In this document: positions 1 to 64,000 of the stretch, one piece after another
How the letters are laid out: every line of letters starts with the position of its first letter
Position numbering within the stretch: position 1 is the stretch's first letter
Assembly (NCBI GenBank): GCA_964429775.1
Contig: CAYSDJ010000008.1
Coordinates: 4,261-68,260 of the forward strand
Length of the DNA stretch: 64,000 bases
Reading direction: 5' to 3'
Origin: an uncultured Rhizobiaceae bacterium
GTDB lineage: Bacteria > Pseudomonadota > Alphaproteobacteria > UBA828
The notes under the pieces: model-generated
Database searches by the model: none
The model's input: the letters and a program-made list of their open reading frames with translations, nothing else
Told to the model about the DNA's origin: nothing
Position numbers and translations under genes: made by a program

Positions 1-342
1 TTCTCCGGCACGGCGCTCGAACCGGGCGCGCCTGTTGCGGATTGGGTATTGAAAGGCGCTATGCGAACCGATGGCCGGGCGCGGCGCATGATGTTTGCCG
101 CCTTTGCCGCCGGCGAAGGAGGTGATCAGGCGCAAATCCTGGCACAAACCAGCGTGCCGACGGCGGTCATCAATGGCGCCAGCGAACGGTTCGTCAATAA
201 CGACTTTATCGCTGCGGCCGATTACGGAAATCTATGGCGTGGTCAGGTGCATTTGATGGACGGACTTGGGCACGCGCCGTTCTGGCAGGCGCCCGCGGAA
301 TATAATGCGCTGCTGGAGCGCTTCGTCGCAGAGGTGAGCTAG
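1..342 (+). CDS. alpha/beta hydrolase fold protein, C-terminal part (gene begins upstream of window)
   Basis: The reading frame is open from nt 1 with no stop before 342. The C-terminal end (LGHAPFWQAPAEYNALLERFV) resembles the end of alpha/beta hydrolases. Confidence 0.4.
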   Translation, partial: FSGTALEPGAPVADWVLKGAMRTDGRARRMMFAAFAAGEGGDQAQILAQTSVPTAVINGASERFVNNDFIAAADYGNLWRGQVHLMDGLGHAPFWQAPAEYNALLERFVAEVS

Positions 343-668
343 CGGGTTGCGCTCTCGGCGTCCAACATGGCCTGCACCATCTTATCCGCTTGGGCGCGTA
401 GGCGCAGACCATTGGGCCCGTTGTGATCCGGATGCTTTTCCGAATCCTGCGCCGCATTAAGTGCATTGGCCAACATGTTTAGGCTAAGGCCGCGCGCCTC
501 TTTGCCGTGACATTCAAGCCCGGCGCGCAACATGGCGCTGGCGGCGCGCATTTCGGCGGTGAGCGTATTGCCCCCCGCTTCAGTTGTTTTGCGCTCCGTG
601 ATCTCGTCGCCGAGCGCATGAATTTCCGCTGTCGCCCGCTTGAACAATTCGTTTGAATTCCGCGCCAT
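339..668 (-). CDS. hypothetical protein (109 aa)
   Basis: Clean ORF ending right after the upstream acyl-CoA dehydrogenase on the same strand. No recognisable motif. Confidence 0.3.
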   Translation of the reverse strand: MARNSNELFKRATAEIHALGDEITERKTTEAGGNTLTAEMRAASAMLRAGLECHGKEARGLSLNMLANALNAAQDSEKHPDHNGPNGLRLRAQADKMVQAMLDAESATR

Positions 669-753
669 GACCGATCCCCATCAAGCCTGTCAAAATGAAA
701 TCTTCCGTACCGGGAGCCATTTTGACCGGGGAGTCTTTACGAAGGATTAAGGA

Positions 754-1956
754 TTAATGGTCCCACGACCAAAATTCCGTACCCTCCTGCATAAAGAAGC
801 GCGCCATGACCATTTTGTGGACCTCTGATGCGCCATCGACCAATTTGGCCTGGCGCGCATAGCGGTACATCCACTCCAACAGCGTGTCCTGCGAATAGCC
901 GCGCGCGCCGCAAATCTGGATGCAGGTATTGACCACGCTGTTGAGCATCTCCGCGACCTCAACCTTGGCCATCGACAATTCCTTGCGCGCCCGGTCGCCC
1001 TGATCGAGTTTCCAGGCGGCATACATGGTAAGCAGGCGACCGGTGTGGATTTGCATGGCGGCTTCGCCGAGCATCCACTGCACGCCTTCATGCTCAGCCA
1101 GGGTCTCGCCAAAGGATTCACGCTCCTTGGCGTAGTCGGCAGCGATCGACATGGCGCGCTTGGCCATGCCGAGCCAGCGCATGCAATGGGTCAAACGGGC
1201 CGGGCCAAGGCGGATTTGCGTCGCGCGTAGGCCGTCGCCGAGTTTCATTAGGATGTTTTCCTCAGGTATCTCGAGGCCGTCGAAGCGCAACTCGCAATGG
1301 CCGCCATGTTCCTCCGGCCCCATGATCGGCACCTTGCGGACGAGTTCCCAACCCGGCTGATCCTTGTGAAAGAGAAAGGCGCTGAGGCCGTTGCGCGGGT
1401 CATCCGAGGTGCGCGCGATCAGAATGAAATGATCCGAGGCACCGGCCCCAGTGATGAACCATTTGTGGCCATGCACGACCCACTTATCGCCTTTTTTCTC
1501 GGCCTTGGTGCGCATCATCCCGGCCGGGTCCGACCCGGCGCCAGGGTGTGGCTCGGTCATGACGAAGGCCGAGCGCACCTTGCCGTCGATAATCGGCTGC
1601 AACCATGTTTTCTTCTGTTCTTCTGTGCCGACCATCGAAAGGAGGCGCATATTGCCATCGTCGGGCGCGGCGCAGTTGAGCGCCGCCGGGCCGAAAATCG
1701 AATAATTGGCTTCTTCGTAGATCACCGCCTGCTCGGCCATGGTGAGGCCCATGCCGCCGAGTTCCTTCGGCATTTGCGGCGCCCACAGGCCCGCTGCCTT
1801 GGCTTTGTCACGTATGACAGCAAGTTTCTCCAACGGAATATTCTCATGCTCGTCGAACGACTCCCGCGGGCTTTCGAGGGGGATGCAATGTTCGTTCACG
1901 AACGCGCCTGTCTTTTGGCGCAGCGCTTCCAGTTCCGGCGAAAGGGAGAAATCCAT
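754..1956 (-). CDS. acyl-CoA dehydrogenase
   Basis: 400-aa ORF with typical ACAD N-terminal, middle and C-terminal regions and a C-terminal catalytic Glu region (YAGEIYEG-like: ASEVHKMVMAR). Confidence 0.85.
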   Translation of the reverse strand: MDFSLSPELEALRQKTGAFVNEHCIPLESPRESFDEHENIPLEKLAVIRDKAKAAGLWAPQMPKELGGMGLTMAEQAVIYEEANYSIFGPAALNCAAPDDGNMRLLSMVGTEEQKKTWLQPIIDGKVRSAFVMTEPHPGAGSDPAGMMRTKAEKKGDKWVVHGHKWFITGAGASDHFILIARTSDDPRNGLSAFLFHKDQPGWELVRKVPIMGPEEHGGHCELRFDGLEIPEENILMKLGDGLRATQIRLGPARLTHCMRWLGMAKRAMSIAADYAKERESFGETLAEHEGVQWMLGEAAMQIHTGRLLTMYAAWKLDQGDRARKELSMAKVEVAEMLNSVVNTCIQICGARGYSQDTLLEWMYRYARQAKLVDGASEVHKMVMARFFMQEGTEFWSWDH

Positions 1957-1998
1957 GGTTCATGTCACCTTGTTTCGGTTATCGGGCCAAGCCCCTGA

Positions 1999-3636
1999 TT
2001 ATGAGGAATTCGCACGCTCACGCAGCACGAATTTTTGGATTTTGCCGGTCGCGGTCTTTGGCAAGGGGCCAAATACCACGGCGCGGGGAACTTTGAAGCG
2101 TGCCAAATGGTCGCGGCAAAAATCGATGATATTTTCGGCGCTGACCTCACCACTGTCTGGCTTAAGGTCGACAAAGGCATGGGGCGTCTCACCCCATTTT
2201 TCATCTTCCTTCGCGACCACCGCCGCCTCGAGAACCCGCGGGTGCTGGTAGAGAACATTCTCCACTTCAACGCTCGATATATTTTCTCCGCCTGAAATGA
2301 TGACATCCTTGGAACGGTCACGCAGCTCGACATAGCCGTCTTCATGCATCACCCCGAGGTCGCCGGTGTGGAACCAGCCACCGGCAAAGGCTTTTCCGGT
2401 TTCTTCCGGATTTTCAAGATAGCCCTTCATCAGCGTATTGCCGCGCAACATGATTTCGCCCATCGCTTGCCCGTCGGCGGGTAGCCGTTGGCCGGTTTTC
2501 GGGTCGGCGACCGCGACATCGGATAAGGCCAGGGTTTGAACCCCCTGGCGCGACATTTTCGCGGCGCGCGCATCGACCGACATGTCCGGCCAGTCGTCCT
2601 GCCATTCGGCGATCAATGAGGGGCCGAAACATTCGGTCAAGCCATAGAGATGGGTGACGCGGAAGCCCATATTCTCCATCGCCGCGATAATCGCGCTCGG
2701 CGGCGGCGCGCCACCAACCGTCACATCGACCTGATGGCTGAATGCGCGCTTTTCCTTCTCAGGCGCGTTGGCGATCATATTGAGCACGACCGGCGCCCCG
2801 GCCAGGTGCGTGACCCGCTCCTCAGCGATCAGTTCGAATATCTTTTTCGGCTCGACGCGGCGCAGGCAAACATGGGTGCCGGCCAGCGCCGTGACACCCC
2901 ACGTGTAGGTCCAGCCGTTGCAATGAAACATCGGCAGGGTCCAGAGATAGACGCTGTGGGCTGAGAGCGACGCCGCCAAAACGTTGGAGAGCGCGTTCAA
3001 ATAGGCGCCGCGGTGATGATAGACCACGCCTTTTGGGTTGCCGGTGGTGCCTGACGTGTAATTGAGCGTAATCGCCTGCCACTCATCGGCCGGGCGCGAC
3101 CAATCGTAATCCGGCGCACCGCCGGCAATAAAATCTTCATATGACTGATCGCCGAAATCCGACGTGGACGGCGTCTCCCCTTCAGGGTCATCGACCACCA
3201 CGATATGGGGCTGCCGGCGGCTCAGGCTAAGAGCTTCATCAAGGACTGGCGCGAATTCCCGATCGACAATGACCAAAACACTCTCGGCGTGATCCAGCAG
3301 GCGCCCGATCAACGCCCCATCGAGGCGCGTATTGAGCGCGTTCAGCACCGCGCCGGCCATCGGCACGCCGAAATGCGCCTCCAGGGTTTCCGGAATATTG
3401 GGCGCCAGCAACGAGACCGTATCGCCGATGCCGATGCCGCGCGCCGCGAGCGCGCCGGCCAGGCGGCGGCAGCGCGCGTAGGTGTCGGCGTAGCTCTGGC
3501 GCCGCGCGCCATGAACGATCGCCGTCCGCCCCGGATGCACAAGCGCCGCCCGGGCGAGAAAGTCCAAGGGGGTAAGCGCCGTGTGGTTCGCCGGATTGGG
3601 GTCGAGATCGATATCGTAGCGGCTTTTTTGGGCCAA
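1999..3636 (-). CDS. AMP-dependent acyl-CoA synthetase/ligase
   Basis: AMP-binding motif LNYTSGTTGNPKGV and the downstream ligase core. It sits directly upstream of the ACAD gene, consistent with an operon. Confidence 0.85.
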   Translation of the reverse strand: MAQKSRYDIDLDPNPANHTALTPLDFLARAALVHPGRTAIVHGARRQSYADTYARCRRLAGALAARGIGIGDTVSLLAPNIPETLEAHFGVPMAGAVLNALNTRLDGALIGRLLDHAESVLVIVDREFAPVLDEALSLSRRQPHIVVVDDPEGETPSTSDFGDQSYEDFIAGGAPDYDWSRPADEWQAITLNYTSGTTGNPKGVVYHHRGAYLNALSNVLAASLSAHSVYLWTLPMFHCNGWTYTWGVTALAGTHVCLRRVEPKKIFELIAEERVTHLAGAPVVLNMIANAPEKEKRAFSHQVDVTVGGAPPPSAIIAAMENMGFRVTHLYGLTECFGPSLIAEWQDDWPDMSVDARAAKMSRQGVQTLALSDVAVADPKTGQRLPADGQAMGEIMLRGNTLMKGYLENPEETGKAFAGGWFHTGDLGVMHEDGYVELRDRSKDVIISGGENISSVEVENVLYQHPRVLEAAVVAKEDEKWGETPHAFVDLKPDSGEVSAENIIDFCRDHLARFKVPRAVVFGPLPKTATGKIQKFVLRERANSS

Positions 3637-3957
3637 AAGGCGCCCTCCTCATTGCATTCATCCGCCCCATGGTTTTCTATCGCGCTTGGCCAAAGGTCAA
3701 GCACCAGCAGAAGCAAGATGACAAAGATTGCCGCTCGATGGGCGCGCATCCGGTTGCGGACCACGAGAGCTGGACACCACAGCAACCATAGCAGCGGGCA
3801 AGGCGCCGGATGCCGCGGTGGCGCTCTATTTCAGCCCATAAATCGCGCAGCGTGACTCGCTCAGCGGAGCAAATGTTAAAACCTTATTAGGGAATTCCTC
3901 ATAGTCTGAAACCCAGGATATATCTGTAGATCGCTACAATTGTTCGGGGATTCTTAA

Positions 3958-5301
3958 ATGGTGAATTCGGCCCGTGTTCTGGTTGCGGACGGAAACCTCA
4001 AAACGCTCAATCTCGTCAGCGAATGTTTACGCCGGCTTGGTTTGGTAAATTTGCTCGAAACCTCTGCTTCCAAGGCGATCAGCCGGGCACAAAATGAGCG
4101 CCCCGAAGTTATGCTTTTGGGGCTCGAATTCAATGACCGCAGCTGCGCGAGCATCATTTCCGACCTCAAGTCTTCCGACGAATCATGCGATATCCCGGTT
4201 CTTCTAATGGTCGGTGAAAATGGGGCGCCCGATTGGTCCAAGGAATTTGTCACCCAGTTTGACGAAGTGATCGAGTGGCCGTTCGGCGACGAGCAGGTTC
4301 AGGCGCACGTGACCGCCGCATTGCGTCTTGGCACCATGCGCTCGGAGCTCAACCGGAGAAACGAGACCTTGCGCTTTTTCGGCGCCGGCAGCGCCGACAA
4401 TTGGCATGCCGAGAAATCCGATAATCCGCCCCATATCCTTTTGGCGCGCGGCGATGGCGCCGGCGACGACGGCGTCGAAGAAGCCTTGAAGGGCTTTTCC
4501 CGCTTGGAAACGGAGCAGCTCGGCAGCAATGTTCTGGGAACGCTCAGCGGCTCCGATATCGAATTTGTCGTAATCTCGGAAAATGACGATTTTCAGGCGG
4601 CGCTCGATACCTGCGACGATATCCGGCGCAACCCCACCCTCTTCCACATGCCGATCCTGACGATATGCTCGGCCGATCCTGAGCATATCGCGCAGGCCTA
4701 CCGGCATGGTGCGACGGCGGCCTTTTCCCTGCCGCTCAATGGCGACGAATTGCGCGCCCGGGCAACGATGGGCGTTCGCTCGCATCGCCTGCGCGGTCAT
4801 ATGCTGAACGCTTATCGCGCCGGCAAAAATCATGCGATGAGCGACGGCACCACCGGGCTCTACAGCGCTGAATTTTTCCACCAGCATTTGCAGACCTTGG
4901 TGGCGGATGCCGAGCGCTGGGACAAATCGCTCTCTCTTAACGTGATTGCCGTGCCGGAAGTCAGCCATATCCGCAGTGAATATGGCGATAACGCAGCGGA
5001 TCATCTGTTGAAACAATTGAGCGGCATGATTTCGCGCCTGGTACGCGGTGAAGATTTGTGCGCCCGGCTCGACGACACAACTTTCTGCATCGCCTTGCCG
5101 GAAAGCCCGCTGGAAGCGGCAAGCCCGACCATGCAGCGCATGGCCGGCGTATTGGGTTTCACCGAATATTCCCTCCTTGAGATCGCCGCACCGGTGAATA
5201 TCCACCCGCGCATTGGCAGTGCCGAGTACAAATCAGGCGATTCGGTGGAAGACCTGATCGGGCGCGCCCTATCAACAGCATTGGCGGCCAACGCGGCCTA
5301 A
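3958..5301 (+). CDS. PleD/PopA-like REC-REC-GGDEF protein with degenerate receiver Asp and degenerate GGDEF (DDTTF); I-site RxxD retained
   Basis: Two CheY-like domains are followed by a GGDEF fold. The A-site reads RLDDTTF instead of GG[DE]EF. An RGED motif lies 5 aa upstream, like the I-site. The REC1 phospho-acceptor position reads LLGLEF (Gly in place of Asp). Confidence 0.7.
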   Translation: MVNSARVLVADGNLKTLNLVSECLRRLGLVNLLETSASKAISRAQNERPEVMLLGLEFNDRSCASIISDLKSSDESCDIPVLLMVGENGAPDWSKEFVTQFDEVIEWPFGDEQVQAHVTAALRLGTMRSELNRRNETLRFFGAGSADNWHAEKSDNPPHILLARGDGAGDDGVEEALKGFSRLETEQLGSNVLGTLSGSDIEFVVISENDDFQAALDTCDDIRRNPTLFHMPILTICSADPEHIAQAYRHGATAAFSLPLNGDELRARATMGVRSHRLRGHMLNAYRAGKNHAMSDGTTGLYSAEFFHQHLQTLVADAERWDKSLSLNVIAVPEVSHIRSEYGDNAADHLLKQLSGMISRLVRGEDLCARLDDTTFCIALPESPLEAASPTMQRMAGVLGFTEYSLLEIAAPVNIHPRIGSAEYKSGDSVEDLIGRALSTALAANAA

Positions 5302-5398
5302 CTTTGCTGTCCGCGTCCCTCTCCGGGCGCGGTCACAAATACGTTAGCGGCTAGCACGGGGCTCGCCCGCATAGTCGTTGGCGGCTATACTTTGCGCC

Positions 5399-6043
5399 AT
5401 GAAGGTTTTAATCGTATCGGACACGATTTGTCCCTGGTGCTTTGTTGGCAAGCGGCGCTTCGAACGCGCATTGGCCGAGCGCCCAGAAATTACCCCGGAT
5501 ATCGAATGGCGACCCTTCCAGCTCAATCCGCAAATGCCGGCGGCCGGGCTCGACCGCAAGACCTATATGCGGGCGAAATTCGGCAGCGATGAGCAGGCTG
5601 CGGAAATCTATCAGGCAATCGAGCAGGCCGGCGAAGCGGAAAAAATTCCGTTTGCCTTCGACGCCATCACACGCGTCCCCAATACCGTTGCCTCTCACCG
5701 GCTGATCAGTTGGTCGCTGAAGCTCGGCCGCCAGGACGCCGTGGTCGAAGGCCTATTTCGCTGTTATTTCGAGGACGGCAAGGATATCGGCGAGATCGAT
5801 GTTCTCGCCGCCGTCGCCGGCGAGGCCGGGCTGGATGAAGCCGAGGCGGCGGCCTATCTCGCCAGCGAAGAGGGTGTCGAGCAAACGCTCGCCGAAACCC
5901 GCGAGGCGCAACAACTCGGCATATCCGGCGTACCCTGCTTTATATTCGATGGCAAATACGCTGTTTCCGGCGCGCAGGGGCCGGAAGTATTTTCTCAGGT
6001 GTTCGACTTGGCGCTACAGCCCGACGAAGCAGCGAGCGGCTAA
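5399..6043 (+). CDS. DsbA-family thiol:disulfide oxidoreductase (FrnE/2-hydroxychromene-2-carboxylate isomerase-like)
   Basis: MKVLIVSDTICPWCFVGKRR gives a CPWC thioredoxin-fold motif at the N-terminus, followed by a DsbA-like helical insert. Confidence 0.75.
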   Translation: MKVLIVSDTICPWCFVGKRRFERALAERPEITPDIEWRPFQLNPQMPAAGLDRKTYMRAKFGSDEQAAEIYQAIEQAGEAEKIPFAFDAITRVPNTVASHRLISWSLKLGRQDAVVEGLFRCYFEDGKDIGEIDVLAAVAGEAGLDEAEAAAYLASEEGVEQTLAETREAQQLGISGVPCFIFDGKYAVSGAQGPEVFSQVFDLALQPDEAASG

Positions 6044-6049
6044 ATTTAT

Positions 6050-9000
6050 CTATCGGTTGGTTTCGGGCCGCGGCTGTACGACCTCCGGCTCCTCAACTTC
6101 GTCGCCAGTTACGTCGCTTTCCTGGTCAAATATGGAGAACAGGTTTCTGAGGAATCCGGGCGCCAGTGCGGCAAGCGGGTTGACCGTCACTTTCGGCTCT
6201 TCCGTGGTGCCCTTGACCGAGAAAGTTGCGGCAAAAATTCCTTCGCCCTCGCCGCCGACCAAAAGATCACCGATCAAGGGGATATTGCCGAGAATACTGT
6301 TGAGCGCATAGGCCGGAACGATGGTTCCGCGCATGTCTACCCTGCCATTGTCGAGGTTGACCTTGCCGGAGGCGATTACACCGATCGAGAAGCCGGCGGT
6401 TTGTGCGCGTTCGACAGTCACAATGCCGTCCTTCAAGGCAAATGGCAGGTGGAAATCGGAAAATGTGATGCCTTCGCCCTGCAGAGCGTCAAATATGCCG
6501 GTGAAAGAGGCGACCGCCAGGATTTGCGCCAATGTGGGCGCATTGATGACCTTATAATCCTCAATTTGAACTTCGCCGTCTACCGGAGCGCCGGGCTGAT
6601 CGTCATGGATGGTCGCATCGAGCACCAGACTGCCGCCGATAACATCGTCATAAATATTGAACGCCCGGGCGACGGAGCCGGCATCGTTTGAGCGCACCAC
6701 AAGGCGACGTTTGGCCGCGCCATCGGGCTCAATAATGAGACGAATTTCCGAGCCCGAAGTGAGCGTGCCGATGAGAATGGCCGATTCCAGGCGTTCGGCG
6801 GTATTGACGACGCGGGCGCGCGCATCGGTAATCTGTTGATCGGCGCGGGTAATCAGGCGCTCGACATTGGCCTCAAGGATAAATGGCGGCAGATTTTCCT
6901 GATCCGTATCGCGCAATTGCTTGATATAGGGGCGTAAATCCAGGCTTTTGCCACCGACATCAAGAACAATGTTGTCGATGTCGTCGCGCTTGTAGCTGAC
7001 CGTCACATCATTGTCTCCGAGTTGGACGCTGCTCAACTCGGCGCTAATCAGGTTGCCATGTTTCGGGCCAATTTCGGCTTGTCCCTTGACTCTGAGGTCC
7101 ATCGAATTCAACTCGAAATTGGTAATCTCGACATTCTTATGATCTTCGAGGCGCGCCAGAACGAGGATCGAGGCGCGCTCGCCGACCGGCTTTTTCCAGA
7201 ACAGTTCGGGAATTTCCATATGTGCGTTCTCGGCGCCAAGGGCGGCTGCAATGTGCTGCGCGCCATCGGGCGAGACAGTGTATGTGAAATTCATATCGAA
7301 CGGCCCGATGGCGAAGGGTGCCACATTGACACCAAAGGTCTCGCGCGCCTGCTGGTCCAATATTGCGGAGATATCGTAGCGGCTTTGGAATGGCGCCTCG
7401 GGCGAAAAATTCTCAATCCATTTCACTTCGGCCGGCATGCCCTCAATCGCAATCGATCCGCCGACTTCCATATTGTTTTCATCCAGCGTAAGACGCATCC
7501 GCCCGTTGCTTACGTCATAGTCACCGAACAAATCACGGACGTTGAGATCATTGAGGCGCGCAACGGCGGCAAATTGCACTTCGTCGAACGTAACATCGCT
7601 GCGAAAGGGTAATTGTACCCCCATTTCGGCGGCCACATGGCCGGTAAATTGTTCGCTCTTCAGGCCCATCTTGCTGGGATAGCCAAACCTTGGACCATCG
7701 AGCAAACTGATTGCGTTATCGGCCGGGCCTTCAACATTGGCGATGATCGTCAACATCGCCGAATCCAGCATCAGGTCGGTGATCAAAGCGACACCGGTCG
7801 GTGCGTACATCCGCTCGATCGTGCCGTCGCGCATGTCCATGAACAGGTTGGCGCCATCGATATGGCCCTTGCCATCCACACCATAGGCATAAGGCTGTTC
7901 GGGAAAATAATTGACGGTGGCGTCGCGGTAACTGAAATCGACATCAATCGCCTTGGGGCGCATGCCGCGCTGCACCAGGTCTATTTCACCCGGCTTGATA
8001 TCGAAATCGACGGTGAAATTCGAAATCACGCCGTCAAACACATTGGCCAATATCCAGCTTCTGGCATTCGTCATCAGTGTGTCGGGCCAATAATTCTTAA
8101 GGTCGTCAAACGGCATTTCCTTAAATTCGAATGTGCCGCCGATAGCAGTCTGATCGGAAATTCCCGACAACTCCCCGGAGAAGTTAAATGTCGGCCCGCC
8201 TGTGTCGATAAACAAGCTTTCGAGATTGAGCGTGTCAAAACTTGCGTCGGCGTCGCCCTGCAAGCGCAGCGAGGCGATGTTCGGCGGGGCGGGTAAAATC
8301 TTCGGCACCATCAGGGAACCGGCACCGCCGGCCAGGTCGAAATTTATCTTGTCAGTCAAACTGCCGTCCTGATTGACGGTAAACTCCAGTGCGCCCTCGA
8401 TTGGCAATTTAAAGGCGTTAAGCGCGTCCAGCTTGGGCGAAATTGCGGCCAGTTTCGCCGGCACCACTTCACTGAATTGGACGTTGGTGTGGACCTTGCC
8501 GCTGGCGCGCTCAAACGCGGTTGCCGCAACGACCCGGAGGGCAACATCGGCAACTTCAATATCGGCCAGGAGTTCGCCATCAATTTTTTCGCCGTCGAGG
8601 TCGAAAATCAGATCCGCTTCCGGTGCGTGCCAGGACAGACCCAACAGTTCATCGTCAACCCGCAAAGCGGCCGAGAGAATGCTGATCCGTTTCAGCTGCC
8701 CGAGCGGATGGTCGGTGCCGGGTGCGGCAAGGAAATCCGCGATTAGTTCATTAACCGCTTCATCGGGTTCTTCGAATTCGGAACCGAAAGCAAACTCCAA
8801 TCTGCCATCGAGATTGCGCACGAGATGAACCTCCGGATGGAGCAGCTCAACACTGGTCGGCGCGATCTGCCCTTTCAGCAGCGAAAGCGCGCTAAGGCCG
8901 AGGGAAATCTTCGGTACTGACGCCAATACCTCGCCCTCGGGCCCGACCGCATATGCATCTGTGATCAGAATATCGAGCGATCTGTTCCACCCGGCCCAGG

Positions 9001-9193
9001 TCAGAATGGTATCCTCGAATTCGAGGCGGTAGCTCAAATCTTCCGATTCGAAGGCCTCCTCGATATAAGGCGAAAGAAAGCCGATAGAGATCGGGCCGCT
9101 CGACAAACGCCATGACGCAACGGCAAATATAATTGCCAGGCTGCCGAACGTGGCCGCCGCGATATGAACGGTAAGTTTCAGGACTTTATGCAT
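6050..9193 (-). CDS. AsmA-family / DUF3971-type large membrane-anchored protein
   Basis: A ~1040-aa ORF with an N-terminal TM helix and a long beta-rich body. The AsmA family is commonly divergent from glnE in alphaproteobacteria. The start is ATG at 9193 or TTG at 9199. Confidence 0.65.
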   Translation of the reverse strand: MHKVLKLTVHIAAATFGSLAIIFAVASWRLSSGPISIGFLSPYIEEAFESEDLSYRLEFEDTILTWAGWNRSLDILITDAYAVGPEGEVLASVPKISLGLSALSLLKGQIAPTSVELLHPEVHLVRNLDGRLEFAFGSEFEEPDEAVNELIADFLAAPGTDHPLGQLKRISILSAALRVDDELLGLSWHAPEADLIFDLDGEKIDGELLADIEVADVALRVVAATAFERASGKVHTNVQFSEVVPAKLAAISPKLDALNAFKLPIEGALEFTVNQDGSLTDKINFDLAGGAGSLMVPKILPAPPNIASLRLQGDADASFDTLNLESLFIDTGGPTFNFSGELSGISDQTAIGGTFEFKEMPFDDLKNYWPDTLMTNARSWILANVFDGVISNFTVDFDIKPGEIDLVQRGMRPKAIDVDFSYRDATVNYFPEQPYAYGVDGKGHIDGANLFMDMRDGTIERMYAPTGVALITDLMLDSAMLTIIANVEGPADNAISLLDGPRFGYPSKMGLKSEQFTGHVAAEMGVQLPFRSDVTFDEVQFAAVARLNDLNVRDLFGDYDVSNGRMRLTLDENNMEVGGSIAIEGMPAEVKWIENFSPEAPFQSRYDISAILDQQARETFGVNVAPFAIGPFDMNFTYTVSPDGAQHIAAALGAENAHMEIPELFWKKPVGERASILVLARLEDHKNVEITNFELNSMDLRVKGQAEIGPKHGNLISAELSSVQLGDNDVTVSYKRDDIDNIVLDVGGKSLDLRPYIKQLRDTDQENLPPFILEANVERLITRADQQITDARARVVNTAERLESAILIGTLTSGSEIRLIIEPDGAAKRRLVVRSNDAGSVARAFNIYDDVIGGSLVLDATIHDDQPGAPVDGEVQIEDYKVINAPTLAQILAVASFTGIFDALQGEGITFSDFHLPFALKDGIVTVERAQTAGFSIGVIASGKVNLDNGRVDMRGTIVPAYALNSILGNIPLIGDLLVGGEGEGIFAATFSVKGTTEEPKVTVNPLAALAPGFLRNLFSIFDQESDVTGDEVEEPEVVQPRPETNR

Positions 9194-9302
9194 AGACAAC
9201 TACAACAGCCCTATCGCCGGAATCTTGACCCGGCCTATTATGTCGCGCAGGTTGCGCGAAGAGAGGTATTTCACGATATAAATCAAAGCGTTTTGCTGAA
9301 TC

Positions 9303-12299
9303 ATGGCAACTATGTCTTTCTTAACAGATAACGCCCCCCCGCCGAAGCCCGCTGAGCCTGAGCGCGCCAGGCGAGAACTGGATATGTGGCGGCAAAATGC
9401 CGGCGCAAGGTCTAGCGATGAGCCAGAATTGGCCAGGTTCATGACCGAATTCGCGGCATGCGAGGAAGGCCGCCTGTTTTTAGAGGCGGTTTTCGGTAAT
9501 AGCCCGTTTCTTTCCCAGGGCCTGCATCATAATCCGGTGCTTTTGCAAAACGCGGCAAATCATGGTTTTGACCAGGCATTCGAAGGCCTGCTCGAAACCC
9601 TTGCGGCGGAAAAACTATGGCAACGCGGCCGGCCGGAAGTTATGTCCGGCCTGCGTCTCGCCAAGCGTAGCGCCGCCCTCTCCATTGCCCTGGCCGATAT
9701 TGCCGGCGCCTGGCCGCTTGAGAAAGTTTGTCAAAGTCTGTCGCGCTTTGCCGAAATATCGATTTCCATTGCGCTCAATTTTCTGCTCTGCCAGGCGACC
9801 AAGAGCGGGCAAATGTCTCTCGCCAATCCCGAAAATCCGGAATCCGGCTGCGGTATCGTTGTTCTCGGCATGGGGAAGCTGGGCGCCAAGGAGCTCAATT
9901 ATTCGAGCGATATCGATTTGTTGGTCCTGTTCGACGGCGAAGCTGTGGATTATGCCAGCGATGGCGGGCCGCAGCAGGGCCTGCACCGCATGGTGCGCGA
10001 GCTGGTCGCGATCATGGGCGAGCGCAGCGCCGACGGTTATGTATTTCGCACCGACATGCGTTTGCGCCCCGATCCCAGCGCCACGCCGCTTGCCGTCTCG
10101 ACCGCGGCGGCAGAACATTATTATGAGAGCCTCGGGCAAAACTGGGAACGCGCCGCCATGATCAAGGCACGCGCGGTGGCCGGCGACCAGACGGTCGGCG
10201 CACAATTCCTCAACCGCCTGGTGCCCTTTGTCTGGCGCAAATATCTCGATTTCGCCGCGATCGAGGATATCCATTCGATCAAACGTCAAATCAATGCCCA
10301 TAAGGGGCATCATGAAATCGCCGTGGCCGGGCACGATATTAAGGTCGGGCGCGGCGGCATCCGCGAAATCGAATTTTATGCGCAAACCCAGCAATTGATC
10401 TGGGGCGGTAAGGAAGCGGGCTTGCGCCAACGCGGCACCTGTCAGGCGCTGCAGGCATTGGTCGAGGCCGGCCATGCCGATGCCGGCGTGGTTGCTGACC
10501 TGATCGCCGCCTACGGTTACTTGCGCCGCCTCGAACACCGCCTGCAAATGGTCGCCGATGAACAAACCCATCTATTGCCGAAGGAGGCCGACGAGCTGGC
10601 AGCGATCGCCTGTTTCATGGGTTACAGCGATGTTGAGGATTTGTCCGTTGCGGTAAAATTCCATTTGTCGCGGGTTGAAACGCATTATGCCGATCTGTTC
10701 GAAGACTCGCCGGAGCTTGCCGGCACCGGCGGCAATTTGGTTTTCACCGGCACTGAGGACGACCCGGATACCCTGCAAACCTTACGCAGTCTTGGCTTTA
10801 GCGATGGCCATGCCGTATCGGCAACGGTGCGCGGCTGGCACCATGGCCGTATCCGGGCGACGCGTAGTCCGCGCGCGCGCGAGCTCCTGACCGAATTAAT
10901 GCCCGGCCTCCTGGGCGCCTTTTCGCAGACCGTCAGCCCCGACGCCGCCTTCCGCCGCTTCGATGAATTTCTCTCCAACCTGCCGGCCGGCGTGCAGTTG
11001 TTTTCGATGTTTTATGCCCGCCCGGGCCTGCTCGATTCGCTGGCCGAAATAATGGGCAGCGCACCCAGCCTGGCCGAACATCTCAGCCGCCACCCAACCT
11101 TGCTCGATGGCGTCTTGACCGGCCGCTTTTATGAGCCGGTCGGCGCTGTCGATGAGTTGGTGGAAAATCTCGACCACAGCCTGACCCAGGCCGCCGATTT
11201 CCAGGACCTGTTGGACGCGGCCCGGCGCTGGACCCATGACCGCGAATTTCAGATTGGTATGCAGCTCTTACGCGGCATGATATCCGGCGAAGACGCCGGC
11301 GAGGCGCTCAGTGATGTTGCCGCGGCAAATCTGAACGCATTGTTGCCGCATGTGGAGGAGGAGTTTTGCCACGCGCACGGCACCATGCCGGGCGGCGAAT
11401 TCATCATCGTTGGCCTCGGTAAGCTCGGCGGCCGCGAGATGACTTTTTCGTCCGACCTCGACGTTCTCTTTATATATCGCGGCAGTGACCCCGATCAGAA
11501 CCAGTCGGACGGGAAGCGGCCGCTCCCCCTCAGTCAGTATTATGGCCGCTTGAGCCAACGACTGGTGACGGCGCTGAGCGCACTCACGCCGGAAGGCAAG
11601 CTCTATGAGATAGATGCCCGCCTGCGTCCGTCGGGCGCTTCCTCACCGCTTGCTTCAGAGGTATCCGGTTTTGCCGATTATCAGGATAAATCGGCCTGGA
11701 GCTGGGAACATATGGCATTGACCCGCGCCCGGGTGATCGCCGGTACGCCGGCCCTTGCCACCGATGTGCGGGAAATAATCCTGAACGTATTGACGCGCCG
11801 GCGCGACAAGGAACAACTCGTCTGCCACATCGCCGACATGCGCGAGCGGATCGATAAGGAACGCTTCACCGAAAATGTGTGGAAACTGAAACATGTGCGC
11901 GGCGGTTTGCTCGACCTCGAATTCATCGCGCAATATTTTCAGCTGCGCGAAGCCTGCAACTATCCAGAGATCATTGCCGCCGAGACTGACAAGGTATTTG
12001 AACGGTTGGCCGCGTGCGGTGTGATCGAGCGTGAAGCGGCGCTCGATATGGCCAAGGCCTGCCGCCTGTTGCGTCGCCTGCAGGCCTTGCTCAGACTGAC
12101 GGTTGGCGTGAGCCGCGAAGAAAACCATTATCCGGCCGGTGTCCGCCTGGCCTTGGCCGAGGCCGCCAGGGTCGAGACATTCGATGAGGTGAAGGCCCTG
12201 CTGATGGCGACAGAAGAGAAAGTGCGCGGCTATTATGCCGGCTTCATCGATCAACCGGCGCAAGCCATCAAAGACGAAGAAGAAATGGAGAAAATGTGA
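9303..12299 (+). CDS. glnE: bifunctional glutamine synthetase adenylyltransferase/adenylyl-removing enzyme
   Basis: 998 aa with two nucleotidyltransferase domains carrying GS-ATase signatures (LGMGKLGAKELNYSSDIDL and VGLGKLGGREMTFSSDLDVLFIY). Confidence 0.9.
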   Translation: MATMSFLTDNAPPPKPAEPERARRELDMWRQNAGARSSDEPELARFMTEFAACEEGRLFLEAVFGNSPFLSQGLHHNPVLLQNAANHGFDQAFEGLLETLAAEKLWQRGRPEVMSGLRLAKRSAALSIALADIAGAWPLEKVCQSLSRFAEISISIALNFLLCQATKSGQMSLANPENPESGCGIVVLGMGKLGAKELNYSSDIDLLVLFDGEAVDYASDGGPQQGLHRMVRELVAIMGERSADGYVFRTDMRLRPDPSATPLAVSTAAAEHYYESLGQNWERAAMIKARAVAGDQTVGAQFLNRLVPFVWRKYLDFAAIEDIHSIKRQINAHKGHHEIAVAGHDIKVGRGGIREIEFYAQTQQLIWGGKEAGLRQRGTCQALQALVEAGHADAGVVADLIAAYGYLRRLEHRLQMVADEQTHLLPKEADELAAIACFMGYSDVEDLSVAVKFHLSRVETHYADLFEDSPELAGTGGNLVFTGTEDDPDTLQTLRSLGFSDGHAVSATVRGWHHGRIRATRSPRARELLTELMPGLLGAFSQTVSPDAAFRRFDEFLSNLPAGVQLFSMFYARPGLLDSLAEIMGSAPSLAEHLSRHPTLLDGVLTGRFYEPVGAVDELVENLDHSLTQAADFQDLLDAARRWTHDREFQIGMQLLRGMISGEDAGEALSDVAAANLNALLPHVEEEFCHAHGTMPGGEFIIVGLGKLGGREMTFSSDLDVLFIYRGSDPDQNQSDGKRPLPLSQYYGRLSQRLVTALSALTPEGKLYEIDARLRPSGASSPLASEVSGFADYQDKSAWSWEHMALTRARVIAGTPALATDVREIILNVLTRRRDKEQLVCHIADMRERIDKERFTENVWKLKHVRGGLLDLEFIAQYFQLREACNYPEIIAAETDKVFERLAACGVIEREAALDMAKACRLLRRLQALLRLTVGVSREENHYPAGVRLALAEAARVETFDEVKALLMATEEKVRGYYAGFIDQPAQAIKDEEEMEKM

Positions 12300-12301
12300 G
12301 C

Positions 12302-12755
<454 letters not shown>

Positions 12756-12766
<11 letters not shown>

Positions 12767-13550
12767 CCTGGCCACTGCCGCACGCTCGGTCTTAAACGAA
12801 GCGAACGCGGACGAGAAAGCGGCGCGCACGCTCATCGCCGTGGCGGCATGGCGCGCCGGTGATCTTCCGCCCGGCGATGAACATACCGCCATGCCGGAAA
12901 GGCCGGCGCGCCCGGCCCGGCCTAAGCTCCTGCCGCCGCGCGATATGCCGCGCCGGCGGACCGGTGGCACGGCAGGGCGCATCGCCCTCCTGCATGCCGT
13001 CACTCATATCGAGCTGAACGCGATTGATCTGGCCTGGGATTTGATTGGCCGCTTCGGCGCCGAGGACTGGCCCGGCGAATTTTACGCCGATTGGCTTGGC
13101 GTGGCGGAAGACGAGGCGCGCCATTTTCAATTATTGCAAGGGCGCTTGAACGATCTCGGTGCGGGTTACGGCGACCTGCCGGCGCATGACGGTTTGTGGC
13201 AGGCGGCGATGGCAACCGCGCACGATCCCCTCGCCCGCCTCGCCGTCGTGCCGATGGTGCTCGAAGCGCGCGGGCTCGACGTGACGCCGGACATGATCGC
13301 CCGCCTGCGCCGCGCCGGGGACGACAGCAGCGCCGATATTCTCGAAGTTATCTACCAAGAGGAAATCGCCCATGTTGCCGCCGGCACACGCTGGTTCAAT
13401 CATCTCTGTCACGCGCGCGGCCTGCCCGAGATCGAAACTTGGCGCGCGCTGGTCGGCAAATATTACGGCGGAATTCTGAAAGCCCCCTTCAACGAAGCAG
13501 CGCGCAGCGCCTCTGGCATGGCGCCGGAGCTTTACGCTTCGCTCGGCTGA
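12756..13550 (+). CDS. DUF455 ferritin-like domain protein
   Basis: ATG at 12756 overlaps the bcp stop by 11 nt. The diiron-like helical core has EEARH-type motifs (AEDEARHFQLL, EEIAHVAAG). Confidence 0.65.
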
Positions 13551-14681
13551 TTTTCCTCACCGCCCTCGGGCGCATCGCCCAGCACGCCGATACGCTGGGC
13601 CAGGGATGCGGCCATGAATTCGTCGAGATCGCCGCCGAGCACCGCATCCGGGTTGGTGTTCTCGATGTTGGTACGGAGATCCTTCACGAGTTGATAGGGT
13701 TGCAAGACGTATGAGCGGATTTGGTGGCCCCAGCCGATGTCGCTTTTTTGCGCGTTCAGGGCCTGAGATTCTTCTTCGCGGCGCTGTAATTCAGCTTCAT
13801 AGAGGCGCGCCTTCAGCATTGACATGGCGGCGGCGCGGTTGCGGTGTTGCGAGCGTTCTGCCTGGCACTGCACGACGATGTTGGACGGCAGGTGGGTGAT
13901 GCGCACCGCGCTGTCGGTACGATTAACATGTTGTCCGCCGGCGCCCGAGGCACGGTAGGTGTCGATGCGCAAATCCTTCTCTTCGATGGCGATATCGATG
14001 CTGTCGTCGATCACCGGAAAAACCCAGACGGAGGCGAAGCTGGTATGGCGCCGCGCATTCGAATCGAAGGGCGATATGCGCACCAGGCGGTGCACGCCGC
14101 TTTCCGTCTTGAGCCAGCCATAGGCCATGGCGCCGGTGATCTTGATGGTCGCCGATTTGATTCCGGCCTCCTCGCCGGCACTTTCCTCGATCCACTCGAC
14201 CTTGCGCCCGCTGGCGCCGGACCAGCGCACATACATGCGCAGCAGCATCTCGGCCCAATCCTGCGATTCGGTACCACCGGCGCCGGCATGGACCTCGAGG
14301 AAGCAGTCATTGGTGTCCGCCTCGCCCGATAGCAGGCTTTCAAGCTCGAGCTTCTTGGCCCGGCTTTGCAGCTCGCGCAAAGCTTCTTCCGCTTCGCTAT
14401 AGCTCTCTTCGTCCTTTTCCTCTTCGGCCAGCTCGGCCAGGGCCAGGGCGTCGTCAAGCTCTTGCTGCAAAGAGTTGTAGCCGGTAATCGCCTGATCGAG
14501 CCGCGTGCGTTCCCGCATGACCGCCTGCGCCGCTTCGGGGTTGTTCCACAGTTCCGGATCTTCGGCGCGGACGTTCAGCTCTTCCAGATCCTTATTTGCC
14601 TTCTCGAGGTCAAAGATGCCTCCTCAGCAGAACCATGGACTGCTTAATCTGGTCGGCCAGGGAAAGAATATCGGCGCGCAT
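13532..14681 (-). CDS. prfB: peptide chain release factor 2, with programmed +1 ribosomal frameshift (CUU UGA C at 14615..14609)
   Basis: The main ORF contains the SPF and GGQ motif (RASGAGGQHVNRTDSAVRITHLP). A 23-codon ORF0 runs from ATG 14681 to TGA 14612..14610. An internal SD, AGGAGG-CAT-CTT-TGA-C, precedes the shift. The +1 frame continues as DLEKANKDLEEL and onward into the main ORF. Confidence 0.9.
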
Positions 14682-14738
14682 TATCTGCTTCTCGGTGTTT
14701 GTTGCAAAATTTAGAGAATGTGGAGGCGTTAGACTTGC

Positions 14739-17135
14739 TCAGTATAAACCGCCGACCCCTTCGGTCAAAACAGGCGTATCGCCACCCTCGGCCCGCTCGC
14801 TCGCCGGGCGCGGCTCGGTACCGGTGCGGAACGCCTCCACCAGGACGTCCTTACTGCCCTCGCCAGCGGCCAGGCCGGTCTTGCTGTCGACGCGCACAAA
14901 GCGAATGCCGTGCGGCACACGGAACGGTACCGCCGGCGTATCGGCCAGGGCGTTGCGCATGAATTCGCGAAAAATCGGCGCCGCCACCTTGCCGCCGCTT
15001 TCGCGCCGCCCCAGCGTCTTCGGCTGATCGAAGCCGACATAGACGCCGACCGCGAGATCGGGCGAGAAGCCGACGAACCAGGCGTCGCGGAACTGGTTTG
15101 TTGTGCCAGTCTTGCCGCCGATCGGTTTGCCGAGCACCTTGATCGAGCGCCCGGTGCCACGCAGCACCACCCCTTCCAGCATTGAGACGGTTTGATAGGC
15201 GCTCAGGGGATCGGCCACCTGTTCACGTCTGTCGGGTAGCAGCAGTGGCGTCTGTTTTTCCCAGCGCAGATCCGCGCAGCCGCCACAGTCGCGCCCGTCT
15301 CTTGTATAGACCGTGCGGCCATGGCGATCCTGAATACGCTCGACAAAGGCCGGTTCGATATAGCGCCCGCCATTGACCAGCATGGCGTAAGCGGTGGTCA
15401 GCCTGAGCACCGTTGTCTCCCCGGCACCGAGCGCCATCGACGGCATCAGCGGCAGATTGGGGTGAATGTTGAAGCGCTTGGCGTAGCCGGCGATGGTGTC
15501 CATGCCGAGATATTGGGCGATACGCACCGTCATCAAATTGCGCGATTTCTCGAGGCCGAGGCGCAGCGTGCTCGGGCCATAAAATTTCTGCGAATAGTTT
15601 TCCGGCTTCCATTTGCCGAGCCCTTCGCCCTGATCAACCACATAAGGCGCATCGAGCACCACCGACGCCGGCGTGAAGCCATTGTCGAGGGCGGCGAGAT
15701 AGACGAACGGCTTAAACGCCGAGCCAGGCTGGCGATTTGCCTGGGTGGCGCGGTTGAACTGGCTGAGGGCGAAATCAAAGCCGCCGGAAAGCGCCAACAC
15801 ACGCCCGGTGTGTGGATCGAGTGCCACCAAGGCGCCGCTCGCATCGGGTATTTGGCGCAGCGCAAAGCCGGCCGGAGTCTCCTCCGTTGCCGGCATAGCC
15901 TCGACATGAACAACGTCGCCGACAGCCAACACATCCGCCGGGTGGGTGATTTTGCCGCCACGTTTCTGGTCTTTCAGCGACGCCCGCGCCCACTTCAGTT
16001 CAGCAAGCAGCAGCTCGCCCGTCTCGCCGTCGGCGAAGATGAACTGCGCCGCCTCGGCCGTCATCCCGATAACCAAGGCGAGGCGCCACGGGACACTCGG
16101 CAGGATGAGTTCGAGGGCGTTGAAACGCTCTATCCAATTGTCCTGCTCAGGGCCGATATTGGCGAGCGGCCCGCGCCAGCCATGGCGCCGGTCATAGGCA
16201 ACCAAACCGTCACGCAGCGCCTTGTCGGCATGGCTCTGCATAGCCGGGCTGAGCGTTGTCCGCACCGAGAGGCCACCCTCGTAAAGCTCGGCCTCGCCGA
16301 ATTTATCGAACAGCCAGCGTCTGACTTCCTCGGTGAAAAAGGCTGCTTCAACGAACTCCTCCGCATCGCGTTTGGCGGTTCGAAGCGGCGCCAGCGCGGC
16401 GATTTCAGCCTCCTTGGCGCTGACATTTCCGTTTTCGGCCATGCGTGACAGCACCCAGTCACGCCTGGCAACGGCGGCCTCGTATTTCTTGACCGGGTGA
16501 TAATTGTTCGGTGCTTTCGGCAGGGCGGCGAGATAGGCCGCCTCGGCGAGGCTGAGTTCGTCGAGCGATTTGTTGAAATAATTCAGCGCCGCCGCGGCGA
16601 CACCGAAAGAGCGGTAGCCGAGATAAATCTCGTTGAGATAAAGCTCGAGGATACGATTTTTGGTGAACGCGTCTTCAATGCGGATGGCGAGAATGGCCTC
16701 CTTGAACTTACGCTCCATCGAGGTCTCGTTGGTGAGGAGAAAATTCTTGGCGACCTGCTGGGTGATCGTCGAAGCGCCGACCAGGCGCTTGTCCGAGCCG
16801 AAATTACCGATGTTCTGAATGAGCGCACCGGCGACACTGATCGGATCGAGACCGAAATGGTCATAGAAATTTTTGTCTTCGGCGGAGAGAAACGCATCGA
16901 CCACCCGTTTCGGCATCGCCCCGATCGGGACAAAGACCCGCTTTTCGGTGGCATATTCTGCCACCAGCCGGCCATCACCGGCATGCACGCGGGTCATGGT
17001 GGCAGGTTCATAGGCGGCAAGCTGCTTGTGATCGGGCAGATCCTGGCCATAGTGATAGAACAGATAGACCACGACCGCGACGACAATCACGGCAATAAGC
17101 ACGAGCCCGGCCAGGCTATAAAGAAAAATTTTCAT
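14739..17135 (-). CDS. mrcA: penicillin-binding protein 1A (bifunctional glycosyltransferase/transpeptidase)
   Basis: N-terminal TM anchor, GT51 motifs (EDKNFYDHFG, RQGGSTITQQ-like GASTITQQVAKN) and a transpeptidase SxxK region. Confidence 0.9.
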   Translation of the reverse strand: MKIFLYSLAGLVLIAVIVVAVVVYLFYHYGQDLPDHKQLAAYEPATMTRVHAGDGRLVAEYATEKRVFVPIGAMPKRVVDAFLSAEDKNFYDHFGLDPISVAGALIQNIGNFGSDKRLVGASTITQQVAKNFLLTNETSMERKFKEAILAIRIEDAFTKNRILELYLNEIYLGYRSFGVAAAALNYFNKSLDELSLAEAAYLAALPKAPNNYHPVKKYEAAVARRDWVLSRMAENGNVSAKEAEIAALAPLRTAKRDAEEFVEAAFFTEEVRRWLFDKFGEAELYEGGLSVRTTLSPAMQSHADKALRDGLVAYDRRHGWRGPLANIGPEQDNWIERFNALELILPSVPWRLALVIGMTAEAAQFIFADGETGELLLAELKWARASLKDQKRGGKITHPADVLAVGDVVHVEAMPATEETPAGFALRQIPDASGALVALDPHTGRVLALSGGFDFALSQFNRATQANRQPGSAFKPFVYLAALDNGFTPASVVLDAPYVVDQGEGLGKWKPENYSQKFYGPSTLRLGLEKSRNLMTVRIAQYLGMDTIAGYAKRFNIHPNLPLMPSMALGAGETTVLRLTTAYAMLVNGGRYIEPAFVERIQDRHGRTVYTRDGRDCGGCADLRWEKQTPLLLPDRREQVADPLSAYQTVSMLEGVVLRGTGRSIKVLGKPIGGKTGTTNQFRDAWFVGFSPDLAVGVYVGFDQPKTLGRRESGGKVAAPIFREFMRNALADTPAVPFRVPHGIRFVRVDSKTGLAAGEGSKDVLVEAFRTGTEPRPASERAEGGDTPVLTEGVGGLY

Positions 17136-17207
17136 ATTGTGCGTTGTTGTTATTCGCGCTTGAGCGTGGCTGATAAACGATGGAAATGTGGCGCAGTTGT
17201 GGCGCGC

Positions 17208-18476
17208 TCAACATGTTTCATGAATGATAAAATAAGATGCAATTGCATTTGCCACCCGCTTCATCAGGGCGTAGCGCCCCTTTTCAGACAGCAGCAAGCG
17301 GCGATCCTTACTATTTGAGAGATAGCCCATTTCGACCAACACGGAAGGCACCTTCGGCGCCTTCAGCACCCTGAAGCCGGCAAACCGGTGGGTGCGGCCG
17401 AGCAATTTGGTCGATTTTCCAAGCTCGGGGATAAGTTCTCCGGCGAATTTGGCCGAGCAGGTCATGGTGGTGCGCTGCACCAGGGATATCAAAATCTTGC
17501 GCAGTTCCTCGTCATATTCCTGCGAGAAATTCACATCGAACAGGGCATCGACCTCATTTTCGCGTTGTGCCAAGGCTTCGGTTTCCGCGTCGGACGCCTT
17601 CTCGGACAAGGTGTAGACGGCGGCACCGCGCACCTTACTGTTTGCGTGCTTATCGGCATGCAACGAGACAAAGAGATCGGCATCAAGGTCCTGTGCGGTT
17701 TGTGCCCGCGCAGCCAGGCTGAGATATTTATCGCCGCGGCGCGACAGGATCGCCTTATGGCCCCTTTCATCAAGCAACAGTTGCAGCACCTTGGCCGCCG
17801 CCAAGGTGATATTTTTCTCATAGATATTGTTTCCGGCCACCGCGCCGGGGTCGGCGCCACCATGGCCCGGGTCGATAACGATCAAGCGGGCGGCCGAATG
17901 ACTGGCCGCGTTGACCCGGCGCCCGGCCGCCGGCTTCGGCTTATCCGGCGGCAATATCATGGCCAACTTGGTGGCCGGCTCGTCTTCGGGCGGACGCGGT
18001 TGGCGCAATGAGGTGACCGGTTCGGCGAATTTTACCGAACCCAGTGTCGATGGCCGGAAGGACTGTATTGCGACCTCATCGAGGTCTATCACGAGGCGGT
18101 AATTCTTTGATTTTCCGGGCGGCAGAATAAAGGCCTGATTGACTTCGGCCGGCGCATTCAGGTCGACAACGATGCGCGCCGTCTCGGTTTGGAACTGACC
18201 GAAACGGACGGTTTCCACCAATCCCTGGTGAAGCGCCAGGCTTTTTTTGCCAAGCGCCCAGCCGGCGCCGGGCAGATCAAGCACCAGGCGGTAGGGATCG
18301 GCCAGGGTATAAATGCGAAACGCCGTATTTTCGCTGAGATCAAGCACGAATCGCGTGGCATCGGCAAATTGGCCGACGCGCGCGCCCTTGATGGTTGGCC
18401 GTGCCTGCAAGGAATGGCTGAAAAGCGCCGCCGACACCGTCAGCACAGCCAAAAAAAGCCAGAATGAGCGCTTCAC
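17208..18476 (-). CDS. amiC: N-acetylmuramoyl-L-alanine amidase (AMIN + Amidase_3)
   Basis: Signal peptide and AMIN domain, followed by IDPGHGGADPGAV amidase_3 zinc-site motifs. Confidence 0.85.
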   Translation of the reverse strand: MKRSFWLFLAVLTVSAALFSHSLQARPTIKGARVGQFADATRFVLDLSENTAFRIYTLADPYRLVLDLPGAGWALGKKSLALHQGLVETVRFGQFQTETARIVVDLNAPAEVNQAFILPPGKSKNYRLVIDLDEVAIQSFRPSTLGSVKFAEPVTSLRQPRPPEDEPATKLAMILPPDKPKPAAGRRVNAASHSAARLIVIDPGHGGADPGAVAGNNIYEKNITLAAAKVLQLLLDERGHKAILSRRGDKYLSLAARAQTAQDLDADLFVSLHADKHANSKVRGAAVYTLSEKASDAETEALAQRENEVDALFDVNFSQEYDEELRKILISLVQRTTMTCSAKFAGELIPELGKSTKLLGRTHRFAGFRVLKAPKVPSVLVEMGYLSNSKDRRLLLSEKGRYALMKRVANAIASYFIIHETC

Positions 18477-18938
18477 GGGAGCGAATCACCTATTGGTTGG
18501 AGAACGCGAAAGTTTAGCATTTTTGCCCCAATTTTGCGCTATTCGAAGATTAGAATCGTATTAAACAGCGTTAAAACATTTGTCCTTGCCTGCCCCTCGG
18601 CTTATCATGCCGGCGCGAACTGAGGTTTTGATAATTCACCAGTCTACCTTTAGGGGTGGCTTTTCAACCCGAAAATCCAGCGGATGCCTGGCAAATTGAA
18701 GGAAGTCCGCAGCGTATTATTTTGGGTTGCTATCGGAACATGATGAAATTGATGACACAAGCGAAGCTGCAGCCGGACCATTTCCGGCATAAATTGGCCC
18801 CGCAGCCCCCGTCATGGCAGGACAGCTTCCTGCCGAGTTCGACGGCGCGTTGCGCTGGGCATTCAGCTTCCCAAAACCGACCTTATCGCCGCGCTTCGTT
18901 CGCAGCGCATGCGGTATCGTCGCGGAGAAACCCGACAA
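18477..18938 (+). promoter_or_regulatory. divergent promoter region and long rne 5' leader with stem-loops (e.g. GGCAGGA-cagc-TCCTGCC at 18816..18834)
   Basis: About 460 nt of non-coding DNA lies ahead of rne. RNase E genes characteristically carry long structured autoregulatory leaders. The inverted repeats are visible in the sequence. Confidence 0.4.
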
Positions 18939-21686
18939 ATGGTCAAAAGAATGCTTATCGACGCCAGCCATGCGGAAGAAACCCGCGTGGTGGTGGCGAA
19001 TGGAACGCGACTCGAAGAATTTGATTTCGAAACATCGACGAAGAAGCAGCTAAAAGGAAATTTCTATCTTGCCAAGGTAATGCGGGTTGAGCCCTCGTTA
19101 CAGGCTGCTTTTGTCGAATATGGCGGAAATCGTCACGGCTTTTTGCCGTTTGACGAGATTCATCCCGATTATTACCAGATCCCCGTCGCCGACAGAGAAG
19201 CGCTGTTTGCCGAACAACAGGCGGCTGTGGATGAGAGCGCGGACGAGAGTGACGAAGAGGCCGAGGGCGCCGATTCGATGGCCGCGTCCGGCAGCCGTGG
19301 CGACACTATCTCGGACAACGACGCACCTGAGGATAGCGAGGCCGAAAGCACCGGCGAGGCAGAAGAAGCGTCCGCCAGCGACGAGGAGCAAGAAAAGCCA
19401 GAAGCGCCAGATGATCCAGAGAGTGACGATGTAGAAATCGCCGCTGATAGCACGGATGGCGATGCCGCAGTGGAACCGGATGCGGCATCCGAAGAAGATT
19501 CGGACACGACGGAAGAAGAAACCGTATCCGAGGAAGAAATCGCGGCGGCGGCGGAAGATTCGGGCGATGAGGAAATCGCACCGAACGAAAACCGCGTCGC
19601 CAAAGCCAATGAATCGGTCGAGACCCTGGGTGGGGACGAAATAGACGATGAAGCGCAGCGCCGGCTCCATGTCAGCCGCTCGCTGCTGTCCAGGCGCTAC
19701 AAGATTCAGGAAGTGATCAAAAAGCGCCAGATCATGCTGATCCAGGTGGTCAAGGAGGAACGCGGCAACAAGGGCGCGGCACTGACGACCTACCTTTCCC
19801 TGGCCGGACGCTATTGCGTGCTGATGCCAAATGCCGTTCGTGGCGGCGGTATCTCGCGTAAAATCGTCAACGCGGAAGACCGCAAGCGCCTGAAAACGAT
19901 TACCAAGGAGCTCAAGGTTCCGGCCCGCATGGCGATGATCGTGCGCACCGCCGGCCTCGCCCGCACGCGGGCTGAGATCAAACGCGATTTTGAATATCTC
20001 CTGCGCCAGTGGGAAGGCATTCGCGAGGCGACGCTCGAATCGAGTGCGCCGGTGCTCATAAACGAAGAAGCCAATCTGATCCGGCGCTCGATCCGCGACC
20101 TCTATTCACGCGATATCGATCAAATTCTGGTCGAAGGCGATGACGGCTACCGCATTGCCAAGGATTTCATGCGCACGCTGATTCCCAGCCATGGCGCCAA
20201 GGTGCAGCCCTACCGCGACCGAATTCCGCTGTTCGCCCGCTACCAGATCGAGAGCCAATTGGACGCCATGTATAGCGCCCAGGTGCAATTGCGTTCCGGC
20301 GGCTATCTCGTCATCAACCCGACCGAAGCGCTGGTCTCGATCGATGTCAATTCGGGCCGCGCCACCAAGCAGCGGACGATCGGGGAAACCGCACTCAAGA
20401 CCAATCAGGAAGCAGCGGATGAAATTGCCCGCCAGTTGCGCCTGCGCGATTTGGCCGGCCTCGTCGTTATCGATTTCATCGACATGGACGAGAACCGCAA
20501 CCAGCGCAATATCGAGCGGCGCTTCAAGGAAGCCATGCGCAATGACCGCGCACGCATTCAAATCGGCCGCATCAGCCCGTTCGGCTTGCTGGAACTGTCG
20601 CGCCAACGCTTGCGCCCGAGCCTCCTGGAGACAGCAACGGAAGTGTGCGCCACCTGCACCGGCACCGGCGTGGTACGGGCCACGTCTTCATCCGCCGTGC
20701 ATGTCCTCCGGGCGATCGAGGAGGAGGGCCTGCGCGAACGTAGCGCCGAAATCCGCGTCTCGGTGCCTGGCCAGATTGCGCTTTACATACTCAACCACAA
20801 ACGCCAGGCGCTGAGCGAAATCGAATCGCTCTACGGCATGACGGTTGATTTCAAGGAAGACGCCAGCCTGATACCGCCGATGTATACGATCGAGACGCTA
20901 AGCGCACGCGAAGGCGCGCCGTCGGAGGCAGCGCTGGAAATTGCCCGGGTCGAGGAAGCTTCGAAAGCCGAGCGCGAGACACCGGCCGCGTCCGACGGTG
21001 AGGAACAGCCGCGCCGCCGGCGCAGACGGCGCAAGCCGCGCGGTGCCAGAAGCGAAGAAAGCCGTGACAGCAAGGTTGCCGATGGCGATGGCAGCGAAGC
21101 GGCTGAAACGGGCGAAGCGGCATCAGCGTCCGCTACCCCGGCCGCCGAAGAGGGCGAAGAGGGTACACGCAGCAAGCGCCGTCGGCGTGGCCGGCGCGGC
21201 GGGCGGCGGCGCAATTCTCGCAACCGTGAGGCTTCGGAGGAGAGCACGGCCCAGGCCCCAGAAGGTGCTGAGGTGGTTGAGGGCGCCGATTCCACCGAGC
21301 CCGGCGAGGCGGTTGCCACAACCGAATCCGGCGACGACAGCAAAACTGAAAGCGCTGCGCAGGATACGGCTGAGACTGAACAAAAAAAACCCAAACGGCG
21401 AAGCCGCCGCAGCCCCAGACGCAAGCCGAAAAAAGCGGCGGACGCGGAAAGCGCCGCTGCGCCGGTGGAAGATGGCGGCGAGAGCGATGCCCCGAAAGAG
21501 AGCGCGCCCTCAAGCGATACGCCAAGCGGGGGAGAGACGGACTCCCCTGCCCCGGCAGCACCTGTCGCGGCACAGAGTGCATCTCAAGACGCCCCAGCCG
21601 GCGGTGACACGAAGGCCGAACAAAAGCCGGCAGACGGCGACGAGGCGCCGCGTCGAGGCGGATGGTGGCAGCGCGTTCTGTCGTAA
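18939..21686 (+). CDS. rne: ribonuclease E
   Basis: N-terminal catalytic S1/DNase-I-like region (MVKRMLIDAS...FVEYGGNRHGFLP). The C-terminal half is an acidic then Arg/Pro-rich low-complexity scaffold region typical of RNase E. Confidence 0.9.
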   Translation: MVKRMLIDASHAEETRVVVANGTRLEEFDFETSTKKQLKGNFYLAKVMRVEPSLQAAFVEYGGNRHGFLPFDEIHPDYYQIPVADREALFAEQQAAVDESADESDEEAEGADSMAASGSRGDTISDNDAPEDSEAESTGEAEEASASDEEQEKPEAPDDPESDDVEIAADSTDGDAAVEPDAASEEDSDTTEEETVSEEEIAAAAEDSGDEEIAPNENRVAKANESVETLGGDEIDDEAQRRLHVSRSLLSRRYKIQEVIKKRQIMLIQVVKEERGNKGAALTTYLSLAGRYCVLMPNAVRGGGISRKIVNAEDRKRLKTITKELKVPARMAMIVRTAGLARTRAEIKRDFEYLLRQWEGIREATLESSAPVLINEEANLIRRSIRDLYSRDIDQILVEGDDGYRIAKDFMRTLIPSHGAKVQPYRDRIPLFARYQIESQLDAMYSAQVQLRSGGYLVINPTEALVSIDVNSGRATKQRTIGETALKTNQEAADEIARQLRLRDLAGLVVIDFIDMDENRNQRNIERRFKEAMRNDRARIQIGRISPFGLLELSRQRLRPSLLETATEVCATCTGTGVVRATSSSAVHVLRAIEEEGLRERSAEIRVSVPGQIALYILNHKRQALSEIESLYGMTVDFKEDASLIPPMYTIETLSAREGAPSEAALEIARVEEASKAERETPAASDGEEQPRRRRRRRKPRGARSEESRDSKVADGDGSEAAETGEAASASATPAAEEGEEGTRSKRRRRGRRGGRRRNSRNREASEESTAQAPEGAEVVEGADSTEPGEAVATTESGDDSKTESAAQDTAETEQKKPKRRSRRSPRRKPKKAADAESAAAPVEDGGESDAPKESAPSSDTPSGGETDSPAPAAPVAAQSASQDAPAGGDTKAEQKPADGDEAPRRGGWWQRVLS

Positions 21687-21701
21687 CCGTCCGGGGGATC
21701 G

Positions 21702-22850
21702 CTATTCGGGTTTTAACCAGCCGATAAGGGCTTCCGCAGCGCGCGCAACGGTGGCGCTGTCGGCGGCGAAGGAAAAGCGCACATAATGGTTGCCGCGCCC
21801 GGTATCGAAATCGATGCCGGGCGTCGCCGCAACACCGGTCGCCTGCAGCATTTGGCGGCAGAATTTTTCTGAATCATTGGTCAGGCGGGTAACGTCAGCG
21901 TAGACGTAAAACGCGCCGTCGCATGGGGCGAGGTCGCCAAATCCGGCTTCCGGCAAGGCGCGCTGTAAGATTTTGCGGTTCTCGGCATAGCGCGCAACGT
22001 TGAGGTCAAGCTCCTCGCGGCAATCGAAGGCGGCAATTGCCGCGCGTTGGGCCAGTGCCGGCGGCGAAATGAATATGTTTTGCGCCAGACGTTCGATCGG
22101 TCTGACGAAATCGGGCGGCACGATAATCCAGCCGAGGCGCCAACCGGTCATGGCGAAATATTTGGAAAATCCGTTAGCGACGATTGCGTTGCCGGTGAAT
22201 GCCAACACCGTCTCCGCCGGCTCGCCATAGGTGATGCCGTGATAGATCTCATCGGAGATAATGCGGATGCCTTGGGCATCGCAATATTTCACCACGGCTT
22301 CGAATTCCGCCAGTGGAATCATCGTTCCGGTCGGGTTCGACGGGCTGGCGACGATCAATCCCTGAACCGGCTTGTCCAGGCGTTTGAGCAATTCGACGGT
22401 CGGTTGAAACCGCGTCTCGGGGCCGGCGGGAAGGCCGACAACTTCCAAGCCAAGTGCGCTCAAAGTATTGCGATAGGCGGGATAGCTCGGCTCCGCCATG
22501 GCGATACGGTCACCGACATCAAAGGCCGTAAGAAAGGCGAGCAACAGACCGCCGGAAGAGCCCATGGTGACGGCGATCTGTTCCGGAGCCACCGTTTGGC
22601 CGTAATACTCCTGATAATGCTCGGCAATGCGGGCGCGCAAGGCCGGGTCACCCTCCGATTCGGTGTAGCCGAGCTTGGAATTGTCGAGCGCCGCATGGGC
22701 AGCCGCCAGGACTTTGCTCGGCGCGCCGCTGCCCGGCTCACCCGCTTCCATATGCATGATTTCGACGCCGTCATCCGCCATCTCATTCGCCGATTTAAGA
22801 ATTTCCATGGCGTAAAACGGCGCTACATCGGAGCGCTTGGATATTTTCAT
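21702..22850 (-). CDS. PLP-dependent aminotransferase, class I/II
   Basis: ATG at 22850 (MKISKRSDV...). Class-I aminotransferase core with a PLP-Lys region (SKYFAMTGWRLGW). Confidence 0.8.
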   Translation of the reverse strand: MKISKRSDVAPFYAMEILKSANEMADDGVEIMHMEAGEPGSGAPSKVLAAAHAALDNSKLGYTESEGDPALRARIAEHYQEYYGQTVAPEQIAVTMGSSGGLLLAFLTAFDVGDRIAMAEPSYPAYRNTLSALGLEVVGLPAGPETRFQPTVELLKRLDKPVQGLIVASPSNPTGTMIPLAEFEAVVKYCDAQGIRIISDEIYHGITYGEPAETVLAFTGNAIVANGFSKYFAMTGWRLGWIIVPPDFVRPIERLAQNIFISPPALAQRAAIAAFDCREELDLNVARYAENRKILQRALPEAGFGDLAPCDGAFYVYADVTRLTNDSEKFCRQMLQATGVAATPGIDFDTGRGNHYVRFSFAADSATVARAAEALIGWLKPE

Positions 22851-22866
22851 GATGATGGATTCCTGA

Positions 22867-24525
22867 CTACAAATCGCCGCCGCTGGCGAGGCCGTAACCG
22901 CGGCGATCCGATTCGAACGTGCAGGTCTCCGGGCTGCGCGGCAAGCCACCCGGGCAGTGAATGGCGTTGACGCGCCCGATTTCGCGAACATCGAACACTT
23001 CATGTTTATGCTGAACTAGGCTTTGGCGCACCGCCGCCGGCAGATCGGGCTCGACGAATACGGCGTTCGGCACACCGCCATGGTGCAAACGAGGCGCCCG
23101 AATGGCATCGCGCAGCGGCCTTTCTTCCAGAAGCGCGCGGCGCATGACGCTGGCCAAGGCCGAGGGCGCCGCCGCGCCGCCGGTCGAGGCGCCGGCAAAG
23201 AATACCTGACTGGTATTGTGATTGGCGACAATGATCGGTGCGAGAGAGGTGGTGGCGCTGCCGGATTGCGCCGGTGACGCAGCGAGTAGGATGCCCGTGC
23301 CCGGCACAATTCGCCCGGTGCCGAACAGATTGTTCATGGTCACGGCACAGGAGACCGTGAGGCCGCGCTGATCGACCGTCACAAAGCTGGTGGCGGCGGG
23401 GTTTTCGAGCCGGCGTTTCGGCGCCGGCTTGAGCGCTTGCGGCGAAGTCGCGCGGCCCGCCTTGTAGGATGCCATGCTCGCTTGCAGGCGTGCCATATCG
23501 AATCCGGCCGCTGTGCCGCCATCGAGCCAATTCTGCCGGTCGGCAAAGGCGCGTTTCGAAATCTCGGCGATTAGATGCGCGTGCTCGCCATCGGCCACAC
23601 CAAGAAAGCGTCCATCCTCCGCCAACAGAGAGAATATTGCCCCGGCGGTGAGCCCGCCAGCGACGGGCGGTGCGGCGGTGTGAATAACATGATGGCCAAA
23701 GGGAAATCTGACACTCTCCCGCCATTGCGGGCTGTAGGCGCGCAACTCCGCCTTGTTTATAGCGCCGCGAGCCTGAGAGATGCCGGCAATCATTTTTTTG
23801 GCGATCGAGCCGATATAGAAATCCCCTGCCCCGCGCAGCCGCAACTGCGACAGCACCGCACCCAAATCAAGCTGGCGTATGAGATCTCCCTCGGAAATCG
23901 GTTCGCCGGCCGCGTTGAGAAAAACTCGGCGCAGTTCAGGGTCGGTAAAGAGTGCCGGTCCGGCGAGGCGCAGATCGCGCGCCAGGGCGCGGCTGACCTG
24001 ATGGCCAAATCGGGCAAATCCCTCCGCCGGCGACAGCAATTGCGACCATTTGAGCCGGCCGTAACGCGCCTGCAAGGCATACATGCCGCGCACATTTCCT
24101 GGAACCGCATTGGGACGGCTTATGGATTCGTCCCGGGCCGCCGCCGGGGGGGCAAAAAATTCGATAATTTCCGTGCTGTCGCCGTCATCCTCGTCAGGTT
24201 GATGGACGAGACAGAGGCCACCGCCGCCAAGGCTCGCGGTCGAGGGATAGGTGACGGCAAGGGTAAAATAGAGCGCCACTGCAGCATCCGCGGCATTGCC
24301 GCCAGCCGCCAACACATCGCGCGCCACCAGCGCGGCGCGCGGCTCATCGGCCACGGCGCCGCCGAAATAGCGGGTGGATTCAAACATCGAAATATCTGGT
24401 AAAGTCTGGGTAACTTCGCAACCGCCCAATAAAACCAGCGCCGCCGCCGCAAGGACGGCACGCCGGTGCAGTCGGGAGACTCGCTTCGTTAACGAATTTG
24501 CCCCAAGGGAAACTACTTTGACCAT
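22867..24525 (-). CDS. gamma-glutamyltransferase family protein (lipoprotein signal)
   Basis: Lipobox LVLLGGC and GGT-family blocks. The start is uncertain (ATG at 24525 or 24555). The 24525 start would overlap the divergent bepA-like start. Confidence 0.75.
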   Translation of the reverse strand: MVKVVSLGANSLTKRVSRLHRRAVLAAAALVLLGGCEVTQTLPDISMFESTRYFGGAVADEPRAALVARDVLAAGGNAADAAVALYFTLAVTYPSTASLGGGGLCLVHQPDEDDGDSTEIIEFFAPPAAARDESISRPNAVPGNVRGMYALQARYGRLKWSQLLSPAEGFARFGHQVSRALARDLRLAGPALFTDPELRRVFLNAAGEPISEGDLIRQLDLGAVLSQLRLRGAGDFYIGSIAKKMIAGISQARGAINKAELRAYSPQWRESVRFPFGHHVIHTAAPPVAGGLTAGAIFSLLAEDGRFLGVADGEHAHLIAEISKRAFADRQNWLDGGTAAGFDMARLQASMASYKAGRATSPQALKPAPKRRLENPAATSFVTVDQRGLTVSCAVTMNNLFGTGRIVPGTGILLAASPAQSGSATTSLAPIIVANHNTSQVFFAGASTGGAAAPSALASVMRRALLEERPLRDAIRAPRLHHGGVPNAVFVEPDLPAAVRQSLVQHKHEVFDVREIGRVNAIHCPGGLPRSPETCTFESDRRGYGLASGGDL

Positions 24526-25867
24526 ATTCAAAGCGCGCACGGTCGGCTTCGTCATCGCAATATTTGTTTCAATGTTGGTGGTTGCTCCGCCGGTAGAGGC
24601 AAAAGGATTATCGCTTATCCGCGATACGGAAGTTGAAAATACCATCCGCGCCTATGCGGCGCCACTATTCACAGCCGCCGGATTGGATGCGGCTGCGGTA
24701 AAAGTGCACATTGTCAATGATTCACGCCTCAATGCCTTCGTTGCCGGCGGCTTGAATTTGTTCGTCAATACCGGCCTGTTGATGGCGAGCGATAATCCGG
24801 ACCAGATTATCGGCGTTTTCGCGCATGAGACCGGCCATATTGCCGGCGGCCATTTGGCGCGCACCCGTGAAGCCGTCGAAAACGCCACAGCGGAGGCCAT
24901 TTTGGCCTATATCCTGGGCGCCGCCGCGATTGTGGCCGGTGGCGGCGAAGCCGGCGGCGCCATCATCGGCAGCGGCCAGGCGATAGCGCAACAGTCGCTC
25001 ATCCGCTACAGCCGGGCGCAGGAGCAGGCGGCGGACCAGGCGGCGGTACGCTACCTTGAAAGCGTCGGGCGCTCGGCTGAAGGCATGCTTGAGGTATTTC
25101 ATAAATTGGAGGACCAGGAATTGCTCGTACCGGAGCGCCAGGACCCCTATGTGCGCTCGCACCCGCTTACCCGCGACCGGATTCGATTCGTGCAAAATTT
25201 CATCGAGTCGTCGACCTACTCGACCACCAAATCGAGTGCCGACGAGCTTATGGCGCACAACCGGATGGTGGCCAAACTATATTCATTTCTGAACTCACCG
25301 GGCCGGACCCTTCGGACCTACCGCACCAGCGATACCAGCCTGCCGGCCAGGTATGCGCGCGCCATCGCCTATTTCAAAATCCCCGATCTCGAAAAGGCAA
25401 TTGGCGAAATCGACTCACTCCTCAGGGAATATCCCAACGACCCGTGGTTCCACGAGGTAAAGGGGCAAATATTGTTCGAAAATGGCCATATTGCGCTCTC
25501 GGTTGCGCCCTATGAGCGCGCCGTCGCATTGCGCCCCGACGAGGCTCTCCTCAGGCTCGGACTGGCGCGCGCCCAAATCGAGATAAACGATCCGTTATTC
25601 AACAAAAAAGCGATAGAAAACCTGATCATCGCGGTGCGCTCGGAACCCAATCATGCGCAACACTGGCATTTTCTCGGCATCGCTTATGGCCGTGACAAGC
25701 AACTGGCGCAATCTTCCCTCGCCCTGGCCGAGGCATCGATTTTGCGCGGCGAGTTTGTTGAGGCAAAATATCATGCCGAGAAGGCTAAACGCGGGTTGGA
25801 AAATGGCTCTCCGGCCTATTTGCGCGCCGAGGATATCAGCATGGCAGCAAACCACGGCAACCGATAA
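24518..25867 (+). CDS. M48-family metalloprotease with C-terminal TPR repeats (BepA/YfgC-like)
   Basis: Signal peptide and HETGH zinc motif with a downstream Glu. The C-terminal TPR region resembles BepA. The putative TTG start at 24518 is preceded by AAGGGA. Confidence 0.75.
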   Translation: MTIFKARTVGFVIAIFVSMLVVAPPVEAKGLSLIRDTEVENTIRAYAAPLFTAAGLDAAAVKVHIVNDSRLNAFVAGGLNLFVNTGLLMASDNPDQIIGVFAHETGHIAGGHLARTREAVENATAEAILAYILGAAAIVAGGGEAGGAIIGSGQAIAQQSLIRYSRAQEQAADQAAVRYLESVGRSAEGMLEVFHKLEDQELLVPERQDPYVRSHPLTRDRIRFVQNFIESSTYSTTKSSADELMAHNRMVAKLYSFLNSPGRTLRTYRTSDTSLPARYARAIAYFKIPDLEKAIGEIDSLLREYPNDPWFHEVKGQILFENGHIALSVAPYERAVALRPDEALLRLGLARAQIEINDPLFNKKAIENLIIAVRSEPNHAQHWHFLGIAYGRDKQLAQSSLALAEASILRGEFVEAKYHAEKAKRGLENGSPAYLRAEDISMAANHGNR

Positions 25868-26252
25868 AAATATCCACAAGCAACAAATTGCGGTCTTACC
25901 GCGGTGGTTATGCACGGTCCAACGATTGTACCACAAATTTTGGAACCAAAATGAAACATAATTAACCAAAGATCCTGTGGTATGACCGATATGTAGTTTC
26001 GTATTACATTGTTTATTTACAAATTATTATATTGCAAAAAGGATGTAATACACGACCATTTGTCAGACACGATTCCGTGCTATGTTCCGAGTTCGTAAAT
26101 TATAGCCGGATTGGCAATAGTTCACTGATCGTTCTGTACTACACCACAGTATTTAACTAAATCATGAGTTAATATCGTTAACTTATTGATATAAGACCCG
26201 TTTATACCGATTCTAACTTGATCACTTCAGCCCGATCCCGGCCGAAACGGAT
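25868..26252. other. AT-rich non-coding island between convergent genes, with inverted repeats (26001..26051 hairpin; GTTAA-N5-TTAAC at 26168..26182)
   Basis: About 385 bp of roughly 35% GC DNA in a genome of about 60% GC. It holds no credible ORF and several palindromes. Confidence 0.5.
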
Positions 26253-27254
26253 CTAAATCAGACCGCCGAGCGGCGACGACGGGTCGGCATATTGTTTTTT
26301 CGCCATTCGCCCGGCCAAATAGGCCATTCTGCCCGCTTCCACCGCGAGACGCATGGCATGGGCCATGGCGATCGGGTCCTTGGCCTCCGCGATGGCTGTG
26401 TTCATCAACACGCCGTCACAGCCAAGCTCCATGGCAATCGCCGCATCCGAAGCCGTGCCCACCCCGGCATCAACAAGAACCGGGACCGAGCTGTTTTCGA
26501 TGATAATGCGCAGATTCACGGGATTTTGCACGCCAAGGCCGGAGCCGATCGGCGCCGCCAATGGCATGATCGAGACAGCGCCCAAATCTTCCAGCTTTTT
26601 CGCCATTATCGGGTCGTCGCTGCAATAGACCATGACATCGAAACCCTCTTTGACCAGCAATTCGGTGGCGCTCAGGGTTTCGATCATGTTCGGGTAAAGG
26701 GTGGTTTGGTCGCCCAAAACCTCCAATTTCACCAGTTTCCAGCCCCCCGCCTCACGCGCCAGGCGGAGCGTGCGCACCGCGTCTTCGGCGGTAAAACAGC
26801 CGGCGGTATTGGGCAGATAGGTATATTTCTTGGGGTCGAGATAATCGACCAGCATCGGCTCATCCGGGTTGCTCACATTGACGCGTCGGACGGCAACCGT
26901 GACGATTTCCGCCCCCGAGGCCTCGGCGGCACGGGCGGTTTCGGGGAAATCGCGGTATTTTCCGGTGCCGATAATGAGACGGGAAGTGAATTTCCGCCCG
27001 GCCACGCTCCAGCCCTGCCCCTCGCCGTCAAGCACCGGCGCGGCGCTTGCGGCGCTGCCGCCACCGATGAAATGGACGATCTCCAAGCGGTCCCCGTCCT
27101 CCACCGGCGTGCCGTCATAGGCGCCCTTCGGCACAATCTCGAGATTGCGCTCCACGGCGATCTTGCGCGGGTCGAAGCCGAGGCTCCGCAACATGGAATT
27201 GACCGTCAGGGGACCGTCAAAATTACGCGCTTCGCCATTAATCTGAATCTGCAT
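26253..27254 (-). CDS. thiG: ThiS-ThiG fusion (sulfur carrier + thiazole synthase)
   Basis: The N-terminal 66 aa form a ThiS-like domain ending ...VHFIGGG. It continues in frame into ThiG (LIIGTGKY..., Schiff-base Lys region). ATG at 27254. Confidence 0.8.
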
Positions 27255-27480
27255 TTCGCCGCTTTTATCCTTCCACCGGCGGCGGGCCGCGCCCGGCCGC
27301 CATATTGCAAACCAATCTGAATTAGAGTATGGCCACGTCCCTCGGCATTTCAACCGTTTGGGCGATCAAGCGGCGAAATTGCATAATAAACGCCCGAACC
27401 GCAGATTGAACCGAGACAATCGCTGAGCACGCGCCCGCTCTCTCTTGGTGCTAATAAGTTTGAATTGGTTTAGTATGGTT
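27255..27480 (-). promoter_or_regulatory. thiS-thiG leader; possible TPP riboswitch (unconfirmed)
   Basis: The 225-nt leader lies upstream of a thiamine biosynthesis gene. The minus strand contains CTTGATCGCCC...TGCCGAGGGA, which loosely resembles the 3' half of the THI element. No clean CUGAGA box was seen. Confidence 0.25.
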
Positions 27481-27485
27481 GCCCG

Positions 27486-27929
27486 ATGACACACAAAATC
27501 TTGATATTAAACGGCCCCAACCTCAATATGTTGGGCGAGCGCGAGCCGGAAATCTACGGCAGCGATTCCCTGGAGGGAATTGGCGTGGCTTGCCAGCACA
27601 AAGGTCAGACACTTGGCATGGCGGTTGATTTCCGCCAATCGAACGCGGAAGGCGAGCTCGTCACCTGGATTCAGTCGGCGGCAAAGGGTTATTCGGGAAT
27701 CGTCTTGAATGCGGCCGCCTATAGCCATACATCAATTGCCATTCTCGACGCCTTGCGGGCTGTCGATCTGCCGGTAATCGAGGTTCATTTGTCCAATATT
27801 CACCGGCGTGAGTCCTTCAGGCGTCATTCCTATGTATCCCAGGCGGCGCTCGGCGTCATTTGCGGCCTGGGCGCCCAGAGCTACCTGCTGGCGCTTGATG
27901 CGCTGGCCAGAATACTTGATGAGGAATAA
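27486..27929 (+). CDS. aroQ: 3-dehydroquinate dehydratase type II
   Basis: ILILNGPNLNMLGEREPEIYG and AAYSHTSIA motifs. It sits upstream of accB-accC in the classic operon arrangement. Confidence 0.9.
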   Translation: MTHKILILNGPNLNMLGEREPEIYGSDSLEGIGVACQHKGQTLGMAVDFRQSNAEGELVTWIQSAAKGYSGIVLNAAAYSHTSIAILDALRAVDLPVIEVHLSNIHRRESFRRHSYVSQAALGVICGLGAQSYLLALDALARILDEE

Positions 27930-27933
27930 GTAA

Positions 27934-28431
27934 ATGGCGGCGGAACTGCCTTTAGAAAAACGCGAAGACGGGCCGCGCAGAGCCGATTTCGACCTGATTC
28001 GCGAATTGGCCGCGCTGTTGGACGAAACCGGTTTGAGCGAGATTGAAATCGGCGAAGGGCCGGAACGCATCCGCGTGGCGCGGACCATGGCCGGCGCCGC
28101 TGTCGCTGCACCGGCGCCTCAGGCCGCGCCCGCAATCGAGCCGCCGAGCGGCGACGCGGGCGAAGCGCCACAGGCGGTGAATATCGATTCAAACCATCCC
28201 GGTGCGGTGATTTCCCCCCTTGTCGGCGTTGCCTTCCACGCCCCGGAGCCTGGCGCCGAGCCGTTCGTCAAGGTCGGCGATTCGGTCAGCGAGGGACAAA
28301 CCCTGTTTATCGTCGAGGCGATGAAGACGATGAACCCGATCAAAGCGCCGCGCGGCGGCCGAATCGCCAAAATATTGGTCGAAAATGGCACGCCGGTGGA
28401 ATATGGCGAAGTTTTGCTGGTGCTCGAGTAA
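27934..28431 (+). CDS. accB: acetyl-CoA carboxylase biotin carboxyl carrier protein
   Basis: C-terminal biotinyl domain with the EAMKTMN biotin-Lys motif. Confidence 0.9.
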   Translation: MAAELPLEKREDGPRRADFDLIRELAALLDETGLSEIEIGEGPERIRVARTMAGAAVAAPAPQAAPAIEPPSGDAGEAPQAVNIDSNHPGAVISPLVGVAFHAPEPGAEPFVKVGDSVSEGQTLFIVEAMKTMNPIKAPRGGRIAKILVENGTPVEYGEVLLVLE

Positions 28432-28466
28432 TCGGTGCGATTCTCTGATATCGGCGGTCCCACACA

Positions 28467-29807
28467 ATGTTCGATAAAGTTCTGATAGCCAATCGCGGCG
28501 AGATTGCGGTGCGTATCAATAGCGCCTGCCGCGAATTGGGCATTAAGACCGTGTCGGTTCATTCGACCGCGGATGCCGATGCCATGCATGCGCGTCTCTC
28601 CGATGAATCGGTCTGTATCGGCCCGGCGACAGTGCGCGATTCCTACCTCAACATCCCCTCTATCATCGCCGCCGCCGAGATCACCAATGCCAACGCCATC
28701 CACCCCGGCTATGGCTTTCTCTCGGAAAACGCCAATTTTGCCAGCATCGTCGAGGAGCACGGCTTTACCTTCATCGGCCCAACCCCGGAGCATATCAGCC
28801 TGATGGGCGACAAGGTACGGGCCAAGGAGGCGATGGAAAGTCTGGGTGTGCCGGTCGTGCCCGGCTCGCCCGGCACCCTGCACGATATTTCGGAATTTCA
28901 CGCCATTGCCGAGAAAATCGGCTATCCGGTTCTGGTCAAAGCGGTCTCCGGCGGTGGCGGCAGAGGCATGAAGCGCGTCTATTCGGCCGAGGACATGGCG
29001 GAAGCCGTATCGATGGCGCGGGCCGAGGCACAGGCCGCCTTCAATGACGGCTCGCTCTATCTCGAAAAGCTGATCGATACGCCGCGCCACGTCGAGGTGC
29101 AGGTTTTGGCCGACCAACATGGCGCCGCGGTACATTTGGGCGAGCGCGATTGCTCGCTGCAGCGGCGCCACCAGAAAATGGTCGAGGAAGCGCCCTCCTC
29201 CGCTCTCAATGCCGCCGAGCGCGAACGCATCGGTTCTCAAGTGGTGAGCGCGGTGTCCGAGATCGGCTATCGCGGCGTCGGCACGATGGAATTTCTTTAT
29301 GAGGCGGGCGAATTCTATTTCATTGAAATGAACACCCGTATCCAGGTCGAGCATCCGGTGACCGAAATGATCACCGGCATCGATCTCGTGCGCGAGCAAA
29401 TCCGCGTCGCCGCCGGCGCACCGCTTGGCTATGGCCAGGAAGAGATCAAATTTAACGGCCACGCCATCGAATGCCGCGTCAATGCCGAGGATCCGGTCAA
29501 TTTCCAGCCCTCGCCTGGCCGCATCTCCGGCTATCACCCGCCGGGCGGGCTCGGCGTGCGTGTCGATTCAGCGCTCTATCAGGATTATTCGGTGCCGCCC
29601 TATTATGACAGCCTGCTGGCCAAGGTCATCGTGCACGGCTCAAACCGCAACGAATGCCTGATGCGTCTACGCCGGGCGCTTGAGGAATATGTCATCACCG
29701 GTGTTGAGACCACGATCCCATTCCATCTCAAACTGATCGCCAATGCCGATTTCGCCAACGGCGCCTATGACATTCATTGGCTGGAGCGATTTATCGAAAA
29801 CAGCTGA
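28467..29807 (+). CDS. accC: acetyl-CoA carboxylase biotin carboxylase
   Basis: [17 protein letters not shown]... ATP-grasp biotin carboxylase, 446 aa. Confidence 0.95.
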
Positions 29808-30454
29808 TGATTGACCTGTCGCCGGAACTCATTCTCAAGGCCTATGCCTGCGGCGTTTTTCCGATGGCGGAGAACAAGGACGATCCATCTGTATTCTGGG
29901 TCGATCCGGATTTTCGCGGCGTTATCCCGCTTGAGGAATTCCACCTCTCGCGCCGCCTCGCCCGCACCGTGCGCTCGGGCAAGTTTCAGGTCAGCGTCGA
30001 TCAGGCGTTCGACAGCGTCATCCGTAAATGCTCCGAGCGGACGCAAAAACGCGAAGAATCGTGGATCAATGATTCGATTATCGAGGTCTATGGCGAACTG
30101 CATCGCCGCGGCAACGCGCACAGCGTCGAATGCTGGAGCGGTGAAAACCTGGTCGGCGGGCTTTACGGCGTCTCGCTTGGCGCCGCGTTTTTCGGCGAGA
30201 GCATGTTCAGCCGCGCATCTGACGCAAGCAAGGTCGCCCTGGTGCATTTGATTGAGCGCCTGCGTGCCGGCGGCTACAAACTGCTCGATACCCAGTTCGT
30301 GACCGAGCATTTATCGACCTTCGGTGCCATCGAGTTGCCGCGCGGGACATATCTTGAGCATTTACGCGCCGCACTTGAGCGCGAGGCGACCTTCTATCCG
30401 TTTGATTCGGAATTTTCCTGCCAGATGGCGCAATCGAGCACCCAGACATCATAA
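29807..30454 (+). CDS. aat: leucyl/phenylalanyl-tRNA--protein transferase
   Basis: The ATG overlaps the accC stop (ATGA). YACGVFPM...WVDPDFRGV...GESMFS are L/F-transferase motifs. Confidence 0.85.
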
Positions 30455-30798
30455 ACCGGATGCTCAAGCGCCGAGAGGCCGGGCGTCGAGGCGAACATCC
30501 AACCACTGAACAGAAGCTTGACCGGCTCGCCGCGCTGTTTCTCACGGATTTCCAGAAAGGCGGCGCTTTCCGGTGGTTCCTCGGGCGGCTTTTTGTGACA
30601 CGCCTGGGCAGTAATCTCGAGCGTTCCAAAGCTGACCGGCACGCCGAGCTCGGCGCTAAACTCGGATATCCGCGCGGTTACCTTATCGAGCCCCTGTAGC
30701 ACCACGGCCGTGCGTTCCTGCGCGGATACGCTCATCGGGCTCAACAGCAGGCCGATTGCCAGCACGGCAACGGCGCCTAGCGCACCTTGACTATTCAT
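30394..30798 (-). CDS. DUF2155-like secreted protein
   Basis: ATG at 30798 overlaps the amidase stop (ATGA). Signal peptide present. The conserved block [18 protein letters not shown] is consistent with DUF2155. Confidence 0.55.
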
Positions 30799-32198
30799 CC
30801 GAACGGCCCTGGTGGCTTTTTGTCCACCCACGGGCAGGCCTCCTCGAAGGCCGCGGCGGCGCGGAAAATATCCGTCTCCGAATTGATCCGTCCGACCATC
30901 TGAAATCCGACCGGCAGGCCCGCTTCGGTAAACCCGGCCGGAATCGATGCGGCGGGCTGGCCGGTGGCGTTGAAAGGATAGGTATAATAAACCCAGGATA
31001 CGGCATTGCGGTCCTCCCACCCGGGCGGCACGTTCAGGCCGACACCGAAGGCGGCGACCGGCAATACCGGCGACAGCAGCAGGTCATAATCGTCAAAAAA
31101 CTCACGCACCTGTTCGCGAAAGGCGTAGCGGGCAAAGAGTAGCGTGAAATAATCCTCGATCGAATTATCAAGCGCGCCGGACAGCAGTTCGACCACGGCG
31201 GGATCCAATTGATCGGCCGAGTCGGACAAAATCGCTTTTAGTTTGGTTCCGACCCCGCCATAAAATTCCGCCGCCCAGATATCGAGCGGCTCGTCGCCCA
31301 GCGGCGCCTCGACCAAATCGACCGTGCAGCCCAGTTGCTCGAAGGTCCGCGCCGCCTGTTCAGTGATTTGCAAAACCTCCGGATCGCTGCGGGCATAGCC
31401 GAAGGTTGGGCTCCATGCGATGCGCATGCCTTTGACCGATTGGCCGCACGCAGCGAGATAATCCGGCACCGGCCCGGCGACGGCAAAAGGATCGCGCCGG
31501 TCATGGCCGGAAATGACGCCAAGCAGCAGTGCAGCGTCGCGCACGGTGCGGGCGAGCGGGCCAACATGGGCAAGTGTCGGCGTCGCCGGCACCGGAAAAA
31601 GCGGCACGCGCGAGAATTGCGCCTTGATACCAAACAGGCCGCACAGCGAAGACGGAATCCGAACCGAGCCGCCGCCGTCGGTGCCGAGCGCAAACGGCGT
31701 GAGCCCGGCGGCAACGCTCGCCCCCGCGCCAGCGCTCGAACCACCCGGCGTCTTGGCCACATTCCAGGGATTGCGCGTGATGCCGGTGAGCGGACTGTCG
31801 CCGGTGCCCTTGCAGCCGAATTCACTGGTCGTTGTTTTGCCGATGATGCAGGCACCGGCGGCGCGTGCGCGTTCGACCGAGGGCGCATCGACGGGGCCAA
31901 TATTTTCGGCGAACGGTTTGGAGCCGAAGGTCCAGGGCACATCCGCCATGGAGATCAGGTCCTTGACCGATAGGGGCAGGCCATGCAGGGCGCCCAGCTC
32001 CGCCCCCGCCATCACTGCCTGCTCCGCTTTACGTGCGGCTTCAAGGGCAATTTCCGGCGTGAGGGTGACGAAACAATTGAGCGCCGGCTCGAGCGCCTCC
32101 TGTCGCGCGAGGGTATCCGCGACCAGTTCAACAGGGGAAATTTCCTTGGCCGCGATCATGCGCGTGAGATCAAGAGCGGTGGCGTAAGCGAAACTCAT
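30795..32198 (-). CDS. amidase signature (AS) family amidase
   Basis: GGSSAGAGASVAAGL... Ser-cisSer-Lys amidase-signature core, 467 aa. Confidence 0.85.
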   Translation of the reverse strand: MSFAYATALDLTRMIAAKEISPVELVADTLARQEALEPALNCFVTLTPEIALEAARKAEQAVMAGAELGALHGLPLSVKDLISMADVPWTFGSKPFAENIGPVDAPSVERARAAGACIIGKTTTSEFGCKGTGDSPLTGITRNPWNVAKTPGGSSAGAGASVAAGLTPFALGTDGGGSVRIPSSLCGLFGIKAQFSRVPLFPVPATPTLAHVGPLARTVRDAALLLGVISGHDRRDPFAVAGPVPDYLAACGQSVKGMRIAWSPTFGYARSDPEVLQITEQAARTFEQLGCTVDLVEAPLGDEPLDIWAAEFYGGVGTKLKAILSDSADQLDPAVVELLSGALDNSIEDYFTLLFARYAFREQVREFFDDYDLLLSPVLPVAAFGVGLNVPPGWEDRNAVSWVYYTYPFNATGQPAASIPAGFTEAGLPVGFQMVGRINSETDIFRAAAAFEEACPWVDKKPPGPFG

Positions 32199-32211
32199 GG
32201 CGGCGGTTTCC

Positions 32212-33279
32212 TCAAATCACGCCGGAGCCACGGTCGAGCGCTTCCGGTGCCGTGAACACGCAGGCGGAGAAACGCGCTTCGAGATCGGCCCGGTCGAGCC
32301 CCTTGCCAATGACGACGATACGGGTTTCAGGCTCGCCGCGTGGCCAGCTATCGGCATAGGTGGGCGGGCTGAATGTCGCTTGAACGCCCTGCAGAATAAC
32401 CGGCTGATCGACATTATCGAACTGCACCAGCCCTTTGACACGGTACAAATCCTCACCATGCATCTCGGTCAGCTCGACGAAAAAGCGCAGCACCAGGTTC
32501 CAATCCATAACGCGCTTTTCCTGCAGACAAACGGCTGTGACTTCCGGCGTGTGCTCATGATCATGCGCGTGGCCGGCCTCCTCCTCGGTCGAGCCAAGCC
32601 AATCGCCGATCGCATCATCACGATTTTTGGGATCGAAGATGTCGAGGTCGACGATCTTGTCGACCGGCAAGGCACCGTGCGAGGTGACCTCCTTGCGCGA
32701 ATAGGGGTTGAGCGCGCTTACCACGGCGACGGTGCGCTCGAATGCCGCATCGTCGACCATGTCGCGCTTGTTGAAAATTATCTTATCGGCAATGGCGATT
32801 TGCTTTTGCGCCTCGATCGAATTGGCAATCTCGATTTCGACATGCTTGAGGTCGACCACGGTGAGAACCGCATCGAGCTTAAATGTGAGATCGAGCTTTA
32901 TGTCGGTATAGAGCAGTTTGGCCAAGGGCGACGGGTCTGCCATGCCGGTGGTTTCGATGATGATCTTATCGAACTCGATCTGCGGCTCGGCCAGTCCGAC
33001 TTTGCGCATGAAGAGCTTGTTGAGGCCGTCCAAGAGGTCGCCCTGTGCGGCGCAACAGATACAGCCATTGGTGAGCTCAAGCATATCCTCGGTGGCGCGC
33101 GCGATCAGATCGCCGTCGATACCGATTTCGCCGAACTCATTGACGATGACGGCAATTTTTCCGGCGTCCGGGTCGCTCAGCACATGATTGATCAGGGTGG
33201 TTTTGCCCGCACCCAAAAAGCCGCTCAGCAATGTGATCGGAATGCGTTGATCGCCGTCGCGCGAATCAAGCCGAGGCAT
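32212..33279 (-). CDS. COG0523 (CobW/Nha3/ZigA-type) GTPase metallochaperone with His-rich stretch
   Basis: Walker A GFLGAGKTT, a CICC metal-binding motif (GCICCA), and a His-rich linker (EEEAGHAHDHEHTPE). Confidence 0.85.
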   Translation of the reverse strand: MPRLDSRDGDQRIPITLLSGFLGAGKTTLINHVLSDPDAGKIAVIVNEFGEIGIDGDLIARATEDMLELTNGCICCAAQGDLLDGLNKLFMRKVGLAEPQIEFDKIIIETTGMADPSPLAKLLYTDIKLDLTFKLDAVLTVVDLKHVEIEIANSIEAQKQIAIADKIIFNKRDMVDDAAFERTVAVVSALNPYSRKEVTSHGALPVDKIVDLDIFDPKNRDDAIGDWLGSTEEEAGHAHDHEHTPEVTAVCLQEKRVMDWNLVLRFFVELTEMHGEDLYRVKGLVQFDNVDQPVILQGVQATFSPPTYADSWPRGEPETRIVVIGKGLDRADLEARFSACVFTAPEALDRGSGVI

Positions 33280-33290
33280 GTGCCGTCAGA

Positions 33291-33995
33291 TCAGCCGTCC
33301 ACCATCGCCCAGGCGCGAACCGGCGAGCCGCTGCCGTCACCTATTTTGAGCGGCGGACCAAAAAACTGAAACTCACCTTTGCCGATGAGCTGCTCTAGGT
33401 TGATCAGCCATTCATAGTGGGTGATGCCCCGGTCGCGGCAGACGCGATGGTTGGGAAAGAGATTATCCGACGGCTTGTCGGTCGACGGCCCTTCGACGCC
33501 ATGCAGTTTGGACCCTCTGTCCGCCAGCCAATTGGTCGCATCGGCGGTAATGCCGGCATTGCTCCACACCACCTTGACGTCGGGGTAATGGCGCTCATGC
33601 AAACCGGTGCACATCAGAACAATATGGCCATCGATTTTGACACCGGCCTTTTCCTCTGCCGCTTCTATGTCGGAGATATCGATATCGCCGAGATCCGGGA
33701 TATGGCGCATATCGAGGCATACCGATTTTCCCATAAACATATCGAGCGGCATATTGTCGACCGTGTCGCCATTGGGGTTGGTGTGATAGAAGGCATCCAC
33801 ATGGGTGCCGATATGATCGACCATACCCAAGAATGTGGTGGCGAACGAAAGCCGGTCGTTGGGCGTTCCGAGTTCGAAATCCTTGAGGGTTTTTTCGTGC
33901 GTGTAATGCGGAACGATGACGGGCCGCTGGAACAGTTTATGCGCCGGCATATTGTCGGTCATCTTTAATGTCAGATCGATCATCTGTTGGCCCAT
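33291..33995 (-). CDS. cyclase-family protein (kynurenine formamidase-like metal hydrolase)
   Basis: HxGTHxDxPxH-type motif (DHIGTHVDAFYH), typical of the putative-cyclase fold. Confidence 0.7.
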   Translation of the reverse strand: MGQQMIDLTLKMTDNMPAHKLFQRPVIVPHYTHEKTLKDFELGTPNDRLSFATTFLGMVDHIGTHVDAFYHTNPNGDTVDNMPLDMFMGKSVCLDMRHIPDLGDIDISDIEAAEEKAGVKIDGHIVLMCTGLHERHYPDVKVVWSNAGITADATNWLADRGSKLHGVEGPSTDKPSDNLFPNHRVCRDRGITHYEWLINLEQLIGKGEFQFFGPPLKIGDGSGSPVRAWAMVDG

Positions 33996-34096
33996 TTAAA
34001 CCTCCCTGAATTATTCGAATTCCGAGCGAATTTCTAATTCAAGAAACACTAACAGGGCGCACCCAGCAGCCGCAATGCTACGCTCAACGGTGGCAA

Positions 34097-34870
34097 TCAG
34101 CTGGCAACGGTCCCGGCGGAGAGGTAGGCGCCGTCAAATCCGGCCAACGTCATCAGCTTCTCGCGATCGAGAATGCGCAAGATGCCGCCGCGCAGATCCA
34201 TCAGTTCCTCATCACGCAAGGCGCGCAGCGTCCGGTTGACATGAATTGTCGTGAGACCGAGCGCATCGGCCAAATGACGCTGCCGGAGCGGCATGAAGAT
34301 GTGCCCGTCATGGACCGCACCGCGCCAATGCAGCAAGGCATCGAACTCAAGCATCAGATGGGCGATTCGTTCCTTGGCGGAACGCCGGCCCAAATTTGTC
34401 ATATGTTCGTCCGCCATGGCGAGCTCGCGTTCATAGCAGGCATTGGCACTGGCGCTAAGCTCATCATTCTCGCGCATATGCTTCTTCATCAATTCGACAT
34501 CGAATTCACTGACCACGGCCTCGGAAAGCAATTGCACCGAATAAGCCAGCGGGCGCGGCGACAAAGCGCTCAGCGTCACCGGATCTCCTGGTAACAGGAA
34601 CGAAAGAATTTGCCGCCGGCCATCACTCAGCATCCGATAGCGCAACCCCCAGCCATCGAGAAGCGAATAGAACGCGGCTGCGTTCTGACCTTGGCGCAGC
34701 ACGGTCGTCGGCTTGGTTACCACACTCTGGCGCACGCGAACGGCCTGAATTGATTCCAGCCGGCGCCAATCAAGTATCGCTGCAAAAGTGAACCCCTGGC
34801 TATTTGCCGCGAAACCATAATTTTCGCCGCCAATCGCGGGCGCATGTTTCATGTTTTCCTTAGGGCTCAC
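34097..34870 (-). CDS. Crp/Fnr-family transcriptional regulator
   Basis: cNMP-binding beta-roll and a C-terminal HTH (TIHVNRTLRALRDEEL). Confidence 0.8.
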   Translation of the reverse strand: MSPKENMKHAPAIGGENYGFAANSQGFTFAAILDWRRLESIQAVRVRQSVVTKPTTVLRQGQNAAAFYSLLDGWGLRYRMLSDGRRQILSFLLPGDPVTLSALSPRPLAYSVQLLSEAVVSEFDVELMKKHMRENDELSASANACYERELAMADEHMTNLGRRSAKERIAHLMLEFDALLHWRGAVHDGHIFMPLRQRHLADALGLTTIHVNRTLRALRDEELMDLRGGILRILDREKLMTLAGFDGAYLSAGTVAS

Positions 34871-35576
34871 AGCTTCGATCTCCCATTGAGTAGGCGGCGT
34901 TCACCGACAACAGATTTTCATTCGCTCTTAGTCCCAGTTAATCCACGACATGCGGTATTTAAAGAATCTTCCCCGCCACCATGATTATCTTGCCGCAAAG
35001 CGGCATTTATCAAGCACTCAAATACCCGTTATGCATATTTGAGGTGAAATTTTTCGTGATTCCCAACTTAGAATTGACCGGGTCAGGCTGATTTTGATCA
35101 AGAAAAATAAATCTCCGGGATAGCCCTGAGCTAAAACCTCAGCAGAGCAGTCTGAAAAAAATTGGAAAAATTGAAAAAAATATTTTTTGACTTAGTTCTT
35201 TTTTCCTATTTTTAATAACCTATGTCGAGGAAATAAATACACACCATAAATTATTAGTTCGTTGTTTTACATGGTTAATATCGCATCACCGCCACAGACG
35301 GCGGAAAATATCCGGTAATTTACGTATATTTCCACAATTTTTCCATGTTTTTAATTGCTTAACTATCCTGCGGCAAACTTCAATAAATATAACGGAAGTT
35401 ATTGCAAGAGGGTAACAACCCCCATAACTGAGTAATTTAGTTAATAACCCAAGGTTTCGATGATCGGACCAAAACACAATCCGTCTAATAGTGAATGTCA
35501 CGAACTGATCTGAGGATTTGCCGCCTAAATCTGGCTGCGGCACAGCAGCCACTCTCTTACCGAAGGAAGATTAGAA
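34871..35576. other. AT-rich (~35% GC) non-coding island with phased A-tracts (35154..35195)
   Basis: About 700 bp with no credible ORF. It has runs such as GAAAAAAATTGGAAAAATTGAAAAAAATATTTTTTGA. It is flanked by the crp-family gene and an MCP remnant. Confidence 0.5.
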
Positions 35577-35617
35577 ATGCCCAGAAGCTCCGCTGCAAAG
35601 AAGTCAAGTTCCCGTAA

Positions 35618-36025
35618 ATCACCATCGAAATCCGGCGCCGCAAAGCCGGCACCGCGCCGCGCCAAGGCTGCGAGCAAACCCAAGGGGCCGTCCACATCGG
35701 CCTTGCAGGCCCGTATCAGGGGGCAACCTCCGAATCGGTTACCGCGATTGAAGGTATCGGCGGCACGATTGGACAGATCAGCGAAATCGCCACCACCATT
35801 GCTTCGGCTGTCGAAGAGCAAGGTGCGGCAACGCAGGAAATTTCCAACAGCGTGCAGCAAGCGGCACAGGGCACGCAGGAAGTGTCCAATACGATCCAAA
35901 GCGTCACTCAGGCGGCGCAGGAATCTGGCGAATCCGCTGGACAGGTCAAGGAAGCTTCGAACGAACTGTCGCAGCAGTCCGAGGGCATGCGCAGCACGAT
36001 CGAAAACTTCATCGCCGGAATCTAA
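35618..36025 (+). pseudogene. 3' remnant of a methyl-accepting chemotaxis protein gene (C-terminal ~105 codons, no start codon in frame)
   Basis: The frame translates to ...[57 protein letters not shown]...IENFIAGI*. This matches the MCP signalling-domain C-terminus. The frame opens only at 35618 and has no ATG/GTG start. Confidence 0.6.
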
Positions 36026-36050
36026 TAATTAAGGTGAATGTCACTCACCG

Positions 36051-36092
36051 GGGGCGGGCAGCCAATTTGGTTGCCCGCCCTTTCCTTTTTTG
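36051..36092 (+). terminator. Rho-independent terminator (GGGCGGGCA-gccaatttggt-TGCCCGCCC + TTTCCTTTTTT)
   Basis: A perfect 9-bp GC stem followed by a T-run, immediately downstream of the MCP remnant. Confidence 0.65.
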
Positions 36093-36164
36093 CCGTGCCC
36101 TCTATTGTACCGATGAGCGCTGATGTATAGTTTCCGGGCAGGAATTGGCAGGAGTGAAGACGTC

Positions 36165-37055
36165 ATGACGCCGGAAAAGATTCTGGCCCACGCGCCCAAG
36201 ATTTTGAGCCAGGAAGAGCGCGAGGCCTATTTCGAGAGCGGATATCTGCTCAAGGAACGCTTTGTCAGCGAGGCCTGGTTGGAGCGCCTTGGCGAAGTAA
36301 CCGGGCGCATGATTGACGAAAGCCGCAACGTCAGCGTTTCAGACGATAAATTCGATGTTGAAGACGGGCACACGCGCGAGGCGCCGAAACTGCGCCGCCT
36401 CACCCAGCCGGTCGAGCATGATCCCGTCTACTGGGAGTTTGCCGCCAATTCCATGATTACCGATCTGGCCGAAGACCTGCTCGGGCCTGACGTCAAATTT
36501 CACCATTCAAAGCTCAATTTCAAATGGTCCGGCGGCGGCGAAGAGGTGAAATGGCATCAGGACATTCAGTTTTGGCCGCACACCAATTTCAGCGTCCTCA
36601 CGATCGGCCTCTATCTTGACGATGTCGACGATATGATCGGCCCGATGGGTGTCCTGCCGGGCAGCCACAAAGGAGAAATCTTCGACCAATATAACAGTGA
36701 CGATCAATGGGTCGGCTGCCTGAGCGACAAGGACTTAGGCAGGGTCGCGCTTGAGAATGCGGTCTATCTGAAGGGCCCGGTCGGCTCGGTCACCGTGCAT
36801 CACTGCCGCACCCTGCACGGCTCGCGTGCCAACAATCACCCAACCAGGTCGCGGCCGCTATTGTTGAACGCTTTCTCTTCCGCCGATGCCCTGCCGATCA
36901 CGCCCAACCCGACACCATCGCGCCATAATGGCGAGATCGTGCGCGGCAACGCGGCACGCCACGCTGAGTTCGACCCCTACCCTGCGCGCCTGCCACCCGA
37001 TTGGTCCGGCGGATACAGCTCCATCTTTGCGCTTCAGCAGGAAGAAGCGATTTAG
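36165..37055 (+). CDS. phytanoyl-CoA dioxygenase (PhyH) family Fe(II)/2OG oxygenase
   Basis: A HxD...H facial-triad pattern (WHQDIQFW ... VHHCRTLHGS). An SD precedes ATG 36165. Confidence 0.7.
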   Translation: MTPEKILAHAPKILSQEEREAYFESGYLLKERFVSEAWLERLGEVTGRMIDESRNVSVSDDKFDVEDGHTREAPKLRRLTQPVEHDPVYWEFAANSMITDLAEDLLGPDVKFHHSKLNFKWSGGGEEVKWHQDIQFWPHTNFSVLTIGLYLDDVDDMIGPMGVLPGSHKGEIFDQYNSDDQWVGCLSDKDLGRVALENAVYLKGPVGSVTVHHCRTLHGSRANNHPTRSRPLLLNAFSSADALPITPNPTPSRHNGEIVRGNAARHAEFDPYPARLPPDWSGGYSSIFALQQEEAI

Positions 37056-37058
37056 AGC

Positions 37059-37466
37059 TCAGCCGATTATCTCGCCTTCGACAAAGGCCATCGCCTCAAT
37101 TTCGATTTCCAGTTCCGGCAGCGCCAGACCGGTGATTTCAACGATGGTATCGGCCGGGTAAGGCGGGGTGAAATATTTCTCCCTGAGCCCGACAATTTTT
37201 CCGAAATTGCCCATATCCTTGAGAAAGATCGTCACTTTAATGATCTTCGAGAGATCCGAGCCGCCGGCGCGCAGCACGGCTTGCAGATTTTCGAAGGCCT
37301 GGTCCGCCTGGGCATCGAAATCGCCGGCGCCGACCACCTCGCCCTGCATATTTATCGCCGCCTGGCCCGATACATAAATCATATTGTCGACGCGATAGGC
37401 CTGGGCGAGGCGAAAGGCCTCATAGGGGTCCGGGTCGGTCTTAATGCGAATCGCCTGTTGCACCAT
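37059..37466 (-). CDS. RidA/YjgF family protein
   Basis: 135-aa chorismate-mutase-like fold motifs (PARSTVQV-like block: ADTIVEITGLALPELEIEIEAMA). Confidence 0.8.
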   Translation of the reverse strand: MVQQAIRIKTDPDPYEAFRLAQAYRVDNMIYVSGQAAINMQGEVVGAGDFDAQADQAFENLQAVLRAGGSDLSKIIKVTIFLKDMGNFGKIVGLREKYFTPPYPADTIVEITGLALPELEIEIEAMAFVEGEIIG

Positions 37467-37545
37467 GGTTCACGCTCCCTCGGGTTATTGTTGTCCGGTT
37501 AAGACTAATCGCCATCGCATCCCACAACAATAAGCGCCTTGTGCC

Positions 37546-38484
37546 TTAGGTGTGGCGTTTCCTGATGCCGCGATTGACCAGCGCCAGACCGAGGAAAAGC
37601 AACGCCAGCGCGCCCCAAATATAGACGCTCGGCCGTTCGGCGAAGATAAGCATGGCCCAGGCAATGCCGGCCAAAACGGTAAGATAGTTGAACTGTGAGA
37701 AAAACACCGACCCGGCGCGGCGCACGATTTCGAAAAACAATAGCCAGAATGCGGTGTTGATCGCCGTTGCCATTAGCACCGCCCAATCGCCCATGCCGTT
37801 TTCGCCAAGCGGAATATAGGCCTGCCCAGTGGCAAACATGACGGGTAAGAGAAACACGGCTGAAACCAGCAGCAAGCCGCAGGCCAGCATAACCGACGGT
37901 GCCTCCGGCGGGCGAAACTTGCCGGCAAAGGCGTTGACCATGGCGAAGGACACCGGCGCCAGCAGTGAGAGCAACAGCCAGCCGGCCATTTCCGGCTCGG
38001 GCAGACTTGCCTCGGGAACCACCATCAGCACCACGCCGGCGAGGCCGACCAGAATGCCGATGATGCAGACGATGCGGAACCGCTCCATGCCGAGCATGAG
38101 TGCAAACAGATAAGTCAGTGGCGGCGACAGTGCGAGAACCAGGGTGAGCGCGCTGGCCGGCAGCTTGGCGGCGACGAGAGAAAGCAGCGAGATCGGAAAG
38201 GCGATGCCAAGCACGCCGGAAACGACATATGTGCGGAGATAAATCAGGTCGAGGCGCGGCACTGATTTTGTAAACACGGAAAGTATCAGGAGTGCCAGCC
38301 CGGCGCCAAGACTTTGCCAGAAGGCGTAGGCGATCGGCGGTACGCCGCCCGCTATGGCAAAGCGATTAACCGAAAAAAGCGCGCCGAAGATGATCGCGGT
38401 GGCGATCAGCATGATCAGCGGTACAAATCGCTTCAGGTCATGGGACTCGCCATAACTGCGCAGGTCGCTAACATAGGAACCCAT
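37546..38484 (-). CDS. DMT-superfamily (EamA-like) transporter
   Basis: Ten predicted TM helices arranged as two EamA repeats. Confidence 0.75.
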   Translation of the reverse strand: MGSYVSDLRSYGESHDLKRFVPLIMLIATAIIFGALFSVNRFAIAGGVPPIAYAFWQSLGAGLALLILSVFTKSVPRLDLIYLRTYVVSGVLGIAFPISLLSLVAAKLPASALTLVLALSPPLTYLFALMLGMERFRIVCIIGILVGLAGVVLMVVPEASLPEPEMAGWLLLSLLAPVSFAMVNAFAGKFRPPEAPSVMLACGLLLVSAVFLLPVMFATGQAYIPLGENGMGDWAVLMATAINTAFWLLFFEIVRRAGSVFFSQFNYLTVLAGIAWAMLIFAERPSVYIWGALALLFLGLALVNRGIRKRHT

Positions 38485-38637
38485 AGTGGGAGCCCTCTCC
38501 TTATGGGTGCGATTCGCCCATGTGGTGTGAAATTGTACCGGTCATGGTGCGGGGATTGGCAGCCTCGGGCTTTGACCCACATCAAACCGGACGGCGCATT
38601 CCGTGTCGGCAAAATGGACAAGTGAACGGGAGCTAAG

Positions 38638-39447
38638 ATGGCGAAAAAGAAAGCGAATGTGATCCTCACCGAGCGCTCAAAGAACGTGCTCACTGTGACC
38701 CTCAACCGGCCGGAAGTGCTGAACGCGGTCAACGGACCGCTCACCGAGCAATTGTTTGAGGAATTGGCGGCGGTGGAAAATGACGCGCGCATCCGCTGCG
38801 TCGTGATTCGTGGCGGCAACGGACATTTCATGGCCGGCGGCGATCTCAAACTGTTTCACGGCGAGCTCGACCGCGACGGTGACGAACGTCGCCGTTTCTT
38901 TGAAAAATTCGTCTATCAGGTGCATCCGCTTATTCAGGTCATCAAGCGCCTGCCCAAGCCTGTTGTCGCCAGCGTTGAAGGTGCTGCAGGCGGATTTGGT
39001 GTCAGCCTGATGCTGGCCTGCGACCTGGTCATTGCCGCGGATACGAGCTTTTACACCATGGCCTATTGCAGCATCGGCACCAGCCCGGATGGCTCCTCGA
39101 CCTATTTTCTGCCACGCTCCGTCGGCCTCAAAAAAGCCATGGAACTGGCCCTGCTGTGCGACCGTTTCGATGCCGAAACGGCGAAAGAATATGGCATGGT
39201 CAATTGGGTCGTGCCGGAAAAAGCCCTTGCCGCCGAGACCGCCAAACTCGCCAACCGTTTGGCAAGCGGGCCGACCAAAGCGTATGGCAACACCAAGAGG
39301 CTGCTTAACAACTCGCTGCACGCAACGCTCGACGATCAATTGCAGGCCGAGGCCGAAAGCTTCTCGCAATGTGCCGGCAGCGCTGACTTTGTCGAAGGCA
39401 TCAACGCGTTCGTCGAAAAACGCAAAGCCCGCTTCAAGGGCAAATAG
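38638..39447 (+). CDS. enoyl-CoA hydratase/isomerase (crotonase) family
   Basis: Crotonase oxyanion-hole motifs (FMAGGDL ... GAAGGFGVSLMLACD). Confidence 0.85.
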   Translation: MAKKKANVILTERSKNVLTVTLNRPEVLNAVNGPLTEQLFEELAAVENDARIRCVVIRGGNGHFMAGGDLKLFHGELDRDGDERRRFFEKFVYQVHPLIQVIKRLPKPVVASVEGAAGGFGVSLMLACDLVIAADTSFYTMAYCSIGTSPDGSSTYFLPRSVGLKKAMELALLCDRFDAETAKEYGMVNWVVPEKALAAETAKLANRLASGPTKAYGNTKRLLNNSLHATLDDQLQAEAESFSQCAGSADFVEGINAFVEKRKARFKGK

Positions 39448-39459
39448 GAGAGCAACCGC

Positions 39460-39927
39460 ATGGCCGAACGTTCACACGATTATTACGTCAAACTCGTCGA
39501 GCAGGATTATTTCGGCAGTGTCACGCGCCAGGACAAAGCCGCCATCCTCGATTGTTTCACCGAGGAGGCGCGCGTCACCATCTATCACGGAGACAACGAG
39601 CCGCGCCGCTTTGCCGGCAAATCGAACGCCGGCGAATCTCCGCTCGGCAGTTTTTTCGATCACTTGCTCACCAATTACGACCCGGCATTTGAGGATTTCA
39701 CCCACTATGTCGATGTCGCGAATGACCGCTGCGCCGCCCATTTCAGGGTTCACCTGACACCCAAGGCGGATTCGCCATATTTGGCCGCCGGCGTTCTGGT
39801 TTTGCAGAATTGTAACTTCTTCCGCTGCCAGGGCGGCAAGATCGACGACATGATTCTCTACTACGCCAATCCATCGGCGGCCAACGCCGGCGGGGCGATG
39901 CCGACCGGTTTTCCCAAACAAAAATAG
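39460..39927 (+). CDS. NTF2-like/SnoaL-like small protein
   Basis: 155 aa. The composition and spacing are consistent with an NTF2-like cone fold. The call is by weak similarity only. Confidence 0.45.
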   Translation: MAERSHDYYVKLVEQDYFGSVTRQDKAAILDCFTEEARVTIYHGDNEPRRFAGKSNAGESPLGSFFDHLLTNYDPAFEDFTHYVDVANDRCAAHFRVHLTPKADSPYLAAGVLVLQNCNFFRCQGGKIDDMILYYANPSAANAGGAMPTGFPKQK

Positions 39928-39947
39928 AAATGCGACAAGAAACTCTC

Positions 39948-40847
39948 ATGAATAAGAAAACACATTCCGGTTTTTTCGGCGTCTATCCGATGCTGTTGGC
40001 GTTTTTTCAGGCCGACGGCAGTCTTGATTTGAACACAACCGCCCGGCAAGTCGATGCCCTGGTTAAACACGGCGCGCATGGCTGTGCGGTGATGGGTTTG
40101 GGGACGGAGGTCAACAAGCTCTCCTATCAGGAGCGCCGTGCGGTGATCGATGCAGTGGCCGAGCGTCTGGATGGCCGCCTGCCCTTCTGTGTCACTGTGG
40201 GCGAGAACAATGTTGCCGGGCAGATCGAATTCGCCCGCGCCGCCGAGGCCGCCGGCGCCGATTGGCTGATCCTCCAGCCGCCAACCGTCGGCGAATTGCC
40301 GGAGCGGGAATTGCTGCGCTTTTTCGGCCAGATTGCCGAGGCGATCAGCCTGCCGCTCGGCGTGCAGAATGCGCCGCAATATTTAGGCATTGGTCTCTCC
40401 AATGCCGGATTGCGCGATCTGCACGCGCAGCACGAGAATTTCAAAATTGTCAAAATCGAGGATGACCCGCTCGCCTTGCCGCCGCTGCTTGACGCCACCG
40501 ATGGTGCGCTCGATGTGTTTGTCGGGCGCGCCGGCCTGGAGGCATTGGAAGTCTTCCGCGCCGGCGCCTGCGGCCTGATACCCGGCTTCGAAACTTTCGA
40601 CCGCTTGGCCCTGTTGTTTGATCATCTTGATGAAGGGCGCGATGCCGAAGCCGATGCGCTCTATCAAAGCGTCGAGCCCGCACTCGTCTTCATGCTGAAA
40701 TCAATCAACCATTTCGTTACCTATTCGCGCGAACTATCCGCCCGCCGCCTGGCGCTTGCGCATATACACCACCGGCTCGGCGTTGATGTGACGCCGCTCG
40801 GTCAGCGCCTGGTCGAGAAAATCGCGTTGCAGTTGGGCCCCCTTTGA
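39948..40847 (+). CDS. dihydrodipicolinate synthase/N-acetylneuraminate lyase (DapA) family protein
   Basis: TIM-barrel class I aldolase blocks (GCAVMGLGTE...GVQNAPQYLG). The stop overlaps the downstream HK start. Confidence 0.7.
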   Translation: MNKKTHSGFFGVYPMLLAFFQADGSLDLNTTARQVDALVKHGAHGCAVMGLGTEVNKLSYQERRAVIDAVAERLDGRLPFCVTVGENNVAGQIEFARAAEAAGADWLILQPPTVGELPERELLRFFGQIAEAISLPLGVQNAPQYLGIGLSNAGLRDLHAQHENFKIVKIEDDPLALPPLLDATDGALDVFVGRAGLEALEVFRAGACGLIPGFETFDRLALLFDHLDEGRDAEADALYQSVEPALVFMLKSINHFVTYSRELSARRLALAHIHHRLGVDVTPLGQRLVEKIALQLGPL

Positions 40848-41989
40848 GCGGCACACGAAAAACAACCGCGCGTCTCGACAATAGCGAAATCCTCGCCGCT
40901 GCCGGGCATGATTTGCGCCAACCGATGCACTCGCTCAATCTGGTTTTGGGCGCTCTCGCCGGACGTGCCGAAGATTCCGAAACCGCCGCACTGGTGAACA
41001 GCGCACAGATTTCAGCCGACGGCGTTACCAGTGTGCTGGAAACGCTGCTCGGAATTGCCACCATGGACGCCGGCGGCGCGGCGCCGGAAGTTTCCCAATT
41101 CGCCGTGCAGGACCTGCTCCAGCATCTCAGCGAACAATTTACCCAGCGCGCCGCCAATAAGGGTCTTCAGCTGCGCATTATGCCCTGCACCCTCAGCATC
41201 AGGAGCGACCGCGTGTTGTTGCAGCGGATATTGGAGGCGCTCCTCTCCAATGCCATACGCCATAGCGAAAGCGGGCATATCCTGCTCGGCTGCCGCCGAA
41301 CAAAGCGTGCGCTGCGTATCGGTGTGTTGGACCAGGGGCCGGGCCTGAACGAAGAAATGGCGGCGCGATTTTCCACCGTCAACAGCCAAGATGGCGCGTT
41401 TTCGAAATCAAGCTGGCGCGGCTATGCCTTGGGCCTCTCGATCGCGCAATATATTTGCGCCGCACTTGGCCATGACATGACCGTGGTGTCGCGCCAAGGA
41501 AAAGGTGCCGCTATTTGGCTGAAAGTGGATTTGGTCGGGGCGCAGACCAAAAGCACCGCAGAAGCCGTTTCCCCTCCCCCCCTCGCCCCGGAAGAGAGCG
41601 ATGCCGCCATCGCTATCATCGAGGACGACCCGGATATTCTATTTGCAACAACGCAATTCCTAACCGGTTGGGGATATCGCGTCTGCGGCGGCAAAACAGC
41701 AGCGGCGACAATTCAGGATATCGAGACGAATGGCGGCGGCGCCTGCCCTGATCTGGTGCTGTCGGATTTCAATCTGCCCGAGGGGCAAACGGCGGTGGAC
41801 GCGATGGCCGAACTGAACCATCACTTCGACACGGAAATCCCGGCCATCATTATCACCGGTGACCCGTCCGCGCCGGGTATCGCCGAGGCACGGGAGCTCA
41901 ATTACGAAATTCTGAACAAGCCGCTGCGCGCCGCCAAGCTGCGCGCGCTGGTTCGCTACACCCTGGCGGAGAGACCGCAAACATCGTGA
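40844..41989 (+). CDS. cytoplasmic hybrid histidine kinase (HisKA-HATPase-REC) with no sensor domain
   Basis: H-box AAGHDLRQPMHS at residue ~22 and N/G boxes (LSNAIRHS, GYALGLSIAQ). C-terminal receiver with LVLSDFNLPEGQ and no TM segment. Confidence 0.8.
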   Translation: MSGTRKTTARLDNSEILAAAGHDLRQPMHSLNLVLGALAGRAEDSETAALVNSAQISADGVTSVLETLLGIATMDAGGAAPEVSQFAVQDLLQHLSEQFTQRAANKGLQLRIMPCTLSIRSDRVLLQRILEALLSNAIRHSESGHILLGCRRTKRALRIGVLDQGPGLNEEMAARFSTVNSQDGAFSKSSWRGYALGLSIAQYICAALGHDMTVVSRQGKGAAIWLKVDLVGAQTKSTAEAVSPPPLAPEESDAAIAIIEDDPDILFATTQFLTGWGYRVCGGKTAAATIQDIETNGGGACPDLVLSDFNLPEGQTAVDAMAELNHHFDTEIPAIIITGDPSAPGIAEARELNYEILNKPLRAAKLRALVRYTLAERPQTS

Positions 41990-42030
41990 GGCGCGCCGGC
42001 ATCTGCCGAACGCGCCTCACATTTCATGGT

Positions 42031-42411
42031 TTACCAGTGCCAAACCTGGTCATGCGCATCGCATATGGCGGGAATATTCGAGCGCGATACCTGCTTGACG
42101 CCATCAACCAGATTTGCGTCCGCCAAGCCGCGCTCGGCCAAATCCTCGCTGGCGATATACACCTCTACGCCTTTGCCGACCAGGCCGCCGATATCGCGCG
42201 CCATGTTCGGCGGTTGGGTTTGTTTCCAGGCGCCAAATGAGAGCCCGGATGCGTCCTGGCCGTTGATCGCGTAATTGACGGCATTGCCGCGCAACAAAAC
42301 ATTGAGATCAGCACCCGCACCTTTCATCGCGTGGCTGATCCAGACGATGGTATCGTCTTGCTCCTCTTGCGTGGCGCGGTAGGCCGATTCGATAACCTGC
42401 AATACTTTCAT
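42031..42411 (-). CDS. DsrH/TusB-like sulfur-relay family protein
   Basis: Small protein, third gene of the DsrEFH-like triad, with a TusB-like LLRGNAV...W C-terminus. Confidence 0.45.
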   Translation of the reverse strand: MKVLQVIESAYRATQEEQDDTIVWISHAMKGAGADLNVLLRGNAVNYAINGQDASGLSFGAWKQTQPPNMARDIGGLVGKGVEVYIASEDLAERGLADANLVDGVKQVSRSNIPAICDAHDQVWHW

Positions 42412-42420
42412 GATCCCCTC

Positions 42421-42834
42421 CTAGCGCGTGCCGATGGTGAGCGTGTTGTCGGACTCACCAGCCATGGACCAAAGATCCCCCGGCGTGCCGCGCCTGACAC
42501 CATCGATGGCATCGCCGACGCCGCGTTCATCGACACAGAGACCGCAATTCACCCAATCCAGTTTACCGCCATTTTTCTTGGCCTCGGTGATCAGCGCCGC
42601 GACCCAATCCTTGGGCAAGGGATGGTTTTCCTCTTCCACGTCATGTCCGTGCACCGCATTGGGATGCGCCGCCTGCTGGGCAAATGGCACACATACGGCC
42701 CCCTCATAAGCGAATACGTTTATGTCATAGCCGCGCGCCGCGGCGATATTCATCAGACGCAGCGCCGTGGTGTTGCGCGCGCTTTCATAGGGCGCGTCCA
42801 TCAGCGCAAATGTCAGTGTTTTCTTGTCAGCCAT
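42421..42834 (-). CDS. DsrE/TusD-like sulfur-relay protein with conserved Cys (NCGLC) and His-containing insertion
   Basis: MADKK...APYES N-terminal block. A Cys lies in the position of the TusD/DsrE active-site Cys (WVNCGLCVDERGV). Confidence 0.55.
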   Translation of the reverse strand: MADKKTLTFALMDAPYESARNTTALRLMNIAAARGYDINVFAYEGAVCVPFAQQAAHPNAVHGHDVEEENHPLPKDWVAALITEAKKNGGKLDWVNCGLCVDERGVGDAIDGVRRGTPGDLWSMAGESDNTLTIGTR

Positions 42835-42844
42835 TATCCCCTCC

Positions 42845-43171
42845 CTAATGCCACATGGTTTTGCAGCCGTCGGCCAAACCGTCGACGACAACATCCAGCG
42901 GCGATGATTTCACCCCGACCTGCAATTGCGCCGCATCAATGGCGCGTTCGCGCAGCGAAAAATCATCCGCCAACACTTCGATCCCCGCTTTTATGGCGCT
43001 TTCCAGCGCATCGGAACTGGCGCCTTGACGCGCCGGCAACACACCGTTCTGAACGAGAAACAAGGTGACCTCATTGCCTTCGTTCGCGAGGCCCCGGGCG
43101 AGGTCGAAATAATTGCCAACATCAGCTGATTCATAAGGGTCGCGAGATTCGATTAAGAGATATTTGCTCAT
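42845..43171 (-). CDS. DsrE/DsrF-family protein (no active-site Cys; DsrF/TusC-like)
   Basis: MSKYLLIESRDPYES...VTLFLVQNGV has the DsrE/F fold pattern. It is the first gene of the triad. Confidence 0.55.
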   Translation of the reverse strand: MSKYLLIESRDPYESADVGNYFDLARGLANEGNEVTLFLVQNGVLPARQGASSDALESAIKAGIEVLADDFSLRERAIDAAQLQVGVKSSPLDVVVDGLADGCKTMWH

Positions 43172-43321
43172 CTATTGTCCTCCCCATTTAAGTCGCCCAA
43201 CAATGCTAGGTCCGCTTGCGCCCGTCGGCCAATAAACTAATCGTGTGCGAACGTTGGCGCGACCGGGTAGCATGGCGAAAATTCATACAGCCATGCGAGT
43301 TTCAACAAGAAGGGAGACAAA

Positions 43322-43912
43322 ATGAGTTCCGACGCAGCGGATGCAAAAACAGCGCTTAGAGTGAGAGCGCTTGAATCGTTGCTGCTCGAAAAGGGGCTGA
43401 TCGAGACGGACGCGATCGACGAGCTGGTCGATATGTTCGAAAACCGGCTTGGCCCCTGGAACGGCGCCAAGGTCGTCGCCCGGGCATGGACCGACCCCGC
43501 CTTTAAGGAGCGGCTGTTGCAGGACGGCACGGCGGCGCTGGCGGATATGGGTTTCGACACCATCCAGGGCGAAGAAATGGTGATCGTCGAGAACACCCCA
43601 GCTATCCACAATGTTATCGTCTGCACGCTCTGTTCCTGCTTCCCCTGGGCGGTCCTCGGCCTGCCGCCGGTATGGTATAAATCGGCGCCCTACCGGGCCG
43701 AGGCGGCGCGCGACCCGCGTGGTGTGCTGCGCGAATTCGGCACCGAAATAGACGGCGAGACCGAAGTACGCGTGTGGGACAGCAATGCCGAGCTACGCTA
43801 CATGGTGTTGCCCGAGCGGCCGGCGGGAACCGACGATATGGACGCAGCGGCGCTGGCCGAGCTGGTCACACGCGATTCGATGATCGGTGTCAGCAAGGTG
43901 GCGCCGCCATGA
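43322..43912 (+). CDS. nitrile hydratase alpha subunit-like protein (Co-type claw motif VCTLCSC)
   Basis: Near-collinear with Rhodococcus NHase alpha. The [10 protein letters not shown] metal-binding claw lies at nt 43622..43639. An RBS AGAAGGGAG precedes the ATG. Confidence 0.9.
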
Positions 43913-43937
43913 GCGCGCGCCTGAGAGGAGACCTGAG

Positions 43938-44249
43938 ATGAACAGCATTCACGATATGGGCGGCATGCACGGCCTCGGACCGCTTGATCTTTCAGACGAT
44001 GATATCGTCTTTCATGCCGCCTGGGAGGGCCGCGTCATGGCGCTGGCCCGCGCCATGATGGCGGGCAAGCACTTCAATCTCGATGAATACCGTCACGCCA
44101 TGGAGCGCATCGACCCGGCCCGCTACCTGCAACTCAGCTATTATGAGAAATGGCTGGAAGGCACGCTCACGATGCTGATGGAGAAGGGCGTTATCACGCA
44201 GCTGGAGTTCGATGCGCATTTAAACAAATTGACAGAGGCGGATTCGTGA
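43938..44249 (+). CDS. nitrile hydratase beta subunit, N-terminal-half protein (split beta)
   Basis: MNSIHDMGGMHGLGP...FHAAWEGRVMA matches the NHase beta N-domain. It ends at the domain linker. Confidence 0.8.
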   Translation: MNSIHDMGGMHGLGPLDLSDDDIVFHAAWEGRVMALARAMMAGKHFNLDEYRHAMERIDPARYLQLSYYEKWLEGTLTMLMEKGVITQLEFDAHLNKLTEADS

Positions 44250-44599
44250 TGCCGGTGGTCAATCTCGAATTGGTCAAGAGCCTCTACAAAACCCCTGGCG
44301 CCGCCCGCTTGCCGGTCGATGTGGCGCCGCGCTTCAAGGCCGGCGATTCGATCGTCGCGCGCAATATCAACCCGCCCGGTCACACCCGCCTGCCGCGCTA
44401 TATCCGCGACAAGAAAGGTGTTGTCGAACACGATCTCGGCGTCTTCCACCTACCCGATTCACGCGCCGCCGGCAGCGGCGATAACGCGCAGCACATGTAC
44501 ACCGTGCGCTTCGAAGCACGCGAAGTCTGGGGCGACGAAGCGCCGGCCAATGACAGCCTGCGGATTACACTGTGGGACGACTATATGAACCCGGCCTGA
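44249..44599 (+). CDS. nitrile hydratase beta subunit, C-terminal-half protein (split beta)
   Basis: The ATG overlaps the previous stop (TGATG). FKAGDSIVARNINPPGHTRLPRYIRDKKG...YTVRFEAREVWG matches the NHase beta C-domain. Confidence 0.8.
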   Translation: MPVVNLELVKSLYKTPGAARLPVDVAPRFKAGDSIVARNINPPGHTRLPRYIRDKKGVVEHDLGVFHLPDSRAAGSGDNAQHMYTVRFEAREVWGDEAPANDSLRITLWDDYMNPA

Positions 44600-44621
44600 G
44601 CGGCAAATAAGAGAAACAGCG

Positions 44622-45344
44622 ATGCGAAAAATCCTCGCCGTGCCGAACCTCACCATGCCCGAGCAACGTGCCGGCGCCACCCTGCCGCGCGACAGCGACG
44701 ATGTGGTTTTCTCCGAGGCATGGCAGGCACATGCCTTTGCCGTGATTATGTCGCTCTATCAGGATGGTCATTATAATTGGGCCGAATGGGACGATTATCT
44801 CGGCCATTGCATCCAGGCACCCGGGCATTTCGCCAAAGCCCCGGGCGAAGACACCGAAGGCGGCGAGGAAGCGATTCGTACTGGAAGCAATCGAAGCCCG
44901 TTCCTTACCGCCTGTGAGCGTGACGGCGCGAAATATTATCATTTTTGGCTCGCCGCGACGGAACAATTGCTCGACGCCAAAGGCCTGGTGAGCACCGCCG
45001 AATTGGATGCGCGTGTTGCCGCCATCGACAAGGCCGAACAGTCCGGGCCGCGCTTTAGCGCCGGAGGGCGCGTTCTGGTGCGAGACATCAAGCGCGAGGG
45101 CCACACCCATCTGCCGCTCTATCTGCGCGGCAAGACCGGCGTGGTGGAAAGCGACCGCGGCTTGTTCGTCTTTCCCGAAGGTGCCGGGCATAATCATGAT
45201 CACGATCATAAGCATGACGGTGCCGACACCCTGCAGCATGTCTTTTGCGTCCGCTTTTCAGCAACGGATATTTGGGGTGAATCAGCTTCCGCCACACATG
45301 ATTTGAATTTCAATCTCTGGGACTATCAGTTGGAGGCAGCATGA
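44622..45344 (+). CDS. full-length NHase beta-like paralogue / accessory (activator)-like protein with His-rich insertion (GHNHDHDHKHDG)
   Basis: The N-terminus (LPRDSDDVVFSEAWQAHAFAV) resembles NHase activator/accessory proteins. The C-terminus (GGRVLVRDIKREGHTHLPLYLRGKTG...FCVRFSATDIWG) resembles the beta C-domain. Confidence 0.7.
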   Translation: MRKILAVPNLTMPEQRAGATLPRDSDDVVFSEAWQAHAFAVIMSLYQDGHYNWAEWDDYLGHCIQAPGHFAKAPGEDTEGGEEAIRTGSNRSPFLTACERDGAKYYHFWLAATEQLLDAKGLVSTAELDARVAAIDKAEQSGPRFSAGGRVLVRDIKREGHTHLPLYLRGKTGVVESDRGLFVFPEGAGHNHDHDHKHDGADTLQHVFCVRFSATDIWGESASATHDLNFNLWDYQLEAA

Positions 45345-45943
45345 TGGAAAAATCTGCTGCAGGTGAGCTGGCACGCCTGATTCGTGAGGATGACGGCGCT
45401 CTCTATGCCGACGATGCCGCCGCCCGCGCCATCGCCATCGTCATGAACCTGTTTCACCAGGAGCATTACGCCTGGCCGCAATGGGTCGACAAGTTCAGCG
45501 CCGAAATCGATGCGCCGGGGCATTTCCGGCATTCGCCGGATAGCGCCGAACACGCCGAGGCCGTGCTGAGCGGTGACGCCAAGCGCATCAATCGCAATTA
45601 CGCCGAGCTGTGGCTCGCCGCTTGTGAAAAGCTATTGCAAGAAAAAGGACTAACGACGCCAGCTGAACTTAGCGCCAAGCTGGCAACGCTACAGCCTAAA
45701 CAACCGCCCGCCCATGCCTTCGCGCTGGGCACGCGCGTTATTGTGCGCGATATCGAACCGTCTGAATCAGATCATTTGCCGCTATTCATACGCGGCAAGG
45801 CCGGCAGCGTGGAACGGCAATTGGGCGAGGCTAAATATAATGTTCGCTTCACGGCGCAAGAGATTTGGGGCACCGACGCACCCGGGCGGGACAGTTTAAA
45901 CTTCACCATCGCGCACCAATATCTGTCGCCCGAAAACTCCTAG
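45341..45943 (+). CDS. second full-length NHase beta-like paralogue / accessory-like protein
   Basis: The ATG overlaps the previous stop (ATGA). Features are DDGALYADDAAARAIAIV... and a beta C-domain-like GTRVIVRDIEPSESDHLPLFIRGKAG...YNVRFTAQEIWG. Confidence 0.7.
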   Translation: MMEKSAAGELARLIREDDGALYADDAAARAIAIVMNLFHQEHYAWPQWVDKFSAEIDAPGHFRHSPDSAEHAEAVLSGDAKRINRNYAELWLAACEKLLQEKGLTTPAELSAKLATLQPKQPPAHAFALGTRVIVRDIEPSESDHLPLFIRGKAGSVERQLGEAKYNVRFTAQEIWGTDAPGRDSLNFTIAHQYLSPENS

Positions 45944-46848
45944 AGCCAGGCGGCGCCGCGCATGCCGCTTTCGGGCCCGTGTGCCGCTTTGACCAAGCGC
46001 GTGGCGGTTGGTTTCGTGCCGGTATGGCGCCCCCAAAGCTCGGGAACCTGCTCATAGAGGCCGCTGATTTCCGACAGGCCGCCGCCGAGAACAATGATAT
46101 CGGGGTCGAAAAAATTGATCGCGCTCGCCAGTGCGCGGGCCAGACGCTCGGCATATTGCGAGATCGCCTGTTTGGCCGCCGCGTCGTTCTCCTCGGCGAG
46201 CCGCGAGATTTCCTTGGCTTTGGCCTCGCTTCCGCTCAACGCCTGATAATCGCGCGACAAGGCGGCGCCGTTGAGCCAGGTTTCGATACATCCTATCTGG
46301 CCGCAGCCGCACATTGTTTCCGCGCCATCCTCCGGCGTGCGCCACGGCAAGGGATTGTGGCCCCATTCGCCGGCAATGGCGTTGGCGCCGGTGACGATTT
46401 GCCCATTGACGACAATGGCGCCGCCGACACCGGTGCCGAGGATGACGCCAAACACCAGCTTGGCGCCGGCAGCGGAACCATCCGTCGCCTCCGAGAGAGC
46501 AAAACAATTGGCGTCATTGCCGATATGGACCGGACGCTCAAACAGGCGCTCGAGATCGGGGCGGAACGGCTTGTCGCGAAGCCACGGCAAATTGGCCACC
46601 ATGACGGGCTCGCCCGAACGATTGACCACGCCCGGCATGCTGATGCCGATCCTGTTGGCCCGCCCGGCATGTTCCTCGAGATGCGAGACGGTATCGGAAA
46701 TATTCTCGACGGTGCCGTTATAATCGCGCGATATTTCGCTGCGAAAGCGCGCCCGTTCCCTGCCCTCACCGTCGAGGATCATGGCTGCTATTTTTGTTCC
46801 GCCGATATCGATTCCGATACGCATATCAGCGCCGCCGGTTTCATTCAT
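45940..46848 (-). CDS. ROK-family sugar kinase (N-acetylglucosamine kinase-like)
   Basis: MRIGIDIGGTKI and the CxCGxxGC zinc motif (CGCGQIGCIE). An alternative start lies at 46824. Confidence 0.8.
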   Translation of the reverse strand: MNETGGADMRIGIDIGGTKIAAMILDGEGRERARFRSEISRDYNGTVENISDTVSHLEEHAGRANRIGISMPGVVNRSGEPVMVANLPWLRDKPFRPDLERLFERPVHIGNDANCFALSEATDGSAAGAKLVFGVILGTGVGGAIVVNGQIVTGANAIAGEWGHNPLPWRTPEDGAETMCGCGQIGCIETWLNGAALSRDYQALSGSEAKAKEISRLAEENDAAAKQAISQYAERLARALASAINFFDPDIIVLGGGLSEISGLYEQVPELWGRHTGTKPTATRLVKAAHGPESGMRGAAWL

Positions 46849-46849
46849 A

Positions 46850-47980
46850 TTATTCGCAGTCCCCGTTTATCCAGGTCGCCCGCACCGAGAGTTCTTTATC
46901 GAGCCAGACAAGGCTGGCGTCAAATCCTGATTCGATTTTTCCCAGCCTATCTCCGAGCAAAAGAAATTCCGCCGGATAAGTTGCGGCCATGCGCAGCGCC
47001 TCATCGAGCGGAATCCCGACATCGCGCACACTGTTCCGCACGGCCTTCGCCATATCGAGCGCCGAGCCGGCCAGGCGGCCATCCGGCGTGCGGCAGCATC
47101 CGTTGTTGACGGCAATGGTTTCACCAGCGGAAACGAACCTGTCCATCTCCGCGCCCACGGGAGCCATGGCGTCGGTTACTAAAAACAGCCTGCCCGGACG
47201 CTTGGCGCGCCATGCGGCTGCAACCGAACGCTCATGAACATGGAAGCCGTCGACGATAATGCCGCACCAGAGATCCGCATGGGCGAGAGCCGCGCCGACC
47301 ATACCGGGCTCGCGGCCGATGAACTGGCTCATGGCGTTAAAGAGGTGGGTGACGCCGACCAAACCTTCCCTGGCTGCGGCGTCGACCTGTTCCGCCGTGG
47401 CTTCGCTGTGGCCGGCCGAGACGCGTACGCCGCTTGCGCTTAACGCCGCGATCACGCCGGGTGCGGCGCATTCCGGCGCCAGGGTGACGATTTTTGCCGC
47501 CTTCAGGGCGCCGAGGCGGGCGATTTCTTCGGCATCAAGCGCGGCGATATGGCGGCTCTCATGCATACCGCGCCGCTTCGGGTTGATATTCGGCCCTTCA
47601 AGATGAAGGCCGAGCACGCCCGGCATGTTCCCGGAAACGGCAGCCGCGGCCGCATCGATCGCCTCGGCAATGCGTTTCCGGCTGTCGGTTATCAGGGTCG
47701 GCAGCAATCCGGTGGTGCCGAAACGCCGGTGCGCCTTGACCATTTGCGCCACAGTTTCGACGCTGGGCGCATCGTTGAACATCACGCCACCGCCGCCATT
47801 GACCTGAACGTCGATGAAACCGGGCGCCAAATGGCCGCCATCCAGGTCCATGACTGTCGCTTCCGAGGGAATTTCCGCAGCCGCGACGATTTCAACGATT
47901 TTCTGCCCGTCGATCAGCACCGCGTGCGCTTCGAGGCTGCTCGAGCCGGTGTGAATGAGGCAATTGGTCAGGGCGTGCAC
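46850..47980 (-). CDS. nagA: N-acetylglucosamine-6-phosphate deacetylase
   Basis: The GFIDVQVNGGGG block and amidohydrolase metal ligands. It lies adjacent to the ROK kinase. Confidence 0.85.
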   Translation of the reverse strand: MHALTNCLIHTGSSSLEAHAVLIDGQKIVEIVAAAEIPSEATVMDLDGGHLAPGFIDVQVNGGGGVMFNDAPSVETVAQMVKAHRRFGTTGLLPTLITDSRKRIAEAIDAAAAAVSGNMPGVLGLHLEGPNINPKRRGMHESRHIAALDAEEIARLGALKAAKIVTLAPECAAPGVIAALSASGVRVSAGHSEATAEQVDAAAREGLVGVTHLFNAMSQFIGREPGMVGAALAHADLWCGIIVDGFHVHERSVAAAWRAKRPGRLFLVTDAMAPVGAEMDRFVSAGETIAVNNGCCRTPDGRLAGSALDMAKAVRNSVRDVGIPLDEALRMAATYPAEFLLLGDRLGKIESGFDASLVWLDKELSVRATWINGDCE

Positions 47981-48077
47981 GCCGGAATCTCCGAATCAGA
48001 TATGTGTCGCTGCAGCCTATCAGGTTTCAAACGATGCGAGCCTTGTTTTGCCCCTGGCCTATGGGTAGCGTGACGCC

Positions 48078-49061
48078 ATGCTTTTAACCCTCCTTGGCAC
48101 CGGCTGCCCGCAGGTTGACCCGCGCCGGCTCGGCCCCGCGCAAATCGTCCGCCATCAGGGCGGCACCTATCTCGTCGATTGCGGCTCGGGCGTCACCCAA
48201 CGCCTCTATTCCGCCGGCAGCAGCGGCGCCGATATAGATGCCCTCTTTTTCACCCATCTTCACTCAGATCATACCGTCGACCTGTTTCAATTGATCATTT
48301 CGAGCTGGCATCAGGGGCGCGACCGGCCGCACCTGATCTATGGCCCGAAGGGCACCAAGCGCTATGTGAACGGCCTTTTGAAGCTATGGGAGCCGGAGTT
48401 CAAGCAGCGCATCGCGCATGAACTACGCTCATCGATAGCCGCGCTCGGCGCCGATGTGATCGAAATCGAGGAAGGCGAGGTATTTCGCGCCGGCGACATG
48501 AAGGTCACCGCCGTCGATGTCGATCACTACCCGGTCCGCCCGGCCTTCGGTTTTCTCTTCGAAACAGCGGAGAGCCGCCTGGCGATCAGCGGCGATACCA
48601 CTTATTGCCCGGCCCTGATAAAGGCGTGCACGGGCTTCGATGTGCTGGTGCATGAGGTCTTTATCCATCGCGGCGAAAGCCACCAGATGGAGACGCGCGA
48701 GGATCTCGGCAGCCGCAACGTGATGAGTTATCACACCGCCTCGGACGTGGTCGGCAAAATTGCGCGCGAAGCCGAGGTCGGCGCTCTGGTGCTCAGCCAC
48801 TTCGTTCCGACGCGCTTTGACGAAGAGGCGCTGCTGCATCAGGTCTGCGCCGATTTTGATGGCCCGATCCTGGTCGGCGAAGATCTGATGCATATCGATG
48901 TCGCCAACCGCCGCGTTCTGAGTTACGGCATGACCATGTCGCTTGGCGAAATTCCCGAACCCGAAGCGCAGCCGCCCGCCCCGACCCGGGTGCGTGGCCG
49001 GAAGAGGGCCAAAACAAAATTGACCGCCAAGAGCAAGAAAGCACGCGCAAAGCGGCTCTAA
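48078..49061 (+). CDS. MBL-fold metallo-hydrolase with Lys/Arg-rich C-terminal tail
   Basis: HxHxDH motif (HLHSDH) and downstream His/Asp ligands. The C-terminus is RGRKRAKTKLTAKSKKARAKRL. Confidence 0.75.
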   Translation: MLLTLLGTGCPQVDPRRLGPAQIVRHQGGTYLVDCGSGVTQRLYSAGSSGADIDALFFTHLHSDHTVDLFQLIISSWHQGRDRPHLIYGPKGTKRYVNGLLKLWEPEFKQRIAHELRSSIAALGADVIEIEEGEVFRAGDMKVTAVDVDHYPVRPAFGFLFETAESRLAISGDTTYCPALIKACTGFDVLVHEVFIHRGESHQMETREDLGSRNVMSYHTASDVVGKIAREAEVGALVLSHFVPTRFDEEALLHQVCADFDGPILVGEDLMHIDVANRRVLSYGMTMSLGEIPEPEAQPPAPTRVRGRKRAKTKLTAKSKKARAKRL

Positions 49062-49082
49062 CCGGAACCTGGAGGCGTTATC

Positions 49083-49856
49083 ATGGCAAAAAAGAAGGTG
49101 TTGGTTTTGGTGCCCGTCGTGCTCGATGAGGATGGCCTTGCCAAACGGCGCACGCAGCAGAATTCGGTCGAGCTCGGCGACAATATCGAGTTCGATTACC
49201 GCCCGGTCAAGGCCGGGCCGGCGCTTTATGACAGCTATCACGATTTCGCCCTCGCCGATGTCGCCATGTTCGAGGCCGGCATCAGCGCCGAGGAAGACGG
49301 CTATGACGCTGTCTGCATCGACACCATGAGCGATTCAGGTGTCAACGCGCTGCGCTCGGTGCTCGATATCCCGGTGATCGCGCCGGCCAAGGCGTCTTAC
49401 CTGATGTGCCTGCTGCTCGGATCGAACTTCGGCGTCCTCACCCAGTGGGATCGCTGGAACATCATTTACAAAAAGACCCTGCAGGAATATGGCCTCGCCG
49501 ACAAATGCGTCGGCATCCGCTCGCCCGGTCTCGCGCCCGATCCGGTCAACCTGCTCGGCGGCAAGGAGGATGTGGTCTTTCCGCAATTCCTTAAATGCGG
49601 CCAGGAGCTGGTCGAGATGGGCGCCGAAGCGATCTGCCTCGGCTCGACCACCATGCACGAGGCGCACGCTTTTCTCAGCCAAGAGCTGCCGGTGCCGGTG
49701 ATCAATCCCGGGCCGCTCACCTATAAGCTGGCCGAAACCGTGCTCGGCATGGGCCTCAGTCACAGCCGCAAGGCCTATCCGCCGCCGAGCTATCTCAAGC
49801 TCAACCTCACCCACGCCATGATGGACGGCGGCGCCGCCTATGACGGTGAAGATTAG
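49083..49856 (+). CDS. Asp/Glu/hydantoin racemase family protein
   Basis: Two-Cys racemase-like fold (CIDTMSDSG ... AICLGSTTM). Confidence 0.65.
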   Translation: MAKKKVLVLVPVVLDEDGLAKRRTQQNSVELGDNIEFDYRPVKAGPALYDSYHDFALADVAMFEAGISAEEDGYDAVCIDTMSDSGVNALRSVLDIPVIAPAKASYLMCLLLGSNFGVLTQWDRWNIIYKKTLQEYGLADKCVGIRSPGLAPDPVNLLGGKEDVVFPQFLKCGQELVEMGAEAICLGSTTMHEAHAFLSQELPVPVINPGPLTYKLAETVLGMGLSHSRKAYPPPSYLKLNLTHAMMDGGAAYDGED

Positions 49857-51232
49857 GCCTTAACGAACTTGTCGTCGATAATATCGAGCGCCTGATCGAG
49901 CGAATCTGTCGCAAGGTCGATCTCGTCCTGGGTGATGGTGAAGGGCGGGCCGAGCTTGATGGTATTGGGCGTGAAACCGCCCAAGAACACGCCGCGCTTG
50001 GCGTTTTCTGCACCGATAATATTGTTGGGCATGTCGGCAAGGTCACCGGTAAAGGCGGAATAGCGATCCTCCGGCACGATCGGTTCGCCGTCGCCGTTGA
50101 CCAGGTCGACGGTATAGAACAGGCCCCGACCGGAGACACGCCCGACCGAGGGGTGTTTCTCTTTAATCGCGTCGAGCCGTTCTTTCAGGTAAGCGCCACG
50201 CTGGCGCACCTGCTGCAGGATGTTGTTGGCGAGCATATATTCGAGATTGCCGACGATGGTGGCGCACACCAGCGGATGGCCGTCCCAGGTGCTGCCGCTC
50301 CACCAGCGCGCTGCCTCGAAATGCTCGGAAATCTCCTTGCTGGCAATCACCGCGCCGACCGGCAGGGCCGAGCCGTTCAGCCCCTTGCCCGCTGCGATCA
50401 AATCGGGCGCAACACCCGGCCAATGCATATAGCCGAACCACTCGCCGAGGCGCCCCACCCCGGTGATCACCTCATCGTCGATCCAGAGAAAGCCATGCCG
50501 CTTGGCGATATCGCAGAGGCCCGCCGTGTAGTCGCGGTGCGGAAAGGTGCCGCCGCCGCCGAGCATCGGCTCGGTGATCACTGCGGCGATATTCTCGCCG
50601 CCGATGGCGCTGACGATCTGCTCGGTTGCTTGCAATGACGGCAACCGGCCCGAGCCGTTCCAATCCTCGAATTCGGGCGCCGGAATGGGAATATAGCCTT
50701 GCGCCGGAAAGCCTGGAATATCCTGCACTTTGTCGAAACTGCCGTGCGCCGAAAGATTGGCGCGGTAGCCGCGCATCATGGTCGAGCCCATGACCATGCC
50801 GTGAAACGAATGCGCCTGGGTCAGGATCACCGATTTGCCGGTATAAAGCCGCGCCATGGTGATGCAGCTTTCAACCGCATCGGTGCCGGAGGAAAATATC
50901 CTGGCCCGCCCGGCCCACTCCGCATCACCCAACAGATCGGCGATAATGAGCTTGGCGGCGCGCGCACGATATTCGTTGGCGAGGCCGAAATAGGCGTGGC
51001 CGTAACGCTCCATGGCGCGGCTCAGCTCGGCGTGAATGGCGGGGTGGCGGTGGCCCATGCTGTCGGAGATGAGCTGGCTCATGAAGTCCAGCATGCGTGT
51101 GCCGTCGGCCAGGGTGAACCAATTGCCCTCCATACTGTCGACAGGGGTATAGTTATGCTCCGAAGCCGCCTGTAAGCCATGCAGATAATAGGCGCGGTCC
51201 CACTTTTCCAATTGCTGCCAATCGCGTGCCAT
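49853..51232 (-). CDS. class-III (omega) aminotransferase
   Basis: ATG at 51232 (MARDWQQLEK...). Class-III core with a PLP-Lys region (AAGKGLNG-like). Confidence 0.85.
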   Translation of the reverse strand: MARDWQQLEKWDRAYYLHGLQAASEHNYTPVDSMEGNWFTLADGTRMLDFMSQLISDSMGHRHPAIHAELSRAMERYGHAYFGLANEYRARAAKLIIADLLGDAEWAGRARIFSSGTDAVESCITMARLYTGKSVILTQAHSFHGMVMGSTMMRGYRANLSAHGSFDKVQDIPGFPAQGYIPIPAPEFEDWNGSGRLPSLQATEQIVSAIGGENIAAVITEPMLGGGGTFPHRDYTAGLCDIAKRHGFLWIDDEVITGVGRLGEWFGYMHWPGVAPDLIAAGKGLNGSALPVGAVIASKEISEHFEAARWWSGSTWDGHPLVCATIVGNLEYMLANNILQQVRQRGAYLKERLDAIKEKHPSVGRVSGRGLFYTVDLVNGDGEPIVPEDRYSAFTGDLADMPNNIIGAENAKRGVFLGGFTPNTIKLGPPFTITQDEIDLATDSLDQALDIIDDKFVKA

Positions 51233-51318
51233 TACTCTCTTGCCCCTGTTCACTGTTTGCCGGCCATGATAGCTGTCAGACCTAAGTTGAGAGAAGCGAT
51301 TCGAGCAAATTATTAAAA

Positions 51319-52755
51319 ATGCCGCTTTGGGCGGGAAAGGTCTGCGTGGCAACTACCGACAAAGAGAGTCTTCCCGGCCCGGATAGACACCCGCCGTTTG
51401 GCGCCTTGCGTGGGCTCGACCGCGTCGCTACTTGGTTTGTCGATGAACGATCTTATCCAGACCCGGATGACAGATTGCGCGCCAAAGTATTCGTCATCGC
51501 GCACTTTCTTTCTCCCAACCTTGCACTCGCCATTGCCGCCTTGCTGTATTTCGTCGCGGATGTTGCCGCGCCGCCCCTATATTGGCTGGTTCTCGGTTTC
51601 GCTCTGTTTTTTATCTATCCCTTTACGGTGAAGTGGGGCCTTTCCTACCGAATCGCGAGCGTTCCATCCCTTGTGCAGTTCTCGCTGTTGATCTATTCGG
51701 CGCTTTATTATTTCAACGGCATCGTATCCTTTATCATACCGTGGATTGCCGCCATCCCGGTCGTCGGAATGTTATTCCTCGGCGTTCGCGGCGCGGTGTT
51801 GACCAGCGGCCTCGCCGTGCTCGGAATTCTGACGATGCTGTTAATGCATTTCTCGGGTCACGAGTTTCCGCAAACAATTACCGAGGGTTTCCAGCCCCTG
51901 GCTTTTATTGTTTCGGCAACGCTCAGCCTTGTATTCATCTCAGGCATCGTCCTTTGCTATCTTAGCTTATATTGGCTATCGCAACGCCGCCTGTACCTTG
52001 AGCTGGCGCGCCATCGCCAAACGACGGCGCGGTTTCGTGCCGCCCGGGACGCCGCCAATGAAGCGAGCCTTGCCAAATCGCGCTTTCTCGCCACGGCCTC
52101 GCACGAATTCCGCACACCGCTTACAACCATTCAGGCGGGCGTCGATCTCTTGTTACGCTACCGGGACAAGCTCGACGAAAATGAGAGCACGGAATACCTC
52201 CAGGATGTGACACGTCAGGTAAACGCGCTGACGCAACTTTTGGATAATTTGCTTCTTGTTGGTGAGGAGGATGAGGCAAAAATTCTGTTTCGTCCCGAGT
52301 TGATCAAGCTCGCCGATGTCTGTCAGGACATCACACGCCAAATGCGCCTTAGCGGTGAATCCGACCTTCGCCTTGATGTCCGTTTCCTGAGCGATTGCAA
52401 AATAGCCTATTTGGATAAGGCCATCGTCAGACGCATCCTGTCGAACCTGTTGTCCAACGCGATTAAATATTCTCCGCCCGATGGCGAGGTTTCGCTCAGC
52501 GTTTCACGCCACAACGGCAATATTCTGTTTGAGGTCGCCGACAATGGCGAAGGCATCGCCGAAACCGAATTGGCGCGTATCTTCGAACGTTATTACCGGG
52601 TTAGTGAAACCGCACGGGTTGGCGGCACGGGCCTCGGGCTATCGATCGTCAAGGCGGCTGTCGAGGCACATCACGGTACGATACAGGTCGAAAGCAGCCT
52701 CGGCATTGGCAGCCGCTTTATTGTCAGCCTGCCCGCACCGCTTAATGCTGCGTGA
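51319..52755 (+). CDS. membrane sensor histidine kinase (6-7 TM N-terminal domain, HisKA, HATPase_c)
   Basis: H-box ATASHEFRTPLTTI, N-box LLSNAIKYS and G-boxes. The N-terminal half is polytopic membrane. The start codon is uncertain. Confidence 0.8.
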   Translation: MPLWAGKVCVATTDKESLPGPDRHPPFGALRGLDRVATWFVDERSYPDPDDRLRAKVFVIAHFLSPNLALAIAALLYFVADVAAPPLYWLVLGFALFFIYPFTVKWGLSYRIASVPSLVQFSLLIYSALYYFNGIVSFIIPWIAAIPVVGMLFLGVRGAVLTSGLAVLGILTMLLMHFSGHEFPQTITEGFQPLAFIVSATLSLVFISGIVLCYLSLYWLSQRRLYLELARHRQTTARFRAARDAANEASLAKSRFLATASHEFRTPLTTIQAGVDLLLRYRDKLDENESTEYLQDVTRQVNALTQLLDNLLLVGEEDEAKILFRPELIKLADVCQDITRQMRLSGESDLRLDVRFLSDCKIAYLDKAIVRRILSNLLSNAIKYSPPDGEVSLSVSRHNGNILFEVADNGEGIAETELARIFERYYRVSETARVGGTGLGLSIVKAAVEAHHGTIQVESSLGIGSRFIVSLPAPLNAA

Positions 52756-52759
52756 AAGT

Positions 52760-53377
52760 TTACGGGCGCATATCGATATAATTGACGACGACACCGACAC
52801 CTTCGGTTTCGCTCGAGACCTCAACGGCTTTCAACATCTCCTCCTGCGAGCGGGCGCGACCGATCAAGTAGACGCTGGCAAAAGAGTCGACCGCGACCCG
52901 TAAATTCACGTCGGCAACACCCGCCGTCCCAATCAGGTTGATGCCGACACGGGCGTCGAGCTCGATCGCATCGACCCAATCGAGCATTTCATCTTCATTC
53001 GCCTCCTGGTCTTCCTCGCTCATATATTCGATGTGCCAATAAAGCTCCTTGATGCCCTCGACCTCCATCACCTTGGTGCGGAATTCTTCATACAATTCGG
53101 CATCGTCAAACAGTCCGGTCATCAGAAGGCGCTGCTCGTAAATTTCGGTCGACGCCTTGATCGTGCCGAGTTCCGCCATGATCGCGTTGACCTTAATGAC
53201 GATCTCATTGTCCTTGATAATATCCGAACTGCTGCGCGCTTCGATGGCCCGGTCGATTAAGGTTTTTGGCGCGGTTAGAACGTCATCCAATAAACCGGCC
53301 CGCGCCGGAACGGGATTCCAAAAACCAATGCAGGAAACGGCGACGGCCAGCAGTGCGGAAGTAAGAATATTACGCAT
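52760..53377 (-). CDS. BON-domain protein (OsmY-like, two BON repeats)
   Basis: Signal peptide plus two BON-like repeats (VKVNAIMAEL...; VNLRVAVDSFASVYLIGRA). Confidence 0.65.
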   Translation of the reverse strand: MRNILTSALLAVAVSCIGFWNPVPARAGLLDDVLTAPKTLIDRAIEARSSSDIIKDNEIVIKVNAIMAELGTIKASTEIYEQRLLMTGLFDDAELYEEFRTKVMEVEGIKELYWHIEYMSEEDQEANEDEMLDWVDAIELDARVGINLIGTAGVADVNLRVAVDSFASVYLIGRARSQEEMLKAVEVSSETEGVGVVVNYIDMRP

Positions 53378-53685
53378 TTATTCTCTCTTGGTTAGGTTGG
53401 CAAACGTACGAACGACAAGATTGCGCGCTCATTCAATGGCGTCAATGTTACTTGCTATGTGATTTGGCGATGCAAATAGGAAATTACAATTAATGTTTTT
53501 GTTAAGACTTCCGTTTGCATATCGAAGCGGCTCGGCATATACATCTAAGATCAGTCTTCGATAATCCGGTGTATCCTGCTTGGTTAAACACGCCACGCTG
53601 CAATATGTCACGGGGATCGGCGTGCTGAAATCCATCCGTGAGTTAATTGCGGATGACCGCAACGATAATGAGAGCACAGAGTAAT

Positions 53686-53895
53686 ATGAGTACAGGAACC
53701 GTGAAGTGGTTCAATTCCGTCAAAGGGTATGGCTTCATCAGCCCGGATGATGGTTCAAAGGATGCCTTCGTCCATATTTCCGCAGTTGAGCGCGCCGGAT
53801 TGCCGGGCCTCGCGGAAGGACAGCGCGTTGAATTTGAGCTGCAACCGGGTAAGAACGGCAAAAGCTCGGCCGAGAATTTGGTTCTCGTCGACTAA
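53686..53895 (+). CDS. cspA: cold-shock protein (CspA family)
   Basis: [18 protein letters not shown]...VHISAV RNP1/RNP2 motifs. A long 5' leader (53400..53685) is typical for csp genes. Confidence 0.9.
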
Positions 53896-54165
53896 CCGAC
53901 GTTTTGAAAAGTGGTGGAATCCTGATCGTTTATTAGGGCCTTCACCGCTTTACCGGCCTTGGACTAATATGCCCGGCAATGCTGTTTTGATTGCCGGTCG
54001 GCACCGCCGCCCACATATATTGCGGTGCGCCTAACGTTCGCGACGGGCAAGATTGCCAGTCGGGCAAGATCGAACGTTAAACAGTGGGATGCGGCCCAGA
54101 ATTAAGGATGGTTTGGGCCGAAGTGGTGTTTTTTGCGCCTATTTTCAACAAATATTCTTAGCCAA

Positions 54166-55017
54166 TTATTCGCTTCGCTGCTTGCGGATCGCGGCGGAAC
54201 TTACTGCGGCTGAGGCTTGAAAACCCGCTCTGTTCCTTCGCACCCGTTGGCCGACTACATGATCAAATATCTCGCGGTATTCGGGATGCTCGGTACCGGC
54301 CAAACGGTCCCACCAGGTAAAATAGAGGCCATAATTGATGCCATCCGCACTGTGGTGCAAATCGTGATGGGTGTTGGTTGTCAGCCAGCCAAATACCCGG
54401 TGTCCGGCGGTGCCGCGCGGAAACAGTTCGAAGCCGCTATGGCCAATGACGTTGCGCCCAATCATATGCAGCATGAAGAGATAAATCACCATGACATGCA
54501 CCGGCAGAACGAAGATGAGAATGGTGAGAAACAGCGTCTGCACCACGCTCTCCAGCGGCGCAAAAGCATAGGCCGCCCAGGGCGTTGGGATTTTCGATTC
54601 ATGGTGCAGGCGATGAAACAGGTTGAACAGGCGCGGATGGTGCATCAGCCGGTGGGCCCAATAGAAATAGGCATCGTGCAGGACAATCGCGGCAATCAAG
54701 CTAAAGACGCTGTAAAGCCAGCCATATTCCGCCACCTCGGTATAGACCAGCGTCCACCCTTGCCCCATGAGGATGTAAATACAGAAGCCATTGAGGGCAA
54801 AGATCAGCGCGGCGAGGAGCGCATACCGCACTTCGCGGCGTATCACTGAAGCGGGCTCAAAGCCGGCTTGAATTTTACGCCGACGAAACGGATTGCCCTT
54901 CCAGCGATAGAGAAAGAGATAGGCGGCACTGGCCGGCACGGCAATCAGCAAAACCTGACCCACAAGTATCTTCAGCCAAATCGGAAACGCCGCGATAAAG
55001 TCCTCGAAACCGGCCAT
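54166..55017 (-). CDS. fatty acid hydroxylase / sterol desaturase family membrane protein
   Basis: His boxes HRLMHH, HRLHH, HHDLHH. Multiple TM segments. Confidence 0.8.
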   Translation of the reverse strand: MAGFEDFIAAFPIWLKILVGQVLLIAVPASAAYLFLYRWKGNPFRRRKIQAGFEPASVIRREVRYALLAALIFALNGFCIYILMGQGWTLVYTEVAEYGWLYSVFSLIAAIVLHDAYFYWAHRLMHHPRLFNLFHRLHHESKIPTPWAAYAFAPLESVVQTLFLTILIFVLPVHVMVIYLFMLHMIGRNVIGHSGFELFPRGTAGHRVFGWLTTNTHHDLHHSADGINYGLYFTWWDRLAGTEHPEYREIFDHVVGQRVRRNRAGFQASAAVSSAAIRKQRSE

Positions 55018-55124
55018 CAGGCCCCTCTTCTGCTTGGATTGATCTGTCCGGATGAAACGGCCCGGATAAGGGCGGCGCGATCCTCACATATCTCTGCCGC
55101 CCGGCGCAAGTCGGCCTCTAGTAT

Positions 55125-55502
55125 TCACAGTTCTCGGGAAATCGCGTAACCCTTTACGCGTAAACAATCTGCGACTTCGCCGTTGAATTCGCGCACCGAT
55201 TTGACCGCGCCAACGCCGACACCGATACCCGCACCGACCACCGCGCCAACCAATACGGCCTCAGCGCTGTCACGTGCGGCCCAGCCGAGACGGAGGCCGT
55301 GATAGGCGCCAACCAAGCTGCCCCACAGGCCGACAGCAGTTGTCTCCACCGCCGCCTCGACGGCGCTACCGCCGCGGCAATTGTTCAGATCGGTGAAATA
55401 GGTCTCATGATCAAAATGGGGCGCCGTTCGATCCACATTGGGACCAGCGCATGCGGCGAGCAGCGCAATGGTAAGAAAGACAGCTGCTGCTTTACGTTTC
55501 AT
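55125..55502 (-). CDS. glycine-zipper lipoprotein (17-kDa surface antigen-like)
   Basis: Lipobox LLAAC and a GxxxG-rich C-terminal segment (GAVVGAGIGVGVGAV). Confidence 0.5.
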   Translation of the reverse strand: MKRKAAAVFLTIALLAACAGPNVDRTAPHFDHETYFTDLNNCRGGSAVEAAVETTAVGLWGSLVGAYHGLRLGWAARDSAEAVLVGAVVGAGIGVGVGAVKSVREFNGEVADCLRVKGYAISREL

Positions 55503-55920
55503 GATTGGCGATGGTCGAGCACTCAGCAAAGCGAGTCAAGATGCGCGCTTGCCCACGCGCCACGAAGGTCAGGAAGCGTGCCGGCGATCGGAACATTGGC
55601 GGCGCTCGCCGTTGCGCCGGCGAACGCCCTGGCGCATTTCGTGAGTGCCCACATCAAGGCTCTTTTGCCGCCGTTCCTTCGCCTCGCGGCGATCGGATTT
55701 TTGCCGGCGCGGCGCCGAACGATGTTCTTCCATCTTCATCTTCACCCATCCACTGATGCCGTCTGCGTGACTGAACAACCCTTCGACTTTAACATACCGG
55801 CGACAGGAATGATAACATTGCTTACATATGTTAATGGTCAAAATATGGCTCGTCGATGTGCTGGTTCGCTGCGCGGCGGCAGTCTATGCTGTGAGATCAC
55901 TAGATTGAGGGAATGCCGCC

Positions 55921-56808
55921 ATGATGGACGACCGTAAGCCGGACGAAACCTTCAACGTCGCAGTCGACGGCCACAATGTTGTTGCCTATAGCTATGGCCA
56001 GGGCGATGAGGTGCTGTTTTGCCTCAATGGCGGCCCCGGCCTGCCGTGCGATTATGTGCGTGATTCCCATTCCTGGCTGGCCGACAAAGGCTATCGCGTC
56101 GTCGCCTTCGACCAGCTCGGCACCGGCAAATCGGACCGTCCCGAAGATACTTCCCTCTGGACCGTCGAGCGCTATGTCGAGGAAACCGAGATCGTTCGCA
56201 AGGCGCTCGATCTTGGCGTGGTGCATCTCTACGGCCAATCCTGGGGCACCTGGATCGGCATCGATTACGCGCTAAAATATCCGCAAAATTTCAAGACCAT
56301 CACACTGGCCAACGGCGCCGGCGATATCCCCCATCTGGCGAGCGAGTTAAAACGCATCCGCCAGTCGCTTGGCGCCGAGACCGAAGCGATGATGCAGCGC
56401 CACGAGGCGGAAGACACGCTCGACCATCCGGAATATGAAGCGGCGGTGACGATCCTCAACTACCGCCATGTCTGCCGCCTCGACAGCTGGCCCGACGCGG
56501 TCAACCGCTCCGTCCTCGATTGGAGCATGGGCCCCTACAAAACCATTTGGGGCAGCAACGAGTTTTCGCCCGACGGCAATATCAAGGACTGGAACCGCAT
56601 CCCCGACCTCGGCCGCATCACCCAGCCGGCCTTGGTCGTCTGCGGCCAGCACGACCACCTGACTCCCGCCTGCTCGCAAAAAATGCATGATGCGCTGCCG
56701 GATTCACGCATCAAGGTGTTCGAAAACGCCTCGCACCTCTCAATGTGGGAAGTGCCGGAAGCGTATTTCGAGGTGTTGTTGGGCTTCCTCGATAGCCACC
56801 GCGGTTGA
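55921..56808 (+). CDS. alpha/beta hydrolase, proline iminopeptidase-like
   Basis: Nucleophile elbow GQSWGT and an HGG-like region (LNGGPG). Architecture of the prolyl aminopeptidase family. Confidence 0.75.
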   Translation: MMDDRKPDETFNVAVDGHNVVAYSYGQGDEVLFCLNGGPGLPCDYVRDSHSWLADKGYRVVAFDQLGTGKSDRPEDTSLWTVERYVEETEIVRKALDLGVVHLYGQSWGTWIGIDYALKYPQNFKTITLANGAGDIPHLASELKRIRQSLGAETEAMMQRHEAEDTLDHPEYEAAVTILNYRHVCRLDSWPDAVNRSVLDWSMGPYKTIWGSNEFSPDGNIKDWNRIPDLGRITQPALVVCGQHDHLTPACSQKMHDALPDSRIKVFENASHLSMWEVPEAYFEVLLGFLDSHRG

Positions 56809-57103
56809 GACGCGAATTCGGCGGGATTGTTGAAGATAGCGCTTTAACCGCGTCGATCATGCCACGACAAATTCACTGCCATTCCAGGCCGCCAGCATCC
56901 GACAGCTCACCGTCCAATATTGCCGGCGCCAGAAATCTGTAAGGGAATAGCTGTTCGGCAATTCTTAGCCGTTCGAATTACCAGGTTTATTCGATTCAAT
57001 TGCGGTGGGTGCCATGCAGTTCCGTTATCCGGAACCGGCGATGGCCACCTCGCCTTTTTCAGCAGAAAAAGGACATGCCCTTTTACCGTAAGGAGAAGTG
57101 GAT

Positions 57104-57529
57104 ATGCCGACGGAACACGAGAGAATCGAGAAGAATACAGAGGATATTCTTGCTCTCAGCCGCAAACTGGAGGAATTCGGCCCGACACCGAAAAATGTGG
57201 GTACGGCGCACATTCCCACCATCGGGGGAGCGCAGTACTCGTTCTTGTTTGGTGGGGCTCAACCGGTTTTCGCGGTGAAGCACGACAGTTGGGAGGACTG
57301 TGAGGATTGCGACAACATCTATGAGAATAAAACAGGGTCGAAAAAGACTGTAACTGTCAAGATACATAACAGTACGGCCAACCGCTGGGACATAGACCTG
57401 GGTGACGGTGTCGGCGTGGTCTCTATACCCGGCGGAAAAACGAAGACGATTACGGTTGAAGTGCCTGCGGGTAAGGTCATTCATACCCAGGGTACGGGGA
57501 AATTCGACCCCGATATGACAGTCGTGTAA
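57104..57529 (+). CDS. hypothetical protein (low-GC orphan, ~141 aa)
   Basis: Strong SD AAGGAGA upstream. Local GC is about 50%, against about 60% in the surroundings. No recognisable motif. Confidence 0.45.
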   Translation: MPTEHERIEKNTEDILALSRKLEEFGPTPKNVGTAHIPTIGGAQYSFLFGGAQPVFAVKHDSWEDCEDCDNIYENKTGSKKTVTVKIHNSTANRWDIDLGDGVGVVSIPGGKTKTITVEVPAGKVIHTQGTGKFDPDMTVV

Positions 57530-57575
57530 CAAACTGTCGGCGACCGGCAGCGCCCGAAAAGAGATACATGCCCGG

Positions 57576-58745
57576 TCAAAGAGAGAAGCGTTGCATTGAA
57601 AACGGCGCCAGCAGGCCGGGCTTGCCGCTGGTGACGAAATTGGCGACCGCCTCGCCGACCGCCGGGCCGAGCTTGAAACCGTGCCCGCTTGAGCCGCAGA
57701 CGACAAACAGCCCTTCGGCTCCCGGCACGCGGTCGATAATCGGCATATCGTCCGGGCTCATGTCGTAGACGCAGGCGTGGCCCGGCTTGATGCCGAGCTC
57801 GGCCAGTTTCGGCATGCGGGTGAGGAAGGTCTCAAGAATCTCGACGGATTCATCGTCGCTCACGGTTTGCGAATATCCATCGGCCTTGCTTATGAGCTTG
57901 CCACGTTCGGTGTCCTGGTTGCGTTCGCCGGTGCCGCCGCCCGGCCACGAGCCCAAATACAAGGCATCCTCGCCGTCGGGCCGGCTGTAATTCATGAACA
58001 AATTATCGGCCCACATAAACGGCATATGTTTGCGCGCCGTTCCCGGCGCATCCAAAACGGCGACCGTGGCGCGCTCGATGGTGAGCGGCAGTTCGACGCC
58101 AAGCTCGGCGATCAACGGTTTTGTCCAGACACCGGCGGCCGAAACCACCATATCGGCGGCGATACGCACGCCGTCTTCAAGCTCGACACCGGCAATATTG
58201 CCGCCCTCAACAATGAGGCTGCGCACGCGGGAATTTGTCCGAAGCTCAACGCCGCGTTTGGCGGCGCCCCTGGCGAAGGCACTGGTCGCGCTATAGGGAT
58301 CGATATACCCGGCCGAGGGTTCCCACACCGCCATCGCCACACCGTCCCAATGATAATCGGGCATAAGTTTTTCGAATTCATCCGGCGGCAGCGATTCAAT
58401 CGGCGTGCCCTCGTCGCGCACGCGGTCGACCGCATCGCCGAATAATGTGGCGGAATCGGGGTCCACCGCCCACGCCAACCCGACTTCCTGAAAATGGATG
58501 CCTTCACCGGTCAGTTCGGGAATTTGCCGCAGAAGATCGGTGCCGCGCGCCGCAAGCTGCGACAATTCGGGCATCAGATAGAAAGAATGGCAACAGGCGG
58601 TGGAATTGCCGCTCGGCCCCGAGGCCGGATGCTCACGCTCCAGCAAGGTTGTCTTGACGCCGAGCCCGGCAAGATGAAAGGCCGTACTGGCACCGGCGAT
58701 TCCAGCGCCGATGACGATCGCCTCGGTGGTCGAAATATCACTCAT
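57576..58745 (-). CDS. FAD-dependent oxidoreductase (DAO family; sarcosine/D-amino-acid oxidase-like)
   Basis: ATG at 58745 (MSDISTTEAIVIGAGIAGASTA, a GxGxxG Rossmann motif). The C-terminal DAO region ends ...GHGFKLGP. Confidence 0.8.
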   Translation of the reverse strand: MSDISTTEAIVIGAGIAGASTAFHLAGLGVKTTLLEREHPASGPSGNSTACCHSFYLMPELSQLAARGTDLLRQIPELTGEGIHFQEVGLAWAVDPDSATLFGDAVDRVRDEGTPIESLPPDEFEKLMPDYHWDGVAMAVWEPSAGYIDPYSATSAFARGAAKRGVELRTNSRVRSLIVEGGNIAGVELEDGVRIAADMVVSAAGVWTKPLIAELGVELPLTIERATVAVLDAPGTARKHMPFMWADNLFMNYSRPDGEDALYLGSWPGGGTGERNQDTERGKLISKADGYSQTVSDDESVEILETFLTRMPKLAELGIKPGHACVYDMSPDDMPIIDRVPGAEGLFVVCGSSGHGFKLGPAVGEAVANFVTSGKPGLLAPFSMQRFSL

Positions 58746-58896
58746 CTCATGTCCAATTCTTGTTGCAAAACCGGCTTGGCAGCGAGCGTCGCACCGGGCA
58801 GGCCTCTGGACTTTGACTTGAATCAATCGCCCCCGGCAAGTGCCGCGCAATCATGCCCTGGCCGGGAACGGCATTGCACTGAAAGGGTGGAGAGAC

Positions 58897-60156
58897 ATGA
58901 TGAATATAGATGACGTCGTCGCCATGCTCGACGAGGGCAAGCTCATCAGCCTGTTGCGCAGTCTGATCAAGATCCCGTCCTATATCGGCGAGGAGGATGA
59001 CAAGGCGGATTTCGTCCAACATCATTTGGAACGCATGGGGCTGGAGATTGTCGAGATGGTGCTGCCGACGGCGGATTCCCATCGCCGCCGCAATGTGCTC
59101 GGCATCGAACGCGGCAGCCAGCCAGGCAAGAATGTCATGCTCTGTGCCCATCTCGATACGCACTGGCCCTCGGCCAATCATTTCTCGGCGCACGACGCAC
59201 TTGTTCAGGATGGCAAGATTTACGGCATCGGCACCGGCGACAGTTTAACACCCATGGCGGCGCTGCTGAGCGCCATCGACACCGTTAAGCGCGCCGGCGT
59301 GCCGATCAAAGGTGACCTTATTTTTGCTGCCACCGTGGATGAGCTTGGCCACAAGCAGGGTGGCCAGATGATCGGCGAGAGCGGCATGAAGATCGATATC
59401 TGCCTCGAAGGTGATGTCGGCAGCCCGATGGAGGTGTTCATCTGTCATACCGGCAAGGTGGAAGTCGAAATCCGCACCAAGGGCTCGTCGGGATTCATCA
59501 TCGGCGCCTTTTCCGAGCGCGCCGGCCACCAGACCGTCAACGCCGTCGTCTCGATGAACAAAATCATCAACATTCTGCAAAAAATGAAGGAGGAAGACCC
59601 CTACTTCCAGGTCACGCATCCGCTCCTGAACGGCACCGGCGCCGGCCTCCATATCGGGCCAATCATCGGCGGCTCGGTCGGCTTCGGCCTGCCGACGCGC
59701 CCGCCGGGAAAGGGACCGGGCGAGCATGGCGTCACCATTCCACTACCGACCTGGTGCAAGCTGCGCGTTGGCGGACGCTACTGGCCAGGTCAGACCGCGC
59801 AAGGCTTCGTCGATGCCGTAACGGCATGGGTCGAGAAGGTCAAAGCCGAGGATGACACCATCGAAGCCGAGATCGATTGCTATCTCGACAATGGCATCAC
59901 CGCCTGGGAGACCAGCGAGGATACCGAGGCAGTGAAGCTCATCAGCGACGCGGTCACACATATCCACGGCGAGAAACCGAAAATGGCCGGCATGATCGCC
60001 TCGCTCGAACTGCCGTTTTATGACCGCGCCGGCATCGATTGCGTCTCCTATGGCGGCAATACCCGGGTCGGCAGCCCGGACGAGCACACCACGGTGAAGG
60101 AACTGGTCGATCTCACCAAGGTCTATATCGCCTTCATCATGAAAGCCTGCACGTGA
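58897..60156 (+). CDS. M20-family metallopeptidase/deacylase (ArgE/DapE-like)
   Basis: HLDTHWP...GTGDS...E-rich dimerisation and metal-ligand pattern of M20. Confidence 0.8.
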   Translation: MMNIDDVVAMLDEGKLISLLRSLIKIPSYIGEEDDKADFVQHHLERMGLEIVEMVLPTADSHRRRNVLGIERGSQPGKNVMLCAHLDTHWPSANHFSAHDALVQDGKIYGIGTGDSLTPMAALLSAIDTVKRAGVPIKGDLIFAATVDELGHKQGGQMIGESGMKIDICLEGDVGSPMEVFICHTGKVEVEIRTKGSSGFIIGAFSERAGHQTVNAVVSMNKIINILQKMKEEDPYFQVTHPLLNGTGAGLHIGPIIGGSVGFGLPTRPPGKGPGEHGVTIPLPTWCKLRVGGRYWPGQTAQGFVDAVTAWVEKVKAEDDTIEAEIDCYLDNGITAWETSEDTEAVKLISDAVTHIHGEKPKMAGMIASLELPFYDRAGIDCVSYGGNTRVGSPDEHTTVKELVDLTKVYIAFIMKACT

Positions 60157-60168
60157 GGTAAGAGCAAA

Positions 60169-61389
60169 ATGGCCGGCGCCATCGCCCTGATCGCCACCCT
60201 CGATACCAAGGGTCCCGAAGTCAAATACCTCAAGGGCCGGATCGAGGAAAAAAGCGGCACGGTGCGCATCATCGATACCGGCATGCGCGGCACACCCCTG
60301 GCCGTCCAGGCCGATGTCGACCGCACCACGGTCGCAAACGCGGCAGGTTCGAGCATAGCCGAGATCGAAAAGCTTGAGCGCGGCCATGCCATCGATCTGA
60401 TGCGCCTTGGCTTGGTCAAGGTTCTGAGCGAGGAACATGCGCGCGGCGCCATCGCCGGCGTGCTGGCGATCGGCGGCCAGGACGGCGCCCTGCTGGCGGC
60501 GCACGCCATGCAGGCATTGCCGCTCGGCTTGCCGAAAATGATCGTGACGCCAATCGCGCAAGGCTCCGAGCCGTTCGGCCCGTATGTCGGCACCAGCGAT
60601 ATAATTGTCATGCATTCGGTCGTCGACATATTGGGCGTCAACGCGATCAGCAGAAAAATTTTCGACCAGGCAGCCGGCGCCATGCTGGGCGCGCTCGACA
60701 TGCGGGTCAATGTCGCGCTACCGCCCGGAAAGACAATCGCCGTGACCATGTATGGCAACACGACGCCGGTGGTGATGGTGGCCAAGCAGAAGCTGGAACA
60801 ACTCGGCTATGAAGTGATCGTCTTCCACCCCAACGGCACCGGCGGGCGGGCGATGGAAGAGATGATCGCGCGCGGCCTGTTTAGCGCCGTCCTCGACATG
60901 ACGACACATGAAGTGACCGACGAGCTATTCGGCGGCTTTCACGCCGGCGGGCCGGAACGCCTCGAGGTCGCCGGGCGCCACGGCGTGCCGCAACTGGTGG
61001 TGCCGGGTTGCGTCGATTTCATTATCCAGGGCGCGCAAAACGACCTGCCGGACAAATATAAAAACCGGCAAACCTATTATTTCAATCCCGAGGTGACGCT
61101 GGTGCGCCTCAGCCATTCAGAGATGCAAACGGTCGGCACCGTTATGGCCGAGAAACTGAACAAGGCCGAGGGTCCGGCCGGTGTGCTGATTCCGCTCGGC
61201 GGTTTTTCCGCCTACGCCCATGCTGGCGGCGCGCTCTACGATAACGCGGGCGACCGGAATTTCATCGAGAGCCTGAAGAAGCATCTGCGCCCCGGTATCC
61301 CCGTGGTCGAGTTCGACGCCCATATCAACGACCCGGCATTCGCCGAAAAGGCCGTGTCGATGCTGGTCGAAATCATGCCGGCGGAATAG
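60169..61389 (+). CDS. UPF0261 (Tm-1-like) family protein
   Basis: MAGAIALIATLDTKGPEV...GGFSA... Collinear with the UPF0261 family, about 405 aa. Confidence 0.65.
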   Translation: MAGAIALIATLDTKGPEVKYLKGRIEEKSGTVRIIDTGMRGTPLAVQADVDRTTVANAAGSSIAEIEKLERGHAIDLMRLGLVKVLSEEHARGAIAGVLAIGGQDGALLAAHAMQALPLGLPKMIVTPIAQGSEPFGPYVGTSDIIVMHSVVDILGVNAISRKIFDQAAGAMLGALDMRVNVALPPGKTIAVTMYGNTTPVVMVAKQKLEQLGYEVIVFHPNGTGGRAMEEMIARGLFSAVLDMTTHEVTDELFGGFHAGGPERLEVAGRHGVPQLVVPGCVDFIIQGAQNDLPDKYKNRQTYYFNPEVTLVRLSHSEMQTVGTVMAEKLNKAEGPAGVLIPLGGFSAYAHAGGALYDNAGDRNFIESLKKHLRPGIPVVEFDAHINDPAFAEKAVSMLVEIMPAE

Positions 61390-61393
61390 CGCT

Positions 61394-62155
61394 TCAGGTT
61401 TGCAATATCGCCTGGCTGGATCCCTGCAATACCAAGCAGGTCAGCGTGCCGCTCTCAAAAGCGCCGGTGTCGATGTTGATCCGGTTGGGCAGGAATTCCG
61501 GTGTCGGGTGCACGGTGTGGCCGTGCACGACGACACAGCCGTGATCATCCGAGCAATCGATGAATCCCTCGCGGGCAAAGGTCAAGTCATGGCGGGTCTG
61601 TTGATCGAGCGTGGCGCCGGGCCGGATACCGGCATGAACAAAAAGATAATCGCCTTCCATGTGCCAGGTTTTGAGTTCGCGCAGGAACGCTAAGTGTTTC
61701 TCCGGTACCGCACGGCGCAATTCTTCTTGAATGCCTTCAAAATTCTCGGCGCCGGGTGCGGCCAGGGCGGGCGTTACGCCGTAATTATCGAGCGTGTTCC
61801 GGCCGCCATATTTAAGCCATTGCGGCCCGATCGAGGTGTCATCCATGAAGCGCAGCAGGTAATCCTCATGATTGCCAACCAGATAGATCGTCTCGAAACC
61901 GTCGATGGGGCCGGACGACATAAATTCGAGCAACGCCCGCGCATCGCCGCCCCGGTCGATATAATCGCCAAGGAATATGATCTTGTTGCGGCCCGCGCCG
62001 CGGCTGTCACAGTCTATGGAAATCTTGTCGAGCATTTCCCTGAGCAGATCGAGGCGCCCATGCAGATCGCCGATGGCATAAAGGCGCACATCTTCCGGTA
62101 CGCTGGGCGCTTTCCCATTTTGTTTCTGCTGCATACCGAGGAGCGAATGCGCCAT
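61394..62155 (-). CDS. metallophosphoesterase (Ser/Thr phosphatase 1/ApaH-like)
   Basis: GDLHG, GDYIDRG and GNHE motifs. Confidence 0.8.
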   Translation of the reverse strand: MAHSLLGMQQKQNGKAPSVPEDVRLYAIGDLHGRLDLLREMLDKISIDCDSRGAGRNKIIFLGDYIDRGGDARALLEFMSSGPIDGFETIYLVGNHEDYLLRFMDDTSIGPQWLKYGGRNTLDNYGVTPALAAPGAENFEGIQEELRRAVPEKHLAFLRELKTWHMEGDYLFVHAGIRPGATLDQQTRHDLTFAREGFIDCSDDHGCVVVHGHTVHPTPEFLPNRINIDTGAFESGTLTCLVLQGSSQAILQT

Positions 62156-62177
62156 ATGCCGATCTATCGAGAAAAGC

Positions 62178-62252
62178 TGGCGACCCCTACGGGAATTGAA
62201 CCCGTGTCTCCACCTTGAAAGAGTGGTGTCCTAACCTCTAGACGAAGGGGTC
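62178..62252 (-). tRNA. tRNA-Glu (anticodon UUC)
   Basis: The minus-strand 75-nt sequence GACCCCTTCGTCTAGAGGTTAGGACACCACTCTTTCAAGGTGGAGACACGGGTTCAATTCCCGTAGGGGTCGCCA folds as a cloverleaf. It has a 7-bp acceptor stem, the anticodon loop CTTTCAA, and an encoded CCA. Confidence 0.85.
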
Positions 62253-62340
62253 TAAAGCCATGAGGCTAATTAGTCGGCTGGCGGCGTAAAATCAAGCTGA
62301 CAATTGGTGTTTAGGCGCTAATTCTTAAGAATCCGGCAAT

Positions 62341-64000
62341 TTAGGCGAAATCATCGCCTTGGGCCGGGGCTGCGTCCTGGATAATCAGTTGCGGGTCGTC
62401 GCGGTCCTGCCAGCGGTTGACCCGTAAATTACCCGCCAGATGAAGCGGTCCTTCGCTGGCCGAGAGCAGCATATGGCCGAGCTCCTCGCCGGCGGCGCGA
62501 AACGCTATCGCGGTCAGGCGCTGGCCGGTGGCGCCAGCCAGAATGCAGCGCACATGGCCCTTGCCGACGACATTGGCGCGCACGATGCGCGCGCCGCTCA
62601 CCACCATGCGCGGCTCGGAATTGCCTGAGCCGAACGGGCCGACCTGGGCCAGTTCTTCGATCAATTCCAGCGTCGCGCCCTCGACCGTAACTGCGCCGTC
62701 GATGCCGAGGCTGGCCGATTGGCGCGCCGCCTCGACTGAGGCAGCGAGACGTTCCATCAAGAACAGGCCCAAATCCGGTATTTTCTCCTCCGCCACGCTG
62801 AAGCCGGCCGCCATGGCATGGCCACCGCCATTGATTAGGAGATCGGCCTGGCGCGCCGCCGTGATCGCGGCGCCGATATCGACGCCGGGAATGGAGCGGC
62901 AACTCGCCTTGCCGATGCCCTTCTCAACCGCAATGACAATCGCCGGGTTGGAAAAGCGCTCCTTTAAGCGGCTGGCGACAATGCCGACAACACCCGGATG
63001 CCAGCCCTGGCCGGCGGCGATAACCACCGGCGCCGGCGTTTCGCCGCGCTCCTCGACCTGGGCGATTGCAGCTTCAAGAACATCCGCCTCGATCGCCTGG
63101 CGTTCCTTGTTAAGCTCATCAAGGTGGCGCGCGATGGCATGCGCGGCCTCAACGTCGGCGGTGGTGAGGAGGTTGATGCCGAGGCTCGATTCGCCGACCC
63201 GTCCGCCGGCATTGACGCGCGGGCCCAATATATAACCGGCATGATAGGCGTTCGGCGTTTCATTGATGCCGGCGCTGTCGGCCAATGCGGTGAGGCCGAG
63301 ATTGCCGCGCGCCGCCATCACTTTCAGACCCTGAACGGTGAGCGCCCGGTTGAGCCCGGTGAGCGGCACGACATCGCAAATCGTACCGAGCGCCACCAGG
63401 TCAAGGAGACCAAGCAAGTCGGGCTCCGGACAGGCATCGTCATAATGGCCGGCCTGGCGCAGCGCCCGGTTAAGCGCGACGAGCAACAGGAACGTTACGC
63501 CGACCGCCGCCAACTGACCCAAGCCGCTGTCGTCATCGAGCCGGTTGGGATTGACGATGGCCGTGGCTGCGGGCAGGCGCGCTTCGGCGATGTGGTGATC
63601 GACGACAATCACGGAGAGCCCGGCCTCCGCCGCCGTCTCCAGCGGTTCAAATGCGGAGATGCCGCAATCGACGGTGACGACGAGCGAAGCGCCCTGCTCT
63701 GCCAGCAACAGCAATGCCGGTGCGTTTGGACCGTAGCCCTCCGAAATCCGATCGGGAATGTAATAGCTGCCCTTGCCGCCGACGGTCTCAAGAAAGCGCA
63801 AAATTAAGGCACCCGAGGTGGCGCCATCGACATCGTAATCGCCGAACACGGCAATTTTTTCACCTGCCTGGATCGCCTCGGCAAGCCGCGCCGCCGCCTT
63901 GTCCATGTCGCGCAGTTGCGACGGATCGGGCAAGGCATCACGCAGTGCCGGATTGAGAAACGCTTCCGCATCCTCAGCGGCAATGTCGCGCGCCGCTAGA
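62341..64000 (-). CDS. recJ: single-stranded-DNA-specific exonuclease RecJ (5' end beyond window)
   Basis: DHH motifs (VFGDYDVDGATSGA, VVDHH) and a DHHA1 region. The frame stays open to nt 64000, so the N-terminus is truncated by the window edge. Confidence 0.85.
   Translation of the reverse strand, partial: LAARDIAAEDAEAFLNPALRDALPDPSQLRDMDKAAARLAEAIQAGEKIAVFGDYDVDGATSGALILRFLETVGGKGSYYIPDRISEGYGPNAPALLLLAEQGASLVVTVDCGISAFEPLETAAEAGLSVIVVDHHIAEARLPAATAIVNPNRLDDDSGLGQLAAVGVTFLLLVALNRALRQAGHYDDACPEPDLLGLLDLVALGTICDVVPLTGLNRALTVQGLKVMAARGNLGLTALADSAGINETPNAYHAGYILGPRVNAGGRVGESSLGINLLTTADVEAAHAIARHLDELNKERQAIEADVLEAAIAQVEERGETPAPVVIAAGQGWHPGVVGIVASRLKERFSNPAIVIAVEKGIGKASCRSIPGVDIGAAITAARQADLLINGGGHAMAAGFSVAEEKIPDLGLFLMERLAASVEAARQSASLGIDGAVTVEGATLELIEELAQVGPFGSGNSEPRMVVSGARIVRANVVGKGHVRCILAGATGQRLTAIAFRAAGEELGHMLLSASEGPLHLAGNLRVNRWQDRDDPQLIIQDAAPAQGDDFA

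Follow-up and report, generated by a model that had tools for sequence, protein, structure and literature searches.

A gene in the 64-kb stretch of DNA that we analysed (hereafter the window) encodes a 447-aa protein that is probably a PopA-like, phosphorylation-independent receptor for c-di-GMP. Its enzymatic and phosphorylation sites have been lost and its I-site has been kept, and it is therefore most likely a signal receptor of the PopA type. PopA itself is the classic example of an enzyme that became a receptor: its dead GGDEF domain senses c-di-GMP, and its pseudo-receiver domains serve as outputs. We consider it likely that the protein described here is a descendant of a PleD-type diguanylate cyclase that is now neither catalytic nor phosphorylatable, belongs to the PopA superfamily and acts through the receptor mechanism proposed below.

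Domain architecture and degenerate active sites

The gene, its domains and its key residues are the following.

3958..5301, + strand: coding sequence of 447 aa for a PleD/PopA-superfamily protein with the architecture REC1 (pseudo)-REC2 (pseudo)-GGDEF (degenerate)
3970..4332, + strand: REC1 pseudo-receiver (aa 5-125), with Gly55 at the acceptor position and the changes D10 to G12, T83 to V85 and K105 to W107
4426..4782, + strand: REC2 pseudo-receiver (aa 157-275), with acceptor-equivalent S207, the superfamily-invariant R223 and the motif IRRNPTLFHxP
4825..5298, + strand: degenerate GGDEF domain (aa 290-447), ending before the K442/R446 motif
5044..5055, + strand: I-site RxxD, R363-G-E-D366, within the invariant block LVRGEDLCARL (nt 5038-5070)
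5071..5085, + strand: degenerate A-site DDTTF (aa 372-376), which replaces GG(D/E)EF and aligns with PleD GGEEF (368-372)
5137..5139, + strand: R394, the third I-site residue, equivalent to PleD R390 and conserved in 148/149 sequences
5299-5301, + strand: stop codon TAA, common to the family, whose C-termini end ...AANAA

The PleD architecture named in the original prediction was borne out, as PleD (PDB 1w25/9g85, residues 2-436) aligned end to end with the 447-aa protein at 21-23% identity and was the best structural match along the entire length of its AF2 model (pLDDT 87), which together identify a full-length REC-REC-GGDEF homologue. The start codon is backed by 13 homologues that begin M-x-x-S/I-A-R-V-L-V. 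Pfam matched the GGDEF domain at aa 293-437 with 68 bits, covering model positions 1-147 of 161; the Response_reg match at aa 7-118 stayed sub-threshold (28.1 bits against a cutoff of 30.2), and REC2 was not detected by Pfam. The score against the NCBIfam PleD equivalog (NF007135) was 140.5 bits, below the 474-bit cutoff. A truncation artefact was considered for the C-terminus and rejected, because all family members stop at the same place.

In REC1, PleD D53 pairs with G55 in LLGLEF (nt 4120-4122), and four of the five residues of the active-site quintet are lost, only D9 being retained (as D11). G55 is invariant among the 13 aligned full-length family members and is placed by the AF2 model at the C-terminal end of strand beta3 (residues 51-54). 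We looked in the family alignment for a conserved acidic residue near G55 and found none; E57 is variable and D60 is the ordinary Asp of an 'MDG' loop. An alternative acceptor Asp reached by gap adjustment was ruled out because of this lack of a conserved acidic residue near G55. In REC2, S207 follows strand beta3 and takes the place of the acceptor, and this position is S, A, G or D across the family. The reading of Gly at the REC1 acceptor site and of a REC2 degenerate as in PleD therefore stands, and so, as far as sequence alone allows, does the claim that the protein cannot be phosphorylated, since the acceptor Asp and three other REC1 active-site residues are missing family-wide.

For the GGDEF domain, alignment with PleD and, through its orthologue, with PopA confirmed the residue positions of the original prediction. 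DDTTF occupies the A-site, and RGED (363-366) pairs with PleD RAID (359-362), with the same five-residue spacer between I-site and A-site. Further losses relative to PleD are D327 to A, N335 to R and K442 to N; the R446 position lies beyond the end of the protein, and the C-terminal 'AKxxGRN' motif is lost. The D327, N335 and C-terminal motif losses were absent from the original list. The whole family lacks GG(D/E)EF, the residues that bind metal and GTP, and the phosphate-binding motif of the C-terminus, and the claim that the protein cannot make c-di-GMP holds to the extent that its residues can tell.

Compared with PleD, a response-regulator diguanylate cyclase (NF007135; PDB 1w25, 2v0n, 9g85), the 447-aa protein thus shares the degenerate REC2 adaptor, the I-site (R359, D362 and R390 in PleD) and the distance of five residues between I-site and A-site, whereas the acceptor Asp, GGEEF, the metal- and GTP-binding residues, the AKxxGRN motif and R148, R178 and R313 are all absent from it. 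PelD of Pseudomonas aeruginosa has a catalytically dead GGDEF domain that keeps RxxD as a c-di-GMP receptor (PMC10333796). The 447-aa protein, a predicted receptor, resembles PelD in this principle, but PelD is a membrane protein of separate origin with the architecture TM-GAF-GGDEF and without REC-REC, and homology is confined to the GGDEF fold.

Conservation of the I-site and selection on the gene

A profile search returned 732 representatives at E<1e-30 (50%-identity clustering), which make up the PleD-derived superfamily discussed here, and conservation was scored on 149 diverged superfamily sequences. Among the best 150 of the 732 representatives, nearly all are about 440 aa long and have a common R-x-E-D-[LMV]-x-A-R motif and a truncated C-terminus. 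In PleD numbering, the I-site is conserved at R359 in 149/149 sequences (100%), at D362 in 148/149 (99%) and at R390 in 148/149 (99%), so that no position in the whole protein is better conserved than its R, its D and the distal Arg, whereas catalytic positions are conserved at 9-60% (E370 9%, D327 23%, N335 44%) and an Asp at the D53 equivalent, position 55, is found in only 27%. LVRGEDLCARL is the longest invariant block of the family, and the A-site pentapeptide varies widely (DDTTF, DNTTF, DDESF, GDDSF, GEAGF, GSDGI, GETGF, GDHAF). Judged from these alignments, an intact I-site amid a varying A-site is not a chance pattern, and the contrast between the I-site triad and the catalytic positions lends evolutionary support to the proposal that the protein may still bind c-di-GMP.

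The Glu of R-x-E-D is specific to the superfamily, being present in 97% of the sequences where PleD has Ile. The PleD linker residues R121, E128 and R132 are conserved. The secondary I-site arginines of PleD (R148, R178, R313) are not conserved among the 149 sequences, and the crosslinking mode, if there is any, must therefore differ from that of PleD. Some superfamily members keep GGEEF with D327, N335 and D344 intact. Overall, the alignments point to a large PleD-derived superfamily with an invariant I-site and freely decaying catalytic and phospho-acceptor sites.

Against a 95%-identical orthologue, dN/dS for the gene was 0.07, and six orthologue comparisons gave per-domain values of 0.06-0.28, with REC1 at 0.06-0.21. 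Purifying selection acts on all three domains, and the low dN/dS means that the protein is functional rather than decaying; a pseudogene or decaying relic was rejected on the values of 0.07-0.2.

Relationship to PopA and alternative readings

PopA was represented in our comparisons by Phenylobacterium orthologues, as a proxy for the Caulobacter crescentus protein (CC_1842). On sequence grounds the gene is a member of the superfamily that contains the Caulobacter c-di-GMP effector PopA, and the Phenylobacterium proteins that IMG labels PopA fall inside it, carrying D55 and R357 with the same numbering as in PopA. Like the 447-aa protein, the PopA orthologue is a REC-REC-GGDEF protein with a degenerate A-site (GPEVF), has lost the D327 and N335 equivalents, has a C-terminus cut before the K442/R446 motif, keeps an intact R-x-E-D (as R-V-E-D) together with the R390 equivalent, and has a REC1 without equivalents of D9/D10, T83 and K105. 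The two differ in that identity is only about 25%, and PopA orthologues have Asp55 where the family of the 447-aa protein has an invariant Gly55; Duerig et al. 2009 are said to have found Asp55 dispensable for PopA function. The hosts differ as well, PopA being found in Caulobacterales and the 447-aa protein in an uncultured marine alphaproteobacterium outside that order. For c-di-GMP binding by PopA in Caulobacter, the Kd is about 2 uM and R357 is required, R357G being the binding mutant (PMC8020655).

In an unrooted NJ tree, true PleDs split from PopA, the family of the 447-aa protein and the remaining sequences in 200/200 bootstraps. Ten derived residues are common to PopA and the Gly55 family and absent from all PleD-like proteins; among them are Q353, L361 and E365 at the flanks of the I-site. 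The tree may be distorted by long-branch attraction between degenerate lineages that evolve fast. The P0080/P0092 clade, labelled PopA by IMG, appeared as sister of the family, but we do not claim this placement, which was recovered in 40/200 bootstraps (20%).

The genomic neighbourhood supplies a second connection. The gene lies between acyl-CoA genes and dsbA-like/yhdP/glnE, and its immediate downstream neighbour is the following.

5378..6043, + strand: gene for a DsbA-like thioredoxin-fold protein (Pfam DSBA, 145 bits)

We found no terminator-like site between the 447-aa coding sequence and this gene. A dsbA-like gene lies downstream of the orthologue in every family locus with downstream sequence that was examined. 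The clades P0080, P0092 and P0183 have one as well, and identity with the copy in locus L016 is 51%. The order is gene, dsbA-like in the family of the 447-aa protein; gene, dsbA-like, mfd, sdh5 and in part recG in the P0080, P0092 and P0183 clades; and popA, mfd, sdh5, recG in Phenylobacterium. The resulting chain, gene-dsbA-like-mfd-sdh5-recG, links the family to popA, although mfd-sdh5-recG, the neighbours of popA, have been lost from beside the gene in its own family and are not directly adjacent to it in the window; the link runs through the clades that have both sets of neighbours. The flanking genes are housekeeping genes (acyl-CoA dehydrogenase, synthetase, yhdP-like, glnE, bcp, prfB, PBP1A, amiC, rne). 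Within the 64-kb window we found no other GGDEF or EAL genes and no rcdA, cpdR, clpX or ctrA. No RNA elements were found near the gene, and a scan of the window at Rfam gathering thresholds gave only a tRNA-Glu (62178-62252). The original prediction had described the protein as PopA-like by analogy; superfamily membership, the ten derived residues and the synteny chain extend this to homology, but the likeness does not reach the phospho-acceptor position, where PopA orthologues keep Asp55.

We think it unlikely that the protein is instead a PleD orthologue that degenerated independently and converged on PopA, possibly still serving as an I-site receptor but with an unrelated output. Such an origin would fit the HMM scores of the family, which are higher for PleD-like proteins (142 bits) than for Caulobacteraceae PopA (116 bits), the generic IMG name 'cell cycle response regulator' of family members, which is not PopA, the 20% bootstrap of the sister group, and the lack of the popA neighbours mfd and recG in the family. 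However, we did not accept the HMM scores as an orthology test, since the groups evolve at different rates and their HMMs differ in diversity, and we attribute the opposite ranking that they give to slow evolution of PleD and fast evolution of Caulobacteraceae PopA. Convergence is also at odds with a PleD clade that is monophyletic in all 200 bootstraps and excludes both PopA and the Gly55 family, with the ten derived residues, with the C-terminal truncation and RxED motif common to the family and PopA, and with the intermediate clades that have both dsbA-like and the popA-type mfd-sdh5-recG.

Other readings concern what the I-site now does. RxxD occurs in only a fraction of GGDEF domains and is dispensable for the fold. 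We give little credence to the idea of a mere scaffold or pseudo-enzyme without any nucleotide ligand, in which RxxD and R394 were kept for structural reasons such as GGDEF salt bridges or an interdomain latch: equivalents of D362 and R366 are indeed common in GGDEF domains generally, and the secondary I-site arginines of PleD are absent, but conservation peaks at the R, the D and the distal R390 equivalent while the fold-central GG(D/E)EF hairpin varies, and the homologous R357 of PopA is needed for c-di-GMP binding (PMC8020655). Adaptation of the pocket to a different guanine nucleotide, for example (p)ppGpp, cGAMP or pGpG, is very improbable; the Glu of R-x-E-D and the changes at Q353 and L361 do make the surroundings of the pocket unlike those of PleD, and PleD itself binds (p)ppGpp, but it does so in the active site, which is destroyed here, and not in the I-site, and the PopA orthologue has an equivalent R-V-E-D, Caulobacter PopA being a c-di-GMP binder in the micromolar range given above. 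We find it hardly credible at all that the protein has residual or non-canonical diguanylate cyclase activity, or that it is a regulator phosphorylated at an alternative acceptor. The superfamily members that read GGEEF with D327, N335 and D344 are the argument for it. Against it, the protein and its family lack GG(D/E)EF, counterparts of D327 and N335, and the K442/R446 motif; G55 is invariant, most of the REC1 active site is gone, and the surroundings hold no conserved Asp or Glu; and the PleD equivalog score is far from its cutoff (140 bits vs 474 bits).

CtrA-like box, proposed mechanism and significance

Upstream of the gene lies a box that resembles a CtrA site.

3876..3890, + strand: TTAAAACCTTATTAG, a TTAA-N7-TTAG box, CtrA-site-like, 82 bp upstream of the ATG

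It is the sole TTAA-N7-TTAR match in the 64-kb window, in which an exact TTAA-N7-TTAA is absent. In 12/12 family loci and in loci L016, L017 and L019 the orthologue has a match 62-88 bp upstream, and the conserved upstream box is found in the P0080/P0092 clades as well. The upstream alignment has no invariant columns other than those of the two half-sites, and in most loci the box ends in TTAG, not in the canonical TTAA. The family gene differs in this from Phenylobacterium popA, upstream of which we saw no comparable box. We searched for a sigma-70-like promoter and found none; the box probably overlaps the promoter -35 region. [quoted passage not shown]

If the protein is a PopA-type receptor, intercalated c-di-GMP would bind to R363, D366 and R394, the allosteric I-site that the catalytically dead GGDEF domain has retained. 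By analogy with PopA, the flow of the signal would be reversed relative to PleD, with the GGDEF domain as input; the ligand would alter oligomeric state or domain packing, and the two pseudo-receiver domains would be output surfaces that contact partner proteins. In PopA, c-di-GMP promotes dimerisation, polar recruitment and ClpXP adaptor function, and the output is RcdA/ClpXP-dependent degradation of CtrA. A promoter with the conserved CtrA-type box probably drives expression of the gene, which would tie it to a CtrA regulon for the cell cycle or motility.

PopA is usually regarded as specific to Caulobacter. It has been stated to be absent from Sinorhizobium (PMC11929396). The superfamily members that we sampled from several clades occupy a related genomic locus. 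We suggest, tentatively, that PopA-type receptors may be an old alphaproteobacterial family at a conserved locus (popA-like-dsbA-like-mfd-sdh5-recG) rather than a recent invention of Caulobacterales, with an invariant I-site triad and, in many lineages, a conserved CtrA-type box, and that the Gly55 protein could be the fully phosphorylation-independent form of a CtrA-controlled, c-di-GMP-gated adaptor in free-living marine alphaproteobacteria. On this reading the c-di-GMP/CtrA cell-cycle circuit would reach well beyond Caulobacter. Taken as a single gene, the predicted receptor is a well-supported functional annotation and a fairly ordinary addition to a known class, holding no surprise. If confirmed, the broader picture of the superfamily would define a signature for c-di-GMP receptors, R-x-E-D plus a distal Arg and a truncated C-terminus, and would suggest that CtrA-linked control by c-di-GMP-gated adaptors is widespread in uncultured marine alphaproteobacteria.

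Domain architecture and active-site residues

The candidate receptor is encoded by a single open reading frame:

3958-5301, + strand: target coding sequence, 447 aa, ATG to TAA

Pfam placed a GGDEF domain at residues 293-437, aligned to positions 1-147 of the 161-position model, so that the end of the domain is absent. A receiver match to residues 7-118 stayed below threshold, with 28.1 bits where 30.2 are required. The NCBIfam PleD equivalog aligned with the whole protein, yet scored 140 bits against a cutoff of 474. The top PDB sequence matches were PleD structures (1w25, 2v0n, 2wb4 and 9g85), nearly gapless over residues 4-439. AlphaFold2, given 13 family sequences, predicted a pair of (beta-alpha)5 receiver folds ahead of a GGDEF fold (pLDDT 87, pTM 0.87); a Foldseek search with this model again ranked PleD first, with a full-length match.

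We transferred the functional residues of PleD to the window protein through a MAFFT alignment, in which every element named by the original prediction fell where it had been placed. In REC1, the acceptor D53 of PleD aligns with G55 in LLGLEF, and D10, T83 and K105 are replaced by G12, V85 and W107, leaving D11 (PleD D9) as the sole survivor among the mapped active-site residues. REC2 is degenerate, as had been suggested, with S207 after beta3 and S, A, G or D at this position among family members. The catalytic A-site GGEEF has become DDTTF, D327 and N335 are substituted by A331 and R339, and the C-terminus falls short of the K442/R446 positions. The allosteric I-site is intact: R363 and D366 of the RxxD motif correspond to PleD R359 and D362, five residues lie between this motif and the A-site as they do in PleD, and R394 corresponds to R390. 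Catalytic loss goes further than originally listed, and the third I-site residue is also kept.

Conservation across the family and superfamily

A word-indexed search returned 19 close relatives at 36-100% identity, metagenomic without exception. Eleven loci were found in GTDB genomes, each an uncultured alphaproteobacterial metagenome-assembled genome and mostly marine, including "Rhodospirillaceae bacterium SI073_bin108" (95% identity) and "MarineAlpha10_Bin2". Across 13 aligned full-length members, G55, the block LVRGEDLCARL and R394 are invariant, and the A-site pentapeptide reads DDTTF, DNTTF, DDESF, GDDSF, GEAGF, GSDGI, GETGF or GDHAF. By the Nei-Gojobori method, dN/dS was 0.07 in comparison with the 95%-identical orthologue and 0.11-0.22 for remoter ones, with comparably low values for REC1, REC2 and GGDEF each on its own, which indicates that selection maintains each of the three domains. 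Comparison of family loci L001-L012 with the window nevertheless shows much faster divergence of this protein than of its neighbors: where target identity is 32-37%, the acyl-CoA dehydrogenase is 72-74% and GlnE 56% identical, and at L010 the target is 32% identical compared with 74% for the adjoining acyl-CoA dehydrogenase.

Searching the family profile against 1.84 billion representatives gave 732 proteins at E<1e-30. Nearly all of the best 150 of these are 430-460 aa long; they have in common R-x-E-D-[LMV]-x-A-R, the R390 equivalent and a truncated C-terminus, and in most both the A-site and the REC1 pocket are degenerate. Among 149 superfamily sequences, counted with four PleD-like sequences left out, R363 (149/149), D366 and R394 (148/149 each) and E365 (97%) rank among the best-conserved residues anywhere in the protein, whereas equivalents of E370 (9%), D327 (23%), G368 (42%) and N335 (44%) are poorly kept and the acceptor position is Asp in 27% and Gly in 31%. 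A conserved I-site beside decayed catalytic and acceptor sites is what one would expect of a protein selected for its allosteric c-di-GMP pocket rather than for catalysis or phosphorylation. The secondary I-site arginines of PleD (R148, R178 and R313) are not conserved in these 149 sequences. R223 in REC2 is present in all of them, and linker residues R123, E130 and R134 in 99%; R223 could be a substitute second c-di-GMP contact or an interdomain latch. Separately, some superfamily members of roughly 440 aa (P0024, P0026, P0040, P0042 and P0064) have GGEEF and the D327, N335 and D344 equivalents intact; in most of these the C-terminal K442/R446 motif is absent and the REC1 pocket degenerate, and such proteins may be transitional between a cyclase and a receptor.

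Relationship to PopA

Several superfamily members carry the IMG name "cell cycle response regulator PopA", and clusters P0217 and P0218 consist of Phenylobacterium (Caulobacteraceae) proteins such as P. glaciei WP_215342793.1. These 440-aa proteins have D55 as their acceptor Asp and R357 as the Arg of RxxD; an R357G mutation abolishes c-di-GMP binding by Caulobacter PopA (PMC8020655), and because the numbering agrees we treated them as PopA orthologues and as a proxy for C. crescentus PopA. Like the window protein, they have an intact I-site (RVED) with the distal Arg, a degenerate A-site (GPEVF), no D327 or N335 equivalents and a truncated C-terminus, and their REC1 is without D9/D10, T83 and K105 equivalents. 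The sole difference within this pattern is that the orthologues retain D55, whereas the window protein has Gly55.

In unrooted neighbor-joining trees built from 168 sequences, a single clade of true PleD-like proteins, defined by intact DD/D/T/K, GGEEF and K/R, was recovered in 200/200 bootstraps; neither the PopA orthologues nor the window family fell within it. The window family was itself monophyletic in 200/200 bootstraps. At ten alignment positions, the PopA orthologues and the window family share a residue found in no PleD-like sequence and usually shared by the rest of the superfamily; three of these (Q353, L361 and E365) flank the I-site. Three points complicate this picture: the trees have no root, no supported sister group for the window family was found inside the superfamily, and the family scored higher against a PleD-like HMM (142 bits) than against a narrow Caulobacteraceae-PopA HMM (116 bits), its highest score being against the P0080/P0092 clade (256 bits). 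We attribute this ranking to slow PleD evolution and fast Caulobacteraceae PopA evolution.

Gene order links the same groups. A DsbA-like gene lies downstream of the target, in the same orientation, in every family locus with downstream sequence, and the upstream side usually holds divergent acyl-CoA synthetase and dehydrogenase genes. Copies in the window and in loci of other superfamily clades are:

Window 5378-6043, + strand: DsbA-like (PF01323) gene, next after the target
L016 11388-12041: DsbA-like gene
L018 9422-10069: DsbA-like gene
L019 1607-2257: DsbA-like gene

Across clades, DsbA-like identity to the window copy is 51% (L016 copy compared). No terminator-like site was found between the target and its DsbA-like neighbor, and the two may be co-transcribed. 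The P0080, P0092 and P0183 clades have the order gene->dsbA-like->mfd<-sdh5, with recG next in two of the three, and in Phenylobacterium mfd, sdh5 and recG come immediately after popA. Carrying both arrangements, these three clades are intermediates that tie the window locus to that of popA, which argues for one ancestral locus shared by the sampled clades.

Upstream box, other window genes and proposed mechanism

The 320-bp region separating the target from the divergent acyl-CoA synthetase gene contains one candidate regulatory site:

3876-3890, + strand: TTAA-N7-TTAG box like a CtrA site, TTAAAACCTTATTAG, 82 bp before the ATG

No other TTAA-N7-TTAR match occurs on either strand of the 64-kb window. 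All 12 family loci have a TTAA-N7-TTA[G/A] match 62-88 bp upstream of the orthologue, and P0080 and P0092 clade loci (L016, L017 and L019) have the box at the equivalent position; half-site spacing differs in L018, and no such box was seen upstream of Phenylobacterium popA. When 14 upstream regions are aligned, no columns but those of the TTAA and TTA half-sites are invariant; the final base is G rather than A in most loci, and in many a -10-like CATAnT lies about 20 bp downstream. The CtrA consensus is TTAA-N7-TTAA, and CtrA-activated promoters typically have one site, at -35 (PMC11264516). From this conserved motif we infer that target transcription is probably CtrA-dependent.

Elsewhere in the window, prfB (release factor 2; 13532-14681, - strand) is an ordinary gene with a classic programmed +1 frameshift site, CTT TGA C at about 14609-14615, preceded by an AGGAGG-like sequence. 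A single open reading frame (26253-27353, - strand) joins ThiS (residues 35-98) to ThiG (residues 116-360) and could be a fusion or have an over-extended start; Rfam reported no TPP riboswitch. In the nitrile hydratase cluster (43322-45943, + strand; alpha subunit 43322-43912), the beta subunit is apparently split into overlapping frames (43887-44249 and 44150-44599), which could reflect a frameshift or assembly error, and the next frames (44622-45344, similar by eye, and 45341-45943, with weak NHase-beta Pfam matches) could encode accessory proteins. No cognate response regulator was identified for the window's two histidine kinases (40844-41989 and 51319-52755, both + strand), one of them a hybrid (HisKA-HATPase-REC), and neither has an evident link to the target.

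By analogy, the PopA model is the best-supported mechanism for the window protein. The I-site of its dead GGDEF domain would bind c-di-GMP, and the pseudo-receivers would act as output surfaces. Caulobacter PopA binds c-di-GMP with a Kd of about 2 uM (PMC8020655), and binding promotes dimerisation and enables its ClpXP adaptor function (PMC8020655; PMC7010744). Since Gly55 is invariant, the window family would be entirely phosphorylation-independent. No rcdA, cpdR, clpX, ctrA or further GGDEF or EAL gene occurs within the 64-kb window.

Degenerate-GGDEF I-site receptors and "PopA-like receptors" have already been described in Alphaproteobacteria (PMC10333796), and PopA is treated by some literature as absent outside Caulobacter relatives (PMC11929396). 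Judged from its sequence, the window protein appears to be a well-supported addition to the PopA-like receptors from an uncultured marine lineage, with Gly at the acceptor position a minor variant feature; the wide superfamily, the chain of linked gene orders and the conserved CtrA-type box add modestly to its interest.

Follow-up and report, generated by a model that had tools for sequence, protein, structure and literature searches.

The window, the 64-kb stretch of DNA analysed here (58.8% GC), carries a long AT-rich intergenic region (the island) followed by what resembles the tail of a methyl-accepting chemotaxis protein (MCP) gene. A sequence-only reading had described this tail as a start-less remnant (35618..36025), either left by a deletion that removed the 5′ part of an MCP gene or marking the birth of a new small gene, and had described the DNA upstream as carrying A-tracts typical of intrinsically curved DNA. 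The locus thus raises the question of what the tail once belonged to, how it came to its present state, and whether the island is anything other than regulatory sequence.

The two ends of a receptor gene

The features of the locus are as follows.

34097..34870, minus strand: Crp/Fnr-family transcription regulator gene (Pfam PF00027 and PF13545, cNMP-binding domain and Crp-type HTH)
34871..35576, no strand: AT-rich divergent intergenic region (706 bp, 39% GC; core 35040-35460, 34% GC)
35562..35579, plus strand: RBS and start of the former chemoreceptor gene (GAAGGAAG, 7-nt spacer, ATG 35577-35579)
35577..35717, plus strand: retained 5′ coding fragment (47 codons, 90% nucleotide identity to the relative L002)
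35717..35718, plus strand: deletion junction, where L002 homology ends (MCP homology begins at 35714-35717)
35717..36028, plus strand: retained 3′ coding fragment, MCP signalling domain (last 103 codons and stop, ending ENFIAGI)
36050..36092, plus strand: putative intrinsic terminator (15-bp G+C-rich stem, 3-nt loop, T-run)

The homology of the tail to MCPs proved genuine. Its C-terminal helices returned 812 matches at E ≤ 1e-3, the best of them 91% identical and many named MCP by their source. The 3′ fragment shares 91% amino acid identity with protein P0001, encoded in the relative L001, and 35730-36026 is 84% identical to L001 at the nucleotide level. This homology is confined to the last ~100 residues: tblastn aligned 35714-36013 with residues 420-519 of a full relative, and the Pfam MCPsignal profile (PF00015) was matched over positions 123-170 of 172, with a score of 18 bits against a cut-off of 34.6. 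A complete MCP signalling domain is not present at the locus, and the conserved hairpin tip (NLLALNATIEAARAGE...) is gone. In MCPs, the tip of the signalling hairpin is the binding site for CheA and CheW. No further MCP-like sequence was detected by tblastn elsewhere in the 64-kb window.

In the MCP frame, a TAA stop occupies 35615-35617. The earlier reading had allowed that an in-frame start might yet make a full MCP protein of the remnant; none was found upstream of GTG 35852, and no uninterrupted ORF runs from a start codon through the MCP domain anywhere at the locus. Beyond its C-terminal homology, the window copy has none of the features by which a functional MCP would be recognised.

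The gene is nevertheless not start-less. An RBS, the ATG at 35577 and the first 47 codons lie 140 nt upstream of the MCP part, in another frame, and the RBS and ATG are conserved in the relatives L002, L006 and L007. The origin of this fragment is apparent from L002, a Rhodospirillaceae MAG (JABIXB010000099.1), which aligns with the window through the regulator gene, the island and exactly 47 codons before diverging at 35717; in that relative the ORF opened by this ATG runs on through tandem PAS modules of the Aer2 type. Both ends of the window gene are co-linear with orthologues and the interior is missing, as expected of the deletion that had been proposed. The deletion was internal, however, and did not remove the 5′ part of the gene: the upstream region, RBS, ATG and 47 N-terminal codons were all kept. 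Likewise, the MCP portion of the interval 35618..36025 stands, whereas 35618-35713 belongs to the N-terminal fragment read out of frame and is not MCP. In total, 452 nt of the receptor gene are kept in the window.

The downstream frame is -1 relative to that of the ATG (35717-35577 = 140, which is not a multiple of three), and the joined ends share no more than 1-2 nt of possible microhomology, judging the 5′ side from L002 and the 3′ side from the relative L004. A simple frameshift at the G5 run, within a "repaired" small protein of 149 aa, was considered and rejected: L002 shows the two halves to be the two ends of a ~2-kb gene.

The terminator reported after the remnant was borne out. Downstream of the stop codon, the hairpin 36050-36082, with its 15-bp stem and T-run, folds with a ΔG of -35.7 kcal/mol (z -3.98), and none of 200 shuffled sequences folded as well. 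The same hairpin occurs in L001 and L007 with G-U-compatible changes, and its form suggests a role in terminating transcription of the gene. A PhyH-family gene sits downstream of the remnant and the terminator.

The parent receptor and its fate in relatives

Comparison with orthologous regions, proposed earlier as a check, revealed a long gene at this position in L002. After the shared 47 codons its ORF continues (...ALQARIDELELMVNAMPINVLL...) for at least 258 further codons, encoding at least two and a half PAS modules of ~122 aa; the PAS sequence beyond the breakpoint includes …CGTATCGATGAGCTTGAG…. The gene comprises 305 open codons to the contig end and is apparently intact, its 3′ end and downstream flank lying beyond the contig. 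The PAS modules match the Aer2 PAS-heme structures 6CEQ (E 4e-15), 4HI4 and 3VOL, including the motif IDIFHK.P.HQR; 3VOL and 4HI4 are P. aeruginosa Aer2 and 6CEQ is V. cholerae Aer2. Full-length relatives are soluble PAS-PAS-MCP proteins of 490-530 aa. By these similarities, the ancestral gene is related to the Aer2-type soluble PAS-heme receptors, its modules being predicted to be PAS-heme-like.

The likeness has limits. In common with Aer2, the parent gene (as represented by L002 and the proteins P0121-P0130) specifies a cytoplasmic product with two or three tandem PAS modules carrying FHK.P.HQR and an MCP signalling end. Unlike Aer2, the relatives appear from a reading of their sequences to be without a poly-HAMP region, and one of them (P0130) scored 250 bits against the 1200-bit cut-off of the NCBIfam Aer2 equivalog NF041847, a model that implies poly-HAMP. 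The window copy differs further in that PAS modules are absent from it altogether. To our knowledge, the Lys/Ala/Pro-rich N-terminal tail is not a described feature of Aer2. Multi-PAS versions of Aer2 have been described for Vibrio, among them the tri-PAS Aer2 of V. vulnificus (PMC10107281).

Comparison of the remnant with L001 gave, in the MCP frame, a pS of 0.55, a pN of 0.04 and a dN/dS of 0.04; in the other two frames dN/dS was about 6. Therefore, strong purifying selection acted on the MCP frame, and the receptor gene was functional, during most of the period after the window and L001 lineages split.

Apart from L002, the relatives carry damaged copies. All comparison sequences are metagenomic, and errors of assembly or sequencing could account for some of the frameshifts among them.

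L007 (34-kb contig in synteny with window positions 30000-41911): a fusion of about codon 24 to the final ~55 codons
L006: almost the whole gene, carrying a 1-nt insertion in the N-terminal tail, other frameshifts and a CAA-to-TAA stop
L001: a deletion of ~30 nt that shifts the frame, and a TAG stop
L004: frameshifts
L003 and L008: only ~80 codons from the centre of the gene, within the ~690 bp that separate the regulator gene from the PhyH gene

L006 and L001 represent one lineage (94% identical where they overlap) and together yield a composite gene of ~2.0 kb, itself damaged. L003 and L008 come from different samples, are 92% identical to each other and have the same degraded layout. It is unlikely that the large deletions with distinct breakpoints, or the layout shared by L003 and L008, are assembly errors. 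The lesions arose independently and, as far as these sequences tell, represent recurrent decay, with at least four types of lesion across five lineages or samples. Such different lesions, set among syntenic neighbours in related marine Rhodospirillaceae-like lineages, suggest relaxed selection on this oxygen-/redox-type taxis input.

With co-linear ends, a missing interior, a broken frame, past purifying selection and sister lesions that differ, the window copy resembles ordinary internal-deletion pseudogenes and departs from them in nothing essential; the number of independent lesions is noteworthy, not unusual. In its present state, the locus is an ordinary pseudogene with an internal deletion, a kind already known.

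The AT-rich divergent region

The island had been reported as much lower in GC than its surroundings and devoid of a credible ORF, and both observations held: its GC content is 39%, compared with 58-59% for the genes on either side, and it contains no conserved ORF, the indels in its alignment with L002 not being multiples of three. The 64 kb contain two other low-GC islands, both of them shorter intergenic regions. An 88-aa ORF on the minus strand (35286-35552) was discarded, since indels whose lengths are not divisible by three disrupt it in L002. A mini-ORF of 15 codons (35271-35318) is equally long in L002, with four non-synonymous and two synonymous changes and no RBS. An Rfam scan of 34500-36400 at E ≤ 1 yielded only a chance lncRNA match (E 0.99), and megablast found no plasmid match to 34000-37100.

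An AT-rich region occupies the same place in L002 (888 bp, 36% GC, with an extra AT-rich segment of 179 bp) and in L007 (865 bp, 35% GC); those of L003 and L006 also look AT-rich when the sequence is read by eye. From these matching positions, the island is ancestral regulatory DNA, found in all examined lineages that cover it, and not an insertion. We interpret it as a long divergent regulatory region shared by the regulator gene and the former chemoreceptor gene.

The regulator protein is 96% identical in L002, and its gene is syntenic in L003, L007 and L008. Its NCBIfam matches to FnrL and FixK are weak and sub-threshold. The true start of the gene may be ATG 34852. As a divergent neighbour, it would have its promoter within the island.

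Overall identity of the island to L002 is 0.756, which is approximately neutral: the regulator gene has diverged at 25% of its synonymous sites (pS 0.25). The least conserved segment is the A-tract part, 35041-35260, which at 0.68 identity to L002 evolves at or above the neutral rate. Three blocks are at least 92% identical to L002 against a background of ~75% (35001-35039, 35258-35286 and 35328-35390), as is the region of the RBS and start. Against L006 and L003, divergence left only two parts of the island alignable, the surroundings of the RBS and start and a short core, CTTAA.TA.CCTGCG. The elements that can be proposed within the island are listed below.

34984..35013, minus strand: candidate sigma-70-type promoter of the regulator gene (TTGATA-18-GATAAT, 10/12, consensus scan)
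35088..35101, plus strand: FNR/FixK-type box candidate (CTGATTTTGATCAA, one mismatch to TTGAT-N4-ATCAA)
35153..35213, no strand: A/T-tract cluster (TGAAAAAAAT twice, 19 bp apart, with A5 between, then T6, T6 and T5)
35258..35286, no strand: constrained block A (GTTGTTTTACATGGTTAATATCGC, at least 92% identity to L002)
35328..35390, no strand: constrained block B (TTTCCACAATTTTTCCATGTTTTTAATTGCTTAACTATCCTGCGGCAAACTTCAATAAAT, at least 92% identity to L002)

The candidate promoter lies ~115 nt upstream of the regulator start and overlaps the edge of the constrained block 35001-35039. Both of its hexamers are unchanged in L002. The FNR/FixK-type box is one of four 1-mismatch matches in the 64 kb and is largely conserved in L002, where GATTTTGATCAA is unchanged. 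We treat this box as a lead only, because the total of such matches in the window is not above chance (32 compared with 23.9 ± 4.7). Blocks A and B are candidates for the promoter or operator of the chemoreceptor gene; the core of block B, CTTAA.TA.CCTGCG, is recognisable in L006 too. Sigma-54, sigma-28 and CtrA motifs were sought by eye in the conserved blocks and rejected on account of spacings that do not fit.

The description of the island as periodically spaced A5-7 tracts typical of curved DNA was correct as to the tracts and not as to their arrangement. A/T runs of at least five nucleotides are enriched (10 in the island compared with 5.6 ± 1.9 in dinucleotide shuffles, p about 0.02), and they are concentrated in the one 60-bp cluster, where the T-tracts repeat the A-tracts in inverted orientation. 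However, in none of three intervals, the whole island, its core and the cluster region, did Fourier power of AA/TT at 10-11 bp exceed that of shuffles (p 0.35-0.85). Curvature was estimated over 105-bp segments with a wedge model, using Bolshoy-Trifonov parameters. The most curved segment of the whole window lies inside the island, centred at 35317 and not at the cluster 35153-35213; it adjoins the conserved blocks and is barely ahead of other loci (0.832 vs 0.837). This minimum ratio of end-to-end to contour length, 0.832, does not depart from what composition provides (0.884 ± 0.041 in island shuffles, p 0.11). Reading of the L002 sequence places its curvature maximum at the corresponding position. 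Like phased A-tract curved upstream regions of the UP-element or H-NS-bound kind, the island is AT-rich, enriched in A5-7 and T5-6 runs, located upstream of promoters and the site of the highest predicted curvature in the window; unlike them, its phasing and curvature fall within composition-matched controls and the cluster sequence is not conserved. The A-tracts of the island are a compositional feature and not a phased array.

Origin of the locus and competing explanations

The ancestral receptor gene was probably ~2 kb long, with several Aer2-type PAS modules preceding an MCP signalling domain, and would have been transcribed rightwards from the shared divergent AT-rich region to the intrinsic terminator. 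One deletion of ~1.6 kb would then have fused codon 47, out of frame, to the codon that stands 103rd from the 3′ end. We infer both the size and the single event, the former from the ~2.0-kb composite gene as compared with the 452 nt kept; a junction with 1-2 nt of overlap fits a single illegitimate deletion in which the frame offset was made directly. Because such a deletion would have taken all PAS modules together with the hairpin tip that contacts CheA and CheW, no functional receptor could result. The flanks may have been kept either because they are still needed (the regulator promoter, and insulation of the PhyH gene by the terminator) or because there has been too little time for decay. 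With RBS, ATG, upstream blocks and terminator all intact, transcription and translation of the locus may well still yield some product.

A different origin for the break would be an artefact, in which the gene is in truth intact or in frame and the junction and its offset, close to the G5 run at 35719-35723, reflect misassembly or a homopolymer error. The close relatives found all derive from metagenomes, and the same may therefore hold for the window; assembly of tandem PAS repeats is difficult, and the frameshifts of L004 and L006 could be errors. Yet the break lies outside the PAS repeats, and a k-mer-based misjoin is unlikely given that the joined sequences have no more than 1-2 nt in common. 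Independent samples (L007; L003 and L008) carry large deletions of a similar sort that break elsewhere, and even an in-frame fusion would be without PAS modules and hairpin tip. We therefore regard an artefact as very unlikely. The birth of a new small gene, suggested previously, would concern the following frame.

35577..36032, plus strand: 151-aa ORF open from the ATG (47 genuine codons and 104 out-of-frame, very basic codons)

Either this basic product would be functional, or a 149-aa protein made by slipping into the -1 frame at AGG-GGG-C, in which the Lys/Ala/Pro-rich N-terminus is fused to the C-terminal MCP helices. The expression signals are indeed intact and conserved, the ORF is open for 151 codons, and the G5 run permits GGG-to-GGG re-pairing in the -1 frame. 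Selection speaks otherwise: in the ATG frame dN/dS is about 6, with no sign of selection, compared with the 0.04 of the old MCP frame. Moreover, L001, whose lesion is different and which has no fusion, likewise keeps the alternative frame open across the homologous 102 codons; the openness of this frame thus comes from composition, and we judge the 151-aa ORF to be a compositional by-product and not a new gene. The junction itself occurs in no relative, each having a different lesion, frame 0 contains no canonical X XXY YYZ slippery heptamer, and the fusion would be without the CheA/CheW-binding tip. A functional new gene is accordingly extremely improbable. Short MCP-like proteins in the databases were considered as a small-protein family and set aside, being truncated or fragmentary MCPs with unrelated N-termini.

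As for the island, it might be a specialised element: curved DNA bound by a silencer of the H-NS/MucR type, horizontally acquired DNA, or a small RNA gene. GC falls further here than anywhere else in the window, A/T tracts are enriched, the window's maximum of predicted curvature at 35317 has a counterpart at the matching place in L002, and the constrained blocks 35258-35286 and 35328-35390 lie well away from both start codons. We nonetheless consider this unlikely, since 10-11 bp periodicity is lacking, curvature stays within that of shuffles, the best Rfam match (E 0.99) is not significant, the presence of the island in all lineages covering it makes it ancestral and not a recent acquisition, and substitution in its A-tract part is no slower than neutral. 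There is also a slim chance that the locus has taken on a new role, through a 151-aa or 149-aa product or through blocks 35258-35390 acting as an undescribed regulatory RNA or operator kept for the regulator; if so, the product could, for example, interfere with chemoreceptor arrays or bind nucleic acid.

We conclude from comparison with the relatives that 35577-36028 is, with high probability, an internally deleted pseudogene of a soluble Aer2-like multi-PAS chemoreceptor. It should be annotated as such, and labels such as small gene, start-less fragment or special curved-DNA element should be avoided. Beyond annotation, a little interest attaches to the same receptor having been lost in parallel by several lineages and to the conserved blocks within the island.

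Decay stages of the chemoreceptor gene and relatives of its sensor modules

Three of the relatives' loci carrying the damaged chemoreceptor gene (L007, L006 and L001) belong to one closely related population, sharing 94-98% nucleotide identity. Within this population, the L007 contig bears a large internal deletion of the gene, whereas in L006 and L001 the gene is near-full-length but frameshifted. Thus, different stages of chemoreceptor-gene decay appear to coexist in a single population.

Some database relatives combine the same Aer2-like PAS repeat modules, the sensor part of the ancestral chemoreceptor, with precomputed globin-family Pfam matches (P0124, P0128, P0139 and P0186). The match is to PF01152 in P0124 and P0128, both of which carry the NCBI name 'group 1 truncated hemoglobin', and to PF00042 in P0139 and P0186, the latter named 'PAS domain-containing protein'. 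In these four proteins the globin replaces the MCP domain or sits next to the PAS modules.

Length of the AT-rich island and a mini-ORF within it

The island of the orthologous Rhodospirillaceae locus, L002, contains a very AT-rich segment of ~179 bp (L002 about 1414-1594) that is absent from the window, its site corresponding to between window positions 35079 and 35082. A mini-ORF begins inside the conserved block A (35258-35286) of the island:

35271-35318, mini-ORF of 15 codons, MVNIASPPQTAENIR

The L002 counterpart, MVNIAIPPQNDEIIR, keeps the ATG, the length and the TAA stop. Nevertheless, because the two versions differ by four non-synonymous and two synonymous changes, and an RBS is absent, the mini-ORF is probably not coding.

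The PhyH-family start and a candidate FNR/FixK-type box

The longest ORF of the PhyH-family gene starts at 36123. In L001, L003 and L007, however, alignment of the orthologous genes does not begin until the ATG at 36166 (MTPEKIL...), which is therefore probably the true start; with this start, about 75 nt separate the gene from the T-run of the terminator.

Outside the island, a candidate box was found in the short divergent spacer between an EamA-family gene (37546-38484, minus) and an enoyl-CoA hydratase gene (38638-39447, plus):

38572-38585, FNR/FixK-type box candidate with one mismatch, TTGACCCACATCAA

The Crp/Fnr-type regulator encoded nearby may act at this site.

Other low-GC islands of the window

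Two more low-GC islands lie in the window. The island at 53321-53610 (about 43% GC) is upstream of a cold-shock-protein-like gene (53647-53895), and that at 25831-26270 (about 40% GC) is flanked by two ORFs:

24374-25867, TPR-containing protease-like ORF (putative family, from the translation alone)
26253-27353, minus, ORF reading as ThiS fused to ThiG

Follow-up and report, generated by a model that had tools for sequence, protein, structure and literature searches.

A predicted cobalt-type nitrile hydratase operon with a split beta subunit and two long beta-related genes in an uncultured marine alphaproteobacterium

Genes at the locus

The window analyzed here, a 64,000-nucleotide stretch of contig CAYSDJ010000008.1 from an uncultured marine alphaproteobacterium, carries a five-gene chromosomal operon on the plus strand that is predicted to encode a cobalt-type nitrile hydratase. 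The genes lie in the order alpha, beta-N, beta-C, P240 (240 aa) and P200 (200 aa), and neighboring genes overlap or are separated by no more than 25 nt. Three DsrE-like genes are divergently oriented. The features of the locus are as follows.

42031..42411, minus strand: DsrE/DsrH-like gene 3, 126 aa (Pfam DsrE 21.7 and DsrH 20.4 bits, both below cut-off)
42421..42834, minus strand: DsrE-like gene 2, 137 aa, containing NCGLCVDERG (Pfam DsrE 42.2 bits)
42845..43171, minus strand: DsrE-like gene 1, 108 aa (Pfam DsrE 25.5 bits)
43172..43321, no strand: divergent intergenic region, 150 bp, separating alpha from DsrE-like gene 1 (read directly)
43322..43912, plus strand: predicted nitrile hydratase alpha subunit, cobalt type, 196 aa, claw VCTLCSC (NHase_alpha, TIGR01323)
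43938..44249, plus strand: beta subunit N-terminal half (beta-N), 103 aa (NHase_beta_N, E 3.4e-35; 3QXE_B residues 1-103)
44249..44599, plus strand: beta subunit C-terminal half (beta-C), 116 aa (NHase_beta_C, E 7.2e-30; 3QXE_B residues 104-219)
44622..45344, plus strand: putative long accessory protein P240, 240 aa (matches to TIGR03889, NHase_beta_N and NHase_beta_C)
45341..45943, plus strand: putative second long accessory paralogue P200, 200 aa (matches to TIGR03889, NHase_beta_N and NHase_beta_C)

Every sequence-level statement in the gene inventory of an earlier, sequence-only reading of this DNA proved correct. That reading had also named duplication by assembly error as an explanation that would make the locus ordinary. 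Independent assemblies (JGI, ENA and Logan) yielded 18 contigs that encode the exact 240-aa protein, with identical gene calls, which rules out an assembly artefact. For comparison we used 33 related marine alphaproteobacterial loci (32 besides the window's own), the closest of which, L011, is 92% identical. Measured against L011, dN/dS fell between 0.11 and 0.13 for all five operon genes (alpha, 0.114; beta-N, 0.109; beta-C, 0.108; P240, 0.121; P200, 0.128). We found no nitrile hydratase operon with the same gene set in the literature consulted, and neither a sigma-70-like site nor an Rfam family was found in the 150-bp intergenic region.

Alpha and the split beta subunit

The alpha protein matched Pfam NHase_alpha with an E value of 1.4e-87 and passed the curated nitrile hydratase model TIGR01323 (303.2 bits; cut-off, 249.85). 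Among solved structures it comes closest to Co-type alpha chains (E 1e-90 to 1e-69), of which that of Pseudomonas putida 3QXE ranks second (E 1.5e-82). The cobalt-type claw VCTLCSC, already picked out from the sequence, is present and would bind cobalt. We infer that the operon product has nitrile hydratase activity and would convert a nitrile and water to the amide.

The beta subunit is divided between two genes. Beta-N, preceded by GAGAGGAG 6 nt 5' of its ATG, retains the MNxIHDxGG arm, Arg52 and the Tyr-Tyr motif, and beta-C retains the arginine of GHTR, the equivalent of Arg157. The two are coupled by TGATG, in which the beta-N stop overlaps the beta-C start by one base and shifts the frame by +1. 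When joined, the halves (219 aa) align over residues 1-219 to residues 1-219 of the P. putida Co-type beta chain 3QXE_B (E 3.6e-56), their best solved match. Since this match runs end to end, the cut falls in the inter-domain linker, where the sequence-only reading had placed it. Between them, beta-N and beta-C would contribute the N-terminal arm, the Tyr-Tyr motif and both arginines (Arg52 and the second one), and these arginines would hold the oxidized cysteines of the claw.

A frameshift, whether from sequencing or assembly error or in a decaying pseudogene, could produce halves in adjacent frames that overlap by one base, and two nested lineages of the clade do have an unsplit (fused again) beta. 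However, we consider this explanation scarcely credible. The gene calls are the same on all 18 independent contigs, both halves have dN/dS values near 0.11, and beta is split in 29 of the 33 divergent loci with junctions that differ between them (a 1-nt overlap, 4-nt overlaps or a 12-nt gap). Split beta genes also occur in other uncultured lineages, there with ordinary short accessories. Stand-alone orthologues of beta-N, of about 103 aa, form more than 40 clusters, and of the 32 relatives that have a beta C-terminal domain, 31 retain GHxR; the one without a motif match is L025. Because beta toggles between split and fused within the clade, splitting looks roughly neutral. The split is real, but it is less of a distinguishing feature than had been suggested.

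Among the closest described counterparts is the Co-type nitrile hydratase of P. putida NRRL-18668 with its accessory P14K (3QXE), which has the gene order alpha, beta, accessory, as here, but a beta subunit that is not divided into two polypeptides. Separate beta-N and beta-C polypeptides are found in the cobalt-type enzymes ToyJKL of Streptomyces rimosus (by its description) and ScNHase (AnhD/AnhE/AnhA) of Streptomyces canus. Both come from Actinobacteria, the Toy genes from an antibiotic biosynthesis cluster, whereas the present operon lies on a proteobacterial chromosome, and the ScNHase genes run beta-N, beta-C, alpha rather than alpha first.

The likeness to ToyJKL bears on the substrate, and what follows is compatible with a cobalt nitrile hydratase served by long accessories. 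The split beta would suit a hydratase resembling ToyJKL that acts on 7-cyano-7-deazapurines (toyocamycin or preQ0-type nucleosides or bases) in marine salvage or detoxification, and in 11 loci of subclade A the gene immediately 5' of alpha, in the same orientation, encodes an adenosine deaminase (TIGR01430, 256.8 bits; cut-off, 216.55). By contrast, no deaminase adjoins the operon in the window's own subclade, QueC/D/E and GTP cyclohydrolase I were not found in the window, and the closest solved relative is the P. putida enzyme for aliphatic and aromatic nitriles. We regard a deazapurine substrate as quite unlikely.

The divergent DsrE-like genes

The divergent DsrE-like triad with an NCGLC cysteine is present as first noted, with genes 1 and 2 above the Pfam DsrE gathering cut-off of 22.7 bits. 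The longest open reading frame of gene 2 is 157 aa; alignment supports the MADKK start, which yields 137 aa. NCGLCVDERG is invariant, and where the contigs of triad loci reach them, gene 1 is always first and gene 3 always third. Three tandem small DsrE-fold genes, one with a conserved cysteine motif, resemble the DsrEFH/TusBCD heterotrimers. Unlike these, the triad reached none of the curated TusB, TusC or TusD cut-offs (gene 3 was far below TusB and TusC), and no dsr or tus partner genes, nor any conserved neighbors, lie near it. None of its proteins had a sequence-level match to a solved structure.

The sequence-only reading had proposed a thiocyanate or organosulfur-nitrile enzyme that hands a sulfur-containing product to the divergent DsrEFH-like carrier. 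Thiocyanate hydrolase (SCNase; ScnA/B/C, PDB 2DD4) belongs to the same superfamily and is likewise a three-polypeptide enzyme with a split beta. Furthermore, the 137-aa protein has invariant cysteines, and in both the window and the L012/L094-L097 lineage 150 bp separate alpha from the triad, which runs in the opposite orientation. However, alpha failed the SCNase gamma model TIGR03887 (174.5 bits; cut-off, 291.45) while passing the nitrile hydratase model, no SCNase chain was among the sequence matches of the joined beta at E<=0.01, and the beta halves bear a far closer resemblance to nitrile hydratase beta. The gene neighborhoods also speak against a sulfur relay. Of the 32 other related loci, 31 lack the triad, including the closest one, L011; no nitrile hydratase lies beside it in 84 other triad loci, and none of 80 metagenome triad loci carries NHase alpha. 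The sequence-only reading had itself said that the DsrEFH link would be coincidental if such genes were consistently unlinked in relatives, and this is the pattern seen. In addition, gene 2 has 5989 homologues (the best 120 of these all at least 75% identical), compared with 93 for P240. These neighborhood data largely refute the thiocyanate and sulfur-carrier proposal, which we now hold to be very improbable. We judge the triad to be an independent, widespread and conserved three-gene module that adjoins the operon only by lineage-specific gene order. Co-regulation is possible in the two lineages in which triad and operon share the divergent intergenic region.

The two long beta-related proteins

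Two further beta-like open reading frames with activator-like N-termini had been recognized after the beta genes, and both match NHase_beta_N, NHase_beta_C and TIGR03889. P240 passed the accessory model TIGR03889 (56.9 bits, cut-off 46), with the match at its N-terminus, and failed the beta model TIGR03888 (99.8 bits, cut-off 152.2). Its N-domain is of the accessory type and its C-terminal domain resembles that of beta; it also has an acidic insert, in which Cys98 is invariant, and at residues 188-198 a His-rich loop (GHNHDHDHKHD). P200, whose gene is joined to that of P240 by an ATGA overlap, is a paralogue (34% identical, E 4e-35) with the same two-domain plan (NHase_beta_C, E 6e-11; TIGR03889, 41.1 bits, below the cut-off); it is without the His-rich loop, and the QHV-motif loop is deleted. 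P240 is found in 33 of 33 related loci and P200 orthologues of 200-221 aa in 16. The long form is rare: a search of 1.84 billion representatives gave 8 matches at E<=1e-30.

P240 aligns to residues 17-218 of 3QXE_B, and in this alignment both catalytic beta arginines, whose identity is confirmed by PDB entries of R52 and R157 mutants, are replaced: Arg52 by Asp57 and Arg157 by His163. Both substitutes are invariant in 17 orthologues. The His-rich loop is variable and not found throughout, the maximum number of histidines in a 14-aa window ranging from 2 to 8 among orthologues. A fold search with P240 returned only NHase beta chains as top matches, and its C-domain weakly matched the fold of the SCNase small subunit. 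The AlphaFold model is only moderately confident (pLDDT 63.7), and the residue positions relative to alpha come from the alignment alone.

Co-type activators have been described as beta homologues that act by self-subunit swapping or as metallochaperones, and swapping with a beta-related accessory has been reported for P. putida NRRL-18668. Like the small activators of this type (NhlE, NhhG, P14K; TIGR03889), P240 has lost Arg52 and is encoded directly after the structural genes, and it shares the N-terminal motif LPRD..PVF.EPWQA.AFA with the short accessories of outgroup loci. Known activators are 10-17 kDa (about 14 kDa in P. putida), and both these and the accessories in all outgroup loci examined are short (73-147 aa) and lack the beta C-terminal domain. 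P240 and P200 keep this domain with a shortened inter-domain linker, P240 adding the His-rich loop, and they stand as a pair where P. putida has one accessory. They also set the operon apart from ToyJKL and ScNHase, the two characterized three-subunit enzymes: neither has an activator gene according to its description, and in ScNHase AnhD (beta-N) is itself the swapping chaperone. Since those enzymes mature without an activator, the need for two here is not obvious.

P240, P200 or both might instead be structural beta subunits that pair with alpha as isoenzymes with an Asp/His active-site environment, possibly with a different substrate or reaction. Their full two-domain architecture, the fold matches to beta chains and constraint equal to that on alpha and beta fit this idea, as do the catalytic competence reported for ToyJ alpha on its own and the L040 contig, which has alpha, P240-like and P200-like genes and no canonical beta. 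However, both arginines that hold the oxidized cysteines are lost, an accessory-type N-terminus replaces the beta N-terminal arm, P240 passes the accessory model rather than the beta model, and at least 31 of the 33 loci have a canonical beta, as does L178, the closest relative of L040. We therefore consider isoenzymes unlikely.

We favor as probable a cobalt nitrile hydratase with a split beta and, beside an independent DsrE-like triad, P240 and P200 as accessory ("activator") proteins that derive from beta and retain its C-terminal domain. Judged from their sequences, they are most likely long maturation factors for cobalt loading, consistent with the metallochaperone role first suggested for them, for which the TIGR03889 match and the replaced arginines of P240 argue. 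P240 and P200 would bind freshly synthesized alpha in the position of beta, where their Asp/His would stand in for the two arginines and the flexible His-rich loop would help to gather and insert cobalt. Matured alpha would then be handed on to the beta halves, either directly or through self-subunit swapping. Two other loci fit this picture: a CbtB cobalt-transporter gene follows the cluster in L178, and a short accessory in L181 also bears a His-rich tail. In L040, which has no canonical beta, the long proteins might themselves serve as subunits.

Gene layout and chromosomal setting

The sequence-only reading had placed an alpha gene, a split beta, two further beta-like genes and a divergent DsrE-like triad at 42031-45943, and this anatomy was borne out: gene coordinates, overlaps and family matches are as described. 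In family searches, each of the five plus-strand genes had a strong match, and each of the three minus-strand genes matched the DsrE family.

Genes of the nitrile hydratase operon and the adjoining triad
43322-43912, plus strand: alpha, the first of five tightly packed genes
43938-44249, plus strand: beta-N, after a gap of 25 nt from alpha
44249-44599, plus strand: beta-C, in TGATG overlap with beta-N
44622-45344, plus strand: P240, a 240-aa ORF 22 nt after beta-C
45341-45943, plus strand: P200, a 200-aa ORF in ATGA overlap with P240
42031-43171, minus strand: the triad (108, 137 and 126 aa), beginning 150 bp from alpha

Independent assemblies of marine samples (JGI, ENA and Logan) contain the exact P240 protein on 18 contigs, with the same gene calls, which excludes assembly error. 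Among named genomes the nearest is L011, a Saanich Inlet MAG of the Rhodospirillaceae, with a P240 that is 92% identical. Compared with L011, all five operon genes had dN/dS values of 0.11-0.13, indicating that none is decaying. The window is chromosomal: it carries the housekeeping genes for GlnE, RF-2, PBP1A, RNase E, ThiG and RecJ, and a search of the 4-kb locus against a plasmid collection gave no match. In an Rfam scan of the whole window the sole match was a tRNA, with no family detected close to the operon, arguing that there is no cobalt or other riboswitch, and a promoter and terminator scan of 41900-46100 found nothing above chance. Elsewhere in the window, a ThiS domain and ThiG (thiazole synthase) are joined in a single ORF (26253-27353, minus strand), and several sizeable ORFs had no Pfam match at E<=1e-5: 28119-29537 (minus, 472 aa), 32197-33369 (plus, 390 aa), 33417-33968 (plus, 183 aa) and 24722-25258 (minus, 178 aa).

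The catalytic core and the division of beta

A threonine in the C-T-L-C-S-C claw is the mark of cobalt-type nitrile hydratases, and the claw of alpha reads VCTLCSC. Alpha passes the curated alpha model TIGR01323 (303.2 bits, cut-off 249.85), and its top PDB matches are alpha chains of the cobalt type. A cobalt-type beta is normally one polypeptide of ~220-230 aa and passes TIGR03888; here it is encoded by two genes, and the halves score 116-118 bits each against a cut-off of 152.2. Joined, beta-N and beta-C amount to 219 aa, and residues 1-219 match 1-219 of 3QXE_B, the cobalt-type beta of Pseudomonas putida NRRL-18668, with an E-value of 3.6e-56. The residues that bind the oxidized cysteines of the claw are kept, with Arg52 (DEYRH) and Tyr-Tyr/Tyr68 (SYYEKW) in beta-N and Arg157, as GHTR, in beta-C. 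We take the numbering of Arg52, Tyr68 and Arg157 to be that of the P. thermophila enzyme; PDB entries titled as beta-R52 and beta-R157 mutants corroborate it. On the alpha model, the end-to-end beta alignment and the retained claw-holding residues, we assign the enzyme from its sequence as an ordinary cobalt-type nitrile hydratase with beta cut in the linker.

The suggestion that the locus might encode a thiocyanate hydrolase found no support. Alpha fails the thiocyanate hydrolase gamma model TIGR03887 (174.5 versus 291.45 bits), the small subunits are not closest to ScnA or ScnB, and the sequence matches of the joined beta (E<=0.01) were all nitrile hydratase beta, with no thiocyanate hydrolase chain among them. 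An amidase-signature enzyme is encoded at 30795-32198 on the minus strand (Pfam Amidase, E 2.5e-99) and could act as a downstream amide hydrolase. It lies 11 kb off rather than adjacent, with unrelated genes between, and we dropped it as a pathway partner.

A scan of one genome per species yielded 33 related loci (L011-L043), all from marine alphaproteobacterial MAGs; a word-indexed search with beta-N likewise returned marine relatives only. Beta is encoded by two ORFs in 29 of the 33 and by a single ORF in two (L012 and L016); of the remaining two, one lies at a contig edge where the state of beta is not readable, and the other (L040) is without beta. Independent gene calls are in agreement. 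The junctions vary in type (a 1-nt overlap, 4-nt overlaps, a 12-nt gap). The L012/L094-L097 lineage, where beta is unsplit, shows full synteny with the window, and in a rough neighbor-joining tree built on P240 the lineages with a fused beta branch from within the split ones. A basal relative, L178, also has a split beta. The simplest reading is an old split followed by at least two re-fusions, and the split would therefore be close to neutral. Such free interconversion of split and fused beta within one clade lowers the weight usually given to "three-subunit" nitrile hydratases. In the outgroup loci (Limnohabitans and soil MAGs) beta is unsplit, and the accessories, of 73-147 aa, lack a C-domain. 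Split beta together with short accessories also occurs in other uncultured lineages, including L180 (130 aa) and the two listed here.

Split beta with short accessories in other uncultured lineages
L179, 4087-5739: split beta, 130-aa accessory
L181, 4068-5892: split beta, 175-aa accessory

Four of the related loci carry a tandem beta-N pair ahead of a single beta-C (L019 6979-7637, L021 7250-7986, L022 7280-7920 and L041 7286-8019), and the tandem genes are 54-58% and 63-66% identical to beta-N of the window.

Of the 33 loci, 16 have P200, and these form one subclade. At 11 loci of the other subclade, which lacks P200, the gene immediately upstream of alpha, in the same orientation, encodes an adenosine deaminase (TIGR01430, 256.8 against 216.55 bits).

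Loci with adenosine deaminase ~1 kb upstream of alpha
L024-L026, L031, L032, L035, L037-L039, L042, L043; also L088 and L089

This gene suggests a purine-like or deazapurine nitrile substrate for the enzymes of that subclade; it is missing from the subclade of the window. The deaminase is flanked by genes for a luciferase-like monooxygenase, a CoA-transferase, a Zn-dependent alcohol dehydrogenase and hydantoinase A/B.

The long beta-like proteins P240 and P200

The N-terminus of P240 passes the accessory model TIGR03889 with 56.9 bits (cut-off 46), and P200 falls just under it with 41.1. P240 fails the beta model (99.8 versus 152.2 bits), aligns over residues 17-218 of P. putida beta and shares the N-terminal motif PRD..PVF.EPWQA.AFA with short accessories. 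Both long proteins contain an NHase_beta_C domain. They differ from the classical small activators (TIGR03889; P14K/NhlE/NhhG), lying outside the strict family because of their size and domain content: the members of that family are ~10-17 kDa and have no beta C-terminal domain. In a joint alignment, the accessory motif LPRD..VF.E.WQA.AF stands in place of the N-terminal arm of beta. The position of beta Arg52 is occupied by Asp in P240 and by Val in P200 and short accessories, and that of Arg157 (GHTR) by His, both in P240 (as GHTH) and in the majority of P200 orthologues. Both catalytic arginines are missing from the long proteins. The inter-domain linker, the same one that is the cut site in beta, is ~24 residues shorter, and P240 has an acidic insert with an invariant Cys98. 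The loop before its QHV motif is expanded and His-rich (GHNHDHDHKHD). Among P240 orthologues this loop ranges from no enrichment to 8 histidines in 14 residues, a variability that would be expected of an optional metal-collecting appendage. The short accessory of L181 ends in a comparable His-rich tail, SDHHHHRHSHDHD; its gene adjoins those for an FmdA_AmdA amidase and an ANTAR regulator. A fold search with an AlphaFold model of P240, built from 17 sequences, confident in the C-terminal domain only and not read for residue-level geometry, gave nitrile hydratase beta chains, and nothing else, as its top matches.

P240 and P200 are paralogues (34% identity, E 4e-35). In the window, L011 and L012, P200 has lost the loop and QHV motif, ~17-24 residues of the C-domain, and has SDH in place of GH(A/T)H; its dN/dS of 0.128 indicates purifying selection. 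In a rough neighbor-joining tree the C-domains of P240 and P200 cluster together, outside all sampled beta C-domains, and we rejected a recent copying of the operon's own beta-C as the source of the P240 C-domain on this ground. With its whole beta architecture, a putative P240-type activator appears to stand midway in evolution between beta and the small activators.

The operon combines a complete cobalt-type catalytic core with two conserved beta-derived proteins bearing the accessory hallmark. How cobalt-type nitrile hydratases acquire their metal and oxidized cysteines is still argued, with self-subunit swapping set against direct transfer by a metallochaperone. Activators in the literature form a complex with alpha and are needed for cobalt insertion and subunit swapping. 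By analogy with published work on NhlE, NhhG, P14K and AnhD, P240 and P200 are probably maturation factors. They would take the place of beta on nascent alpha and there promote cobalt insertion and cysteine oxidation, after which matured alpha would be passed to the two pieces of beta, either directly or by subunit swapping. In P240, Asp57 and His163 would sit where arginines normally contact the claw, and the His-rich loop would serve as a metal antenna. The locus would in this respect work in the manner of the P. putida-type cobalt enzyme with its activator. The earlier proposal that the extra beta-like proteins are metallochaperones thus gains support at the sequence level from the accessory-model match of P240 and the replacement of both catalytic arginines. 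At L178, a CbtB gene (PF09489, a putative cobalt transporter subunit; 2234-2443) follows the P200-like gene.

The main rival explanation, that the long proteins are alternative subunits, appears unlikely. It is hinted at by one observation: at L040 (1538-3667) a P240-like and a P200-like gene come immediately after alpha, and no canonical beta is present on the 7.7-kb contig. However, L178, the closest relative of L040, has both beta-N and beta-C. That P240 and P200 are beta-type subunits pairing with the cobalt alpha, with Asp and His at the arginine sites, strikes us as very unlikely; if true, it would mean a second kind of active site and a different substrate class or reaction.

Only 8 proteins at E<=1e-30 came out of an exhaustive search covering 1.84 billion representatives, essentially the P240 cluster, P200-like clusters and fragments, indicating that the long form is rare and phylogenetically narrow. 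Neither a 2020 review, with its six nitrile hydratase gene organizations, nor the Streptomyces canus enzyme paper, according to which the two characterized three-subunit enzymes lack activators, contains the arrangement of alpha, beta-N and beta-C followed by two long beta-like accessories. As at this locus, beta of ToyJKL is made of two polypeptides, but ToyJKL sits in a deazapurine (toy) biosynthetic cluster and the operon does not: a Pfam survey of the window found no QueC/D/E-like or GTP cyclohydrolase genes. Furthermore, the Toy and ScNHase clusters are described as having no activator gene, whereas here two accessory-type genes follow beta.

The value of the locus lies in what a long activator could reveal about maturation of the cobalt center and in the evolutionary lability of beta splitting. 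Small activators reportedly express poorly and are difficult to produce in large amounts, and a beta-like activator of full length could make it easier to capture the alpha-activator complex. In practical terms, the family is narrow and known only from uncultured marine bacteria.

The divergent DsrE-like triad

Pfam DsrE is above cut-off for two triad genes and just under it for the third. Like DsrEFH/TusBCD, the triad consists of three tandem DsrE-fold genes, but it differs in curated models and partner genes. The triad proteins fail the TusB/TusC/TusD cut-offs: one of them scores at best 20.5 versus 49.2 and 18.1 versus 94.15, the other two have no match to these models, and the window contains no dsr, tusA/tusE or mnmA partner genes. 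Searches against PDB sequences gave no meaningful match to any solved structure.

The sequence-only reading had coupled a sulfur relay to the enzyme through these genes. This proposal is not supported, as the DsrE-like genes are unlinked in most relatives, an outcome that the reading had itself named as a sign of coincidence. Nitrile hydratase is missing at four triad loci identified by exact-protein look-ups (L090-L093) and at 80 further metagenome triad loci from marine and soil samples (L098-L177), 18 of which have flanks of 1.5 kb or more on either side. Among nitrile hydratase loci, the triad occurs only in the population of the window and in the syntenic L012/L094-L097 lineage; in the closest relative, L011, a histidine kinase gene directly adjoins alpha and there is no triad. 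The adjacency of triad and operon is best explained as lineage-specific gene order. Within the lineage of the window, the two could be co-regulated from a shared divergent promoter region.

No neighbor family of the triad is conserved, the best being found at 7 of 45 loci. Within the reach of the contigs, gene order and spacing of the triad are constant at every triad locus examined. The 137-aa protein has 5989 homologues, the best 120 of which are all at least 75% identical. The triad is a very conserved, self-contained three-gene unit with no curated family above cut-off and looks like an uncharacterized housekeeping module. Across L090-L093 and L098-L177, its middle protein is 68-86% identical to that of the window, with NCGLCVDERG invariant.

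Follow-up and report, generated by a model that had tools for sequence, protein, structure and literature searches.

Three adjacent genes on the minus strand of the window (the whole 64,000-nucleotide stretch of DNA analysed here) encode three different DsrE-fold proteins, T1, T2 and T3, whose gene order and conserved residues are kept across phyla, which are inherited independently of the nitrile hydratase (NHase) genes beside them and which are occasionally linked to a persulfide dioxygenase-like gene. We infer that the three proteins form a complex, that persulfide chemistry takes place at Cys97 of T2 and that partners exist. The explanation that best accounts for the whole, to which we give an even chance of being right, is a stand-alone DsrEFH-like heteromer that would carry sulfane sulfur on Cys97 and travel as a mobile cassette irrespective of NHase.

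The first-pass annotation of the window had recognised three small consecutive minus-strand genes, and all three open reading frames are present and tightly packed (Table 1), with gaps of 9-10 nt between T1, T2 and T3 and a GGAGG-type ribosome-binding site for each gene. A 157-aa version of T2 starting at 42894 was rejected; the true start is MADKK, because every homologue begins in this way. The triad lies at a variable site that hosts cassettes, with a histidine kinase gene on one side and a ROK kinase gene on the other. At one locus (L081) the alignment to the window runs over 41568-42003 and resumes over 43263-43960, with 35 bp in place of the 1,259-bp triad block. In base composition and GC3 the cassette does not stand out from its flanks, and it therefore shows no sign of recent foreign origin. 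Where T3 and the hybrid histidine kinase gene converge, a perfect inverted repeat lies between their ends and is possibly a bidirectional terminator hairpin; a consensus scan of 41900-43450 for sigma-70 promoters and terminators gave no match, the repeat having no T-run and therefore being missed by the terminator scan.

Table 1. Coordinates in the window of the triad, the adjoining NHase genes and the elements around them.
Feature	Positions	Strand	Description
T1	42845-43171	minus	108 aa; DsrE fold, TusC/DsrF type
T2	42421-42834	minus	137 aa; DsrE/TusD/YchN type
T3	42031-42411	minus	126 aa; full-length DsrE fold, C-terminal half DsrH/TusB-like
Triad cassette	42004-43262		three genes and ~90 bp of their own upstream region; bounded by presence/absence among relatives
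Inverted repeat	41986-42020		perfect 10-bp arms GTGAGGCGCG/CGCGCCTCAC, 15-nt loop
Divergent spacer	43172-43321		150 bp, T1 to NHase alpha
Triad upstream element	43227-43251	minus	reads CGCACACGATTAGTTTATTGGCC; common to the window, L011 and L009
NHase cassette	43263-45939	plus	assigned with NCBIfam and Pfam; includes ~60 bp of its own upstream region
NHase alpha	43322-43912	plus	
NHase beta-N (split beta)	43938-44249	plus	
NHase beta-C (split beta)	44249-44599	plus	
Beta-like accessory protein 1	44622-45344	plus	
Beta-like accessory protein 2	45341-45943	plus	

All three proteins belong to the DsrE fold/PF02635 superfamily, which bears out the DsrE/DsrF/DsrH-like identity proposed at first pass. 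Against Pfam DsrE (PF02635, gathering score 22.7 bits) T1 and T2 score above the threshold (25.5 and 42.9 bits) and T3 falls just under it (21.7 bits), its fold being given by structure matches. The single-chain AlphaFold model of T3 (pLDDT 85.1) retrieved only DsrE-fold structures from the PDB with Foldseek at E<=1e-3 (E down to 1.4e-7, TM up to 0.77), the top matches being YchN (best), DsrE, TusD, DsrF, DsrH, TusB and TusC; T3 also scores 20.4 bits against Pfam DsrH, below the gathering score of 24.4, PF04077 (DsrH) is among the precomputed matches of many T3 homologues, and the T3 family profile matches Allochromatium vinosum DsrH (2hy5_C) at E=3.7e-4. For the T2 model (pLDDT 82.7, single chain) Foldseek gave eight PDB matches at E<=1e-3, all of the DsrE fold and again led by YchN; in the sequence/profile search of the PDB with T2, ankyrin-repeat noise ranked above weak matches to YchN and DsrE. 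T1 and T3 are homologous to each other with an hhalign probability of 95.7%.

Conserved cysteines are confined to T2 within the triad, as Cys97-x-x-Cys100 in WVNCGLCVDERG. The cysteine of the NCGLC motif, which had been taken for the TusD/DsrE active-site residue, is Cys97 in full-length numbering and does occupy that position: the family HMM aligns it to Cys78 of YchN, and C97...R104-G105 (C-x6-R-G) matches C78...R85-G86 of TusD. The His-containing insertion noted at first pass was likewise found, in the stretch that leads from strand 2 to helix 2, at approximately residues 47-72 (pLDDT ~55), and it is conserved in 58 genomes from many phyla, among which Cys97, Cys100, Q54, H57, N59 and H71 are invariant and H62 is near-invariant. 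T2 proteins from different phyla share 55-86% identity, a degree of conservation that is unusually high for the DsrE family. T1 has no conserved cysteine and carries a near-invariant Asp69 at the active-cysteine position (alignment of 52 genomes); it has a conserved C-terminal W-H and a SLRERG motif that falls on the SLRERG of TusC in the HMM alignment to TusC, YchN and TusB. In T3 no cysteine is invariant or near-invariant among 67 genomes, an acidic EEQDD loop is invariant or nearly so, and the C-terminal half contains the motif VYxxxEDLxERG and ends in VWHW.

Based on these features, we propose that the triad is a self-contained three-gene operon in the order F-like, E-like, H-like, and that its three different DsrE-fold subunits most likely assemble, like those of DsrEFH and TusBCD, into a heteromer that is either a single trimer or a pair of trimers. 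A 1:1:1 assembly (alpha2-beta2-gamma2 type) has indirect support in the strict co-occurrence and order of the genes, all three of which were found in at least 69 loci, and in the narrow gaps between them. The sole reactive centre would lie in T2, where Cys97, at the end of strand 3 and the start of the next helix, corresponds in position to Cys78, the persulfide carrier of TusD and DsrE, and has behind it Cys100 and a flexible loop that bears the invariant His, Asn and Gln. Its job would most likely be to accept, hold and hand over sulfane sulfur as a cytoplasmic cysteine persulfide, the partners presumably being encoded elsewhere in the genome; in a minority of genomes the triad might supply, or be supplied by, a persulfide dioxygenase/rhodanese of the same operon. 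The triad is an accessory cassette whose movement does not depend on the genes beside it. Present support for the function is thin.

Across more than ten phyla, 72 other loci show the triad in unchanged order, a recurrence that is far beyond chance, and the triad was found in 71 species-representative genomes, likewise from more than ten phyla. Its main hosts are Alphaproteobacteria, Gammaproteobacteria (including Woeseiaceae and Halieaceae), Acidobacteriota and Nitrospirota (Nitrospira and related MAGs); most of the host lineages are not known for Dsr-type sulfur oxidation. In Dongia deserti T1, T2 and T3 are WP_119302425, WP_119302424 and WP_119302423. In metagenomes the family amounts to thousands of clusters at 90% identity; among 1.84 billion representatives, only 251 clusters at 50% identity reached E<=1e-3, which marks the family as isolated. 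Most of the seeming fusion proteins in the representative library come from reading through frameshifts, and P0251 could be a genuine fusion of T2 and T3, one that lacks the Cys and His features. In current annotation the family goes by no name but 'DsrE family protein' or the erroneous TusD, and literature searches returned no paper on the triad and none on any link between DsrE and NHase.

A census of 122 immediate and 103 second neighbours revealed no conserved neighbour of the triad. The commonest Pfam family among the immediate neighbours was Lactamase_B (7), and among the second neighbours no family was seen more than twice; no Dsr family recurs beside the triad (NIR_SIR domains were found in 2 of the 122 immediate neighbours), nor do DsrC or TusE among immediate and second neighbours. 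The triad loci (<=20 kb around each) contained no TusA-like ORF or CPxP motif, and PADLOC defence-system models gave no match. The sole recurring operon partner is a same-strand gene for an MBL-fold persulfide dioxygenase-like protein, present in 5 of ~72 loci that represent about four independent lineages; four of the five genes begin 8-26 bp after T3, and that of L043 lies ~260 bp upstream of T1. The C-terminal part of the L019, L074 and L043 proteins matches rhodanese-type NCBIfam models, i.e. a fused rhodanese domain, and their N-terminus, which is below all curated cutoffs, is presumably ETHE1-like. The proteins of L025 and L028 match the Blh dioxygenase domain with 382-387 bits.

The alternative that survives best is that the triad uses the DsrEFH scaffold for a metalloprotein or redox enzyme and not for a sulfur relay, in which case Cys97, Cys100, His57, His62 and His71 of T2, and perhaps acidic residues of T3, would hold a metal ion or make up a catalytic dithiol centre. 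The many invariant polar residues of all three subunits (His, Asn, Gln and Glu, including the T3 EEQDD) would sit better in an enzyme or metal site than in a plain carrier, and a Cys-x-x-Cys at a helix start would also fit a redox dithiol or a pair of metal ligands. The conservation across phyla of this pair together with three His, an Asn and a Gln points the same way, as do the near-invariance of the EEQDD cluster, the high identity of T2 and the low pLDDT of the His loop, which is what would be expected of a loop that becomes ordered upon ligand binding; the closest structural match, YchN, has a Cys-x-x-Cys too and no proven role in sulfur relay. On the other hand, no metal-handling genes recur beside the triad, its only recurring partner is sulfur-related, and literature searches gave no DsrE-fold metalloenzyme; we regard a metal or redox function as possible and on balance unlikely.

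We think it improbable that the triad is a TusBCD analogue that supplies sulfur to MnmA for tRNA 2-thiouridine where the canonical tusBCD is missing. Such a role could be read from three DsrE-fold subunits with one active cysteine in the D/E-type subunit and from the JGI automatic annotation, which names T2 'tRNA 2-thiouridine synthesizing protein D', and the absence of a metabolic gene context would suit housekeeping. An assignment as TusBCD was nevertheless rejected, no curated TusB/C/D model being matched: with the NCBIfam equivalogs T1 and T2 gave no match at E<=0.1, and T3 stayed far under the cutoffs of TusB (20.5 bits against 49.2) and TusC (18.1 against 94.15). The comparisons with E. 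coli were marginal as well, hhalign of the family profiles against the single TusD and TusB sequences yielding probabilities of 1-37%. The gene order differs, the triad is present or absent at one site among close relatives and patchy across phyla, unlike genes for housekeeping tRNA modification, and it also occurs in the Gammaproteobacteria, in which canonical tusBCD is common. The first-pass annotation had itself allowed that the triad could be the housekeeping tusBCD set found at an unrelated location in relatives; the triad does lie at unrelated places in other genomes, but the tusBCD identity did not hold.

The same annotation had suggested that these sulfur carriers are co-regulated with a thiocyanate hydrolase-like enzyme through a regulatory region shared in the divergent spacer. 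The spacer is as described, but the enzyme scores as a true nitrile hydratase rather than a thiocyanate hydrolase: its alpha subunit passes NCBIfam nitrile_alph TIGR01323 (303.2 bits against a cutoff of 249.85) and fails thiocyan_alph TIGR03887, the thiocyanate hydrolase gamma model (174.5 bits against 291.45). Other than in copies of the window contig, NHase adjoins the triad in one of 72-73 loci, that of the nearest relative (L011). In L009, which has a T2 86% identical and the same flanking genes, 97 bp replaces positions 43172-45939 of the window, and therefore the triad is present and NHase absent. Conversely, the triad is absent from all four loci L081-L084, which encode an NHase alpha 83-94% identical to that of the window and whose flanking genes, as far as each contig reaches, are those of the window, and a metagenome scan of relatives of the window NHase found the triad near none of them. 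The spacer is a composite of two independently inherited halves: the T1-proximal half goes with the triad, and the NHase-proximal one goes with NHase and is conserved in the NHase-only loci L081-L084.

The upstream element in the T1-proximal half is kept in L009, where NHase is wholly missing, and is probably the triad's own promoter or operator in the window lineage; it matches neither the sigma-70 consensus nor Rfam. Rfam searches found no riboswitch or leader in the spacer (E-value mode) or in 20 whole triad loci (gathering mode). When the last 110 nt upstream of T1 were compared by eye in 68 sequences, the ribosome-binding site was all that was shared across phyla, the other motifs being lineage-specific; the search of relatives for conserved spacer motifs thus yielded this element within the lineage and no cross-phylum motif beyond the ribosome-binding site. 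We conclude that the adjacency of triad and NHase is a lineage-specific meeting of two cassettes at one variable site and no functional unit, although back-to-back promoters could cause some co-regulation in the window lineage. A triad that serves its neighbour, co-regulated through the spacer and engaged with thiocyanate sulfur or with the maturation of cysteine ligands, might be read from the divergent arrangement and its repetition in L011, from a beta subunit that, like that of thiocyanate hydrolase, is encoded in two pieces and from the modified cysteines of NHase active sites, but against the alpha-subunit scores, adjacency in 1/73 non-self loci, triad-only and NHase-only arrangements at the same syntenic site, separate inheritance of the spacer halves and metagenomic NHase relatives with no triad nearby it is very improbable, and the genome comparisons already go most of the way to refuting it. 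This disposes of an attractive but mistaken idea, that of a sulfur relay tied to a thiocyanate/nitrile enzyme, and the case illustrates how two accessory cassettes that meet at one chromosomal hot spot can mimic a divergent regulon.

Compared with known DsrE-fold systems, the preferred stand-alone heteromer comes close to several and seems to coincide with none. DsrEFH type I (A. vinosum, PDB 2HY5) likewise has its three different DsrE-fold subunits encoded side by side, its E-type subunit has a cysteine at the Cys78 position as in T2, and Foldseek matches to it have TM-scores of 0.54-0.7. In A. vinosum the conserved cysteines are Cys78 of DsrE and Cys20 of DsrH. The triad differs in having no dsrAB/dsrC/dsrMKJOP context, in the order F-E-H instead of E-F-H, in a T3 of 126 aa against 102 aa for DsrH, without the DsrH cysteine, and in the second cysteine and conserved His loop that T2 has relative to DsrE. 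It is not a classical DsrEFH, the dsr context and the DsrH cysteine being missing. TusBCD (E. coli, PDB 2D1P) has a heteromeric DsrE-fold architecture like that predicted for the triad, and the VYxxxEDLxERG of T3 resembles 'VYALNEDLIARG' of TusB; it differs in gene order and subunit sizes and is a conserved housekeeping locus beside ribosomal protein genes, whereas the triad is patchy and cassette-like. YchN (E. coli, PDB 1JX7) shares the Cys78-x-x-Cys81 pair with T2, but it is a single gene whose product is a homo-oligomer (six identical chains in 1JX7) and lacks the extra His loop of T2, whereas the triad comprises three diverged paralogous subunits of which only T2 keeps cysteines.

DsrEFH type II, found in cable bacteria and sulfate reducers, is a sequence-divergent DsrEFH-like heterotrimer of ~33 kDa that standard annotation misses; it has one active cysteine, Cys67 in the E subunit, is syntenic with tusA and yeeE/yedE, and co-occurs with reductive dsrAB (PMC13293266). 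It was recognised only in 2026, with HMMs whose membership threshold is >80 bits, and altered views of sulfur oxidation in sulfate reducers (PMC13293266). The triad resembles it as a divergent DsrEFH-like set with one active-site subunit, of E type, and is set apart from it by description, at ~41 kDa and with neither a nearby tusA nor a recurring yeeE/yedE. Of the three heteromeric systems of DsrE fold described so far, the triad thus seems to match none, type II being judged by its description. A compact and highly conserved three-gene family is hereby flagged, and a further DsrEFH-like type, present in nitrifiers and aerobic heterotrophs, could matter for the way in which they deal with reactive sulfane sulfur. 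More speculatively, and with rather low confidence, the triad may be the first of a third, hitherto unrecognised type of DsrEFH/TusBCD-like heterotrimer, a context-free cassette hosted by many, apparently mostly aerobic, phyla, in which a catalytic or metal-dependent centre would be built from the invariant Cys-x-x-Cys and the His/Asn/Gln loop and would, for example, process persulfide or polysulfide ahead of a persulfide dioxygenase, in place of a passive relay cysteine.

The first-pass annotation described three consecutive small minus-strand genes of DsrE/DsrF/DsrH type, and the ORFs T1, T2 and T3 within 42031-43171, which follow one another in the order F-like, E-like, H-like with intergenic gaps of 9-10 nt and a GGAGG-type ribosome-binding site ahead of each, agree with it in both respects. 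T2 starts at MADKK in every homologue; a rival upstream ATG would give a 157-aa ORF. On Pfam DsrE (PF02635, gathering score 22.7), T1 and T2 scored 25.5 and 42.9 bits and T3 fell just below with 21.7 bits; T3 also scored 20.4 bits on Pfam DsrH, under the cutoff of that model, a precomputed DsrH (PF04077) match is on record for many T3 homologues, and a T3 profile built from 67 genomes matched A. vinosum DsrH (2hy5_C) at E=3.7e-4. When the AlphaFold models of T2 and T3 (pLDDT 82.7 and 85.1) were searched against the PDB, DsrE-fold structures were the sole matches at E<=1e-3 (YchN, DsrE/F/H and DsrE-like proteins of Sulfolobus and Syntrophomonas, plus TusB/C/D for T3). We conclude that the triad proteins are DsrE/F/H-like, though distantly so. 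Judged from their alignment (hhalign, 95.7%, E=9e-9), T1 and T3 are clear paralogues, with T2 further diverged. By the standard of the curated models, the triad is not TusBCD.

Features of the triad, the nitrile hydratase (NHase) operon and nearby genes
Feature	Coordinates	Strand	Remarks
Amidase-signature gene	30795-32198	minus	
CobW-family GTPase	32212-33279	minus	possible cobalt or zinc chaperone
Cyclase-family gene	about 33291-33995	minus	
Crp-type regulator	about 34097-34870	minus	
Hybrid histidine kinase gene	40844-41989		convergent with T3
Perfect 10-bp inverted repeat	41986-41995 / 42011-42020		between T3 and kinase gene
T3	42031-42411	minus	126 aa ORF
T2	start 42834 (MADKK)	minus	137 aa
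T1	42845-43171	minus	108 aa ORF
NHase alpha	43322-43912	plus	NCBIfam nitrile_alph
NHase beta, N-terminal half	43938-44249		103 aa
NHase beta, C-terminal half	44249-44599		116 aa
Two tandem beta-like/accessory proteins	44622-45344, 45341-45943		after split beta
ROK kinase gene	45940-46848		

In motif-level alignments with E. coli proteins, T1 'SLRERG' resembled TusC, T3 'VYxxxEDLxERG' resembled TusB 'VYALNEDLIARG', and T2 'C97-GLC100VDE-R104-G105' aligned with TusD 'C78-VAAALR-R85-G86'; since YchN Cys78 is likewise the counterpart of Cys97 in the T2 family HMM alignment, the middle-gene cysteine had been placed correctly at the TusD/DsrE active-site position. Residues E17, T23, R26, E44, Q54, H57, N59, H71, W94, C97, C100, E103 and R104 of T2 (full-length numbering, Met1 counted) are invariant across 58 genomes, and H62 is almost so. 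The conserved His, Asn and Gln residues belong to an inserted stretch that separates strand 2 from helix 2 and that AlphaFold models with low confidence; the annotation had noted a His-containing insertion in the middle gene. Neither T1 (52 genomes) nor T3 (67 genomes) has a conserved cysteine; the active-Cys position is a near-invariant Asp in T1, and T3 carries an EEQDD loop with E17, Q18 and D20 invariant and E16 and D19 almost so. Both non-catalytic subunits close on a conserved Trp-His(-Trp) (T1 ...WH, 42845-42856; T3 ...VWHW, 42031-42045), which may serve in docking or form part of an interface; a Trp is also C-terminal in DsrH and TusB. A 202-aa protein from the representative library (P0251) is an apparent natural fusion of a T3-like domain with a reduced T2-like domain that lacks the His loop and Cys-x-x-Cys; if real, it supports physical T2-T3 association and shows a Cys-less family branch.

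Beyond the observed fold, gene order, residues and context statistics, we infer an assembly, a persulfide chemistry and partners for the triad: in the most economical reading it would be a stand-alone DsrEFH-like heteromer, with sulfane sulfur carried on T2 Cys97, where Cys100 could resolve or protect it, with T1 and T3 acting as scaffold and docking subunits, and with partners encoded elsewhere. The strong conservation of the T2 His/Asn/Gln loop next to the Cys-x-x-Cys leaves room for a metal-binding or catalytic role, as a less probable alternative. A tRNA role like that of TusBCD is less likely still, since the cassette has a patchy distribution and even close relatives differ in whether they have it.

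As to partners of a stand-alone heteromer, no dsr, tusA or yeeE context surrounds the triad loci, and no neighbour is conserved: the 122 immediate neighbours contain 124 Pfam families (Lactamase_B commonest, 7 times), and no family occurs more than twice among 103 second neighbours. The sole recurring partner, at five loci, is an adjoining same-strand persulfide dioxygenase-like MBL-fold gene, which begins 8-26 bp past T3 in four cases and lies ~260 bp upstream of T1 in the fifth (L043). The genes of L019, L074 and L043 match rhodanese-type models in their C-terminal part, a predicted fused rhodanese domain, and their N-terminus, recognised from its motif with no curated cutoff reached, we take to be ETHE1-like; those of L025 and L028 match the Blh dioxygenase domain (382-387 bits). 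If a genome typically has some one or two genes of this kind, as we estimate, 5 of 122 is a large enrichment, the five loci representing only about four lineages. Immediately upstream of the triad, L007 (9066-9209) and L008 (782-925) have a small YjiS/DUF1127-like gene, which is also suggested by eye upstream of T1 in L040, L042 and L044 but is not conserved more widely.

A pattern scan for T2 relatives, one genome per species, returned 71 loci (55-86% identical) from Alphaproteobacteria, Gammaproteobacteria, Betaproteobacteria, Acidobacteriota, Nitrospirota, Nitrospinota, Binatia, Krumholzibacteriia, Myxococcota, SAR324 and others, with T1, T2 and T3 together in identical order and strand in essentially all. 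The NHase operon, whose alpha gene starts 150 bp from T1, adjoined the triad only in L011, the nearest relative. L009 (T2 86% identical) has the window's flanking genes on both sides and a triad without NHase, 97 bp standing in for 43172-45939. Conversely, the triad was absent from all ten loci of a metagenome scan with NHase alpha; four of these (L081-L084; alpha 83-94% identical) share the window's flanking genes wherever the contig extends, L081 and L082 have the operon directly behind the histidine kinase gene, and 35 bp replace 42004-43262 in L081. Three configurations thus occur at one site: both cassettes (the window, L011), triad only (L009) and NHase only (L081-L084). The site, hot-spot-like and intergenic (~42004-45939, from the histidine kinase to the ROK kinase gene), showed no integrase, repeat or composition signal. 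The 150-bp spacer (43172-43321), proposed earlier as a shared regulatory region, is composite: the T1-proximal part, including CGCACACGAnnAGTTTATTGGC, is kept in the triad-only locus and the NHase-proximal part (CCGGGTAGCATGGCGAAAATTC...GGGAGACAAAATG) in NHase-only loci; scans of it for Rfam families and for sigma-70 or terminator consensus matches found none. The triad is not tied to NHase: the coupling to the neighbouring hydratase proposed initially is very unlikely, and a functional link to a thiocyanate hydrolase-like enzyme is unsupported.

Nor did the thiocyanate hydrolase-like label hold: the alpha subunit, with a VCTLCSC motif, scored 303 bits on nitrile_alph (cutoff 250) and 174.5 on NCBIfam thiocyanate hydrolase gamma (cutoff 291), so curated models class the enzyme as a nitrile hydratase. 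The split-beta architecture resembles that of thiocyanate hydrolase, whereas the alpha subunit scores as true nitrile hydratase. The split recurs in independent assemblies and in L081-L083, and the TGATG stop/start overlap suggests translational coupling. In each of the two extra proteins an NHase-accessory-like N-terminal part is joined to a beta-C-like domain, and a His/Asp-rich stretch in the first (GHNHDHDHKHD) could bind cobalt; two such genes in one operon may be unusual. Some 10 kb away lie amidase, CobW, cyclase and Crp-type regulator genes, of which the amidase could complete a nitrile-to-acid pathway and CobW supply cobalt to NHase.

The triad family is sharply isolated: of 1.84 billion representatives, only 251 clusters (50% identity) reach E<=1e-3. 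Clustering at 90% identity gives about 6,000 clusters for T2 and 4,200 for T3, mainly metagenomic. Database names for the proteins are 'DsrE family protein' or, from automatic annotation, TusD. The triad itself stands as an uncharacterised variant of an already known complex type, of moderate interest to sulfur-metabolism specialists. Our literature search found no paper on the family; closest are a classification of single-subunit DsrE groups (PMC11094781) and the DsrEFH type II described in 2026 (PMC13293266), which differs from the triad in context and size.
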